64,000 bases of DNA from Escherichia coli. Its GTDB lineage: Bacteria > Pseudomonadota > Gammaproteobacteria > Enterobacterales > Enterobacteriaceae. The position numbers were made by a program, and so were the translations under genes. Positions 1-64,000 of the stretch are shown piece after piece. Within the stretch, counting starts at the first letter, position 1. Each line of letters starts with the position of its first letter. Location: assembly GCF_003018255.1 (NCBI RefSeq), contig NZ_CP027440.1, one strand, 5' to 3'. The notes under the pieces were generated by a model that was given only the letters and a program-made list of their open reading frames with translations, ran no database searches and had not been told where the DNA came from.

Positions 1-180
1 CATACATTGCGTCTGCCACCGCAGGAAGGGCGTCTGAGAAGTCGTTTTTATCAGCTTCAGGCAATAGAAAAAGAGTGGATGGAGGAGGACGGCAGCGTAA
101 GTCTGCAAGTTCGTATGCCGATCGTTGACTGGCGTCGCCTCTGTAAACAAGAACCGGCGTTGATCGATTACCTGATCTAA
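1..180 (+). CDS. hflX: GTPase HflX, 3' end (partial, continues upstream of window)
   Basis: In-frame translation ...QEGRLRSRFYQLQAIEKEWMEEDGSVSLQVRMPIVDWRRLCKQEPALIDYLI* ending at TAA 178-180; position immediately upstream of hflK. Confidence 0.85.
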   Translation, partial: HTLRLPPQEGRLRSRFYQLQAIEKEWMEEDGSVSLQVRMPIVDWRRLCKQEPALIDYLI

Positions 181-265
181 CGGCGTAGCGTCTGAAGCGT
201 GGAGTCATATCCTCTGGCGTCGAAAGACAACAGGGATCACCGCATAACAAATATGGAGCACAAAC

Positions 266-1525
266 ATGGCGTGGAATCAGCCCGGTAATAACGGACAAGA
301 CCGCGACCCGTGGGGAAGCAGCAAACCTGGCGGCAACTCTGAGGGAAATGGAAACAAAGGCGGTCGCGATCAAGGGCCACCTGATTTAGATGATATCTTC
401 CGCAAACTGAGCAAAAAGCTCGGTGGTCTGGGCGGCGGTAAAGGCACCGGATCTGGCGGTGGCAGTTCATCGCAAGGCCCGCGCCCGCAGCTTGGCGGTC
501 GTGTCGTTACCATCGCAGCGGCAGCGATTGTCATTATCTGGGCGGCCAGTGGTTTCTATACTATTAAAGAAGCCGAACGTGGCGTGGTAACACGCTTTGG
601 TAAATTCAGCCATCTGGTTGAGCCGGGTCTGAACTGGAAACCGACGTTTATCGACGAAGTCAAACCGGTGAACGTGGAAGCCGTGCGTGAACTGGCCGCT
701 TCTGGTGTGATGCTGACGTCGGACGAGAACGTAGTGCGCGTTGAGATGAACGTGCAGTACCGCGTCACCGATCCGGAAAAATATCTGTATAGCGTGACCA
801 GCCCGGATGACAGCCTGCGTCAGGCTACCGACAGCGCCCTGCGTGGGGTTATCGGTAAATACACCATGGACCGCATTCTGACGGAAGGTCGTACCGTGAT
901 TCGTAGCGATACTCAGCGCGAACTGGAAGAGACGATTCGTCCGTATGACATGGGTATCACGCTGCTGGACGTCAACTTCCAGGCAGCTCGTCCGCCGGAA
1001 GAAGTAAAAGCGGCGTTTGACGATGCGATTGCCGCGCGTGAAAACGAACAGCAATACATTCGTGAAGCAGAAGCGTATACCAACGAAGTTCAGCCGCGTG
1101 CGAACGGTCAGGCGCAACGTATCCTCGAAGAGGCGCGTGCGTACAAGGCCCAGACCATCCTGGAAGCTCAGGGTGAAGTGGCGCGCTTTGCTAAACTTCT
1201 GCCGGAATATAAAGCCGCGCCGGAAATTACTCGCGAGCGTCTGTATATCGAGACGATGGAAAAAGTGTTGGGCAACACCCGCAAAGTGCTGGTTAACGAT
1301 AAAGGTGGCAACTTGATGGTTCTGCCGTTAGACCAGATGCTGAAAGGTGGTAACGCCCCTGCGGCGAAGAGCGATAACGGTGCCAGCAATCTGCTGCGTC
1401 TGCCGCCAGCCTCTTCCTCCACAACCAGTGGAGCAAGCAACACGTCGTCCACCAGTCAGGGCGATATTATGGACCAACGCCGCGCCAACGCGCAGCGTAA
1501 CGACTACCAGCGTCAGGGGGAATAA
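266..1525 (+). CDS. hflK: HflK, SPFH/band-7 regulator of FtsH protease
   Basis: 419 aa ORF, N-term MAWNQPGNNGQDRDPWG with Gly-rich linker then SPFH domain; directly followed by hflC. Confidence 0.95.
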   Translation: MAWNQPGNNGQDRDPWGSSKPGGNSEGNGNKGGRDQGPPDLDDIFRKLSKKLGGLGGGKGTGSGGGSSSQGPRPQLGGRVVTIAAAAIVIIWAASGFYTIKEAERGVVTRFGKFSHLVEPGLNWKPTFIDEVKPVNVEAVRELAASGVMLTSDENVVRVEMNVQYRVTDPEKYLYSVTSPDDSLRQATDSALRGVIGKYTMDRILTEGRTVIRSDTQRELEETIRPYDMGITLLDVNFQAARPPEEVKAAFDDAIAARENEQQYIREAEAYTNEVQPRANGQAQRILEEARAYKAQTILEAQGEVARFAKLLPEYKAAPEITRERLYIETMEKVLGNTRKVLVNDKGGNLMVLPLDQMLKGGNAPAAKSDNGASNLLRLPPASSSTTSGASNTSSTSQGDIMDQRRANAQRNDYQRQGE

Positions 1526-1527
1526 CG

Positions 1528-2532
1528 ATGCGTAAGTCAGTTATCGCGATTATCATCATCGTGCTGGTAGTGCTTTACATGTCTGTCTTTGTCGTCAAAG
1601 AAGGTGAGCGCGGTATTACGCTGCGTTTTGGTAAGGTACTGCGTGACGATGACAACAAACCTCTGGTTTATGAGCCGGGTTTGCATTTCAAGATACCGTT
1701 CATTGAAACGGTGAAAATGCTCGACGCACGTATTCAGACCATGGACAACCAGGCCGACCGCTTTGTGACCAAAGAGAAGAAAGACCTGATCGTCGACTCT
1801 TACATCAAATGGCGCATCAGCGATTTCAGCCGTTACTACCTGGCAACGGGTGGTGGCGACATTTCGCAAGCGGAAGTGCTGTTGAAACGTAAGTTCTCTG
1901 ACCGTCTGCGTTCTGAAATTGGTCGTCTGGACGTGAAAGACATCGTCACCGATTCCCGTGGTCGTCTGACCCTCGAAGTACGTGACGCGCTGAACTCCGG
2001 TTCTGCGGGTACAGAAGATGAAGTTACTACCCCGGCGGCAGATAACGCCATTGCCGAAGCGGCAGAGCGCGTAACGGCTGAGACGAAGGGCAAAGTTCCG
2101 GTCATCAACCCGAACAGTATGGCGGCGCTGGGTATTGAAGTTGTCGATGTGCGAATTAAGCAGATCAACCTGCCGACCGAAGTGTCTGAAGCGATCTACA
2201 ACCGTATGCGCGCCGAGCGTGAAGCGGTAGCGCGTCGTCACCGTTCACAAGGTCAGGAAGAAGCGGAAAAACTGCGCGCGACTGCCGACTATGAAGTGAC
2301 CAGAACGTTGGCTGAAGCTGAGCGTCAGGGCCGCATCATGCGTGGTGAAGGCGATGCAGAAGCAGCCAAACTGTTTGCTGATGCATTCAGTAAAGATCCG
2401 GACTTCTACGCATTCATCCGTAGCCTGCGTGCTTATGAGAACAGCTTCTCTGGCAATCAGGACGTGATGGTCATGAGCCCGGATAGCGATTTCTTCCGCT
2501 ACATGAAGACGCCGACTTCCGCAACGCGTTAA
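1528..2532 (+). CDS. hflC: HflC, SPFH/band-7 regulator of FtsH protease
   Basis: 334 aa ORF MRKSVIAIIIIVLVVLYMSVFVVKEGERGI; 2-bp gap after hflK, operon arrangement. Confidence 0.95.
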   Translation: MRKSVIAIIIIVLVVLYMSVFVVKEGERGITLRFGKVLRDDDNKPLVYEPGLHFKIPFIETVKMLDARIQTMDNQADRFVTKEKKDLIVDSYIKWRISDFSRYYLATGGGDISQAEVLLKRKFSDRLRSEIGRLDVKDIVTDSRGRLTLEVRDALNSGSAGTEDEVTTPAADNAIAEAAERVTAETKGKVPVINPNSMAALGIEVVDVRIKQINLPTEVSEAIYNRMRAEREAVARRHRSQGQEEAEKLRATADYEVTRTLAEAERQGRIMRGEGDAEAAKLFADAFSKDPDFYAFIRSLRAYENSFSGNQDVMVMSPDSDFFRYMKTPTSATR

Positions 2533-2560
2533 TATAACGACTGCGGTACAGGTCAATAAA

Positions 2561-2598
2561 GCCACCGCATCCTCAGGGATGTCGGTGGTTTTATTTTT
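2561..2598 (+). terminator. Rho-independent terminator after hflC
   Basis: GC stem gccaccgcatcc...ggatgtcggtgg followed by ttttattttt. Confidence 0.6.
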
Positions 2599-2613
2599 CT
2601 ATAAGGATAATGA

Positions 2614-2811
2614 ATGAATTCGACAATCTGGCTGGCGCTTGCCCTGGTTTTGGTACTGGAAGGTTTAGGGCCGATGCTTTACCCGAAGGCATGGAAGAAG
2701 ATGATCTCTGCGATGACCAATTTGCCCGATAATATTTTACGTCGTTTTGGCGGTGGACTTGTGGTTGCGGGCGTTGTGGTCTACTACATGTTGAGGAAAA
2801 CGATTGGCTGA
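2614..2811 (+). CDS. yjeT: DUF2065 small membrane protein YjeT
   Basis: 65 aa hydrophobic ORF MNSTIWLALALVLVLEGLGP between hflC and purA. Confidence 0.8.
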   Translation: MNSTIWLALALVLVLEGLGPMLYPKAWKKMISAMTNLPDNILRRFGGGLVVAGVVVYYMLRKTIG

Positions 2812-2911
2812 ACAAAAAATAGACTGATCGAGGTCATTTTTGAGTGCAAAAAGTGCTGTAACTCTGAAAAAGCGATGGTAGAATCCATTTTTAAGCAAAC
2901 GGTGATTTTGA

Positions 2912-4213
<1,302 letters not shown>

Positions 4214-4417
4214 TTCTGGTACGCCTGGCAGATATTTTGCCTGCCGGGCTAACAGTGTGATACATTGCTGTGTCGGTTAAGCCATTACGCTATCCGACAC
4301 AGTGTTAAATCCTCGCTTTTTTCCTTCCCCGAACTGAAATAAATTAGCGACACAGCTTGTGGCTGGTTTATCATCAATATAAATGTATTTTTCCCCGATT
4401 TCCCTTTTGAGGTTGAT

Positions 4418-4843
4418 GTGCAGTTAACGAGTTTCACTGATTACGGATTACGTGCGCTGATCTACATGGCGTCATTGCCAGAAGGGCGGATGACCAGTAT
4501 TTCTGAAGTGACTGACGTCTACGGCGTCTCCCGTAATCATATGGTCAAAATAATCAATCAACTTAGTCGTGCCGGCTACGTGACTGCTGTTCGTGGAAAA
4601 AATGGCGGCATTCGCTTGGGTAAACCGGCGAGTGCGATACGTATTGGTGATGTGGTGCGCGAGCTGGAGCCCTTATCGCTGGTGAATTGCAGCAGTGAGT
4701 TTTGCCACATTACACCTGCCTGTCGGTTGAAACAGGCACTTTCTAAGGCCGTGCAAAGTTTTCTTACGGAACTGGATAACTACACGCTTGCCGATTTGGT
4801 TGAAGAGAATCAACCGCTTTATAAATTATTGCTGGTGGAGTGA
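4418..4843 (+). CDS. nsrR: NO-sensing Rrf2-family repressor NsrR
   Basis: 141 aa; [18 protein letters not shown] Rrf2 HTH, three Cys near C-terminus; immediately upstream of rnr. Confidence 0.93.
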
Positions 4844-4881
4844 CGAAAATCTTCATCAGAGATGACAACGGAGGAACCGAG

Positions 4882-7323
4882 ATGTCACAAGATCCTTTCC
4901 AGGAACGCGAAGCTGAAAAATACGCGAATCCCATCCCTAGTCGGGAATTTATCCTCGAACATTTAACCAAACGTGAAAAACCGGCCAGCCGTGATGAGCT
5001 GGCGGTAGAACTGCACATTGAAGGCGAAGAGCAGCTTGAAGGCCTGCGTCGCCGCCTGCGCGCGATGGAGCGCGATGGTCAACTGGTCTTCACTCGTCGT
5101 CAGTGCTATGCGCTGCCGGAACGCCTCGACCTGGTGAAAGGTACCGTTATTGGCCACCGTGATGGCTACGGCTTTCTGCGGGTTGAAGGGCGTAAAGATG
5201 ATTTGTATCTCTCCAGCGAGCAGATGAAAACCTGCATTCATGGCGATCAGGTGCTGGCTCAGCCGCTGGGCGCTGACCGTAAAGGTCGTCGTGAAGCGCG
5301 TATTGTCCGCGTACTGGTGCCAAAAACCAGCCAGATTGTTGGTCGCTACTTCACCGAAGCGGGCGTCGGCTTTGTGGTTCCTGACGACAGTCGTTTGAGC
5401 TTCGATATCTTAATCCCGCCCGATCAGATCATGGGCGCGCGGATGGGCTTTGTGGTGGTGGTTGAACTGACCCAACGCCCGACTCGCCGTACCAAAGCGG
5501 TGGGTAAAATCGTCGAAGTGCTGGGCGACAATATGGGCACCGGCATGGCGGTTGATATCGCTCTGCGTACCCATGAAATTCCGTATATCTGGCCGCAGGC
5601 TGTTGAGCAACAGGTTGCCGGGCTGAAAGAAGAAGTGCCGGAAGAAGCAAAAGCGGGCCGTGTCGATCTGCGCGATTTACCGCTGGTCACCATTGATGGC
5701 GAAGACGCCCGTGACTTTGACGATGCAGTTTACTGCGAGAAAAAACGCGGCGGCGGCTGGCGTTTGTGGGTCGCAATTGCCGACGTCAGTTACTATGTGC
5801 GTCCGCCAACACCGCTGGACAGAGAAGCGCGTAACCGTGGTACGTCGGTGTACTTCCCTTCGCAGGTTATCCCGATGCTGCCGGAAGTGCTCTCTAACGG
5901 CCTGTGCTCGCTCAACCCGCAGGTAGACCGCCTGTGTATGGTGTGTGAGATGACCATTTCGTCGAAAGGTCGCCTGACGGGCTACAAATTCTATGAAGCG
6001 GTGATGAGCTCTCACGCGCGTCTGACCTACACCAAAGTCTGGCATATACTGCAGGGCGATCAGGATCTGCGCGAGCAGTACGCCCCGCTGGTTAAGCACC
6101 TCGAAGAGCTGCATAACCTCTATAAAGTGCTGGATAAAGCCCGTGAAGAACGCGGCGGGATCTCGTTTGAGAGCGAAGAAGCGAAGTTCATTTTCAACGC
6201 TGAACGCCGTATTGAGCGTATCGAACAGACCCAGCGTAACGACGCACACAAGTTAATTGAAGAGTGCATGATTCTGGCGAATATCTCGGCGGCGCGTTTC
6301 GTTGAGAAGGCCAAAGAACCGGCACTGTTCCGTATTCACGACAAGCCGAGCACTGAAGCAATAACCTCTTTCCGTTCAGTGCTGGCGGAACTGGGGCTGG
6401 AATTGCCTGGCGGTAACAAGCCGGAACCGCGTGACTACGCGGAACTGCTGGAATCGGTTGCTGACCGTCCTGACGCAGAAATGCTGCAAACCATGCTGTT
6501 GCGCTCGATGAAACAAGCGATTTACGATCCGGAAAACCGTGGTCACTTCGGTCTGGCATTGCAGTCCTATGCGCACTTTACTTCGCCGATTCGTCGTTAT
6601 CCTGACCTGACGCTGCACCGCGCCATTAAGTATCTGTTGGCGAAAGAGCAGGGGCATCAGGGGAATACCACTGAAACCGGCGGCTACCATTATTCGATGG
6701 AAGAGATGCTGCAACTGGGTCAGCACTGTTCGATGGCGGAACGTCGTGCCGACGAAGCAACGCGCGATGTGGCTGACTGGCTGAAGTGTGACTTCATGCT
6801 CGACCAGGTAGGTAACGTCTTTAAAGGCGTAATTTCCAGCGTCACTGGTTTTGGCTTCTTTGTTCGCCTGGATGACTTGTTCATTGATGGTCTGGTCCAT
6901 GTCTCTTCGCTGGACAATGACTACTATCGCTTTGACCAGGTGGGGCAACGCCTGATGGGCGAATCCAGCGGCCAGACTTATCGCCTGGGCGATCGCGTGG
7001 AAGTTCGCGTCGAAGCGGTTAATATGGACGAGCGCAAAATCGACTTTAGCCTGATCTCCAGCGAACGCGCACCGCGCAACGTCGGTAAAACGGCGCGCGA
7101 GAAAGCGAAAAAAGGCGATGCAGGCAAAAAAGGCGGCAAGCGGCGTCAGGTCGGCAAAAAGGTCAACTTTGAGCCAGACAGCGCCTTCCGCGGCGAGAAA
7201 AAACCGAAGCCGAAAGCAGCGAAGAAAGACGCGAGAAAAGCGAAAAAGCCATCGGCGAAAACGCAGAAAATAGCCGCAGCGACCAAAGCGAAGCGTGCGG
7301 CGAAGAAAAAAGTGGCAGAGTGA
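4882..7323 (+). CDS. rnr: Ribonuclease R (RNB-family 3'-5' exoribonuclease)
   Basis: ORF track 4840..7323; start moved to ATG at 4882 ([17 protein letters not shown]) giving 813 aa; S1 domain and Lys-rich basic C-terminal tail. Confidence 0.93.
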
Positions 7324-7413
7324 TCATTACCCTCTTCAAACAGAAGAGGGTGAATTATCCGTAGGCCGGGCAAGCGTGGCGCTCCCGGCAAAACGTAAAT
7401 AACGAGTACATTA

Positions 7414-8145
7414 ATGAGCGAAATGATTTACGGCATCCATGCAGTGCAGGCCCTGCTGGAGCGCGCCCCTGAACGTTTTCAGGAAGTCTTTATTTTAAAA
7501 GGCCGTGAAGATAAACGTCTGTTACCGCTGATTCACGCCCTTGAGTCTCAGGGCGTGGTTATCCAGTTGGCAAACCGCCAATATCTCGACGAGAAAAGCG
7601 ACGGTGCCGTGCATCAGGGCATTATCGCTCGTGTGAAGCCAGGACGGCAGTATCAGGAAAACGATCTGCCGGATCTGATCGCTTCGCTCGATCAACCGTT
7701 CCTGCTGATCCTCGACGGCGTAACCGATCCGCACAACCTCGGCGCGTGCCTGCGTAGCGCGGACGCCGCTGGTGTTCATGCGGTGATTGTGCCGAAAGAT
7801 CGCTCCGCACAGCTCAACGCCACGGCGAAAAAAGTGGCCTGTGGTGCGGCAGAAAGCGTTCCGCTGATTCGGGTGACTAATCTGGCGCGCACCATGCGTA
7901 TGTTGCAGGAAGAGAATATCTGGATCGTCGGTACGGCAGGCGAGGCGGATCATACACTCTATCAGAGCAAAATGACCGGACGCCTGGCGCTGGTGATGGG
8001 CGCGGAAGGTGAAGGTATGCGTCGCCTGACCCGTGAACATTGCGATGAGTTGATCAGCATCCCAATGGCAGGAAGTGTTTCTTCCCTGAACGTTTCGGTT
8101 GCAACCGGAATTTGCTTATTTGAAGCGGTTCGTCAGCGCAGCTAG
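7414..8145 (+). CDS. rlmB: 23S rRNA (Gm2251) 2'-O-methyltransferase RlmB
   Basis: 243 aa SpoU/TrmH-family [25 protein letters not shown] downstream of rnr. Confidence 0.93.
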
Positions 8146-8160
8146 TTCCTCTGAATTATG

Positions 8161-8192
8161 AAAAGCCATCCAGATTTGGATGGTTTTTTTTT
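8161..8192 (+). terminator. Rho-independent terminator after rlmB
   Basis: aaaagccatccagatttggatgg hairpin followed by a T9 run. Confidence 0.75.
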
Positions 8193-8271
8193 GTCTATAG
8201 CTGGTAAGATAATTACGTACTGCAAATATTCATTTTATTAATATTTAAACTTAATTTATATGGAATAATAT

Positions 8272-8673
8272 ATGACATGGAATCCGTTGGCGCTGGCGAC
8301 GGCGCTGCAAACTGTACCTGAACAAAATATTGATGTAACAAATAGCGAGAACGCATTAATTATTAAAATGAATGATTATGGCGATTTGCAAATCAATATT
8401 CTATTTACTTCCCGCCAAATGATTATCGAAACCTTTATTTGTCCGGTAAGTAGTATCAGCAATCCAGATGAATTTAATACCTTCTTATTAAGAAATCAGA
8501 AGATGATGCCGTTGTCATCGGTAGGGATCTCCAGCGTGCAACATGAAGAGTATTACATTGTTTTCGGTGCGTTATCGCTTAAATCTTCTCTTGAAGATAT
8601 CCTGCTTGAGATAACCTCGCTGGTAGATAACGCATTGGATCTGGCTGAAATTACAGAAGAATATTCACACTAA
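8272..8673 (+). CDS. yjfI: DUF2170 protein YjfI
   Basis: 133 aa ORF, first gene of the yjfIJKLMC cluster. Confidence 0.85.
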   Translation: MTWNPLALATALQTVPEQNIDVTNSENALIIKMNDYGDLQINILFTSRQMIIETFICPVSSISNPDEFNTFLLRNQKMMPLSSVGISSVQHEEYYIVFGALSLKSSLEDILLEITSLVDNALDLAEITEEYSH

Positions 8674-8691
8674 TTACAAGGACGGGTATTT

Positions 8692-9390
8692 ATGGGAATT
8701 TTAAAAAGTTTATTTACGCTGGGGAAATCGTTTATCTCCCAGGCGGAAGAATCCATTGAAGAAACCCAGGGCGTGCGCATGCTGGAACAGCATATTCGTG
8801 ACGCTAAAGCTGAACTCGATAAAGCCGGAAAATCTCGCGTTGATCTGCTGGCGCGGGTGAAATTAAGTCACGATAAGCTGAAAGATTTACGTGAGCGCAA
8901 AGCCAGTCTGGAAGCTCGTGCGCTGGAAGCGTTAAGCAAGAACGTTAATCCGTCGTTGATTAACGAAGTTGCTGAAGAAATCGCGCGCCTTGAGAATCTC
9001 ATTACCGCTGAAGAGCAAGTGTTGTCGAATCTGGAAGTCTCTCGTGATGGCGTGGAAAAAGCAGTTACAGCGACAGCGCAGCGTATCGCTCAGTTTGAGC
9101 AGCAAATGGAAGTCGTTAAAGCTACTGAAGCCATGCAGCGTGCACAACAGGCTGTAACGACCTCTACTGTTGGCGCATCTTCCAGCGTTTCGACAGCGGC
9201 AGAATCCTTAAAACGCCTGCAAACGCGTCAGGCCGAACGTCAGGCTCGCCTGGATGCTGCCGCACAGTTGGAAAAAGTCGCAGACGGTCGCGATCTTGAT
9301 GAAAAGCTGGCGGAAGCCGGAATTGGCGGTAGCAATAAAAGTAGCGCCCAGGATGTATTAGCAAGACTGCAACGCCAACAGGGCGAGTAA
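8692..9390 (+). CDS. yjfJ: PspA/IM30-family protein YjfJ
   Basis: 232 aa, heptad-rich coiled-coil sequence (MGILKSLFTLGKSFISQAEESIEETQ...) typical of PspA/Vipp1 family. Confidence 0.88.
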   Translation: MGILKSLFTLGKSFISQAEESIEETQGVRMLEQHIRDAKAELDKAGKSRVDLLARVKLSHDKLKDLRERKASLEARALEALSKNVNPSLINEVAEEIARLENLITAEEQVLSNLEVSRDGVEKAVTATAQRIAQFEQQMEVVKATEAMQRAQQAVTTSTVGASSSVSTAAESLKRLQTRQAERQARLDAAAQLEKVADGRDLDEKLAEAGIGGSNKSSAQDVLARLQRQQGE

Positions 9391-9439
9391 TTTTTTGCCA
9401 GCCTCACTGCAAGGCTGGCAACTATTTTAAGGATAAAAT

Positions 9440-10099
9440 ATGTCTGGTTTTTTCCAGCGTCTGTTTGGCAAGGATAATAAGCCTGCTATCGCTCGCGGTC
9501 CTCTGGGACTTCATCTCAATAGTGGCTTTACGCTCGACACGTTAGCGTTTCGTTTGCTGGAAGATGAATTGCTGATTGCGCTGCCGGGTGAGGAATTTAC
9601 GGTAGCCGCTGTCAGCCGCATCGATCTGGGCGGCGGTAGCCAGATTTTCCGCTACTACACTTCAGGCGATGAGTTTCTGCAAATCAATACCACTGGCGGC
9701 GAAGATATTGATGACATTGATGATATCAAGCTCTTTGTCTATGAAGAGAGCTACGGTATCAGTAAAGAGAGTCACTGGCGCGAGGCGATCAATGCCAAAG
9801 CGATGGGGGCAATGACCTTAAACTGGCAGGAAAAACGCTGGCAGCGATTTTTTAATAGCGAAGAACCGGGAAATATCGAACCCGTCTACATGCTGGAAAA
9901 AGTAGAAAATCAAAACCATGCTAAATGGGAGGTCCATAATTTTACCATGGGCTATCAACGGCAAGTGACCGAAGATACTTACGAATATCTGCTGTTAAAT
10001 GGTGAGGAATCTTTTAATGATCTCGGCGAGCCGGAGTGGTTATTTTCGCGCGCGCTGGGGGTCGATATCCCGCTGACATCACTTCATATTATTGGTTAA
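9440..10099 (+). CDS. yjfK: DUF2491 protein YjfK
   Basis: 219 aa ORF in conserved position. Confidence 0.85.
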   Translation: MSGFFQRLFGKDNKPAIARGPLGLHLNSGFTLDTLAFRLLEDELLIALPGEEFTVAAVSRIDLGGGSQIFRYYTSGDEFLQINTTGGEDIDDIDDIKLFVYEESYGISKESHWREAINAKAMGAMTLNWQEKRWQRFFNSEEPGNIEPVYMLEKVENQNHAKWEVHNFTMGYQRQVTEDTYEYLLLNGEESFNDLGEPEWLFSRALGVDIPLTSLHIIG

Positions 10100-10116
10100 T
10101 TACAAGGACGTTTACG

Positions 10117-10515
10117 ATGCATATACTGGATTCACTTCTTGCCTTTAGCGCTTATTTTTTTATTGGTGTGGCTATGGTGATTATTTTTCTGTTTATCTAC
10201 TCCAAAATTACACCGCACAACGAATGGCAGTTAATCAAAAATAATAACACCGCGGCGGCACTGGCGTTCAGCGGAACATTGTTGGGGTACGTGATCCCCT
10301 TATCCAGTGCGGCAATCAATGCGGTGAGTATTCCAGACTATTTCGCATGGGGCGGGATTGCTCTGGTGATTCAATTACTCGTTTTTGCTGGCGTCAGGCT
10401 TTATATGCCCGCATTAAGCGAAAAAATTATTAATCACAATACCGCAGCAGGAATGTTTATGGGAACCGCCGCGCTGGCTGGCGGTATTTTTAACGCAGCT
10501 TGTATGACATGGTAA
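10117..10515 (+). CDS. yjfL: DUF350 inner-membrane protein YjfL
   Basis: ORF track 10036..10515; start moved to ATG 10117 (MHILDSLLAF) preceded by aaggacg RBS; hydrophobic. Confidence 0.8.
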   Translation: MHILDSLLAFSAYFFIGVAMVIIFLFIYSKITPHNEWQLIKNNNTAAALAFSGTLLGYVIPLSSAAINAVSIPDYFAWGGIALVIQLLVFAGVRLYMPALSEKIINHNTAAGMFMGTAALAGGIFNAACMTW

Positions 10516-10524
10516 TGGACGATC

Positions 10525-11163
10525 ATGGCCAGAAAACGCAAATCCAGAAATAACAAAAATATCGGATATGGGGCAATCAGTCGCATTGGTAGACCGCATA
10601 ATCCTTTTGAGCCGCGCCGCAATCGCTACGCACAAAAATACTTAACGTTGGCGCTAATGGGCGGTGCCGCTTTTTTCGTATTGAAAGGTTGTGGCGATAG
10701 TGGCGATGTCGATAACGACGGCGACGGAACGTTTTACGCGACTGTGCAGGATTGTATTGATGACGGTAATAATGCAGACATTTGCGCGCGTGGCTGGAAC
10801 AACGCCAAAGCGGCGTTTTATGCCGATGTTCCGAAGAATATGACTCAGCAGAATTGTCAGTCTAAGTACGAAAATTGCTACTACGACAATGTTGAACAGA
10901 GTTGGATCCCGGTCGTTTCTGGATTTTTGTTAAGCCGGGTTATTCGTAAAGATCGCGATGAGCCGTTCGTCTATAACAGCGGCGGATCCTCATTTGCTTC
11001 GCGCCCCGTCTGGCGCAACACTTCTGGTGATTACTCCTGGCGCTCCGGTTCTGGCAAAAAAGAGTCTTACTCTTCGGGCGGCTTTACCACCAAAAAAGCG
11101 TCAACCGTTTCTCGCGGCGGCTATGGTCGTTCTTCCAGCGCCCGTGGGCATTGGGGAGGCTAA
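10525..11163 (+). CDS. yjfM: DUF1190 protein YjfM
   Basis: 212 aa ORF with N-terminal basic/TM segment; conserved position. Confidence 0.85.
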   Translation: MARKRKSRNNKNIGYGAISRIGRPHNPFEPRRNRYAQKYLTLALMGGAAFFVLKGCGDSGDVDNDGDGTFYATVQDCIDDGNNADICARGWNNAKAAFYADVPKNMTQQNCQSKYENCYYDNVEQSWIPVVSGFLLSRVIRKDRDEPFVYNSGGSSFASRPVWRNTSGDYSWRSGSGKKESYSSGGFTTKKASTVSRGGYGRSSSARGHWGG

Positions 11164-11165
11164 TC

Positions 11166-12329
11166 ATGCTGAGACACAACGTTCCTGTGCGGCGGGATCT
11201 GGACCAGATCGCCGCTGACAACGGTTTCGACTTTCATATCATCGACAATGAAATCTATTGGGACGAGAGTCGAGCTTACCGTTTTACTCTGCGCCAGATT
11301 GAAGAGCAGATCGAAAAACCGACTGCGGAACTGCATCAGATGTGCCTTGAGGTGGTGGATCGCGCGGTTAAAGACGAAGAGATCCTGACGCAACTGGCGA
11401 TCCCGCCGTTGTACTGGGATGTGATCGCCGAAAGCTGGCGCGCACGCGATCCTTCGTTGTATGGCCGTATGGATTTTGCCTGGTGTGGTAATGCACCGGT
11501 TAAGTTGCTGGAGTACAACGCCGATACGCCAACTTCATTGTACGAGTCGGCTTATTTCCAGTGGTTGTGGCTGGAAGATGCCCGGCGCAGCGGCGTTATT
11601 CCGCGCGATGCCGATCAGTACAATGCCATTCAGGAGCGCCTGATTTCACGCTTTAGCGAGCTTTACAGTCGGGAACCGTTTTATTTTTGCTGCTGTCAGG
11701 ACACCGACGAAGACAGGAGTACCGTGCTGTACTTGCAGGACTGCGCCGAGCAGGCAGGGCAGGAGTCGCGGTTTATCTACATTGAAGATCTCGGTTTGGG
11801 CGTCGGCGGTGTGCTGACCGATCTTGATGATAATGTCATCCAGCGTGCATTTAAGCTGTATCCGCTGGAGTGGATGATGCGTGACGATAACGGTCCGCTG
11901 CTGCGCAAGCGTCGCGAGCAATGGGTGGAGCCGTTATGGAAAAGTATCTTGAGTAATAAAGGGCTAATGCCGCTGCTTTGGCGCTTCTTCCCTGGTCATC
12001 CTAACCTTCTTGCATCCTGGTTCGATGGTGAAAAACCGCAGATTGCCGCTGGCGAAAGCTATGTGCGTAAACCGATTTACTCGCGCGAAGGCGGAAACGT
12101 CACCATTTTCGACGGTCAGAATAACGTTGTTGACCACGCTGATGGTGATTACGCCGATGAACCGATGATCTACCAGGCGTTTCAACCTCTGCCGCGATTT
12201 GGCGATAGCTACACACTCATCGGTAGCTGGATTGTCGATGATGAAGCGTGCGGAATGGGGATCCGTGAAGATAACACGTTGATCACCAAAGACACCTCAC
12301 GTTTCGTTCCGCATTACATTGCTGGATAA
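11166..12329 (+). CDS. yjfC: Glutathionylspermidine synthase-like ATP-grasp protein YjfC
   Basis: ORF track 11151..12329; start at ATG 11166 (MLRHNVPVRRDLDQIAADNGF) gives 387 aa. Confidence 0.85.
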   Translation: MLRHNVPVRRDLDQIAADNGFDFHIIDNEIYWDESRAYRFTLRQIEEQIEKPTAELHQMCLEVVDRAVKDEEILTQLAIPPLYWDVIAESWRARDPSLYGRMDFAWCGNAPVKLLEYNADTPTSLYESAYFQWLWLEDARRSGVIPRDADQYNAIQERLISRFSELYSREPFYFCCCQDTDEDRSTVLYLQDCAEQAGQESRFIYIEDLGLGVGGVLTDLDDNVIQRAFKLYPLEWMMRDDNGPLLRKRREQWVEPLWKSILSNKGLMPLLWRFFPGHPNLLASWFDGEKPQIAAGESYVRKPIYSREGGNVTIFDGQNNVVDHADGDYADEPMIYQAFQPLPRFGDSYTLIGSWIVDDEACGMGIREDNTLITKDTSRFVPHYIAG

Positions 12330-12412
12330 GAATGTTTTAGCAATCTCTTTCTGTCATGAATCCATGGCAGTGACCATACTAATGGTGACTGCCATTGATG
12401 GAGGGAGACACA

Positions 12413-14038
12413 GTGCACTGGCAAACTCACACCGTTTTTAATCAACCTATACCATTAAATAACAGCAACTTATACCTGTCTGATGGCGCGCTCTGCGAAG
12501 CGGTAACGCGTGAAGGTGCTGGCTGGGATAGCGATTTTCTCGCCAGTATTGGTCAGCAGTTAGGGACGGCTGAATCCCTTGAACTGGGGCGGCTGGCGAA
12601 TGTGAATCCGCCTGAATTATTGCGCTACGATGCCCAGGGGCGGCGTCTGGACGATGTGCGTTTTCACCCCGCCTGGCACCTGCTGATGCAGGCGCTATGT
12701 ACCAATCGGGTGCACAATCTTGCCTGGGAAGAAGACGCTCGCTCCGGCGCATTTGTGGCGCGCGCGGCGCGTTTTATGTTGCACGCACAGGTTGAGGCAG
12801 GGTCGTTATGTCCGATAACGATGACCTTTGCCGCCACGCCATTGCTGTTACAGATGTTACCCGCGCCGTTTCAGGACTGGACCACGCCGCTGTTGAGCGA
12901 TCGCTACGATTCTCACTTATTGCCAGGTGGGCAAAAACGCGGTTTGTTGATTGGCATGGGAATGACGGAAAAACAGGGCGGTTCCGATGTCATGAGCAAC
13001 ACCACCCGCGCAGAGCGCATGGAAGATGGCTCTTATCGGCTGGTGGGGCATAAATGGTTTTTCTCGGTGCCGCAAAGCGATGCGCATCTGGTGCTGGCGC
13101 AGACTACGGGCGGTTTGTCCTGCTTTTTTGTGCCGCGCTTTTTGCCTGACGGGCAACGCAACGCGATTCGCCTCGAGCGGCTGAAAGATAAGCTGGGTAA
13201 TCGCTCTAACGCCAGCTGCGAAGTGGAGTTTCAGGATGCCATTGGCTGGTTGTTGGGGCAGGAAGGGGAAGGAATTCGTCTGATCCTGAAAATGGGTGGG
13301 ATGACGCGTTTTGATTGCGCCCTGGGTAGCCATGCCATGATGCGCCGTGCATTTTCGCTAGCGATTTATCATGCACATCAACGCCATGTTTTTGGTAATC
13401 CATTGATCCAACAGCCCCTTATGCGTCATGTCTTAAGTCGCATGGCACTTCAGCTTGAAGGGCAAACGGCGTTGCTGTTTCGTCTTGCTCGAGCGTGGGA
13501 CCGGCGTGCCGATGCCAAAGAAGCCCTGTGGGCGCGTTTATTTACGCCTGCGGCGAAATTTGTGATCTGCAAACGAGGTATGCCGTTTGTGGCCGAAGCG
13601 ATGGAGGTGCTGGGCGGCATTGGTTATTGCGAGGAGAGCGAGCTGCCGCGGCTTTACCGGGAGATGCCGGTAAACAGTATTTGGGAAGGTTCCGGTAATA
13701 TTATGTGCCTGGATGTACTGCGCGTGCTCAATAAGCAAGCGGGTGTATACGACTTATTGTCGGAAGCATTTGTGGAAGTGAAAGGGCAGGATCGCTATTT
13801 TGATCGCGCGGTTCGTCGTTTACAGCAGCAGCTGCGTAAGCCAGCTGAAGAACTGGGGCGAGAGATTACTCATCAGCTATTCCTGCTGGGCTGCGGTGCG
13901 CAAATGTTGAAATATGCCTCTCCGCCAATGGCGCAGGCGTGGTGTCAGGTGATGTTAGATACGCGCGGCGGCGTACGGTTGTCAGAGCAGATCCAGAATG
14001 ATTTATTGCTGCGGGCGACGGGAGGAGTGTGTTTGTAA
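12413..14038 (+). CDS. aidB: Adaptive-response protein AidB (acyl-CoA dehydrogenase family)
   Basis: ORF track 12395..14038; GTG at 12413 after ggagggaga RBS gives 541 aa (alternative ATG at 12398); acyl-CoA dehydrogenase fold. Confidence 0.9.
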   Translation: MHWQTHTVFNQPIPLNNSNLYLSDGALCEAVTREGAGWDSDFLASIGQQLGTAESLELGRLANVNPPELLRYDAQGRRLDDVRFHPAWHLLMQALCTNRVHNLAWEEDARSGAFVARAARFMLHAQVEAGSLCPITMTFAATPLLLQMLPAPFQDWTTPLLSDRYDSHLLPGGQKRGLLIGMGMTEKQGGSDVMSNTTRAERMEDGSYRLVGHKWFFSVPQSDAHLVLAQTTGGLSCFFVPRFLPDGQRNAIRLERLKDKLGNRSNASCEVEFQDAIGWLLGQEGEGIRLILKMGGMTRFDCALGSHAMMRRAFSLAIYHAHQRHVFGNPLIQQPLMRHVLSRMALQLEGQTALLFRLARAWDRRADAKEALWARLFTPAAKFVICKRGMPFVAEAMEVLGGIGYCEESELPRLYREMPVNSIWEGSGNIMCLDVLRVLNKQAGVYDLLSEAFVEVKGQDRYFDRAVRRLQQQLRKPAEELGREITHQLFLLGCGAQMLKYASPPMAQAWCQVMLDTRGGVRLSEQIQNDLLLRATGGVCL

Positions 14039-14087
14039 GCGTATACGACGCTGGTTTCGATTAACTCAATGAAATATGTGAAAATTG

Positions 14088-14125
14088 TTAGCCGGACAAG
14101 GCGCTCGCGCCGCATCCGGCATTGT
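14088..14125. repeat. REP (repetitive extragenic palindromic) element
   Basis: gccggacaaggcgctcgcgccgcatccggc motif downstream of aidB. Confidence 0.75.
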
Positions 14126-14145
14126 TCATTTGCTGTAGATGACAC

Positions 14146-14421
14146 TCACGCATACAGGATCGCCTGTACGCGCCAGTTATCAGGCTGCTGGTCTTCGTAC
14201 ATGGTAATAATGCGGTACCATGACGCACCTTGTTCATCAGCCTTTAACGCCACGATACGTTCCACGTCCTGCGGATCCCCTGAAATATTGCTAACTGAGA
14301 TCTGACCTATTTCATTCAGGCCTGTCACGCAGTCAGCACTGGCGAATTCTGCAGACTGTGCCGTGGCGCTCGCAGGATAAGTCACTAATTGCAGCGAGGA
14401 TGAGGCAAGGAATTGTTTCAT
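14146..14421 (-). CDS. yjfN: DUF1471 (YhcN-family) periplasmic protein YjfN
   Basis: ORF track 14146..14448; start moved to the Met of MKQFLASSSLQLVTYPASATA (signal peptide), 91 aa. Confidence 0.8.
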   Translation of the reverse strand: MKQFLASSSLQLVTYPASATAQSAEFASADCVTGLNEIGQISVSNISGDPQDVERIVALKADEQGASWYRIITMYEDQQPDNWRVQAILYA

Positions 14422-14569
14422 CGTCAGCTCCATTTTTCGTTTCCCCACATGTTGCAGGGCATTCCATCGCGGTAATAAACGCCCAGGCTTCCAGCCGGTA
14501 ATTTATTGTGCACAGGTAAACGCATAGGGACGCAAAGCAATGTAAAGCTGACTATGTAAGTTGTCTGAT

Positions 14570-14899
14570 TTATTTACGGTACAAAATGGCTTGTGAATAC
14601 CACTGTCCTGTGACGATGGTTTCGTCCACCATGACGACAACGTAATAATCAGCTTTTGCAGCGACAGCTTTCGCTCTGATTTCTGCTAATGCGTCATCCG
14701 GAGAACCCCGAACCATCGTGCTTACGCTACCTATTCGCTGTAACCCTTGCGTCTGGTCGCGGCGAATCTCTTGCGGATGGTCGGTTACTGGCGGTGCTGG
14801 CTGTGGCGTACCTTGTAGTGCGCTACAGGCACTTAACATCAACACCAATAATAAACTGGCAAACCGGTAAATAACGCTATTACGTTTCCTGCTAACCAT
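14570..14899 (-). CDS. bsmA: Biofilm stress and motility lipoprotein BsmA (YjfO)
   Basis: ORF track 14570..14998; start moved to MVSRKRNSVIYRFASLLLVLMLSAC (lipobox LSAC), 109 aa. Confidence 0.85.
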   Translation of the reverse strand: MVSRKRNSVIYRFASLLLVLMLSACSALQGTPQPAPPVTDHPQEIRRDQTQGLQRIGSVSTMVRGSPDDALAEIRAKAVAAKADYYVVVMVDETIVTGQWYSQAILYRK

Positions 14900-15080
14900 A
14901 GTGTAGTGCCTTATTAATTTAACTTTGGGGGAATGTTCCCGAATTGTTACCTGGTACGCGATTTTCGAATGAAAACGTGATGAAAGCGTAACCCACATCT
15001 CAACATTATGAACTAATACCGCCAGCAGAAACTTGTGCTAAGGATTTCTTCATGTCATACCAGACAAAAAGGAGAGACAG

Positions 15081-15830
15081 ATGATTGAAATAGAATCACG
15101 CGAGCTGGCAGATATTCCCGTTCTTCATGCTTATCCTGTCGGGCAAAAAGATACCCCGTTACCGTGCGCGATTTTTTATCACGGCTTTACTTCGTCCAGT
15201 CTGGTGTATAGCTATTTTGCCGTTGCGCTGGCGCAGGCTGGTTTGCGGGTGATCATGCCGGATGCGCCCGATCACGGTAGTCGTTTTAGTGGCGACGCAG
15301 CGCGGCGGTTAAATCAATTCTGGCAAATCTTGCTACAAAGTATGCAGGAATTCACTACTTTACGTGCGGCAATAGCCGAAGAAAACTGGCTGCGTGATGA
15401 CCGTCTGGCAGTCGGTGGCGCGTCGATGGGCGCGATGACGGCACTGGGAATTACCGCTCGCCACTCCACGGTGAAATGTACCGCCAGCATGATGGGATCG
15501 GGCTATTTTACATCGCTCGCCCGTTCACTGTTTCCACCGCTGATACCTGAAACGGCAGCACAGCAGAATGAATTCAATAACATTGTCGCGCCGCTGGCAG
15601 AGTGGGAAGCGACAAACCACCTGGAACAACTTGCTGACAGACCTCTACTGCTGTGGCATGGCCTTGACGATGACGTCGTGCCTGCCGACGAATCACTACG
15701 TTTGCAGCAGGCCTTAAGCGAGACGGGACGGGATAAACTGCTAACCTGTTCATGGCAGCCAGGCGTGCGTCACCGCATTACGCCTGAGGCGTTAGATGCT
15801 GCCGTGACATTTTTCCGCCAGCATCTTTAA
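15081..15830 (+). CDS. yjfP: Alpha/beta-hydrolase esterase YjfP
   Basis: 249 aa; GxSxG-type nucleophile motif (GGASMGA); conserved position. Confidence 0.88.
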
Positions 15831-16582
15831 ACACGCAGAATGCTGACCCCTTGCGCTTCCAGTTGTTGCAGGATTTCCGGGTTAGCATTTTTGCCGGTGA
15901 TCAGCATATCGATTTGATCGGCACGGCTAAAAAGCATTCCCGCGCGTTCGCCGATCTTACTGCTATCAACCAGTACCACCAGTTTCCCTACCACGCTTAG
16001 CATCTTCTGCTCTGCCATTGCCGTCAGCATATCGGTTTTATACAACCCTTCTGCTGTCAGCCCTTTGCCGCTGGTAAACATCCAGTGCCCGGCATAGAGA
16101 CTGTTTTCGCTGCCTTGCGGGCTTAAAGTGATGGACTGACTTTTGTTGTACTGTCCGCCCATAATGATCACGCTGTCATGCTCCTGATCGATCAGGTAAT
16201 TTGCCAGCGGTAGATAATTAGTGATGATTTGCACTGGCTTGCCACACATTTCCCGCCCAAGCAGAAACGCGGTGGAGCCGCAGTTGATGACTACGCTTTC
16301 GCCCGGATTAACCAGCTGCGAGGCCGCTTTAGCAATACGTACTTTTTCATCGTGATTCTGCGCCTGATGCAGATTCATCGGCGTCCAGCGTGGGCGCTGC
16401 TGGGTAATAGCTTCTGCGCCATTGCGCACTTTTTTCAGTTTGCCGCTTTCGTCAAGTTTATTGATATCGCGTCGCGCAGTGGCAGGCGAAATTCCCAGAC
16501 GCTCAACGACTTTCTCAACGGTCACAAAGCCCAATTGTGCGAGCATTTCCAGGAGGATTTGATGTCTTTGTGCTTCAGTCAT
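15827..16582 (-). CDS. ulaR: DeoR-family repressor of the ula (L-ascorbate) regulon
   Basis: 251 aa; N-terminal DeoR HTH; convergent 4-bp overlap with yjfP. Confidence 0.93.
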
Positions 16583-16689
16583 GAGCTATTCCGATAAAAT
16601 TTGATTTTTTTAGATGATATTTGAAATAGCCAGGAAATACTACGCCGGATAGCGCGAACTACTCCACGCTATCCGGTACAAGCGACAGA

Positions 16690-17754
16690 TTACAGGAACG
16701 ACTTGAACGGCAGATCCGGTTCAATAGTGAAGCAATCATCGAAACCACGCGGATAGTGGTACTCGAAGTTGTCTTTATCCAGCGGCCAGGTAAATTTGCC
16801 GCCGACCTGCCAGATAAACGGCTTGAAGCCATACTTCAGGCGATCTTTTTTCATCTCCCACAGCACGCGGATCTCTTGCGGATCGGCCTGGAAGTTTGAC
16901 CAGATATCGTGGTGGAACGGGATCACTACTTTAGCATTCAGCGCTTCGCCCATACGCAAGATATCAGCACTGGTCATTTTGTCGGTAATACCGCGTGGGT
17001 TTTCGCCGTATGAACCTAAAGCCACGTCGATCTGATGCTCGTTGCCATGTTTTGCATAGTAGTTAGAGTAGTGGGAATCGCCGCTGTGATACAGAGAACC
17101 GCCCGGTGTTTTGAACAGATAGTTTACTGCGCGATCGTCCATGCCGTCTGGCAGCACGCCAGCCGCTTTTTGATCCGCTGGTAGGGTGATCAGTGCAGTA
17201 CGGTCGAACGCGTCAAGGGCATGAATTTCAATGTCTTTCACTTTTACGACATCGCCCGGTTTGACCACGATGCAACGCTCTTTCGGTACGCCCCAGCCAA
17301 TCCATAAATCCACGCAGGTTTTCGGTCCGATAAACGGTACGTCATCAGCACAGTTCTGCATCACGGCAGCAGCGACGTTGACGTCGATATGATCGTTGTG
17401 ATCGTGAGTTGCCAGTACCGCGTCGATCTGGCGAATCGCAAACGGATCAAGAACAAACGGGGTGGTGCGCAGGTTTGGCTGCAGTTTTTTCACGCCAGCC
17501 ATGCGCTGCATCTGGTGACCCTGTTTCATCAGCGGGTTACCGTGACTTTGTTTGCCAGTACCGCACCAGAAATCAACGCAAACGTTGGTGCCACCTTCCG
17601 ATTTCAGCCAGATCCCGGTGCAGCCTAGCCACCACATCGCGAATGTGCCAGGGGCGACCTGCTCTTGTTCAATTTCTTCATTCAGCCAGCTACCCCACTC
17701 CGGGAAAGTGCTCAGGATCCAGGATTCTCGGGTGATACTTTTCACTTTACTCAT
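16690..17754 (-). CDS. ulaG: L-ascorbate-6-phosphate lactonase UlaG (metallo-beta-lactamase fold)
   Basis: ORF track 16690..17760; start at [17 protein letters not shown], 354 aa; HxHxDH motif ([10 protein letters not shown]). Confidence 0.93.
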
Positions 17755-19506
<1,752 letters not shown>

Positions 19507-19521
19507 TAAGGAGTTTTGATT

Positions 19522-19827
19522 ATGACCGTACGTATTCTGGCTGTGTGTGGCAACGGACAAGGCAGTTCCATGATCATGAAAATGAAAGTGGACCAGTTTT
19601 TAACCCAGTCGAACATTGACCACACGGTAAACAGCTGCGCGGTTGGCGAATACAAAAGCGAGTTGAGCGGCGCGGATATCATCATCGCTTCTACCCATAT
19701 TGCGGGCGAAATCACTGTGACCGGCAACAAATATGTGGTTGGCGTGCGCAATATGCTCTCTCCTGCCGACTTTGGCCCGAAATTGCTGGAAGTGATCAAA
19801 GAGCATTTTCCGCAGGACGTGAAGTAA
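19522..19827 (+). CDS. ulaB: PTS ascorbate-specific EIIB component
   Basis: ORF track 19516..19827; start at [16 protein letters not shown] (phospho-Cys motif), 101 aa. Confidence 0.92.
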
Positions 19828-19836
19828 GGACGCGCC

Positions 19837-20301
19837 ATGAAATTACGTGATTCGCTGGCGGAGAATAAATCCATCCGCCTGCAGGCTGAAGCTGAGACAT
19901 GGCAGGACGCAGTAAAAATCGGCGTTGACCTGCTGGTGGCGGCGGATGTTGTCGAGCCGCGTTACTACCAGGCGATTCTGGATGCGGTTGAACAGCACGG
20001 TCCGTACTTTGTGCTCGCACCCGGCCTGGCAATGCCGCACGGTCGCCCGGAAGAGGGCGTTAAGAAAACCGGTTTTGCGCTGGTGACGCTGAAAAAGCCG
20101 CTGGAGTTCAACCACGAAGATAACGATCCGGTGGATATCCTCATCACCATGGCGGCGGTCGATGCCAACACTCACCAGGAAGTGGGCATCATGCAGATCG
20201 TCAATCTGTTTGAAGATGAAGAGAATTTCGACCGTTTACGTGCCTGCCGTACCGAGCAGGAAGTACTGGATCTCATTGACCGCACCAACGCGGCAGCTTA
20301 A
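19837..20301 (+). CDS. ulaC: PTS ascorbate-specific EIIA component
   Basis: 154 aa [29 protein letters not shown]. Confidence 0.92.
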
Positions 20302-20314
20302 GAAGGAATTGAAA

Positions 20315-20965
20315 ATGTCATTACCGATGTTGCAGGTCGCGCTGGACAACCAGACTATGGATAGCGCCTATGAAACCACTCGCCTGATTGCCGAAGAAGT
20401 CGACATTATCGAAGTGGGTACCATTCTGTGCGTGGGCGAAGGCGTGCGTGCGGTTCGCGATCTGAAAGCGCTTTACCCGCACAAAATCGTACTGGCAGAC
20501 GCCAAAATTGCCGATGCGGGCAAAATCCTTTCTCGTATGTGCTTCGAAGCTAACGCTGACTGGGTGACCGTGATTTGCTGTGCGGATATCAACACAGCTA
20601 AAGGTGCGCTGGACGTGGCAAAAGAGTTTAACGGCGACGTGCAGATCGAACTGACCGGTTACTGGACCTGGGAACAGGCGCAACAGTGGCGCGACGCAGG
20701 CATTGGGCAGGTGGTTTATCACCGCAGCCGTGACGCACAGGCCGCAGGTGTGGCGTGGGGCGAAGCGGACATTACCGCGATCAAACGTCTTTCCGATATG
20801 GGCTTCAAAGTCACCGTCACCGGTGGTCTGGCGCTGGAAGATCTGCCGTTGTTTAAAGGCATTCCGATTCATGTGTTTATCGCTGGTCGCAGCATTCGTG
20901 ATGCCGCTTCTCCGGTGGAGGCCGCACGTCAGTTCAAACGTTCCATCGCTGAACTGTGGGGCTAA
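20315..20965 (+). CDS. ulaD: 3-keto-L-gulonate-6-phosphate decarboxylase
   Basis: ORF track 20162..20965; start at ATG 20315 ([20 protein letters not shown]) after aaggaa RBS, 216 aa. Confidence 0.92.
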
Positions 20966-20974
20966 GGAGCGGAT

Positions 20975-21829
20975 ATGTTGTCCAAACAAATCCCGCTTGG
21001 CATCTATGAAAAAGCGCTCCCCGCCGGGGAGTGCTGGCTGGAACGGCTGCAACTGGCAAAAACGTTAGGCTTCGATTTTGTCGAGATTTCGGTAGATGAA
21101 ACGGACGATCGCCTGTCGCGCCTCGACTGGAGCCGCGAGCAGCGTCTGGCGCTGGTGAACGCGATTGTTGAAACCGGCGTGCGCGTGCCGTCCATGTGCC
21201 TTTCTGCTCATCGTCGTTTCCCGCTGGGCAGCGAAGATGACGCAGTGCGGGCGCAGGGGCTGGAGATTATGCGCAAAGCTATCCAGTTCGCCCAGGATGT
21301 CGGTATTCGCGTGATCCAACTGGCGGGCTACGACGTTTACTATCAGGAAGCCAATAACGAAACGCGTCGTCGTTTCCGTGACGGCCTGAAAGAGAGCGTT
21401 GAGATGGCAAGCCGCGCGCAGGTGACGCTGGCGATGGAGATCATGGATTACCCGTTGATGAACTCCATCAGCAAGGCGCTGGGTTACGCGCACTATCTTA
21501 ACAACCCGTGGTTCCAGCTCTACCCGGATATCGGCAACTTGTCGGCGTGGGACAACGACGTGCAGATGGAGTTGCAGGCCGGGATCGGGCATATCGTCGC
21601 GGTGCATGTGAAAGACACCAAACCAGGCGTCTTCAAAAACGTCCCGTTTGGCGAAGGTGTAGTGGATTTCGAACGTTGCTTCGAAACGCTCAAACAGAGT
21701 GGTTATTGCGGGCCGTACCTGATTGAGATGTGGAGCGAAACGGCGGAAGACCCGGCGGCAGAAGTGGCGAAAGCGCGTGATTGGGTGAAAGCGCGCATGG
21801 CCAAAGCCGGCATGGTGGAGGCGGCATAA
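20975..21829 (+). CDS. ulaE: L-ribulose-5-phosphate 3-epimerase (xylose-isomerase-like TIM barrel)
   Basis: 284 aa [32 protein letters not shown]. Confidence 0.92.
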
Positions 21830-22515
21830 TGCAAAAGCTAAAACAGCAGGTATTTGAAGCCAATATGGATCTGCCGCGCTACGGGCTGGTGACCTTTACC
21901 TGGGGCAACGTCAGCGCCATTGACCGCGAACGCGGGCTGGTGGTGATCAAGCCCAGCGGCGTTGCCTACGAAACCATGAAAGCAGACGATATGGTGGTGG
22001 TTGATATGAGCGGCAAGGTGGTGGAAGGGGAGTATCGTCCGTCTTCCGACACCGCGACGCATCTTGAACTCTACCGCCGTTATCCGTCGCTTGGCGGCAT
22101 TGTCCATACCCATTCCACGCATGCCACCGCATGGGCGCAGGCGGGGCTGGCTATCCCGGCATTAGGCACCACGCACGCTGACTACTTCTTTGGCGATATC
22201 CCCTGTACGCGCGGGTTAAGCGAAGAAGAAGTGCAGGGGGAATACGAGCTAAACACTGGCAAAGTGATTATCGAAACGCTGGGTGACGCCGAGCCGCTGC
22301 ATACGCCGGGAATTGTGGTGTATCAGCACGGGCCATTCGCCTGGGGGAAAGATGCTCACGATGCGGTGCATAACGCGGTGGTGATGGAAGAAGTGGCGAA
22401 AATGGCGTGGATTGCCCGCGGCATTAACCCGCAACTGAATCACATCGACAGCTATCTCATGAATAAACACTTCATGCGTAAGCACGGTCCCAACGCCTAT
22501 TACGGGCAGAAGTAA
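21829..22515 (+). CDS. ulaF: L-ribulose-5-phosphate 4-epimerase
   Basis: ORF track 21781..22515; start at ATG 21829 ([23 protein letters not shown]), 228 aa class II aldolase fold; start overlaps ulaE stop. Confidence 0.92.
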
Positions 22516-22522
22516 AACACGC

Positions 22523-22577
22523 GCTGCGGAGATTTCCTTCTTCGGGAGATAACTGGTCTAAGTCCGCAGCCGTTTTT
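22523..22577 (+). terminator. Putative terminator after ulaF
   Basis: Inverted repeat gctgcgga...tccgcagc followed by cgttttt. Confidence 0.45.
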
Positions 22578-22578
22578 C

Positions 22579-22603
22579 AAAAAAAGCCCCCTGAAAAGGG
22601 GGC
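22579..22603 (-). terminator. Putative terminator of yjfY
   Basis: gccccct/agggggc hairpin with a T-run on the minus strand (A7 on plus strand). Confidence 0.55.
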
Positions 22604-22643
22604 AAAGCAAACTATGGCAATGTTTCGTTGGTTATACCTGGTG

Positions 22644-22919
22644 CTAGCGATAAATATCCGCGCTGGCGTGCATATTGCCGTTACTCCCCGGTTCCCGCAT
22701 CAGAATCACGTGGTAGTACGTTGCGCCCTGCGCATCTGTCTCTTCATTTAATGCCTGACGCGCTTCGCTTTCAGTGGCGAAATTATGATTGATATAAATC
22801 ACGCCTAAGCTTTGCACATCGTCCATATTTCTGGCCTGGTGGTTATTAATTTCAATGGCTGCCCATGTATTTGCACTTAGCAAAAGCACAGCCAGAAGGG
22901 CTAAAACACGGCTGAACAT
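22644..22919 (-). CDS. yjfY: DUF1471 (YhcN-family) secreted protein YjfY
   Basis: 91 aa with signal peptide MFSRVLALLAVLLLSANTWA. Confidence 0.85.
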   Translation of the reverse strand: MFSRVLALLAVLLLSANTWAAIEINNHQARNMDDVQSLGVIYINHNFATESEARQALNEETDAQGATYYHVILMREPGSNGNMHASADIYR

Positions 22920-23228
22920 AGATACCTCCTCGACGGCTGACTTTGTGTGCTCTCCTCTTGTGGTGATCTTCTGATTTAATTTTAATCAATGATAAAGAAG
23001 TGGATGGTGACCATTTCTGATGCAGTTGTTCAAAAAAACACCATGATGAAGTGTGATGAACTTCAAATCAGCGTGTTAGTACGATTTGGTGAAGGATGAG
23101 ATTTATTTGTCGGCTGGCCTTGAGTTTAGCGGGGTATGTCAGTACTATAACGCGTCATTTTTCAGCCGACCTTTAACACGTTCCTTGCCTCCCCGGGATT
23201 CGGCTGACCCAGACAGGAGGCTGAATAA

Positions 23229-23642
<414 letters not shown>

Positions 23643-23648
23643 TTTCTG

Positions 23649-24195
<547 letters not shown>

Positions 24196-24224
24196 TCGGT
24201 CACGGTCCATTAATACGACTTTGA

Positions 24225-24686
<462 letters not shown>

Positions 24687-24710
24687 TTCGTTATTCAACG
24701 AGACGTAAAA

Positions 24711-24740
24711 ACGCCGACCAGTGGTCGGCGTTTTGCTTTT
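24711..24740 (+). terminator. Rho-independent terminator of the rpsF-priB-rpsR-rplI operon
   Basis: acgccgaccagtggtcggcgt hairpin followed by tttgctttt. Confidence 0.85.
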
Positions 24741-25046
24741 AAGTGATAAAAACCGCAGAAACAGACGTTCCCTCCATAAATCTCTTGCTATTCCTTTTAT
24801 AAAAAGTTCGCAGTACCCATACCTGGCCCCCAGCCTCGCCGCTGGTAGTTCGTGTCATGTTTTTTACGCGTAAAACACGACAAAAGCATCAATACAGCGA
24901 TCGTCTCACTTGTATGATAATAAAAACAATATGTTATATATGAATGTGCTGTTATTTTATTGTTTTTATATATAAAAAGATAAAATACCATCACTTTCGT
25001 AATCTTGAACGCTTTGCAGGTGCGTTCAATCCAATAAATGCTAATA

Positions 25047-25067
25047 TTATGGCTATCATAGCCATAA
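25047..25067. promoter_or_regulatory. Perfect 21-bp palindrome, candidate operator of the HTH/HipA-like module
   Basis: TTATGGCTAT-C-ATAGCCATAA (10-bp arms, 1-bp centre) ending 21 bp upstream of the HTH gene start codon. Confidence 0.45.
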
Positions 25068-25087
25068 AAAGATAAAATATTATCACT

Positions 25088-25579
25088 ATGGGTAAAAAAA
25101 CAGCACCGTTACTCCCTTATACGAATCAGATGCTTAGTGAATTTGGTGAGCGGCTGAAACTTGCTCGTTTACGACGCAGGCTTACCGCAAAGCAAGTTGC
25201 TGAACGTGCTGGGATGTCGCCAATAACATTGCGCTCTCTGGAGTCAGGAAGTGCAGGGGTCACGATAGGGGCATATTTGTCTGTGATGCAGGTTTTGGGC
25301 CTGGAAACGGATTTAAATAAGCTTGCAGCTGAAGACGACTTAGGGCGTCAGCTCCAGGATTCCCGTTTGATTAAAAAAAGAGGGCTTTCTCGTGCATCAA
25401 GTAAGAATGAAGAAGGTTCTCAGACAGCCTCATTGCAGATGAGGCACGAGAAAGAAGGTCATCTCACCACGGATTTAACAGCACTGGCAGAAGGCTCGAC
25501 GCCATCTATTACAGGAGAAACATCAACCTCTCTTGCAGCACTATTAAAACCGATAAAAAAACCGTTAAAAGGAAATTAA
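25088..25579 (+). CDS. XRE-family HTH protein, HipB-like putative antitoxin with long C-terminal extension
   Basis: 163 aa; HTH_XRE signature around [32 protein letters not shown]; Ser/Thr/Glu-rich low-complexity C-terminal ~75 aa; stop 25577-25579 is 2 bp before the kinase ATG. Confidence 0.75.
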
Positions 25580-25581
25580 TT

Positions 25582-26850
25582 ATGGCATTAATCGGAGTGT
25601 ATGCGGATTGGGAAGGCCTGGATGGTCCGGAGCGGATTGGTTATTTACACAGTCGCCGCACTCGGACGCGTGAGATATTTGAGTTTGAGTACGATAAAAA
25701 GGCGCTTGCAGATCCTTCACTTAATTTCATTCAGTTAGATCCTGAAATAATGTTGTATGAGGGAGCACACTACCCAATTCCTCCAAAGGATAAATTTGGT
25801 GCATTTAGTGATTCCTGCCCGGATCGTTGGGGGCGTATGCTAATGAAGCGTCGTTTTGAGAGGGATATTCGAGACGGGTTATGTGATAAAGACTCCCACC
25901 TTTATGAGTCTGATTATCTACTAGGTGTTCATGATCTTTATCGGGTTGGGGCCCTTCGATACAAACGTGAAGACGCTGGAGAGTTTCTTGATAATCGCAT
26001 TGATGTTGCAGCCCCACCATTTACCGAAATAGCGAGTCTGGAAAGGGCTAGCCGGGCAATTGAAGAAGATCCTGATAATAAAGAGCTAATGGGGCAAAAA
26101 TGGTTAAGAATGCTAATCGCTCCGGGGGGATCATTAGGGGGGGCACGTCCGAAAGCCAGTGTTGTTGATGAAGCTGGGCATCTCTACATCGCTAAATTTC
26201 CCAGTGTAAAAGATGAGTATGATGTTGGTGGATGGGAAATGGCCGTTAATGCACTTGCTGTTGGCTGTGGACTGAATGTTGCACCTGCTCAGGCGCATAA
26301 ATTTGCCAGCAATTACCATTGTTTTATGGTTCGTCGTTTTGACCGCACTAATGCGGGAAGGCGTCTGCATTTTGCTTCGGCTATGACACTAACCAGGCAT
26401 CAGGATGGTGAAGATGCCTCTACAGGTGTGAGTTATCTGGAATTAGCAGATGTTCTTATCAGGCATGGCGCGCAGACTAATACTGATCTTAAGGAACTCT
26501 GGTCCAGGATTGTTTTTAATATTCTTGTTTCTAATACCGATGATCATTTACGCAATCATGGATTTATCTTGATACCAGGAAAAGGTTGGCGGCTTTCTGA
26601 GGCATATGATTTGAATCCTGTGGTCAGGTCTGATGGTTTAAAACTCAATATTACGGAAAATGACAATGCACTTGATTTGGAATTAGCTAGAGAAGTTGCA
26701 GAGTATTTTCGACTTAGTTTGACGGAAGCTGATGACATTATTGCTAATTTTAGAGGGATTGTCAGTCAGTGGCGAATCATTGCCGAGCGTCTGAGATTAC
26801 CTGGTCGTGAGCAAGAGTTAATGGCAGAGGCATTCAGAGCGTCAATTTAG
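25582..26850 (+). CDS. HipA-family serine/threonine kinase (putative type II toxin)
   Basis: 422 aa; Gly-rich loop GGSLGGARPKAS, catalytic-loop motif NTDDHLRNHG and HipA_C-like C-terminus (DLNPVV...); aaggaa RBS upstream of ATG. Confidence 0.8.
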   Translation: MALIGVYADWEGLDGPERIGYLHSRRTRTREIFEFEYDKKALADPSLNFIQLDPEIMLYEGAHYPIPPKDKFGAFSDSCPDRWGRMLMKRRFERDIRDGLCDKDSHLYESDYLLGVHDLYRVGALRYKREDAGEFLDNRIDVAAPPFTEIASLERASRAIEEDPDNKELMGQKWLRMLIAPGGSLGGARPKASVVDEAGHLYIAKFPSVKDEYDVGGWEMAVNALAVGCGLNVAPAQAHKFASNYHCFMVRRFDRTNAGRRLHFASAMTLTRHQDGEDASTGVSYLELADVLIRHGAQTNTDLKELWSRIVFNILVSNTDDHLRNHGFILIPGKGWRLSEAYDLNPVVRSDGLKLNITENDNALDLELAREVAEYFRLSLTEADDIIANFRGIVSQWRIIAERLRLPGREQELMAEAFRASI

Positions 26851-26947
26851 AATAGTTATTTCGATATATTCGCTAAATCATAAATTTGCGAAGCAATGCC
26901 AGTAGATACTGAACGTTTTGGAAGAGACGTTTAATTTATGAGAAAAA

Positions 26948-26982
26948 TAGAAACGCTACAAAGCTAAATTATAGCGTTTCTA
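26948..26982. terminator. Bidirectional hairpin between the HipA-like gene and the convergent MFS gene
   Basis: tagaaacgct ... agcgtttcta inverted repeat (10-bp stem, ~15-nt loop) in an AT-rich context. Confidence 0.5.
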
Positions 26983-26992
26983 TGTAAAATAA

Positions 26993-28270
26993 TTAGCTTG
27001 TCGCTAACTGTACTTGTGGTTCTTCGTCTTTAACTTTGATAAGCATCCACAGCGCAATGGCGCCAATAATGTCAAAGAAAGCCAGGGCAATAAAGAACGG
27101 CGCGAAGCCAATAATGTGAACGAATGCCCCGATAAACAGGTTGAAAATCAACTGACCGCTCCATGCACAGGCTCCTGCCATACCCACAGCGGTAGCTACT
27201 TCGTCTTTTTTGAATAGGTCACCGCCCAGAGTTGCTGCAACAGTAGAAAGACATTGATGCGAGAATGCGCCAATGCTAATCAGTAATACGGCGATGTAGG
27301 GATTTTCGACAATACTCACCAGACCAATCGTCATCATAATGACGGCTGCAATAGTGAAGGTAATTCTTCGTGAGTTAATTAAACTCACGCCGCGATCGTG
27401 GAAGAACTTCGCGACAAAACCACTGGCTAAACAGCCGAGATCGCCCAGCAGGAAAGGTAGCCAGACGAACATGGCAATTTCTTTCAGGCTAAAATGCAGC
27501 GTTTCGACGAAGAAAATCGGTACCCAGAAGTTAATGGTTCCCCATGCCGGGTCAGCGAGAAAACGCGCGATGCCAATCCCCCAGAAATTACGTTGGCTGA
27601 GGATATGCTTGATTGACGTTTTTTCTTTCTTATCTGTTTTAAGATGCTGTTCTTGCCCAGACTCAATATAGTGGCGCTCTTCATCAGAAAGGCGTTTAGC
27701 ATCTTTTGGATCTTTATAACAAAAGAACCAAAATAAAGCCGCGAGTAAAGCAAGGCTACCTGAGACAATAAACGCAAATTGCCAGCTATGAAACATAATG
27801 CACCAGGCAATCAACGGTGGAGCAAGCATCGCGCCGAGTGAGGTGCCCATATTGAAAACACCTGTCGCCACGCCACGCTCTTTTGCCGGGAACCATGTTG
27901 ATGCGGTTTTTACACCCGCAGGAATTGCCGATGCTTCGCTGAAACCCATCAGGGCGCGCATAAATGCCAGACCTGACCATGTTCCTGTCAAGGCATGCCC
28001 CATTGTCGCCAGGCCCCAGATTGCGGCACATATCGCAAAACTTAACTTCAGACCCACGGTATCAATAAAGAAGCCCATTATCGGTTGCCCCAATGTATAG
28101 GCCAACTGGAATGCACTGACAATCCATGAATATTGTTCTTTGGTTATTCCGGTTGTCTCCATAATCGTTGGAGCCGCAATACCTAACGCCGTTCTGTCCA
28201 GATAATTGATTACAGTGATAAAGCATACGAGGGCAATCATATGCCATCGATAATTCTTTATTTTATTCAT
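26993..28270 (-). CDS. MFS transporter, anion:cation symporter family (ExuT/hexuronate-transporter-like)
   Basis: 425 aa, 12-TM-like hydrophobicity; MNKIKNYRWHMIALVCF...WFPAKERG...KEIAMFVWLP resembles ExuT/DgoT-type sugar-acid transporters as recalled from memory. Confidence 0.8.
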   Translation of the reverse strand: MNKIKNYRWHMIALVCFITVINYLDRTALGIAAPTIMETTGITKEQYSWIVSAFQLAYTLGQPIMGFFIDTVGLKLSFAICAAIWGLATMGHALTGTWSGLAFMRALMGFSEASAIPAGVKTASTWFPAKERGVATGVFNMGTSLGAMLAPPLIAWCIMFHSWQFAFIVSGSLALLAALFWFFCYKDPKDAKRLSDEERHYIESGQEQHLKTDKKEKTSIKHILSQRNFWGIGIARFLADPAWGTINFWVPIFFVETLHFSLKEIAMFVWLPFLLGDLGCLASGFVAKFFHDRGVSLINSRRITFTIAAVIMMTIGLVSIVENPYIAVLLISIGAFSHQCLSTVAATLGGDLFKKDEVATAVGMAGACAWSGQLIFNLFIGAFVHIIGFAPFFIALAFFDIIGAIALWMLIKVKDEEPQVQLATS

Positions 28271-28362
28271 TTTTAAACCTTTTAATTATATTAATAAACC
28301 CTGGTTGTTGGTATTTCCATGTAATAGGCAATAAAAATCAGGTACAGAGGAAATATTGAAAA

Positions 28363-30435
28363 TTATTGTGTGTAAATGTCTCCCTTTAAAAAATCTGGCC
28401 AGTTTTTTTCAAAGTAAATACCGTTAATACACGGTTGCATACGTAAAGACTTTACTTCGGTAATAAAAGAACCTTGCGAATATTGAATTGTTAATTTGTG
28501 ATTTTTGTCTTCAGCGAGTTCAGAGCGAAAACGCCATTCTTCTTTTGCGCCGCGACGAGTTTGTGGTAGGCATTTGCCTTGTGGATCAATAACCATACGC
28601 GCCCCACGGCTACCACCACCAGCATCAATATAATGCGTTAATTGTGTTAATACCGCGGCAGAAGTCAGCGCCATATGCCGCCACATAAACAGCTCGGCAA
28701 CTTCACCCACATGTTTGATTGCCAATCCATGCCGTTGGACAAATTCGTTCAATAGCAGGGCATCACGAGTGGCACGTCGGACTTTATCGGCATGGCAAAT
28801 AAATCCCGCATAGTCAGACATTCGTGCCTGAATTTTTTCTCTCACAACCGACAACGGCATCCCGGTCCCGTTATCGTGCGCCTGAGTAATGATCTCTCTT
28901 ATAGAAGCCAGTGCCGGAGCTACCAGCTGTGCTATATCTCCATCAATATTACGTTTTTGCGTGCAACCAATAAAACGTGCCAGACGAACAGCAAAAACCT
29001 GCCCGGCATTCAATGCCGCACCACCAGGGCGAGTGACGCCGTGTGTGCCAGCAACTTCCCCCACGGCGAAACAGCCGGGCAGGGAGGTTTGTCCCCAGAT
29101 ATCCACTTCAATGCCGCCATTCATATGCTGATTATTCATGGCAAACTGCAAAGGCTGTGTGGTGAGATCGTAACCGTGCATCTTATACAGCGAGATAGAC
29201 AGCGGATTCATTCGTTGCAGCCGTTCGATGGGCGATGGTGCCAGAGCGTCGTTATTTTCCAGATACGCGCGAACGTCGTCGTCCAGTCGATCTAATGAGA
29301 AGGGCAGGTCACCCGGCACCGCTTCAGGATTGCGATTGAAATCCATAAATACCTGACGCCCTGATTGCTGCTCTTGCGCTACAGCCATATCTAACAAGCT
29401 GGAGCCAAACTCCATTACCCGAGTGGCGTGGAACGGCCACTGATAGCCTTTACGAAAAATGTTTGAAGCCAGCTCCTGGGTGGTGCGATAGTAATCCGCG
29501 AGGAAGTTATACTCGTTGCCCCCGGCATCCACGGAATAGATATGTGGGATCACCTGCACATAGGTGCCGGACAAATTCCACGGAAACGTGCTGCGCGGTG
29601 TGCCTATACCAAACTGGCTTTCAGTCAAATTGGTTAGCGTCAGACCTTCTTCCAGCGCCAGCCCCAGCGAGCCGAAACATTTGTGTGGGTACACACTGTC
29701 GCGATAAAGCTCGCCAGGCCCTCCTGTTGCCAGTACCACATTGGGCGCAATCACAATTGCCAGCCCCCATGGGTTATGGACGCGATGACCGGTCGCGAGG
29801 ATAGCCCCCGCCACGCGGTCTTCGCCGTTTTCGTCACGCTGATGCAGCAGTTTAATCACTGTTGCACTGGTCAACATTGGGATAGCAAGACGCTGTACTT
29901 CTTCCAGCAGCACTTTCACCATTAACCTTGAGGTACGTGGCCCACACGAGGTTGCACGCCCGGCTTCGTCATGGTCGGTTTGATAACGAAGAATCGCACC
30001 ATAGCGATCTTCCGGTAATTCCAGACCAAGATATTGCAACCCGCCAAGAGTGTGCAGAGAACCTACCGCTTCGACATAAGCAGTGTCGTGATCCATCGCC
30101 CCACCACTCGCCAGTGCCTCTGCCAGTTTGGTGAAGTTGTCGCCGTTGCCCGCGGTAGCGGCGGTAAACAGCGTCTGTTTATCGGAACCGGAGCAGGCCG
30201 ATGTTCCCATGTATAACCCGGCGGTGGCGATTAACACATTTTGCTGGCGGCGTTTAAGTTCCACAGCTGCACGCAGCCCGGCTGCACCACTGCCGACTAC
30301 CAGGGCATCTGTTTGCCAAAGTGGGTAATCAACACCGTCTACCGTGACAACCCATGCGGGTTCTGCCTGTGCAAAACCCTTTGGGAAAGTAACGTGCGTC
30401 AGCGCATCAAGGATGGTGTCATCAAGCTGACTCAT
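28363..30435 (-). CDS. FAD-dependent oxidoreductase (succinate dehydrogenase/fumarate reductase flavoprotein-like superfamily)
   Basis: 690 aa; N-terminal Rossmann dinucleotide motif VVGSGAAGLRAAVEL; start ATG overlaps the stop of the upstream CoA-transferase gene (ATGA). Confidence 0.7.
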   Translation of the reverse strand: MSQLDDTILDALTHVTFPKGFAQAEPAWVVTVDGVDYPLWQTDALVVGSGAAGLRAAVELKRRQQNVLIATAGLYMGTSACSGSDKQTLFTAATAGNGDNFTKLAEALASGGAMDHDTAYVEAVGSLHTLGGLQYLGLELPEDRYGAILRYQTDHDEAGRATSCGPRTSRLMVKVLLEEVQRLAIPMLTSATVIKLLHQRDENGEDRVAGAILATGHRVHNPWGLAIVIAPNVVLATGGPGELYRDSVYPHKCFGSLGLALEEGLTLTNLTESQFGIGTPRSTFPWNLSGTYVQVIPHIYSVDAGGNEYNFLADYYRTTQELASNIFRKGYQWPFHATRVMEFGSSLLDMAVAQEQQSGRQVFMDFNRNPEAVPGDLPFSLDRLDDDVRAYLENNDALAPSPIERLQRMNPLSISLYKMHGYDLTTQPLQFAMNNQHMNGGIEVDIWGQTSLPGCFAVGEVAGTHGVTRPGGAALNAGQVFAVRLARFIGCTQKRNIDGDIAQLVAPALASIREIITQAHDNGTGMPLSVVREKIQARMSDYAGFICHADKVRRATRDALLLNEFVQRHGLAIKHVGEVAELFMWRHMALTSAAVLTQLTHYIDAGGGSRGARMVIDPQGKCLPQTRRGAKEEWRFRSELAEDKNHKLTIQYSQGSFITEVKSLRMQPCINGIYFEKNWPDFLKGDIYTQ

Positions 30436-31973
30436 GCATCCTCCATCGGCGTAAACAGGCTACTTTCCATCAGGCGTGGGTGCTTGATAATTGGACGGAA
30501 AGCCATATACGGCAGAATGTCGCGCTCAATCTCCACACCCGGCGCGATTTCAATTAATTCAACGCCTTCTGCCGTTAACTGGAATACTGCGCGTTCAGTG
30601 ATATACAGCACTTCCTGACCACTTTGCTGTGCGTAGGCGGCGCTAAAAGTGATTTTTTCCACTTGGGTAACCAGTTTAGGGATTTGACCTGACTGGGCGA
30701 TATGCAGGCCATCAGGCGTTACATCAATCTTGCTGCCTTTGGCGTCAAACGTACCGCAGAACACCACTTTACGGGCGTTTTGCGCAATTTCGAGGAAGCC
30801 GCCGGGGCCAATGAGATTGCCATTGAGATGGGATACGTTGACGTTACCGTACCGATCCATCTCTCCCATGCCGAGGAAGGTGATATCGATACCGCCGCCA
30901 CTGTAGAATTCGAATTGATCGAGTGATGGAATAATGGCGTCGGCGTTACGGGCGCAGCCGAACAGAGCATCATCCAGCATCATGCCGTTATGTACGCCTT
31001 GCTCGACGCTCATCCATAAACTTTGATAAGGCACGCCTTCGCGCAGCGCAACCCCAGGAATACCGCCCGGAATACCAAAGCCAAAGTTGGTTGAAGCGCC
31101 TGCCACCAGTTCCCGTGCTGCCCGACGGGCAATCAGGCGACGCACCGGATGACTAACCAGTTCAATAGCGTCGTTAGAACTTAGACGGCGATGTTGACCG
31201 CTGATCGTCAGGTCGTAACCGCCAAGATAGGTTTGCGGTTGTTCGCGGTGTTCAACGATACCATCGACCAGAATCCCCGGTAGCTTGACCTTGCGAGGTT
31301 CAATGGCGCCAGCTTCCAGTACATCGCGCACCTGTACAAACACTTTGCCGCCACTGTTGTGTGCTGCCAGCGCCATCGAATAGCTATCCATATCAATCGC
31401 TTCTTCTTCGAGGCTAACGTTGCCACGCGGATCGGCATAGGTGCCGCGCAAAATCGCGTAGTCCACTTTGAAAGGGCGATAGCGGAGTTTGGTTTCACCG
31501 TCGATTTCAATCAGTTCTACCAGGTCGTCGGTCGTGCATTCATTCGACTTACCGCCACCATTGCGTGGATCAACAAACGATCCCAGCCCAACGTGGGTAA
31601 AAAGCCCCGGACGTCCGGCACCGATCTCCCGCAGCAGTGCCTGAATTACGCCACCAGGGAAACAGTAGGCTTCAATAGCATTGCTTTTCACCAGTTCCTG
31701 CATCTTGGGCGACCAGGTAAAATGTCCGGCAATAATGCGTTTGAGCATTTCGGCGTGAGCAAAACGGTTAGTGCCTTTGCTGTCGCGATCGCCAATACCC
31801 AGCGAGTGGATTAATGTCAGATCGCGCGGGTGTCCGGTTTGCAGGAAACGCGCTTCAATGGCGGCCATAATATGGTCAGCTTCCACCATACCGCCGCCGT
31901 TACCGCTAATGGCAATGGTTGCGCCGTCCTGAATTTGCGCCGCCAGTGTCTCGGCGGTTGATAACTTACGCAT
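30432..31973 (-). CDS. Family I CoA-transferase, fused alpha/beta subunits (YdiF-like acyl-CoA:acetate CoA-transferase)
   Basis: 513 aa; GSFVDPRNGGGK and YITERAVFQLTAEGVELIEIAPGVEIERDIL closely parallel YdiF motifs as recalled from memory. Confidence 0.75.
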   Translation of the reverse strand: MRKLSTAETLAAQIQDGATIAISGNGGGMVEADHIMAAIEARFLQTGHPRDLTLIHSLGIGDRDSKGTNRFAHAEMLKRIIAGHFTWSPKMQELVKSNAIEAYCFPGGVIQALLREIGAGRPGLFTHVGLGSFVDPRNGGGKSNECTTDDLVELIEIDGETKLRYRPFKVDYAILRGTYADPRGNVSLEEEAIDMDSYSMALAAHNSGGKVFVQVRDVLEAGAIEPRKVKLPGILVDGIVEHREQPQTYLGGYDLTISGQHRRLSSNDAIELVSHPVRRLIARRAARELVAGASTNFGFGIPGGIPGVALREGVPYQSLWMSVEQGVHNGMMLDDALFGCARNADAIIPSLDQFEFYSGGGIDITFLGMGEMDRYGNVNVSHLNGNLIGPGGFLEIAQNARKVVFCGTFDAKGSKIDVTPDGLHIAQSGQIPKLVTQVEKITFSAAYAQQSGQEVLYITERAVFQLTAEGVELIEIAPGVEIERDILPYMAFRPIIKHPRLMESSLFTPMEDA

Positions 31974-31982
31974 ACAATTTCC

Positions 31983-32759
31983 TTATTGATTGTGGAAGCT
32001 CACGCCGGCTTTTTCGGCAAATGCGTGCGTCGCCTGCTGGCAATCCTGAGTGGCGGACATTAATCCAGCCAGTAACTGGTGGGAGTAATCGGCGTGTTTA
32101 TTTTCCAGCGCCAGAATCAGTTGCTTAATATGTGCCAGTGCCACCGGACCACATTTTTCCAGCTGCGCTAACTGGTTCGCCATCCAGCTTTCCACCTGTT
32201 CTTTTTCTACCACTTCATCAATTAAATTCGCCACCTGGGCTTCCTGCGCCGTCAGGCGTTTACCCAGCATCAGCATCTGGCGACCGACCACCGGGCCAAC
32301 CTGATTAAGCACGCGTTCAATGCCCATCCAGCCAGGCACCATGCCGAGCATCACTTCCGGGTTAGAGAATTTCGCGCCGGGGCGAGCGATACGAATATCG
32401 CAGCACAAGGCAAGTTCAATACCGCCACCGATGGTATGACCGTTGAGATTCGCAACGGTTAATTGGGGTAAGTTGCGCAGGCGATTAAAAACCTCGTTAC
32501 CGCGTTTAATCCATTTTCTGCCCATATCTAATGGCGAATAGGCCGACCACGATTTAATATCGCCGCCCGCACAAAAGAATTTATCGCCGGTTGCCGTTAA
32601 TTCGACTAATCGTAATGTGGTGTCGTTTTCAATTTCATTTAAATAATGGTCGAGAGATTCGATCATTTCTTCATTAATAGCATGACATTTATCTTCACGG
32701 TTCAATGTCAGGCGGCAAGAAGCCGCCGCTCTGCTGAACAGAACGGGTTGGTCACTCAT
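31983..32759 (-). CDS. Enoyl-CoA hydratase/isomerase (crotonase-fold) protein
   Basis: 258 aa; crotonase-like oxyanion-hole region (FFCAGGDIK ... GHTIGGGIELALCCDIRIA). Confidence 0.75.
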   Translation of the reverse strand: MSDQPVLFSRAAASCRLTLNREDKCHAINEEMIESLDHYLNEIENDTTLRLVELTATGDKFFCAGGDIKSWSAYSPLDMGRKWIKRGNEVFNRLRNLPQLTVANLNGHTIGGGIELALCCDIRIARPGAKFSNPEVMLGMVPGWMGIERVLNQVGPVVGRQMLMLGKRLTAQEAQVANLIDEVVEKEQVESWMANQLAQLEKCGPVALAHIKQLILALENKHADYSHQLLAGLMSATQDCQQATHAFAEKAGVSFHNQ

Positions 32760-32768
32760 GATTATTCC

Positions 32769-33611
32769 TTAGCAATAATGTGCGATGCGATCGACGCTAA
32801 TATCCAGCGTGCTGTTAATATCTTTCTGCCACCAGTACGGTGAGAATATTTCCAGTTCAATAGCGCCATTAAATCCGGCGTTTTCAACCAGCCGACGAAT
32901 TGACGGAATATTGATGACACCATCTCCCGGCATTCCACGGTCATTGACCAGATCGGTGGTCGGCACTAACCAGTCGGAAACATGAAACGCGAGGATGCGT
33001 TTTCCGGCACGCAGGATCTGACTGGCGAGATCCGGGTCCCACCAGACATGGTAGACATCTACCGCCACGCCGAGGCCAAATTCGCCATCGGGATCGAGTT
33101 CATCACACCAGTCCAGCGCCTGACGTAACGTGCACAGACAAGAACGATCGGCAGCAGTCATCGGGTGCAGTGGCTCCAGTGCAATTGGCACGCCGACCTC
33201 TTTCGAATGTGGCAGCAACTGGCGAATCCCTTGTTTCACCTGTTCCCGTGCTTCGTACAGATCTTTTGTTCCCATTGGCAGACCGCCAACCACCTGCATG
33301 TAACAGGCGGCATTTAGCACAGCGGCATCGTCCAGCGCCCGGCGGTTATCATCAATCGCCAGCTTGCGCTCCGCCAGCGTCGGTGCGGTGTAGTAGGTGC
33401 TACGGCACAAACCGGAAACGTTTATGTTACTGGCAGCAAGCTGGCGGGCGATTTGCTGGAGATCTTCACCCTGCAACTCCCTGCGCCAGGGGGCAATGGC
33501 GCCAATACCGCGTGCGGCGCAGGCATCAATAATGGCGGGTAGCGGCGTTTTATAGCCCAGTGTCGCGGTATTGATACTGAATAAATCCGGGCGTTGTAAC
33601 AGATCTCTCAT
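32769..33611 (-). CDS. Xylose-isomerase-like TIM-barrel protein (sugar phosphate isomerase/epimerase or dehydratase family)
   Basis: 280 aa; AP-endonuclease-2/xylose-isomerase-like TIM-barrel pattern, same fold family as UlaE/IolE; function inferred from family only. Confidence 0.6.
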   Translation of the reverse strand: MRDLLQRPDLFSINTATLGYKTPLPAIIDACAARGIGAIAPWRRELQGEDLQQIARQLAASNINVSGLCRSTYYTAPTLAERKLAIDDNRRALDDAAVLNAACYMQVVGGLPMGTKDLYEAREQVKQGIRQLLPHSKEVGVPIALEPLHPMTAADRSCLCTLRQALDWCDELDPDGEFGLGVAVDVYHVWWDPDLASQILRAGKRILAFHVSDWLVPTTDLVNDRGMPGDGVINIPSIRRLVENAGFNGAIELEIFSPYWWQKDINSTLDISVDRIAHYC

Positions 33612-33620
33612 GATTCAGCC

Positions 33621-34412
33621 TCAGAAGCGCGGCATACTTAAGCCGCCGTCGATGGCGACCGCCTGACCACAGGTGTAAATCAGTTTACCTTCCGCCATCG
33701 CGCGGACAGTGGAAGCAATATCAGCCGGATAACCCCAACGTCCCCACGGCACCAGACCTTTGGCAATCAGTTCGTCGTAATAGGCCGTTGCCGGAATAGT
33801 CATATCGGTTTTGATGAGACCAGGACGCACTTCATATACGCCAATTTGTTCATTACAAAGGCGAGCAGCAAATAGACGAGCAGCGGCAGAGACGGCAGTT
33901 TTGGCAATGGTATATTCGCCGCGATTCATCGCCAGCATGATGGCGTTGATGGAACTGACGAAAATAATCGAGCGGTGCGGCAGTTCTGCTTCCGGTTTCG
34001 GCTGTGCCAGTAAGCGCTTACTGAATGCCTGAGCGAGGAAGAACGGTGCGCGGGTGTTAATGGCAATATTTTGGTCGAAGCTGTCTGGTTCGAGGTCGAG
34101 AAGATCACCGCGTTTTTTCACTGAAATGCCTGCGTTGTTGAGCAGGCAGTCCAGACGTCCCCACTGGTTTTGCGCTGCGTCGAGCATCTCTTCATGCAGG
34201 GAGAGATCGCCCACATCAGCAGGGAAGCAAATCACTTCCACGCCTTCCGCCAGACATTCTTGTTGTGTGGCATGTAATTTTTCTACGCTATCCGCATCCG
34301 GACGATCATTAATCAGCAGATTAAATCCGCCACGCGCAAGCTCCAGCGCACAGCCCTTTCCAATACCACGAGCGGCTCCGGTAATCACGGCAACAGGAAG
34401 AGTGGATTTCAT
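33621..34412 (-). CDS. Short-chain dehydrogenase/reductase (SDR)
   Basis: 263 aa; cofactor motif TGAARGIGKG and catalytic YxxxK (YTIAKTAV); first gene of the minus-strand operon. Confidence 0.8.
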   Translation of the reverse strand: MKSTLPVAVITGAARGIGKGCALELARGGFNLLINDRPDADSVEKLHATQQECLAEGVEVICFPADVGDLSLHEEMLDAAQNQWGRLDCLLNNAGISVKKRGDLLDLEPDSFDQNIAINTRAPFFLAQAFSKRLLAQPKPEAELPHRSIIFVSSINAIMLAMNRGEYTIAKTAVSAAARLFAARLCNEQIGVYEVRPGLIKTDMTIPATAYYDELIAKGLVPWGRWGYPADIASTVRAMAEGKLIYTCGQAVAIDGGLSMPRF

Positions 34413-34480
34413 ACAATAGCTCTCTTTTTTTGAATTTTGTTTCCTTAGTGATGATTAGCTTGCGACTGGAGGGTAAAAAG

Positions 34481-34502
34481 ATCAACCATCTAGTTGGTTG
34501 AT
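34481..34502. promoter_or_regulatory. Near-perfect 22-bp palindrome in the divergent SDR/TetR intergenic region (candidate TetR operator)
   Basis: ATCAACCATCTAGTTGGTTGAT, 20 of 22 positions self-complementary, 8-bp perfect arms. Confidence 0.4.
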
Positions 34503-34624
34503 ATGCGATGGCGATCACAGGACATTTGATAACCTGATGAAAGTACAAGTTTTTGCCCTTTTTTCTGAAGCTGAAATCAAATCAGGTTATGATAGTCACC
34601 ACGAAGAGGTCGTGGGGAAGCGTT

Positions 34625-35272
34625 ATGTATCTTGATACCAGCAACGTACAGAGCCTGAAAGAAAAGCTGCTGTTATGCGCGGTTAATGAATTTGCCGAAT
34701 ATGGTTACGAAGGGGCCAGAGTCGATAATATCGTCAAGGCCGCGGGGTGCAGTAAACAGACGGTTTATCACCACTTTGGTAATAAAGAAAATTTATTTAT
34801 CGAAGTACTGGAATATACCTGGAACGATATTCGACAAAAAGAAAAGGCCCTTGATTTCTCAGATCTTCCGCCACAGAAAGCCATTGAGAAAATAATCGAT
34901 TTTACATGGGATTATTATATTTCTAATCCCTGGTTTTTAAAAATTGTGCATAGTGAAAATCAAAGTAAGGGTGTGCATTATGCAAAGTCACAGCGTCTTT
35001 TAGAAATTAACCATGCGCACTTGCAGTTAATGGAATCCTTATTGGATGAAGGGAAGAAAAACAATATTTTTAAGCCAGATATCGACCCATTGCAGGTGAA
35101 TATTAATATTGCTGCGCTTGGGGGATATTATTTGATCAACCAGCATACGCTTGGTCTGGTTTATCACATCAGTATGGTTTCACCCCAGGCACTGGAAGCC
35201 AGACGTAAGGTCATCAAAGAGACAATCCTTAGCTGGCTTTTGGTTGACCCTTCATCTACCGCGCGCGAATAA
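34625..35272 (+). CDS. TetR/AcrR-family transcriptional regulator
   Basis: ORF track 34553..35272 begins at a TTG; ATG at 34625 with ggggaag RBS is more plausible (215 aa); TetR_N HTH ([27 protein letters not shown]). Confidence 0.75.
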
Positions 35273-35894
35273 AACTGCCATCCGGCTGGCGGGTAAACAG
35301 GACCTGTTGATTATTCCCCGTATCAATGGTTAAGCCCGTCACCACGCCGCTGGCGTTCTGGCGGATTTTCACCATCTGCCCGTTTTGCAAATTACTCAGT
35401 GGCTTATCCGCGCCTTCTACCTGCGCCATGGCATAGACATCGGTAGCGGGCAGTCCGTGGTCGCGGAACAGCTGCGCCATCGTTTTACCGGGTTCGACAC
35501 GATAGGAGCGCCATTGATTATCAATTCCGCTATCTGGCTGGAATGGTTGCGTATGGGTGGTTTGCGGCTGCTCTTCTGGCTGGCCTTCCTGTATTGGTTC
35601 TGGAGCGACCGGAGCCACCTGATCAGGATCATTTTGTGGCGTGACTAATTGCGCCCGCAGCTGTTCTTCTGTCGGTGGTTGTGATTGCGACTGAATATCT
35701 AACTGCGCTTCACGCGTCACCACCGGCGCGTTGGGCGTATCATCAGATGGAAGCAGAAATCCGACTACCAATACAATGGCGGCAATAATGATCCCCCGAC
35801 GATGCATCGGCGGCAGCGGGTCCATGAAGCGAAAATTGTCCGGCGCGTGCCAGACTTTCTCCAGGGTTGGTTTTAGTTCAAAGCGCCCGGGCAT
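35256..35894 (-). CDS. ytfB: Cell-division-associated OapA/LysM-domain protein YtfB
   Basis: ORF track 35256..35930; start at [21 protein letters not shown], 212 aa; Pro/Gln-rich linker and C-terminal OapA-like domain. Confidence 0.85.
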
Positions 35895-36111
35895 GGTTTC
35901 CTCCTGCTCCGCGTCTTGTTCCTCAATCATAGCCTATGAATAAGCTAACGCTATGATGTCCGTGGTAAACCCGCCTTTATTATATTCATACGGGATATTG
36001 CTATTGTTTCTTTTTCCCCGGGATTTGTCATCATTCCCGCGACAAAGTTTTACCCAAAGAAGTGTGGCTGATATGCTGCCCGCTACTTTATACCCTAAGA
36101 AAGGAAATACG

Positions 36112-36732
36112 ATGACCACCCCAACTTTTGACACCATCGAAGCGCAAGCAAGCTACGGCATTGGTTTGCAGGTAGGGCAACAACTGAGTGAATCTGGCCT
36201 GGAAGGGCTGCTGCCAGAAGCACTGGTTGCAGGCATTGCCGATGCGCTGGAAGGCAAACATCCGGCTGTTCCGGTTGATGTGGTGCACCGCGCGCTGCGT
36301 GAAATCCACGAACGCGCCGATGCCGTTCGTCGTCAGCGTTTCCAGGCGATGGCTGCTGAAGGTGTGAAATACCTGGAAGAAAACGCCAAAAAAGAAGGTG
36401 TAAATAGCACCGAATCTGGCCTGCAATTCCGCGTGATCAACCAGGGCGAAGGCGCAATTCCGGCACGTACCGACCGCGTTCGTGTTCATTACACCGGAAA
36501 ACTGATCGACGGCACCGTGTTTGACAGCTCCGTTGCTCGCGGCGAGCCAGCTGAATTCCCGGTTAACGGCGTGATCCCTGGCTGGATTGAAGCACTGACT
36601 CTGATGCCGGTAGGTTCTAAATGGGAACTGACTATCCCGCAGGAACTGGCATATGGCGAGCGTGGCGCAGGCGCGTCCATCCCTCCGTTCAGCACCCTGG
36701 TGTTTGAAGTCGAACTGCTGGAAATCCTCTAA
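36112..36732 (+). CDS. fklB: FKBP-type peptidyl-prolyl cis-trans isomerase
   Basis: ORF track 35953..36732; start at ATG 36112 ([20 protein letters not shown]) after aaggaaa RBS, 206 aa. Confidence 0.93.
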
Positions 36733-37040
36733 GCAGCGCATTCTGTTCCCCTCGAACCAGAGGGGAGCAGACATTCAGCAATAAACCCTTCAGTTTGCCA
36801 AACGGCGCTATTTTGTGTTGCAAAGACCCCGTAAGCGTGTATTTTTGTGAGCTGTTTCGCGTTATCACCGTGATATGACACTCACTTTAAACATAAAATT
36901 AACATTAGATCTAAATCTTAGTATTCATACCGCGTATTGTTACCTAATATCGATGAGTCCCGATACAGATTCGTCGTATCATAGACTGACTAAAGGCCGT
37001 AGAGCCTGAACAACACAGACAGGTACAGGAAGAAAAAAAC

Positions 37041-38453
37041 ATGGTAGATCAGGTAAAAGTCGTTGCCGATGATCAGGCTCCGGCTGAACAGTCGCTACGG
37101 CGCAATCTCACAAACCGACATATTCAGCTTATTGCCATTGGCGGTGCCATTGGTACAGGGTTGTTTATGGGGTCCGGCAAAACGATTAGCCTTGCCGGGC
37201 CGTCGATCATTTTCGTTTATATGATCATCGGTTTTATGCTCTTTTTCGTGATGCGGGCAATGGGGGAATTGCTGCTTTCGAATCTGGAATACAAATCTTT
37301 TAGTGACTTCGCTTCCGATTTACTCGGGCCGTGGGCAGGATATTTCACCGGCTGGACCTACTGGTTCTGCTGGGTTGTAACCGGTATGGCAGACGTGGTG
37401 GCGATCACGGCTTATGCTCAGTTCTGGTTCCCCGATCTCTCCGACTGGGTCGCCTCGCTGGCGGTGATAGTGCTGCTGCTGACGCTTAACCTCGCCACCG
37501 TGAAAATGTTCGGTGAGATGGAGTTCTGGTTTGCGATGATCAAAATCGTCGCCATTGTGTCGCTGATAGTCGTCGGCCTGGTCATGGTGGCGATGCACTT
37601 TCAGTCACCGACCGGTGTGGAAGCGTCATTCGCGCATTTGTGGAATGATGGCGGCTGGTTCCCGAAAGGTTTAAGTGGCTTCTTTGCCGGATTCCAGATA
37701 GCGGTTTTCGCTTTCGTGGGGATTGAGCTGGTAGGTACAACAGCTGCGGAAACCAAAGATCCAGAGAAATCACTGCCACGCGCGATTAACTCCATTCCGA
37801 TCCGTATCATTATGTTCTACGTCTTCGCGCTGATTGTGATTATGTCCGTGACGCCGTGGAGTTCGGTAGTCCCGGAGAAAAGCCCGTTCGTTGAACTGTT
37901 TGTGTTGGTAGGTTTGCCTGCGGCTGCCAGCGTGATCAACTTTGTGGTGCTGACCTCTGCGGCGTCTTCCGCTAACAGCGGTGTCTTCTCTACCAGCCGT
38001 ATGCTGTTTGGTCTGGCCCAGGAAGGTGTGGCACCGAAAGCGTTCGCTAAACTCTCTAAGCGCGCAGTACCCGCGAAAGGGCTGACCTTCTCTTGTATCT
38101 GTCTGCTCGGCGGCGTGGTGATGTTGTATGTGAATCCCAGCGTGATTGGCGCGTTCACGATGATTACAACCGTTTCCGCGATTCTGTTTATGTTTGTCTG
38201 GACGATTATCCTTTGCTCGTACCTGGTGTATCGCAAACAGCGTCCTCATCTGCATGAGAAGTCGATCTACAAGATGCCACTCGGCAAGCTGATGTGCTGG
38301 GTATGTATGGCGTTCTTTGTGTTTGTTCTGGTGTTGTTGACACTGGAAGATGACACCCGCCAGGCGCTGCTGGTTACCCCGCTGTGGTTTATCGCGCTGG
38401 GGCTGGGCTGGCTGTTTATTGGTAAGAAGCGGGCTGCTGAACTGCGGAAATAA
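37041..38453 (+). CDS. cycA: D-serine/D-alanine/glycine:H+ symporter (APC family)
   Basis: 470 aa amino-acid permease, MVDQVKVVADDQAPAEQSLRRNLTNRHIQLIAIGGAIGTGLF. Confidence 0.95.
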   Translation: MVDQVKVVADDQAPAEQSLRRNLTNRHIQLIAIGGAIGTGLFMGSGKTISLAGPSIIFVYMIIGFMLFFVMRAMGELLLSNLEYKSFSDFASDLLGPWAGYFTGWTYWFCWVVTGMADVVAITAYAQFWFPDLSDWVASLAVIVLLLTLNLATVKMFGEMEFWFAMIKIVAIVSLIVVGLVMVAMHFQSPTGVEASFAHLWNDGGWFPKGLSGFFAGFQIAVFAFVGIELVGTTAAETKDPEKSLPRAINSIPIRIIMFYVFALIVIMSVTPWSSVVPEKSPFVELFVLVGLPAAASVINFVVLTSAASSANSGVFSTSRMLFGLAQEGVAPKAFAKLSKRAVPAKGLTFSCICLLGGVVMLYVNPSVIGAFTMITTVSAILFMFVWTIILCSYLVYRKQRPHLHEKSIYKMPLGKLMCWVCMAFFVFVLVLLTLEDDTRQALLVTPLWFIALGLGWLFIGKKRAAELRK

Positions 38454-38497
38454 TCGCATTATCATGCTGGATGGCGCAATGCCATCCAGCTTTTAGA

Positions 38498-39160
38498 TCA
38501 CTCACCCGCCAGCGCGCGCGGGAATAGTACATTGTTTTCCAGACTGATGTGCTCCATCAGGTCATCAATCAGTTCATTAATGCCGTTATACATCGCTTTC
38601 CAGGTGGTGCAGGCTTCCGGCGGCGGTGTGACGTTATTGGTGGTGTGTTTGATCACTTCCAGCAGTTCGCCCGCTTCATCGTGCTCGCTTTCCATTACGC
38701 TGATTGGCCCCATTGCCTGGCTGCCCATGCCTTGTTTAATCATCGGGAAGAGAATTTGCTCTTCTTTCATCATGTGGCTGGAAAGCTCTTCATGCAGCAT
38801 AGTCAGGTATTTTGTCAGCCCTTTTGGCACACTTGGTTTGTCGGCGTGAACGCGCTCGACTTTAGTCGCTTGCAGGATCAGCTCCGGCAGTTGCTCGCGG
38901 TGGCGATCGTGGTAGCGCACGATGATATGGTCGATGATTTCTGCCAGCGGGGCGCTACGCCAGTCTTTCTCAATCGGTTGTTCAGCAAGCTTTGCCAGTT
39001 CGGCTTCAATGACGTCAACATCCAGTTCTTTACGTGCCGCCGCGCGCGCCAGCGTCTGCTTACCGCCACAGCAGTAATCCATATCATATTTACGAAACAG
39101 AGCCGAAGCGCGAGGAATAGAGAGCGCCAGTTCACCTAAAGGTTGGTCGCGATAAGCCAT
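38498..39160 (-). CDS. ytfE: Iron-sulfur cluster repair di-iron protein YtfE (RIC)
   Basis: 220 aa [33 protein letters not shown], hemerythrin-like domain. Confidence 0.93.
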
Positions 39161-39267
39161 AGCTGATACCTCATTCTTAATAAGATAAGATGCATTTTAA
39201 ATGCATCTTTATGGCAAATGCTATAACCCTTACGTAGCAGAGGCTTATTTAACTCACTGCCAGCGTG

Positions 39268-40242
39268 TCAACTTTCTGAGACAGATTCAGTTAAAGGTTT
39301 TTCTGGTTTTGCTCTGACTGCAATGACCACGCCAACCACTAACAGCGCGATACCGCTTAGCGTCATTAGCGGCGGCATTTGCTGGCGTAACAAAAAGGTG
39401 TACAGCAAGCCTGCCAGCGTTTCGAAAACAATCAGCGGCCCGAGAATCACTGTCGGTAATCGCTGGCTGGCGACGTTCCAGCAGAGTGCGCCAACCCATG
39501 AGCAAAGCACGGCTATCGCAACCATCAGACTAATAAACACCAGCGGACGGGGGCCAAAGGGTAGGGAGAAGCCCGGCGTTTGCGTATTCAGCCAGTAACA
39601 GGCGACGAGATAGCCGATGAGAGAAACCGGCAGCGTGACCAGCGCCTGCGCCGTCGCCCACATCATCGGATGTTTGTCGGGATTCTCCCGCAGCCAGCGG
39701 GCGTTGCGCAGGGCATACCATGCCCAGCAGACCACGGAAACTAACGCCAGCACGATGCCAGAGGTATAACGTGCCCAGTCAAAATCGGGGAGTCCGTGGT
39801 TTAACTCAGCAATATTCACACACGCCAGGCCGATGCCAATACAAACCAGTGCCGGGGCGAGTTTTCCCCACGCGAGTTTGCCGTCGCGCTGGCTATAAAG
39901 CAGATTGGCAAAAACGGGAATCACCACCGGCAGGGTGCCAATAATCATCGTGGAAACAGGCGCGCCAGTACGTTGAATGGCACTGGCAAGGCAGAAGTAA
40001 TAGATGAGGTTGCCCATCATGGTGAGCATCAAGGCGGTAAGCCAGTCGCGACGCGCCAACTGACGCAGACGCACGCGTCCCAGCCAGGCAATGGGCAGCG
40101 CAATTAACCCTAACGCCAGATAACGCCCCATCGACTGCAACATCGCCGGGTATTCCGGCACGATCAACGGCCCGACAAAAATAAGCCCCCACATCAACCC
40201 TGCTAACAGGGCGTACAGCACGCCGCTAATCATTACTGGCAT
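39268..40242 (-). CDS. ytfF: DMT-superfamily (EamA-like) inner-membrane transporter YtfF
   Basis: 324 aa polytopic ORF; an internal Met (MISGVLYAL) is a possible alternative start. Confidence 0.85.
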   Translation of the reverse strand: MPVMISGVLYALLAGLMWGLIFVGPLIVPEYPAMLQSMGRYLALGLIALPIAWLGRVRLRQLARRDWLTALMLTMMGNLIYYFCLASAIQRTGAPVSTMIIGTLPVVIPVFANLLYSQRDGKLAWGKLAPALVCIGIGLACVNIAELNHGLPDFDWARYTSGIVLALVSVVCWAWYALRNARWLRENPDKHPMMWATAQALVTLPVSLIGYLVACYWLNTQTPGFSLPFGPRPLVFISLMVAIAVLCSWVGALCWNVASQRLPTVILGPLIVFETLAGLLYTFLLRQQMPPLMTLSGIALLVVGVVIAVRAKPEKPLTESVSES

Positions 40243-40340
40243 CCATTGGTCTGTCAGAAGAAAGTTCAGGAAGCAGACATGATTGCTCCCGGCATCCCGT
40301 CATTATCAGAGAGGATGCGGGAGGATGCCACTTTAATTAA

Positions 40341-41201
40341 CTAGTTATTAACATTAAAAAGATGGCTTACGCTTTCGGCTAACGTTGTCGTTGGGCGGCC
40401 AATCAATTTGCTAAGCGTTTTGCTGTCATCAAACAGACCGCCTTTCGATGCGCCAACGTCAGAATCCGCCAGCATATCCGCCAGTCCATCAGGCAGTCCG
40501 ACGCTTTTCAGTGCCGCAGCGAAATCAGCTTCGCTCAGGTTTTGATAGGTAACCTGTTTGCCGCTCTGTTTGGTGAGTTCTGCCGCTAACTGTGTCAGCG
40601 TCCAGGCACTATCGCCCGCCAGTTCGTAAACCTTGCCTTCGTGACCGGCTTCGCTAATCACGCGTGCCGCAGCTACCGCATAATCAGCCCGCGTTGCTGA
40701 GGCAATTTTGCCATCGCCTGCGGCACCGATAAATACGCCGTGCTCCAGTGCTGCCGGGGCGCTGGCGAGGTAGTTTTCGGTGTACCAGCCGTTGCGCAGC
40801 AGGGTGTAAACGATGCCAGAATCAGCCAGCATTTTCTCCGTCTCGATGTGCTCATCGGCGAGGCCGAGCGGGGAGGAATCGGCATGTAGCAGGCTGGTAT
40901 AAGCGATAAATTTCACGCCGGCCGCCTTTGCGGCATTAATAACATTACGATGCTGCGGGGCACGTTGACCCACTTCGCTGGAAGAGATCAGCAGTAGTTT
41001 TTCCACTCCCTGAAGTGCAGATGTCAGTGCGGCTTCATCGCCGTAATCAGCCTGACGCACGGTAATGCCTTGTGCTGTCAGTGCCTGTGCTTTTGCCGGA
41101 TTACGAACGATAGCCACTATTTGGCTGGCAGGAACCGTTTTCATCAAGGATTCAATAACATAGTGACCAAGTTGGCCAGTGGCACCAGTAATAGCGATCA
41201 T
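40341..41201 (-). CDS. qorB: NAD(P)H:quinone oxidoreductase QorB (YtfG)
   Basis: 286 aa MIAITGATGQLGHYVIESL NmrA-like Rossmann fold. Confidence 0.92.
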   Translation of the reverse strand: MIAITGATGQLGHYVIESLMKTVPASQIVAIVRNPAKAQALTAQGITVRQADYGDEAALTSALQGVEKLLLISSSEVGQRAPQHRNVINAAKAAGVKFIAYTSLLHADSSPLGLADEHIETEKMLADSGIVYTLLRNGWYTENYLASAPAALEHGVFIGAAGDGKIASATRADYAVAAARVISEAGHEGKVYELAGDSAWTLTQLAAELTKQSGKQVTYQNLSEADFAAALKSVGLPDGLADMLADSDVGASKGGLFDDSKTLSKLIGRPTTTLAESVSHLFNVNN

Positions 41202-41289
41202 GGGAAGTCTCCATCGTTTTGTCTTGTGTTTAAATACGCTAACACTTAAACTTACTTTTAGTAAGTACGTACAAAAAGGTAAGTATGAG

Positions 41290-41670
41290 ATGAGTCAGGT
41301 TAGCCTGTCGCAACAACTGAAAGAGGGAAATCTCTTCGCTGAACAGTGTCCGTCGCGCGAGGTTTTGAAACACGTCACCAGCCGTTGGGGGGTGTTGATT
41401 CTGGTGGCGCTACGCGAAGGTACTCATCGCTTTAGCGACCTGCGGCGCAAAATCGGCGGGGTGAGTGAAAAGATGCTTGCGCAGTCGTTACAGGCGCTAG
41501 AGCAGGATGGTTTTCTTAACCGTATCGCGTATCCGGTAACGCCGCCGCATGTGGAATATAGCCTCACGCCGCTGGGCGAGCAGGTGAGCGAAAAGGTTGC
41601 TGCACTGGCGGACTGGATTGAGTTGAATTTGCCCGAGGTGTTGGCGGTGCGGGATGAACGTGCGGCGTAG
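41290..41670 (+). CDS. ytfH: HxlR-family transcriptional regulator YtfH
   Basis: ORF track 41179..41670; start at ATG 41290 (MSQVSLSQQLKEGNLFAEQCPSREVLKHVTSRWG), 126 aa; divergent from qorB. Confidence 0.88.
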   Translation: MSQVSLSQQLKEGNLFAEQCPSREVLKHVTSRWGVLILVALREGTHRFSDLRRKIGGVSEKMLAQSLQALEQDGFLNRIAYPVTPPHVEYSLTPLGEQVSEKVAALADWIELNLPEVLAVRDERAA

Positions 41671-41671
41671 C

Positions 41672-41775
41672 TGCAGGATGCGCGGCCTACGGTGTATGAC
41701 TTGTAGGGCGGATAAGATGCGTCATCATCGCATCCGCCAATAAATGCCGGATGCGGTTGATGATTTGCAGGCCGA
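41672..41775. repeat. REP/BIME-like repeats
   Basis: ggcctac...gcatccgcc...gccggatgcgg motifs between ytfH and cpdB. Confidence 0.6.
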
Positions 41776-41787
41776 AAAAGAAGTGTA

Positions 41788-43731
41788 TTACTTACTCAAA
41801 TCCACCTGATAAATCGCAAACCCGATATCATCGGTCGCGACTTTATTCATCGGATATTGCCCTTTCTCTTTAATAAACGCCGCGGCTTTATCTGATGGAG
41901 AGGTTTCGAAACGGATATCCAGTTTCTTATCGCCAGCTATTGGTGCTAAACGCCAGTTGTTATCTGCCGCCGGGTGAATTTCCCCCGCACGTTTCGACTC
42001 ATCAGCAATCCACGCTGCCAGCACCGAGCGGTTCTCATCCGGTGAAGCAAAAGCGATATGGCTGTCGCCCGTACCGGCAAATTTGCCGCCGTAAGCGCGA
42101 TAGTTATTGGTGGCAACGAGGAACATGGCGTTCGGATCAATCGGCTTGCCGTTAAAGGTCAGGTTCTTAATCCTTTCCGCATTGGCATTAACCATCTGGC
42201 ACTCGCCGTCATAACGGGCGGGCTGGGTAACATCAATCTGATAATTCACACCATCAATAACATCAAAGTTATAGGTGCGGAAACCATCCCAGTTGATGAG
42301 TGACTGTGGTTTCGTGCTGTTAGGATCAATCTGGTTAAACTGTCCGGCGGAGCACTCCAGCCACTCTTTCACCTCTTTACCGCTGGCTTTCACCACAATC
42401 AGCGTATTGGGGTAGAGATAAAGATCGGCGGCATTACGGAAGGTCAACTGGCCTTTTTCCACCTCCACATAGCTTGCCGGGTCATTTTTGCGACCACCAA
42501 CTTTAAACGGTGCGGCAGCTGAAAGCACTGGCAGTTTTGCCAGATCCGGATCGCCCTGAATGTAATGCTCGACATACGCTTTTTGCGCGTTGTTCACCAC
42601 CTGCACGGTCGGATCGTCCTGCACAAGCGCCAGATAGCTATACATATTGTCGGCAGATTTACCGATTGGCTTGCTGACGAACTGGCGTGTGGCATCGTGA
42701 TCGGCTTTGAGTGTTTCTACCAGCTTGCTGTCTTCCGCCGCGAGGGATTTTTTATTCGCGATGTCGTAAATCGGCCGTGCTTCCGCTTTCGCCTGCGTCA
42801 CCTGCCATTTACCGCTGTCATTACTGAGTTGTAAGTCGACCACACCAAGATGATCGCCCCACATGCCTGGCATTACCGCCGGAACACCATTCAGCGTGCC
42901 TTTCGCGATATCAGCCCCTTCGATATCAGCAAAATCTTTACCTGGGAAAACGGCGTGAGCATGGCCAAACATAATGGCGTTAACGCCCGGAATTTCACTG
43001 AGGTAATAAACTGAGTTTTCCGCCATCACTTTATACGGATCGGCAGACAGCCCGGAATGCGCCAGAACGACAACGACATCGGCACCTTTCTCGCGCATTT
43101 CAGGCACGTATTTGCGCACGGTTTCGGTAATATCATTCACCGTCACTTTCCCGGATAAATTAGCTTTATCCCAGCCCATGATTTGTGGCGGGACGACGCC
43201 AATATAACCAATCTTCAGCGTCTGTTTTTTTCCGTCTTTATCGACCACTTCGGTGTCTTTAATTAAATACGGTGTAAACATTGGCTGTTTGGTTCTGGCG
43301 TCAATGACGTTGGCATTTACATAAGGGAATTTCGCTCCCGCCAGCGCATTTTTCAGATAATCCAGACCGTAGTTAAACTCGTGGTTGCCAAGCGTGCCGA
43401 CGGTATAGTCCAGCGTATTTAATGCCTTATAGACCGGGTGAATATCACCTGCTTTTAAACCTTTCGCCGACATGTAATCTGCAAGCGGACTCCCCTGAAT
43501 CAAATCGCCGTTATCGACCAGTACGCTGTTTTTCACTTCATTGCGGGCATCGTTAATCAGGCTTGCGGTACGTACCAGTCCGAATTTTTCCGTGGCGGTG
43601 TCTTTGTAATAATCGAAATCCATCATGTTGCTATGCAGATCAGTGGTTTCCATGATACGCAGATCGACCGTCGCTGCATTCACACTGGCGGCAATCAGCG
43701 TGGCCAGGAGCGTTGCGCTAAACTTAATCAT
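41788..43731 (-). CDS. cpdB: 2',3'-cyclic-nucleotide 2'-phosphodiesterase/3'-nucleotidase (periplasmic)
   Basis: ORF track 41788..43740; start at [19 protein letters not shown] signal peptide, 647 aa; metallophosphatase and 5'-nucleotidase C domains. Confidence 0.93.
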
Positions 43732-43920
43732 CAGGGACATCCTTTTATCATCGGGAATACGAAAGAAAAGGGAGAATAAACGTCTTACTTATAGAACAGT
43801 GAAGAATGCCACAATTTTACGCTTTGAAAATGATGACACTATCACAGTTGGCGCATTCATTAACGATAGGGTATAAGTAAAACAATAAGTTAACACCGCT
43901 CACAGAGACGAGGTGGAGAA

Positions 43921-44661
43921 ATGTTAGATCAAGTATGCCAGCTTGCACGGAATGCAGGCGATGCCATTATGCAGGTCTACGACGGGACGAAACCGATGGA
44001 CGTCGTCAGCAAAGCGGACAATTCTCCGGTAACGGCAGCGGATATTGCCGCACACACCGTTATCATGGACGGTTTACGTACGCTGACACCGGATATTCCG
44101 GTGCTTTCTGAAGAAGATCCTCCCGGTTGGGAAGTCCGCCAGCACTGGCAGCGTTACTGGCTGGTAGACCCACTGGATGGTACTAAAGAGTTTATTAAAC
44201 GTAATGGCGAATTCACCGTTAACATTGCGCTCATCGACCACGGCAAACCGATTTTAGGTGTGGTGTATGCGCCGGTAATGAACGTAATGTACAGCGCGGC
44301 AGAAGGCAAAGCGTGGAAAGAAGAGTGCGGCGTGCGCAAGCAGATTCAGGTCCGTGATGCGCGCCCGCCACTGGTCGTTATTAGCCGATCCCATGCAGAT
44401 GCAGAGCTGAAAGAGTATCTGCAACAGCTTGGCGAACATCAGACCACGTCCATCGGCTCTTCGCTGAAATTCTGCCTGGTGGCGGAAGGGCAGGCGCAGC
44501 TGTACCCGCGCTTCGGACCAACGAATATTTGGGACACCGCCGCTGGTCATGCCGTGGCTGTAGCTGCCGGAGCGCACGTTCACGACTGGCAGGGTAAACC
44601 GCTGGATTACACTCCGCGCGAGTCGTTCCTGAATCCGGGGTTCAGAGTATCTATTTATTAA
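43921..44661 (+). CDS. cysQ: 3'(2'),5'-bisphosphate nucleotidase CysQ
   Basis: 246 aa [22 protein letters not shown]; inositol-monophosphatase-family motif [12 protein letters not shown]. Confidence 0.95.
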
Positions 44662-45208
44662 TTAATTTATGCAGCAGGTCCATCACTTGCTGCACCTCTT
44701 CCTGAGTAAGCGCCCCGTCTTTGGCCCATTGCACGCGACCGTCTTTATCCAGCACCACTACAGCGGAACTTTCTTCATCCAGCTGCCAGGCACCGCGCGC
44801 GACGCCATTGCTATCGACAATAAACTGCGACCAGGGATAAAGCTTTTTATTACTCTCCAGACTGCTGCGCACAAACATGCCGGAACCCGGAATTGCGTCG
44901 TCGGTGTTAACAATGGTGGTGGTCTGGTAACGATCGTGCGGTAACTTTGCTGATTTAATCGCTTCAATCAGCGTCGCGTTTTTCTCTTTTGCAGAGGTGC
45001 GACCAGCAATATGTTGCAGTACTCGCACTTTTCCCACTAGCTGCGCGCTGTTCCAGGTTTTGTAGCTAAACTGATCTTTATCAAGCACCAACTCGCCACG
45101 ATCGGTAATGCCAATCGGCGGCACTCGCTGACCGGTTTCGAACTGATGTGCGGAAGCCATCATCGGCAACAGCAGGCAGGTGAGTGCCAGAATCTTGCGT
45201 AGGGTCAT
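44651..45208 (-). CDS. ytfJ: Periplasmic protein YtfJ (DUF1107-like)
   Basis: 185 aa with signal peptide [20 protein letters not shown]; convergent 11-bp overlap with cysQ. Confidence 0.88.
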
Positions 45209-45532
45209 GGTGTTTCCTTCTTATGATATGCAGGTGATCCGACCACTTGGGTCTGAGTTTTAATCATATGTGCTATTTATCGAATTTCCCGCAAGTGTGA
45301 TGCCAGTTTGCGGTCAAGCGCACAAATCATATGAAAAATGAATGCTTATACTGAAGACGGCGCTTCGGTAAAAAGATAATTCTGAATAATTGTAACCTTT
45401 AGGTAAAAAAAGTTATACGCGGTGGAAACATTGCCCGGATAGTCTATAGTCACTAAGCATTAAAATTTGCGCCTCATAATAGTTGGGCCGATTGTGGCAC
45501 CGCACAGGCGTAATACTCAGCAGGAGATAACA

Positions 45533-45739
45533 ATGAAAATTTTCCAACGGTACAACCCACTTCAGGTGGCGAAGTACGTAAAGATCCTGTTCCGTGGACG
45601 GTTATACATCAAGGACGTTGGCGCTTTTGAATTTGATAAGGGTAAGATTCTTATCCCAAAAGTGAAGGATAAGCTGCATTTGTCAGTGATGTCCGAAGTT
45701 AACCGTCAGGTTATGCGTCTGCAAACAGAGATGGCTTAA
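45533..45739 (+). CDS. ytfK: Small protein YtfK (DUF1107)
   Basis: ORF track 45467..45739; start at ATG 45533 ([20 protein letters not shown]) after caggaga RBS, 68 aa. Confidence 0.85.
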
Positions 45740-45800
45740 CCAAAGTGCTATGCAGTAATAAGACGGCTCCTGATTCAGGAGCCGTTGATGTTTCTGGGGG

Positions 45801-47144
45801 TTACGCGACGCTTTCTTCTTTATCTTTAGCGTCAGGCAATTTTGGCGAAAGGGCGGTGGCCTTGCTGTCGATTCGGGTCACCAGCAGCTGGTCGATGCGG
45901 TAGTTATCGATATCCACCACTTCAAATTTGTAGCCGGCGAATTTCACCGAATCGGTGCGTTTCGGGATCTTACGCAGCATAAACATCATAAAGCCGCCGA
46001 TGGTTTCGTAGTTGCCCGACTGCGGGAACTCGTCAATATCCAGCACGCGCATGACGTCGTCAATAGGCGTGCCGCCGTCTATCAGCCATGAGTTCTCATC
46101 ACGGGCGACAATTTGCTCTTCCAGCCCCTGACCGACCAGATCGCCCATCAGCGTGGTCATCACGTCGTTGAGGGTGATGATCCCCACTACCAGCGCGTAC
46201 TCGTTCATGATCACCGCGAAGTCTTCACCTGCGGTTTTAAAACTTTCCAACGCCTCTGAAAGGGTTAACGTATCCGGCACAATCAGCGTATTGCGAATTT
46301 GTACGCCGCTGTTCAGTGCCAGGCTTTGGTTAGCCAGCACGCGGTTCAGCAGGTCTTTAGAATCGACATAGCCGATGATGTGGTCAATATCTTCATTACA
46401 GACGAGAAACTTAGAGTGCGGATGTTCCGCCACCTTATTCTTCAGACTTTGCTCATCTTCGTGGAGATCAAACCAAATCACGTTTTCACGCGGTGTCATT
46501 GAAGACGGAACGGTACGGGATTCCAGCTCAAAGACGTTTTCAATCAGCTCGTGTTCCTGTTTACGTAACACGCCCGCCAGCGCACCGGCTTCCACTACCG
46601 CGTAGATGTCATCAGAAGTGATATCATCTTTACGTACCATTGGCAGTTTGAAAATACGGAAGATTATGTTCGCCAGTCCGTTGAAGAACCACACCAGCGG
46701 GGTGCAAACGTACAGGCAGAAGCGCATCGGGTTGATGATACGCAAAGCCACCGCTTCTGGCGCAATCATACCGATGCGTTTCGGGGTTAAATCCGCAAAC
46801 AGGATAAACATGCCAGTCACTAACGAGAAAGAGAGAATAAAGCTCAGTTGCTCAGAGAGTTCTGCCGACATATAGCGGGAGAACAGGCTGTGAAAAGCTG
46901 GAGAAAATGCCGCATCACCGACGATACCGCCGAGAATCGCCACTGCGTTCAGACCGATCTGGACCACGGTAAAGAACATGCCGGGATTTTCCTGCATATT
47001 CAGAACGCGTTGGGCATTTATATTGCCTTCATCAGCCAGCAGTTTAAGTTTGATTTTGCGTGAGGCGGCAAGCGAGATCTCGGACATCGAGAAGAACGCA
47101 CTTACAGCGATCAAACAGAGTATGACTAAAATACTGTTTAACAT
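45801..47144 (-). CDS. ytfL: HlyC/CorC-family membrane protein with CBS domains (YtfL)
   Basis: 447 aa; N-terminal DUF21 TM region, CBS pair, CorC_HlyC C-terminus. Confidence 0.92.
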   Translation of the reverse strand: MLNSILVILCLIAVSAFFSMSEISLAASRKIKLKLLADEGNINAQRVLNMQENPGMFFTVVQIGLNAVAILGGIVGDAAFSPAFHSLFSRYMSAELSEQLSFILSFSLVTGMFILFADLTPKRIGMIAPEAVALRIINPMRFCLYVCTPLVWFFNGLANIIFRIFKLPMVRKDDITSDDIYAVVEAGALAGVLRKQEHELIENVFELESRTVPSSMTPRENVIWFDLHEDEQSLKNKVAEHPHSKFLVCNEDIDHIIGYVDSKDLLNRVLANQSLALNSGVQIRNTLIVPDTLTLSEALESFKTAGEDFAVIMNEYALVVGIITLNDVMTTLMGDLVGQGLEEQIVARDENSWLIDGGTPIDDVMRVLDIDEFPQSGNYETIGGFMMFMLRKIPKRTDSVKFAGYKFEVVDIDNYRIDQLLVTRIDSKATALSPKLPDAKDKEESVA

Positions 47145-47321
47145 ATCTTATCCGACCTTTCAGGCCAGATCCTCGGAAGGGGAAGTTGATTAATTTGTGT
47201 GAAATACACATTGAAAGCCGATTCGAAGAAAGTGAACCGGCATTTTCAGTGGCTAGTATAGCGTAAGGTACTGTAAAGCCGCCAGAGGGTTAAAATTCAG
47301 ACAGCTGAAAAATGAAAAACT

Positions 47322-47420
47322 GCCTGATGCGCTATGCCGAACAGGCCTACGCAGTCCCCGCAATATATTGAATTTGGACGATTTTGTAGGCCTGGCAAGG
47401 CGTTTACGCCGTATCCGGCA
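47322..47420. repeat. REP-like repeat
   Basis: gcctgatgcgctatgcc...gcctacgcag...gccgtatccggca motifs between ytfL and msrA. Confidence 0.55.
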
Positions 47421-47466
47421 TAAACAAAATGCACTTTATCAACAATCTACATTTGTACCCGTAACG

Positions 47467-48105
47467 CTATGCTTCCGGCGGCAGACAGACGCCAATTCCG
47501 CCAATTCCACAGTAACCATACGGGTTTTTATGCAGATATTGCTGGTGGTCATCTTCGGCATAATAAAACGGTGTGGCGTTAGCGATTTCCGTGGTGATGC
47601 GACGATCGTCATCGGCGGCAAGCATCGCCGCCTGAAAACGTTCCAGACTGGCGCGAGCGGCGGCATCCTGTTCTGGGGTCAGCGGATAAATCGCTGAACG
47701 ATACTGCGTGCCGTGGTCATTGCCCTGACGCATTCCCTGGGCGGGATCGTGATTCTCCCAAAATACTTGTAGCAACTGCTCATAGCTGATGACGGATGGA
47801 TCGTAAACAATGCGCACCGCTTCGGCATGGCCAGTATCGCCGGAGCACACTTCCCGATAAGTCGGATTTGGCGTATAGCCGCCGGTATAGCCTGCGGCGG
47901 TGCTGTAAACGCCGGGTAACTGCCAGAACAGACGCTCCACACCCCAGAAACAACCCATCGCAAAAATGGCAATCTCCATTCCGTCAGGTACATTGGTCAT
48001 TGAGTGACCGTTGACCGCATGCAGCGTGGCTACGGGCATCGGGGTGTTACGTCCAGGCAGGGCATCGGCGGGGGAAACCAGATGCTTTTTATCAAATAAA
48101 CTCAT
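47467..48105 (-). CDS. msrA: Peptide methionine sulfoxide reductase MsrA
   Basis: ORF track 47467..48171; start at [18 protein letters not shown], 212 aa; catalytic GCFWG motif. Confidence 0.95.
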
Positions 48106-48268
48106 GGTGTCGCTCTCCCGAAAATCGGTCATTGGGGTTAAGGTTGTAACAAGAGGCGTATTTGCACACAATAACCGCTGTGAATAGGTCTAAAGTAAAA
48201 CATAAGAAATATTTGGGGTTTAGTCTGCTTTTTAATCCATATTACTGGATTTTTGTTAAGCCGTTTAA

Positions 48269-53820
<5,552 letters not shown>

Positions 53821-53822
53821 CA

Positions 53823-54164
53823 ATGCGAATATTTGTCTACGGCAGTTTACGCCACAAACAAGGCAACAGTCACTGGATGACCAATGCCCAGTTACTGGGC
53901 GATTTCAGTATCGATAACTACCAGTTGTATAGCCTGGGCCACTATCCAGGCGCAGTTCCGGGGAACGGAACAGTACACGGTGAAGTTTATCGTATTGATA
54001 ACGCCACGCTGGCCGAACTTGATGCCTTGCGCACCAGGGGCGGTGAATACGCGCGCCAGTTGATTCAGACGCCGTACGGGAGTGCATGGATGTACGTTTA
54101 TCAACGACCCGTCGATGGATTAAAGCTAATTGAAAGCGGCGACTGGTTAGACAGGGATAAGTAA
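53823..54164 (+). CDS. ytfP: Gamma-glutamylcyclotransferase-family protein YtfP
   Basis: 113 aa MRIFVYGSLRHKQGNSHWM (GGCT/AIG2-like YGSL motif). Confidence 0.9.
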   Translation: MRIFVYGSLRHKQGNSHWMTNAQLLGDFSIDNYQLYSLGHYPGAVPGNGTVHGEVYRIDNATLAELDALRTRGGEYARQLIQTPYGSAWMYVYQRPVDGLKLIESGDWLDRDK

Positions 54165-54543
54165 TAATAAAAGCACGCCACCTTCGGGTGGCGTTGTTTT
54201 ATGCGATGTATCTCGCGATTTTTTTTGTAACTTTCCCATCTTTTGCTTTTCTCTCCGGGCCGCTTTCCATATCTGCAATCGCATAAAAAACTCTGCTGGC
54301 GTTAACAAATGTACAGGGGTAAAACGGGGACACGCTTTGAACGGTGAGTATGAGTGAGGCCGGCTAACTTCCAGCAAGTGGCTATGAACAGCAAAATGGT
54401 GGTCGAGTTTAGCTTGTTCTTACCGTTCAAGCCTTTCAACTGCTGAAAATAATAATAGTGGAGTAGAGAGTTTATAAATTGCGGGCATAAAAAAACCCTT
54501 ACTAACCGAAGCCCGGTGTTCAGGGTTATTGCGCCAGAAGAAC

Positions 54544-55074
54544 TTATTTATTCTTGGCGCGCTCGAAGGAAGCAACGATTTCAGCTTTAGCGGCTTCTGC
54601 GTTTTCCCAACCTTCAACTTTAACCCACTTGCCTTTTTCGAGGTCTTTGTAGTGCTCGAAGAAGTGAGCGATTTGCGCTTTCAGCAGCTCTGGCAGATCG
54701 TTAACGTCTTTAATGTGATCGTATTCTTTGCTCAGCTTGGTGTGCGGAACAGCAATCAGTTTCGCATCTTCACCGGCTTCGTCGGTCATTTTCAGTACGC
54801 CAACCGGACGGCAGCGGATCACAGAACCCGGCTGCAGCGGGTACGGAGTCGGGACCAGTACGTCAACCGGGTCACCGTCCAGAGACAGAGTGTGGTTGAT
54901 GTAACCGTAGTTGCACGGATAGAACATCGCGGTGGACATGAAGCGGTCAACGAACAGTGCGCCGCTCTCTTTGTCGATTTCGTATTTGATTGGATCTGCG
55001 TTAGCCGGGATCTCAATAACAACGTAGATGTCTTCCGGCAGATCTTTACCCGCAGGGACGTTGAGTAAGCTCAT
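54544..55074 (-). CDS. ppa: Inorganic pyrophosphatase
   Basis: 176 aa [35 protein letters not shown]. Confidence 0.97.
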
Positions 55075-55383
55075 GTCTGTTTCCTTTAAAAATATGTGGC
55101 AAACAAGTGCCGAGTATTATAGCCAACTCGCGCCGAATGTCTTCGCTTGTTTTCGTCTTCATTTTCCTTTTTCGCCAGTTTTAAGACGGTATACAGAGCA
55201 GGAAAATCCATAACCGTAGCCGCATTTTTCATAGTGAGATGAAAGCGATTACAAACTTGTGATTAACGTTTTATTTACTTTTTTGAAGTGTGATGTAACG
55301 CAATCCGTTACATAACGAATTGTCTATAGTTTTTTCGCGAACATCTTTTCACCAATAATAATTACCCCGACGAGGACAACCCT

Positions 55384-56340
55384 ATGTGGAAACGCTTACT
55401 TGTAGTCTCTGCAGTCTCGGCAGCCATGTCGTCTATGGCGTTGGCCGCTCCATTAACCGTTGGATTTTCGCAGGTCGGGTCGGAATCCGGCTGGCGCGCC
55501 GCAGAAACCAATGTGGCGAAAAGTGAAGCCGAAAAGCGCGGAATTACGTTGAAAATTGCCGATGGTCAGCAAAAGCAGGAAAACCAGATTAAAGCGGTAC
55601 GTTCCTTCGTCGCGCAAGGGGTGGATGCGATCTTTATCGCTCCAGTGGTAGCGACCGGTTGGGAGCCGGTATTAAAAGAGGCGAAAGATGCCGAAATCCC
55701 GGTCTTCTTGCTTGACCGTTCCATCGATGTGAAAGACAAATCTCTCTATATGACCACTGTCACCGCCGACAACATCCTCGAAGGCAAGTTGATTGGTGAC
55801 TGGCTGGTAAAAGAAGTGAATGGCAAACCATGCAACGTGGTGGAGCTGCAGGGCACCGTTGGGGCCAGCGTCGCCATTGACCGTAAGAAAGGCTTTGCCG
55901 AAGCCATTAAGAATGCGCCAAATATCAAAATTATCCGCTCGCAGTCAGGTGACTTCACCCGCAGCAAAGGCAAAGAAGTGATGGAGAGCTTTATCAAAGC
56001 GGAAAACAACGGCAAAAACATCTGCATGGTTTACGCCCATAACGATGACATGGTGATTGGTGCAATTCAGGCAATTAAAGAAGCGGGCCTGAAACCGGGC
56101 AAAGATATCCTGACAGGCTCTATCGACGGTGTGCCGGACATCTACAAAGCGATGATTGATGGCGAAGCGAACGCCAGTGTTGAACTGACGCCGAATATGG
56201 CAGGTCCCGCCTTCGACGCGCTGGAGAAATATAAAAAAGACGGCACCATGCCTGAAAAGCTGACGTTAACCAAATCCACCCTTTATCTGCCTGATACCGC
56301 AAAAGAAGAGTTAGAGAAGAAGAAAAATATGGGGTATTGA
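55384..56340 (+). CDS. ytfQ: ABC transporter periplasmic sugar-binding protein (galactofuranose-binding YtfQ)
   Basis: 318 aa with signal peptide MWKRLLVVSAVSAAMSSMALA; type I periplasmic binding-protein fold. Confidence 0.93.
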   Translation: MWKRLLVVSAVSAAMSSMALAAPLTVGFSQVGSESGWRAAETNVAKSEAEKRGITLKIADGQQKQENQIKAVRSFVAQGVDAIFIAPVVATGWEPVLKEAKDAEIPVFLLDRSIDVKDKSLYMTTVTADNILEGKLIGDWLVKEVNGKPCNVVELQGTVGASVAIDRKKGFAEAIKNAPNIKIIRSQSGDFTRSKGKEVMESFIKAENNGKNICMVYAHNDDMVIGAIQAIKEAGLKPGKDILTGSIDGVPDIYKAMIDGEANASVELTPNMAGPAFDALEKYKKDGTMPEKLTLTKSTLYLPDTAKEELEKKKNMGY

Positions 56341-56349
56341 GGGTTGCTA

Positions 56350-56450
56350 TGCCTGATGCCGATTCGTAGGCCGGATAAGGCGCTCGCGCCGCATCCGGCG
56401 GTTGTGCGCTGAAGCCTGATGCGACGCTTACCGCGTCTTATCATGCCTAC
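56350..56450. repeat. REP/BIME repeats
   Basis: gcctgatgcc...taggccggataaggcgctcgcgccgcatccggcg...gcctgatgcgacgcttaccgcgtcttatcatgcctac between ytfQ and ytfR. Confidence 0.8.
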
Positions 56451-56479
56451 TGGGAGCACGCTTTACACCGGGGGAAACC

Positions 56480-57982
56480 ATGACGACCGACCAACACCAG
56501 GAAATCCTCCGCACCGAAGGATTAAGTAAATTTTTCCCCGGTGTCAAAGCGTTAGACAACGTTGATTTCAGCCTGCGCCGTGGCGAAATCATGGCGCTGC
56601 TCGGTGAAAACGGGGCGGGAAAATCGACGCTAATCAAAGCATTAACCGGTGTATACCACGCCGATCGCGGCACTATCTGGCTGGAAGGCCAGGCTATCTC
56701 ACCGAAAAACACCGCCCACGCACAACAACTCGGCATCGGCACCGTCTATCAGGAAGTCAACCTGCTACCCAATATGTCGGTCGCTGATAATCTATTCATA
56801 GGTCGCGAACCCAAACGTTTCGGCCTTCTACGCCGTAAAGAGATGGAAAAGCGCGCCACCGAACTGATGGCATCTTACGGTTTCTCCCTCGACGTGCGCG
56901 AACCGCTCAACCGCTTTTCAGTCGCGATGCAGCAAATCGTCGCCATTTGCCGGGCTATCGATCTCTCCGCCAAAGTGCTGATCCTCGATGAACCCACCGC
57001 CAGTCTCGACACTCAGGAAGTAGAGTTACTGTTTGGCCTGATGCGTCAGCTTCGCGATCGCGGCGTCAGCCTGATCTTCGTCACTCATTTTCTCGATCAG
57101 GTTTATCAGGTTAGCGATCGGATCACCGTCTTACGTAACGGCAGTTTTGTGGGCTGTCGGGAAACCCGCGAGCTACCGCAGATCGAACTGGTAAAAATGA
57201 TGCTGGGGCGTGAACTGGACACCCACGCGCTTCAGCGTGCCGGGAGAACATTGCTGAGCGACAAACCCGTTGCCGCGTTCAAAAATTACGGCAAAAAAGG
57301 AACGATCGCACCGTTTGATCTCGAAGTACGCCCCGGCGAGATCGTTGGCCTGGCAGGCTTGCTGGGATCCGGACGTACCGAAACCGCCGAAGTGATCTTC
57401 GGGATCAAACCTGCTGACAGCGGCACGGCGTTGATCAAAGGCAAACAGCAAACCCTGCGATCGCCACATCAGGCTTCGGTACTGGGTATCGGCTTCTGCC
57501 CGGAAGACAGGAAAACCGATGGCATCATCGCCGCCGCCTCGGTGCGGGAAAATATCATCCTCGCTCTCCAGGCCCAGCGCGGCTGGCTACGACCGATTTC
57601 CCGCAAAGAACAGCAAGAGATTGCCGAACGCTTTATCCGCCAGCTTGGCATTCGCACACCTTCAACTGAACAACCGATTGAATTTCTCTCTGGCGGCAAT
57701 CAGCAAAAAGTGTTGCTTTCACGTTGGCTACTGACTCGTCCGCAATTTTTGATCCTCGACGAGCCAACCCGCGGCATTGATGTTGGTGCCCACGCTGAAA
57801 TCATCCGCCTGATTGAAACGCTGTGCGCTGACGGTCTGGCGCTGCTGGTGATCTCCTCTGAACTGGAAGAGCTGGTGGGCTATGCCGACCGGGTGATTAT
57901 CATGCGCGATCGCAAACAGGTGGCGGAGATCCCGCTGGCAGAGCTTTCCGTTCCGGCGATCATGAACGCCATTGCGGCGTAA
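56480..57982 (+). CDS. ytfR: Sugar ABC transporter ATP-binding protein with duplicated ABC domains (YtfR)
   Basis: 500 aa; Walker A GENGAGKST and second-domain GLLGSGRTE; signature LSGGNQQK. Confidence 0.93.
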   Translation: MTTDQHQEILRTEGLSKFFPGVKALDNVDFSLRRGEIMALLGENGAGKSTLIKALTGVYHADRGTIWLEGQAISPKNTAHAQQLGIGTVYQEVNLLPNMSVADNLFIGREPKRFGLLRRKEMEKRATELMASYGFSLDVREPLNRFSVAMQQIVAICRAIDLSAKVLILDEPTASLDTQEVELLFGLMRQLRDRGVSLIFVTHFLDQVYQVSDRITVLRNGSFVGCRETRELPQIELVKMMLGRELDTHALQRAGRTLLSDKPVAAFKNYGKKGTIAPFDLEVRPGEIVGLAGLLGSGRTETAEVIFGIKPADSGTALIKGKQQTLRSPHQASVLGIGFCPEDRKTDGIIAAASVRENIILALQAQRGWLRPISRKEQQEIAERFIRQLGIRTPSTEQPIEFLSGGNQQKVLLSRWLLTRPQFLILDEPTRGIDVGAHAEIIRLIETLCADGLALLVISSELEELVGYADRVIIMRDRKQVAEIPLAELSVPAIMNAIAA

Positions 57983-57992
57983 GGAGAATAGT

Positions 57993-59018
57993 GTGATGCC
58001 TCAATCTCTCCCGGACACTACGCCGCCGAAAAGGCGTTTTCGCTGGCCAACAGGAATGCCGCAGCTGGCGGCACTGTTGCTGGTGCTGCTGGTCGATAGC
58101 CTGGTGGCCCCGCATTTCTGGCAGGTGGTGCTTCAGGATGGGCGTTTGTTCGGTAGCCCTATCGACATTCTTAACCGTGCGGCCCCCGTTGCGCTACTGG
58201 CGATTGGCATGACGCTGGTTATCGCCACCGGTGGGATTGATCTCTCCGTAGGGGCGGTGATGGCTATCGCCGGAGCCACAACGGCTGCGATGACGGTCGC
58301 GGGATTCAGCCTGCCGATTGTTTTGTTAAGCGCCCTGGGCACTGGCATCCTGGCAGGATTGTGGAACGGCATACTGGTAGCGATCCTCAAAATTCAGCCG
58401 TTTGTCGCCACCCTGATCCTGATGGTCGCCGGGCGCGGTGTGGCGCAACTGATCACCTCCGGACAGATCGTCACATTTAACTCACCGGATCTCTCCTGGT
58501 TCGGCAGTGGATCGCTGTTGTTCCTGCCAACGCCAGTCATTATTGCGGTGCTGACGCTTCTCCTGTTCTGGCTGTTGACCCGCAAAACGGCACTGGGGAT
58601 GTTTATCGAAGCCGTTGGTATCAATATTCGGGCGGCAAAAAATGCCGGGGTAAACACGCGAATCATCGTCATGCTCACCTACGTGTTGAGCGGGCTATGT
58701 GCGGCGATTGCGGGCATTATCGTGGCGGCGGATATTCGCGGTGCCGATGCCAATAACGCCGGGTTATGGCTGGAGCTGGACGCCATTCTCGCGGTGGTGA
58801 TTGGCGGCGGATCGCTGATGGGCGGGCGCTTTAACCTGCTGCTTTCGGTGGTGGGGGCGCTGATTATTCAGGGAATGAACACCGGAATTTTGCTTTCTGG
58901 ATTTCCGCCGGAGATGAACCAGGTGGTGAAAGCGGTGGTGGTGCTTTGCGTGCTGATTGTCCAGTCGCAACGCTTTATCAGTCTGATTAAAGGGGTACGT
59001 AACCGTGATAAAACGTAA
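57993..59018 (+). CDS. ytfT: Sugar ABC transporter permease YtfT
   Basis: ORF track 57972..59018; GTG at 57993 after aaggaga RBS gives 341 aa (ATG at 57996 also possible); polytopic. Confidence 0.88.
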   Translation: MMPQSLPDTTPPKRRFRWPTGMPQLAALLLVLLVDSLVAPHFWQVVLQDGRLFGSPIDILNRAAPVALLAIGMTLVIATGGIDLSVGAVMAIAGATTAAMTVAGFSLPIVLLSALGTGILAGLWNGILVAILKIQPFVATLILMVAGRGVAQLITSGQIVTFNSPDLSWFGSGSLLFLPTPVIIAVLTLLLFWLLTRKTALGMFIEAVGINIRAAKNAGVNTRIIVMLTYVLSGLCAAIAGIIVAADIRGADANNAGLWLELDAILAVVIGGGSLMGGRFNLLLSVVGALIIQGMNTGILLSGFPPEMNQVVKAVVVLCVLIVQSQRFISLIKGVRNRDKT

Positions 59019-60000
59019 TTTGCCACTGATGATCACCATCGGCGTCTTTGTGTTGGGTTATATCTACTGTCTGACCCAGTTTCCCGGTTTTGCTTCCACA
59101 AGAGTGATCTGCAATATCCTGACCGATAATGCCTTTCTTGGGATAATCGCCGTTGGCATGACCTTTGTGATCCTCTCCGGTGGGATCGATCTCTCCGTCG
59201 GTTCGGTGATCGCCTTTACCGGCGTGTTTCTGGCAAAAGTGATTGGCGATTTCGGCCTCTCGCCGCTGCTGGCGTTTCCGCTGGTGTTGGTGATGGGCTG
59301 TGCCTTCGGCGCATTTATGGGGCTTCTGATTGACGCCCTGAAGATCCCGGCGTTTATCATTACTTTGGCAGGAATGTTCTTTTTGCGTGGCGTCAGCTAT
59401 CTCGTTTCGGAAGAGTCGATCCCGATAAACCATCCTGTTTATGACACGCTCTCAAGCCTTGCGTGGAAAATCCCTGGCGGCGGTCGCTTAAGTGCGATGG
59501 GGCTGCTGATGCTGGCGGTGGTGGTTATCGGCATATTCCTCGCGCATCGTACGCGTTTTGGTAATCAGGTGTACGCCATTGGCGGCAACGCAACGTCGGC
59601 GAACCTGATGGGGATTTCCACTCGCAGCACCACTATTCGCATTTATATGCTCTCTACCGGGCTGGCGACACTGGCGGGGATTGTCTTCTCGATTTATACC
59701 CAGGCCGGATATGCGCTGGCGGGCGTAGGTGTGGAACTGGATGCTATCGCCTCAGTGGTAATTGGCGGTACGCTTTTGAGTGGTGGCGTTGGAACGGTAT
59801 TAGGGACGCTTTTTGGCGTGGCGATTCAGGGACTGATTCAGACTTACATAAACTTTGATGGCACGCTGAGCTCATGGTGGACGAAAATCGCCATCGGTAT
59901 TTTGTTGTTTATTTTTATAGCATTACAGCGTGGATTAACGGTGCTGTGGGAGAATCGTCAGAGTTCGCCTGTGACAAGAGTCAACATTGCGCAGCGATAA
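59005..60000 (+). CDS. yjfF: Sugar ABC transporter permease YjfF
   Basis: 331 aa polytopic ORF; start overlaps ytfT 3' end by 14 bp. Confidence 0.9.
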   Translation: MIKRNLPLMITIGVFVLGYIYCLTQFPGFASTRVICNILTDNAFLGIIAVGMTFVILSGGIDLSVGSVIAFTGVFLAKVIGDFGLSPLLAFPLVLVMGCAFGAFMGLLIDALKIPAFIITLAGMFFLRGVSYLVSEESIPINHPVYDTLSSLAWKIPGGGRLSAMGLLMLAVVVIGIFLAHRTRFGNQVYAIGGNATSANLMGISTRSTTIRIYMLSTGLATLAGIVFSIYTQAGYALAGVGVELDAIASVVIGGTLLSGGVGTVLGTLFGVAIQGLIQTYINFDGTLSSWWTKIAIGILLFIFIALQRGLTVLWENRQSSPVTRVNIAQR

Positions 60001-60032
60001 AAACGCCTCTCCGTGTGGAGAGGCGCAGGAGA

Positions 60033-61031
60033 TTACGCGTCCGGGAACTCACGGATAAAGCGTTCGACATCTTCAACCATATGGTCGTTGCCGACAAAGA
60101 ATGAACGGCGCTGGTGCAGGGTTTCCGGGATGATATCCAGAATACGCTCTTTGCCATCGCTCGCTTTACCGCCTGCTTGTTCCGCCAGGAATGCCATCGG
60201 GTTGCACTCATACAGTAAACGCAGTTTACCGTCCGGGTGGCTGGCGGTGCTTGGGTAGAGATAAATACCGCCTTTCAGCAGGTTACGGTGGAAATCCGCG
60301 ACCAGTGAACCGATATAACGTGAGGTATACGGGCGGTTGGTGGATTTATCTTCTTCCTGGCAGAATTTAATGTACTTCTTCACCCCGTTCGGAAACTTAA
60401 TGTAGTTTCCTTCGTTGATGGAGTAGGTTTTGCCTTTCTCCGGGAAGCGCATCCGTTCCTGGCACAGGCAGAAAACACCCAGCGAAGGATCATAAGTAAA
60501 GGCGTGAACACCGCATCCGGTGGTGTAAACCAGCATAGTAGAGGAGCCGTATACCACGTAACCTGCCGCAACCTGTTTGTTACCAGGCTGGAGGAAATCT
60601 TCTTCCGTTACCGGCGTGCCAACAGGCGTAACGCGGCGGTAGATGGAGAAAATGGTACCGACAGAGACGTTAACATCGATGTTGGACGAGCCATCCAGTG
60701 GGTCCATCAGCACCACGTATTTTGCGTGTTCACAGCCTTCAAAGACGACAATCTCATCTTCTTCTTCAGAGGCAATGCCCGCAACGATATCGCGTGCTTT
60801 CAGTGCGGCTTTCAGTTTCTCATTAGCGAACAGGTCGAGTTTCTGCTGAACCTCGCCCTGCACGTTCTCAGCACCGCTGGCACCCAGGATATCAACCAGT
60901 CCTGCTTTGTTGATATCGCGATGGATAATCTTGGCGCCCAGTTTTATTGCCGACAGCAAAGCAGTGAGCTCACCGGTAGCATGAGAAAACTCGTGCTGCT
61001 TTTCGACAATAAATTCACCTAACGTTTTCAT
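60033..61031 (-). CDS. fbp: Fructose-1,6-bisphosphatase class 1
   Basis: ORF track 60033..61094; start at [26 protein letters not shown], 332 aa. Confidence 0.95.
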
Positions 61032-61206
61032 AAAACTTTCCCTGCAATGTTTATGGAGTAAAGCGACCGCAACAATCTTAACAAATAATCCCAATGTTGC
61101 GCTCAGGTGAATCGCGCCAGCAAATTACGGATTATCCTGAAATGCGTTTCTCACTTGCCCGACATATGCGTAAAATGAGCGCCAGATTAAAAAAGGATAG
61201 TGACGT

Positions 61207-62580
61207 ATGCGCATTCATATTTTAGGAATTTGTGGCACGTTTATGGGCGGTCTGGCGATGCTGGCGCGCCAGTTAGGCCATGAAGTAACGGGTTCGGACG
61301 CCAATGTGTATCCGCCGATGAGCACCTTACTTGAGAAGCAAGGCATTGAACTGATTCAGGGTTACGATGCCAGCCAGCTCGATCCACAGCCGGATCTGGT
61401 GATTATTGGTAACGCCATGACCCGTGGAAATCCGTGTGTGGAAGCGGTACTGGAAAAAAACATCCCTTATATGTCAGGTCCGCAGTGGCTGCACGATTTT
61501 GTGCTGCGCGACCGCTGGGTGCTGGCCGTTGCCGGTACACATGGCAAAACCACCACCGCGGGAATGGCAACCTGGATTCTGGAACAGTGCGGTTACAAAC
61601 CGGGATTTGTGATCGGCGGTGTGCCGGGGAACTTTGAGGTTTCGGCGCGTCTGGGCGAAAGCGACTTCTTTGTTATCGAAGCGGATGAGTATGACTGCGC
61701 CTTCTTCGACAAACGCTCTAAATTTGTCCATTACTGCCCGCGTACGCTGATCCTCAACAACCTTGAGTTCGATCACGCCGATATCTTTGACGACCTGAAA
61801 GCGATCCAGAAACAGTTCCACCATCTGGTGCGTATCGTTCCGGGGCAGGGCCGTATTATCTGGCCGGAAAATGACATCAACCTGAAACAGACCATGGCGA
61901 TGGGCTGCTGGAGCGAGCAGGAGCTGGTGGGCGAGCAAGGTCACTGGCAGGCGAAAAAGCTGACCACCGATGCTTCCGAATGGGAAGTCTTGCTGGATGG
62001 CGAAAAAGTGGGCGAAGTGAAATGGTCGCTGGTAGGCGAACATAATATGCACAATGGCCTGATGGCGATTGCGGCGGCTCGCCATGTTGGTGTAGCGCCG
62101 GCAGATGCCGCTAACGCGCTGGGTTCGTTTATTAATGCTCGTCGCCGTCTGGAGTTGCGTGGTGAAGCGAATGGTGTGACGGTATATGACGATTTTGCCC
62201 ATCACCCGACGGCGATTCTGGCAACGCTTGCGGCGCTGCGTGGCAAAGTTGGTGGTACGGCGCGCATTATTGCCGTGCTGGAACCGCGCTCAAACACCAT
62301 GAAAATGGGGATCTGCAAAGACGATCTGGCACCTTCATTAGGTCGTGCCGATGAAGTCTTCCTGCTGCAACCGGCGCATATTCCGTGGCAGGTGGCAGAA
62401 GTGGCAGAAGCCTGCGTTCAGCCTGCACACTGGAGCGGCGATGTGGATACGCTGGCAGATATGGTGGTGAAAACCGCTCAGCCGGGCGATCACATTCTGG
62501 TGATGAGTAACGGCGGTTTTGGTGGGATCCATCAGAAACTGCTGGATGGGTTAGCGAAGAAAGCGGAAGCCGCGCAGTAA
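61207..62580 (+). CDS. mpl: UDP-N-acetylmuramate:L-alanyl-gamma-D-glutamyl-meso-diaminopimelate ligase
   Basis: 457 aa MRIHILGICGTFMGGLAMLARQLGHEVTGSD, Mur-ligase family. Confidence 0.95.
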   Translation: MRIHILGICGTFMGGLAMLARQLGHEVTGSDANVYPPMSTLLEKQGIELIQGYDASQLDPQPDLVIIGNAMTRGNPCVEAVLEKNIPYMSGPQWLHDFVLRDRWVLAVAGTHGKTTTAGMATWILEQCGYKPGFVIGGVPGNFEVSARLGESDFFVIEADEYDCAFFDKRSKFVHYCPRTLILNNLEFDHADIFDDLKAIQKQFHHLVRIVPGQGRIIWPENDINLKQTMAMGCWSEQELVGEQGHWQAKKLTTDASEWEVLLDGEKVGEVKWSLVGEHNMHNGLMAIAAARHVGVAPADAANALGSFINARRRLELRGEANGVTVYDDFAHHPTAILATLAALRGKVGGTARIIAVLEPRSNTMKMGICKDDLAPSLGRADEVFLLQPAHIPWQVAEVAEACVQPAHWSGDVDTLADMVVKTAQPGDHILVMSNGGFGGIHQKLLDGLAKKAEAAQ

Positions 62581-62589
62581 TTCACAGCC

Positions 62590-62720
62590 TCAGCCTGATA
62601 GAGTGTGTGTAGGCCGGATAAGGCGTTCACGCCGCATCCGGCATTTGAGCATAGTGCCTGATGCGACGCTTGATGCGTCTTATCAGGCCTACAGGTGCAC
62701 CGCATCCGGCAAACCATACT
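62590..62720. repeat. REP/BIME repeats
   Basis: gtaggccggataaggcgttcacgccgcatccggc...gcctgatgcgacgcttgatgcgtcttatcaggcctac...caccgcatccggca between mpl and yjgA. Confidence 0.8.
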
Positions 62721-62737
62721 CACATCAACAACGAAAA

Positions 62738-63289
62738 TTACCCTTCGTTTTCCGCTAACTCACGCAGATACTGGAAAATCTGGCGCGCGGATTTCGGCGG
62801 CTTATTCCCTTCTTTCTCTTTCTTCGCGTTACGGATCAGAGTACGCAGTTGCTGACGATCGGCATCGGGCCACAGATTCAATACTTCAGCGATGGCGTCA
62901 TCACCTTGCTCGATCAGACGATCGCGCAGGTTTTCCAGTTTATGGAACAACACCACTTGCTGGTTGTGGCGGTTTTTCAGCTTATCCAGCGCCTGACGAA
63001 TAGGCTCAACATCGCGCTGGCGCAGCATCTTACCGATGAGCTGCAACTGGCGGCGGCGACCTTCCATCTTAATACGCTGGGCGAGCTCAATAGCCGCGCG
63101 CAGATCCGCATCTAACGGGATCTTATCCAGCGCGTTTTTCCCCAGATCAACAATTTCCGCGCCAAGGCGTTTTAGCTCCTCGGCATCGCGTTTAATTTCA
63201 CTTTTACTGACCCAGATAATTTCATCGTCTTCGTCTTCGATGTCATCACCGGGAACGTCGTCGAGCCAGTCTTCGGGCTGCTTAGTCAT
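62738..63289 (-). CDS. yjgA: Ribosome-associated protein YjgA (DUF615)
   Basis: 183 aa [35 protein letters not shown]. Confidence 0.92.
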
Positions 63290-63382
63290 CTCAGGCTCCT
63301 TAAAAAAAGAGGCTAATGTTACCAGTTAAGATGCGCACTGAAAAACGGTTCTCTGTTAGACTTCAGAGAAACTCTCTACATT

Positions 63383-64000
63383 ATGGCACTTGCAATGAAA
63401 GTAATCTCTCAAGTTGAAGCGCAGCGCAAGATTCTGGAAGAAGCAGTTTCGACTGCGCTGGAGTTGGCCTCAGGCAAATCGGACGGTGCAGAAGTTGCCG
63501 TCAGCAAGACCACCGGCATTAGCGTAAGCACGCGTTATGGTGAAGTGGAGAATGTTGAATTCAATAGCGATGGCGCGTTGGGGATCACTGTTTATCACCA
63601 GAACCGCAAAGGTAGCGCATCGTCTACCGATTTAAGCCCGCAGGCCATTGCCCGCACCGTACAGGCGGCGCTAGATATTGCCCGTTATACCTCGCCAGAT
63701 CCCTGTGCCGGCGTGGCAGACAAAGAGCTGCTGGCCTTTGACGCACCGGATCTCGACTTGTTCCACCCTGCGGAAGTTTCCCCGGATGAAGCCATTGAAC
63801 TGGCGGCCCGCGCAGAACAGGCAGCATTGCAGGCGGACAAACGCATCACCAATACCGAAGGTGGCAGCTTTAACAGCCACTACGGTGTCAAAGTTTTTGG
63901 CAACAGCCACGGCATGTTGCAGGGTTACTGCTCTACGCGTCATTCGCTCTCCAGCTGTGTAATTGCCGAAGAAAATGGCGATATGGAGCGTGATTACGCC
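63383..64000 (+). CDS. pmbA: Metalloprotease PmbA (TldE), 5' portion (partial, continues past window end)
   Basis: ATG at 63383 opens [38 protein letters not shown]..., open to the window edge; not in the ORF track because no stop is reached. Confidence 0.88.

Follow-up and report, generated by a model that had tools for sequence, protein, structure and literature searches.

REP sequences have been recognised as a repeat family for some forty years. They are defined as imperfect palindromes of 30–40 nt (20–40 nt in the introduction of the same paper) of types y, z1 and z2, with a GTAG 5′ to the stem foot, mismatched bases within the stem, and recognition and cleavage by TnpA(REP) as hallmarks (PMC3333891). 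BIME-1 consists of a z1 and a y unit in single copy around a long, conserved L linker, frequently with an IHF site, and BIME-2 elements are described as tandem arrays (PMC3333891). Published work attributes the spread of the units to the REP-associated tyrosine transposase, with retention or co-option afterwards; the gene for this transposase lies outside the DNA analysed here. Escherichia coli K-12 carries REP332 at aidB/yjfN, REP334 at ytfH/cpdB, REP335 at msrA/paeA and REP336 at ytfQ/ytfR (bioRxiv 10.64898/2026.03.23.713779); the K-12 names used here come from the supplement to that preprint and cover REP332–336 only. All six REP sites described below are already catalogued, and observing REPs there is routine.

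In the malE-malF and hisJ-hisQ operons, a REP stabiliser reportedly follows the gene for the binding protein (Newbury et al. 1987; Stern et al. 1988). For REP325, the closest relative of the element studied here, stabilisation of the upstream mRNA along with partial Rho-dependent attenuation was established experimentally, and across the genome expression is biased towards the upstream gene in tandem pairs separated by a REP (bioRxiv 10.64898/2026.03.23.713779). According to the same source, REP325 fragments of two to four hairpins show no Rho dependence, and terminal REPs are not generally tied to longer mRNA half-lives, their effects being context-dependent. A role as a nucleoid RNA was also proposed for the REP325 unit (PMC4550694).

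The DNA analysed here (the window) is a 64,000-nt stretch of the E. coli chromosome (contig NZ_CP027440.1) running from hflK to pmbA and equivalent to 4.40–4.46 Mb of K-12; genes are named after their counterparts in K-12 and in the nearest genome. An initial annotation had listed REP-type palindromes after aidB and rnr and between ytfH and cpdB, ytfL and msrA, ytfQ and ytfR, and mpl and yjgA. Half-site scans and direct reading of the sequence bear this out at all six junctions, and K-12 has REP units at the same six. A pattern search of the window, the kind of check which that annotation had proposed, was made with REP half-sites and a covariance model and recovered the six junctions and nine full-length units, and the piece it had flagged does hold REP-type palindromes, namely a y and z2 pair at 56366–56450.

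This pair sits within the ytfQRT-yjfF galactofuranose ABC-transporter operon, directly 3′ of the periplasmic binding-protein gene. The first arm, a y-type REP on the plus strand (56366–56399, GTAGGCCGGATAAGGCGCTCGCGCCGCATCCGGC; 54.5 bits, −19.5 kcal/mol, z = −3.0), is followed by an S-type short linker of 14 nt (56400–56413, GGTTGTGCGCTGAA) and by a z2-type REP on the minus strand (56414–56450, GCCTGATGCGACGCTTACCGCGTCTTATCATGCCTAC; 44.4 bits, −14.7 kcal/mol, z = −5.3), whose end is separated from the ytfR start codon by 29 nt. Both arms are 100% identical to K-12, and the linker carries substitutions at 3 of its 14 positions. Folded as a whole, the 85-nt pair reaches −43.5 kcal/mol (z = −3.8), and both arms are covered (56369–56447) by a match to the Rfam model naRNA4 (RF02564), which was built from a different REP locus, REP325 (64.8 bits, E = 3.5e-9; gathering threshold 59.5). 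Just upstream, 56351–56360 on the minus strand (GCCTGATGCC) is probably the 5′-end remnant of a mostly deleted z-type REP and is kept in K-12. The K-12 counterpart of 56366–56450 is REP336, at 4450945–4451029 between ytfQ and ytfR (supplement of bioRxiv 10.64898/2026.03.23.713779), and matches to the 85-bp element number at least 40 per genome in all but one of 5426 E. coli genomes (5425). Judged by its sequence, 56366–56450 almost certainly belongs to the ordinary REP/BIME repeats of E. coli, with y and z2 in inverse orientation, and corresponds to K-12 REP336.

Detection relied on Hamming scans of REP half-sites and on a covariance model built from the nine full-length units and run with filters off. 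When up to 2 mismatches are allowed, the 13-mer GCCGGATGCGGCG is found 14 times in the window against 3.4 expected, a number reached by none of 100 shuffles; this excess, the naRNA4 matches and the copy number per genome rule out chance palindromes. Apart from the nine units, which as palindromes it also matched on the opposite strand, the covariance model returned nothing with E below 0.8. All REP units in the window are extragenic, lying between annotated genes. The nine full units are 29–37 nt long and fit the consensus GCCGGATGCG.CGC..GCG.CTTATCCGGCCTAC; GTAG/CTAC stands at the stem foot in eight of them, the exception being the aidB unit with GTTA, and the stem contains an internal loop or bulge in all seven units that were folded singly. 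The predicted folding energies of the units lie between −14.7 and −22 kcal/mol, and their z-scores between −1.4, for the divergent unit at rnr, and −6.6.

The layouts of these sites match the definitions of PMC3333891 apart from the tandem arrangement of BIME-2. Linkers as short as those of BIME-2 were found at ytfQ-ytfR (14 nt) and mpl-yjgA (13 nt), where tandem copies are absent and each site holds one unit with partial fragments, for which reason we term both single BIME-2-type units. By junction type, three REP sites of the window are at tandem, three at convergent and none at the 12 divergent junctions; the genome-wide shares are roughly 40%, 60% and 1%, respectively (bioRxiv 10.64898/2026.03.23.713779). 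An apparent strand bias, with GTAG on the plus strand in all clear y-type units, was discarded given the small sample and the opposite orientation of the extra y unit that K-12 has at rnr-rlmB.

The other five junctions hold a variety of layouts. Between rnr and rlmB lies a single, divergent 29-nt REP (7361–7389, plus strand, GTAGGCCGGGCAAGCGTGGCGCTCCCGGC; 38 bits, −14.9 kcal/mol), and the convergent aidB/yjfN junction has a single y-type REP with GTAG mutated to GTTA (14087–14120, plus strand; 47.2 bits, −17.9 kcal/mol), corresponding to K-12 REP332. The ytfH-cpdB site spans 41673–41780 and comprises three units. Unit 1 (41673–41691, minus strand), part of K-12 REP334, is truncated by an 11-nt internal deletion relative to the full 29-nt K-12 unit and starts 2 nt past the ytfH stop; the middle unit is a full 36-nt REP (41703–41738, plus strand, GTAGGGCGGATAAGATGCGTCATCATCGCATCCGCC; 44.9 bits); and the third (41746–41780, minus strand, GCCGGATGCGGTTGATGATTTGCAGGCCGAAAAAG) is degenerate, ends 7 nt from the cpdB stop codon and has a 5′ half that pairs with the adjacent unit in predicted folds.

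At msrA-paeA/ytfL (K-12 REP335, 4441394–4441491), a z1-type REP on the minus strand (47322–47350, GCCTGATGCGCTATGCCGAACAGGCCTAC; 33.5 bits), an L-type linker of 35 nt (47351–47385) and a y-type REP on the plus strand (47386–47419; 43.7 bits) form the left arm, centre and right arm of a single-copy BIME-1 at 47322–47419. The linker contains, on the minus strand, the 17-nt core CAAATTCAATATATTGC, identical to the linker core of the rnr-rlmB BIME-1 of K-12. Within this core, ATTCAATATATTG fits 8 of the 9 specified positions of the IHF consensus WATCAANNNNTTR and is a predicted, IHF-like site. The Rfam family ES036/CssrF also matches here (47343–47385, minus strand) with 38.0 bits, its gathering score being 37.6. 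The mpl-yjgA site (62609–62710) is made of a y-type REP on the plus strand (62609–62642; 52.7 bits), a 13-nt short linker (62643–62655, ATTTGAGCATAGT), a z2-type REP on the minus strand (62656–62692; 48.6 bits, −22 kcal/mol, z = −6.6) and the 3′ half of a further, partial y-type REP on the plus strand (62698–62710, CACCGCATCCGGC). Its match to naRNA4 (62612–62689) reaches 86.2 bits (E = 5.7e-14; gathering threshold 59.5).

A borderline hairpin between cycA and ytfE (38466–38490) was absent from the list in the initial annotation. It has a perfect 10-bp stem followed by TTTTAG, scores 4.9 bits and lacks both GTAG and a stem mismatch; from these sequence features, a bidirectional terminator-like hairpin with REP-like arms would in our view be a better fit than a REP. 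The REP-based table for K-12 assigns an element named REP333 to this junction (supplement of bioRxiv 10.64898/2026.03.23.713779).

The window is set in a highly conserved neighbourhood: a 3-kb piece around the ytfQ-ytfR site is matched at no less than 80% coverage by 5416 of 5426 complete E. coli genomes, mostly with 95–100% identity. The REP junctions are among the most variable spots of this otherwise conserved region, and therefore useful strain markers. At rnr-rlmB, K-12 has a full BIME-1 in place of the single divergent REP, and the junction is dimorphic in the population, with the single-REP allele (at least 95% identity) in about 2580 records and the BIME-1 allele (320-bp span) in about 2840. 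Span lengths of 251, 256 and 262 bp occur among genomes at ytfH-cpdB. In E. albertii, ytfQ-ytfR has two tandem units versus one in E. coli, on a contig that ends inside the array. The REPs had also been cited as typical of E. coli and as support for the species assignment. The window is indeed E. coli, with REPs at their usual positions, but the elements are not species-specific, since the same covariance model matches Citrobacter and Enterobacter loci; the species call rests on the more than 5400 E. coli genomes that match at 95–100% identity.

A further claim concerned the accessory cassette at 24.7–35.3 kb, in which no REP was said to occur. The covariance model with filters off found no match there even at E ≤ 10, a permissive Rfam scan of 24600–35400 found no REP, and the inverted repeats within the cassette are AT-rich or terminator-like, so the observation itself stands. 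Its reading as a sign of foreign or recent status fared differently. Counting as eligible the non-divergent junctions of at least 40 nt, REPs occupy 0 of 3 in the cassette versus 6 of 23 in the core (Fisher p = 1.0); P(0) is 0.40 at the core rate and 0.30 under a per-kb Poisson expectation. The absence of REPs thus says nothing about the age of the cassette, the test being powerless at this scale.

The cassette comprises about 10 kb between rplI and ytfB that is missing from K-12, with an HTH/HipA pair, an MFS transporter gene, a five-gene operon (FAD-dependent oxidoreductase, CoA-transferase, enoyl-CoA hydratase, sugar-phosphate isomerase/epimerase family protein and 3-ketoacyl-ACP reductase) and a TetR regulator gene. 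The metabolic operon (28400–34400) is present in 3114 of 5426 complete genomes (57%) at 80% coverage or more, always chromosomal, in single copy and 90–99% identical, and its G+C content of about 52–54% is E. coli-like. K-12-type genomes match the cassette from window position 34870 on only, a point inside the TetR gene that coincides with the start of the ytfA pseudogene, from which we conclude that K-12 carries a remnant of a cassette deletion; the K-12 ytfA pseudogene is the truncated TetR gene. Given this truncation and an operon shared by 57% of genomes, the cassette is old and polymorphic, and the description as recent or foreign is contradicted for most of it. Only the hipBA-like module, present in 1040 genomes, and the adjoining MFS gene look compositionally foreign (43–45% GC). 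REP presence or absence is therefore unfit for dating or classing a 10-kb accessory block: it has no power at that scale and would mislead here.

Returning to ytfQ-ytfR, the best explanation overall, and one that we consider probable, is an ordinary REP pair that tunes ytfQ and ytfR expression through RNA hairpins. Once transcribed, the pair would fold into stable hairpins that may block 3′-to-5′ exonucleases, so that ytfQ mRNA would end and survive at this point. The same hairpins could lower read-through into ytfR-ytfT-yjfF as a partial attenuation, possibly aided by Rho, and the net outcome would be more binding protein than membrane components. REPs at the convergent junctions would likewise act as 3′-end protectors for one or both genes. 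The analysis itself establishes the sequence of the element, its family, its place in the operon, the stability of its hairpins and a structure conserved across genera at ytfQ-ytfR; its function is inferred.

The search for other signals in the spacer is compatible with dependence on read-through. An intrinsic terminator was looked for on the plus strand between 55100 and 56700, where no G+C-rich hairpin followed by a T-run was found, mixed sequence following both arms; an internal ytfR promoter was sought by a weak consensus scan only, and no sigma-70-like site was found. With neither signal in the spacer, ytfR probably depends on read-through. Published RNA-seq gives baseMean values of 300.4 for ytfQ and 205.8 for ytfR (bioRxiv 10.64898/2026.03.23.713779), which by our own length normalisation is a modest excess of about 2.3-fold per nucleotide, under non-inducing conditions. 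A single unit may attenuate only weakly, since the two- to four-hairpin fragments of REP325 are without Rho dependence. The sole listed rut (Rho-binding) peak adjoining REP336 is antisense to ytfQ (table in bioRxiv 10.64898/2026.03.23.713779). A literature search found no experiment on the ytfQ-ytfR element.

Translation is reportedly repressed when a REP lies within 15 nt of the stop codon (Liang, Rudd and Deutscher 2015), a rule that is also mentioned in PMC12306157. It is excluded at ytfQ, where the stem of 56366–56399 begins 29 nt past the stop codon, and could apply in the window only at ytfH (2 nt, with a unit truncated here) and cpdB (7 nt).

Structure was also compared across species. 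Of 80 ytfQ loci collected outside E. coli, 78 had a locatable ytfR; they come from Enterobacterales, Aeromonas, Vibrio and Alphaproteobacteria and have spacers of 22–557 nt. Folding was compared with mononucleotide shuffles, and the same procedure was applied to paired controls of equal length. The ytfQ-ytfR spacers have a median z of −3.72, with 83% of the 78 loci below −2; the corresponding values are −0.66 and 24% upstream of ytfQ, and −0.11 and 6% inside ytfQ. Paired Wilcoxon tests of the spacer against the upstream and inside controls give 3e-12 and 3e-14, values which overstate independence because the 78 loci are phylogenetically related. In E. coli itself, the whole spacer (147 nt) has z = −0.51 against dinucleotide shuffles and −1.9 in the mononucleotide cross-genus scan; there, only the single units and the 85-nt pair stand out structurally and the spacer as a whole is unexceptional.

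The hairpins that fill this junction are unrelated in sequence between lineages. The covariance model matches the junction in Citrobacter and Enterobacter, and its match in Pseudocitrobacter lies about 2 kb upstream of the junction. REPs in the E. coli layout are found in Escherichia and Citrobacter youngae, and in the opposite layout in Citrobacter sp. FP75 and Enterobacter asburiae. Palindromes of the form CCCTCTCC...GGAGAGGG occur at the junction in Enterobacter, Pseudocitrobacter and Pluralibacter, hairpins followed by T-runs in Pantoea and Erwinia, and unique stems in Aeromonas, Vibrio and Rhizobiales; two Serratia loci with spacers of 22–23 nt have no hairpin at the junction. Such a structured spacer across genera supports selection for a stem-loop between ytfQ and ytfR and agrees with the role that experiments established for REP325. 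More tentatively, and with a little less than even confidence, we speculate that what is selected after ytfQ is a hairpin slot, which each lineage fills with its own family of mobile palindromes.

These comparisons also bear on whether the elements do anything at all. REPs may be selfish or neutral DNA, leftovers of REP-transposase spread that have no role at the junctions and persist since they are cheap. The REP loci are indeed among the most variable spots of the window, as seen in the rnr-rlmB dimorphism, the ytfH-cpdB deletion and the tandem units of E. albertii, and decayed fragments are found at 56351, 41746 and 62698; BIME copy number is also known to vary among strains, with transposase-catalysed BIME cleavage and recombination (PMC3333891). 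We nevertheless find neutrality unlikely in view of the strong spacer hairpin in 83% of 78 loci from distant taxa with unrelated sequences, which argues for selection on structure, and of the occurrence of all six sites at the same junctions in K-12. Arms that equal those of K-12 next to a linker differing at 3 of 14 positions would point the same way, although gene conversion among copies could give the same pattern.

Still less probable, in our estimate, is a role at the DNA level, with BIME-2 units as gyrase binding or cleavage sites and the msrA-paeA BIME-1 as an IHF site acting on local supercoiling. The BIME-1 linker, with a 17-nt core shared with another BIME-1 and 8 of 9 IHF consensus positions, is consistent with such a role. 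L linkers frequently carry an IHF site (PMC3333891), and BIME-2 elements are enriched in gyrase cleavage sites, with a preference for y-type REPs and no dependence on transcription (PMC6379681). Cleavage is confined to a subset of BIME-2, however, and the loci named, sucC-sucB and tldD-yhdP, hold multiple cleavage sites (PMC6379681), whereas the units here are single; a DNA-level role would also leave unexplained the unrelated hairpins at the same junction in other genera, and it is compatible with, not exclusive of, an RNA role. Finally, the y-z2 units could be transcribed into naRNA4-like, HU-binding RNAs that condense the chromosome, as proposed for REP325 (PMC4550694). Both y-z2 units pass the gathering score (64.8 and 86.2 versus 59.5 bits), but this match reflects shared y and z2 sequence and not function, and deletion or over-expression of REP325 leaves nucleoid volume unchanged, with no REP-REP contacts in Hi-C (bioRxiv 10.64898/2026.03.23.713779); we give this account hardly any credence. 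None of the three excludes the RNA role, and expression tuning by RNA hairpins remains our preferred reading of the ytfQ-ytfR pair.

For annotating the window, the REP sites matter little, being catalogued repeats of a long-known family. The cross-genus set at ytfQ-ytfR is of wider use, as a clean case for asking whether REPs at junctions of binding-protein and ATPase genes act simply as hairpins. If the hairpin slot is real, REPs would be interchangeable recruited parts and not the functional unit itself, and a single regulatory hairpin would have been replaced repeatedly by unrelated mobile palindromes.

Compared with the closest known systems, the window is nearest to K-12 REP332, REP334, REP335 and REP336, with the same units at the same junctions and identical arms at ytfQ-ytfR; it differs in the 3 substitutions of the ytfQ-ytfR linker, in the single REP in place of a BIME-1 at rnr-rlmB and in the 11-nt deletion of unit 1 at ytfH-cpdB. 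The BIME-1 (RIP/RIB) elements with an IHF site have their like in 47322–47419, with z1, a 35-nt L linker and y in single copy around a conserved core, although its arms are somewhat degenerate (33.5 and 43.7 bits) and its IHF site is predicted from sequence. REP325/naRNA4 (yjdM-yjdN, RF02564) shares with ytfQ-ytfR the order of y, short linker and z2 and the position between tandem genes of one operon, but it has six units and 12 hairpins and shows Rho dependence only with the full array, whereas the units of the window are single. The malE-malF and hisJ-hisQ operons offer a similar arrangement, a REP pair directly after the binding-protein gene of an ABC transporter with the same proposed excess of binding protein, and the resemblance of ytfQRT-yjfF to them is positional and structural.

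Compared with K-12, the accessory block occupies 24740-34870; its left edge lies right behind the rplI terminator (24708-24734) and its right edge falls inside the block's own TetR gene. The K-12 ytfA pseudogene starts exactly at the point where the block ends (34870), so K-12 retains a deletion remnant of the block. Its metabolic operon was found in 3114 of 5426 genomes and its hipBA-like module in 1040 of the same 5426. The motif AAAAGATAAAATA..ATCAC occurs as a direct repeat ahead of the HTH/HipA genes (24974-24993 and 25069-25088), and its two copies may be operator sites for the antitoxin.

Almost no differences separate the window's first 37 kb from the nearest genome (NZ_AP045067.1) outside two patches, one in rnr (within 5000-7000, 41 differences) and the other spanning the cassette operon, the TetR gene and ytfB (within 28000-36000, about 190 differences). 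Such a distribution of differences is typical of homologous recombination. The top database identity of the cassette operon is only 97.8%.

The chpS-chpB toxin-antitoxin pair, located between ytfP and ppa in K-12, is mostly missing from the window (54164-54544), where its sole match is a 73-nt stretch with 80% identity (54370-54442). Likewise, ytfI, which separates cysQ from ytfJ in K-12, is missing (44650-44670), and the two flanking genes overlap by 11 nt in the window.

Another difference from K-12 affects the repetitive extragenic palindrome (REP) after ytfH. In K-12 a full REP begins 2-3 nt past the ytfH stop codon, a distance that falls in the range reported for translation repression. 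In this strain (41671-41691) an 11-nt deletion abolishes the REP hairpin, and we speculate that any such repression of YtfH might thereby be relieved.

The cycA-ytfE junction contains a hairpin whose 10-bp stem is perfectly paired, with TTTTAG behind it (38466-38490). This hairpin lacks GTAG, reaches just 4.9 bits in the REP covariance model and looks like a bidirectional terminator. The element named REP333 has been placed at this junction in K-12 (bioRxiv 10.64898/2026.03.23.713779). For REP335, the K-12 element corresponding to the BIME-1 at 47322-47419, a peak of Rho-binding (rut) signal has been described 35-46 nt away on the sense strand in K-12 (bioRxiv 10.64898/2026.03.23.713779). Just downstream of this BIME-1, the paeA/ytfL leader carries an Rfam STnc450 match (47206-47263, minus strand); further Rfam matches are ES239 in the cysQ leader (43732-43854, plus strand) and the RpsF leader (23165-23249).

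Outside the window, the ytfQ-ytfR junction was compared among loci from other species, each in its own coordinates. The Escherichia albertii contig (L007) stops partway through a tandem BIME-2 array that occupies this junction (2484-2663), probably an assembly break due to the repeat, and both y units of the array read GTGG in place of GTAG. In Enterobacter, Pseudocitrobacter and related genera (L009, L010 and L034, junction at about 2457-2590; also L011, L014 and L019), the junction harbors G+C-rich CCCTCTCC...GGAGAGGG palindromes, either single or in large inverted pairs (down to -98.7 kcal/mol); these palindromes may be similar to the boxC repeats of E. coli.
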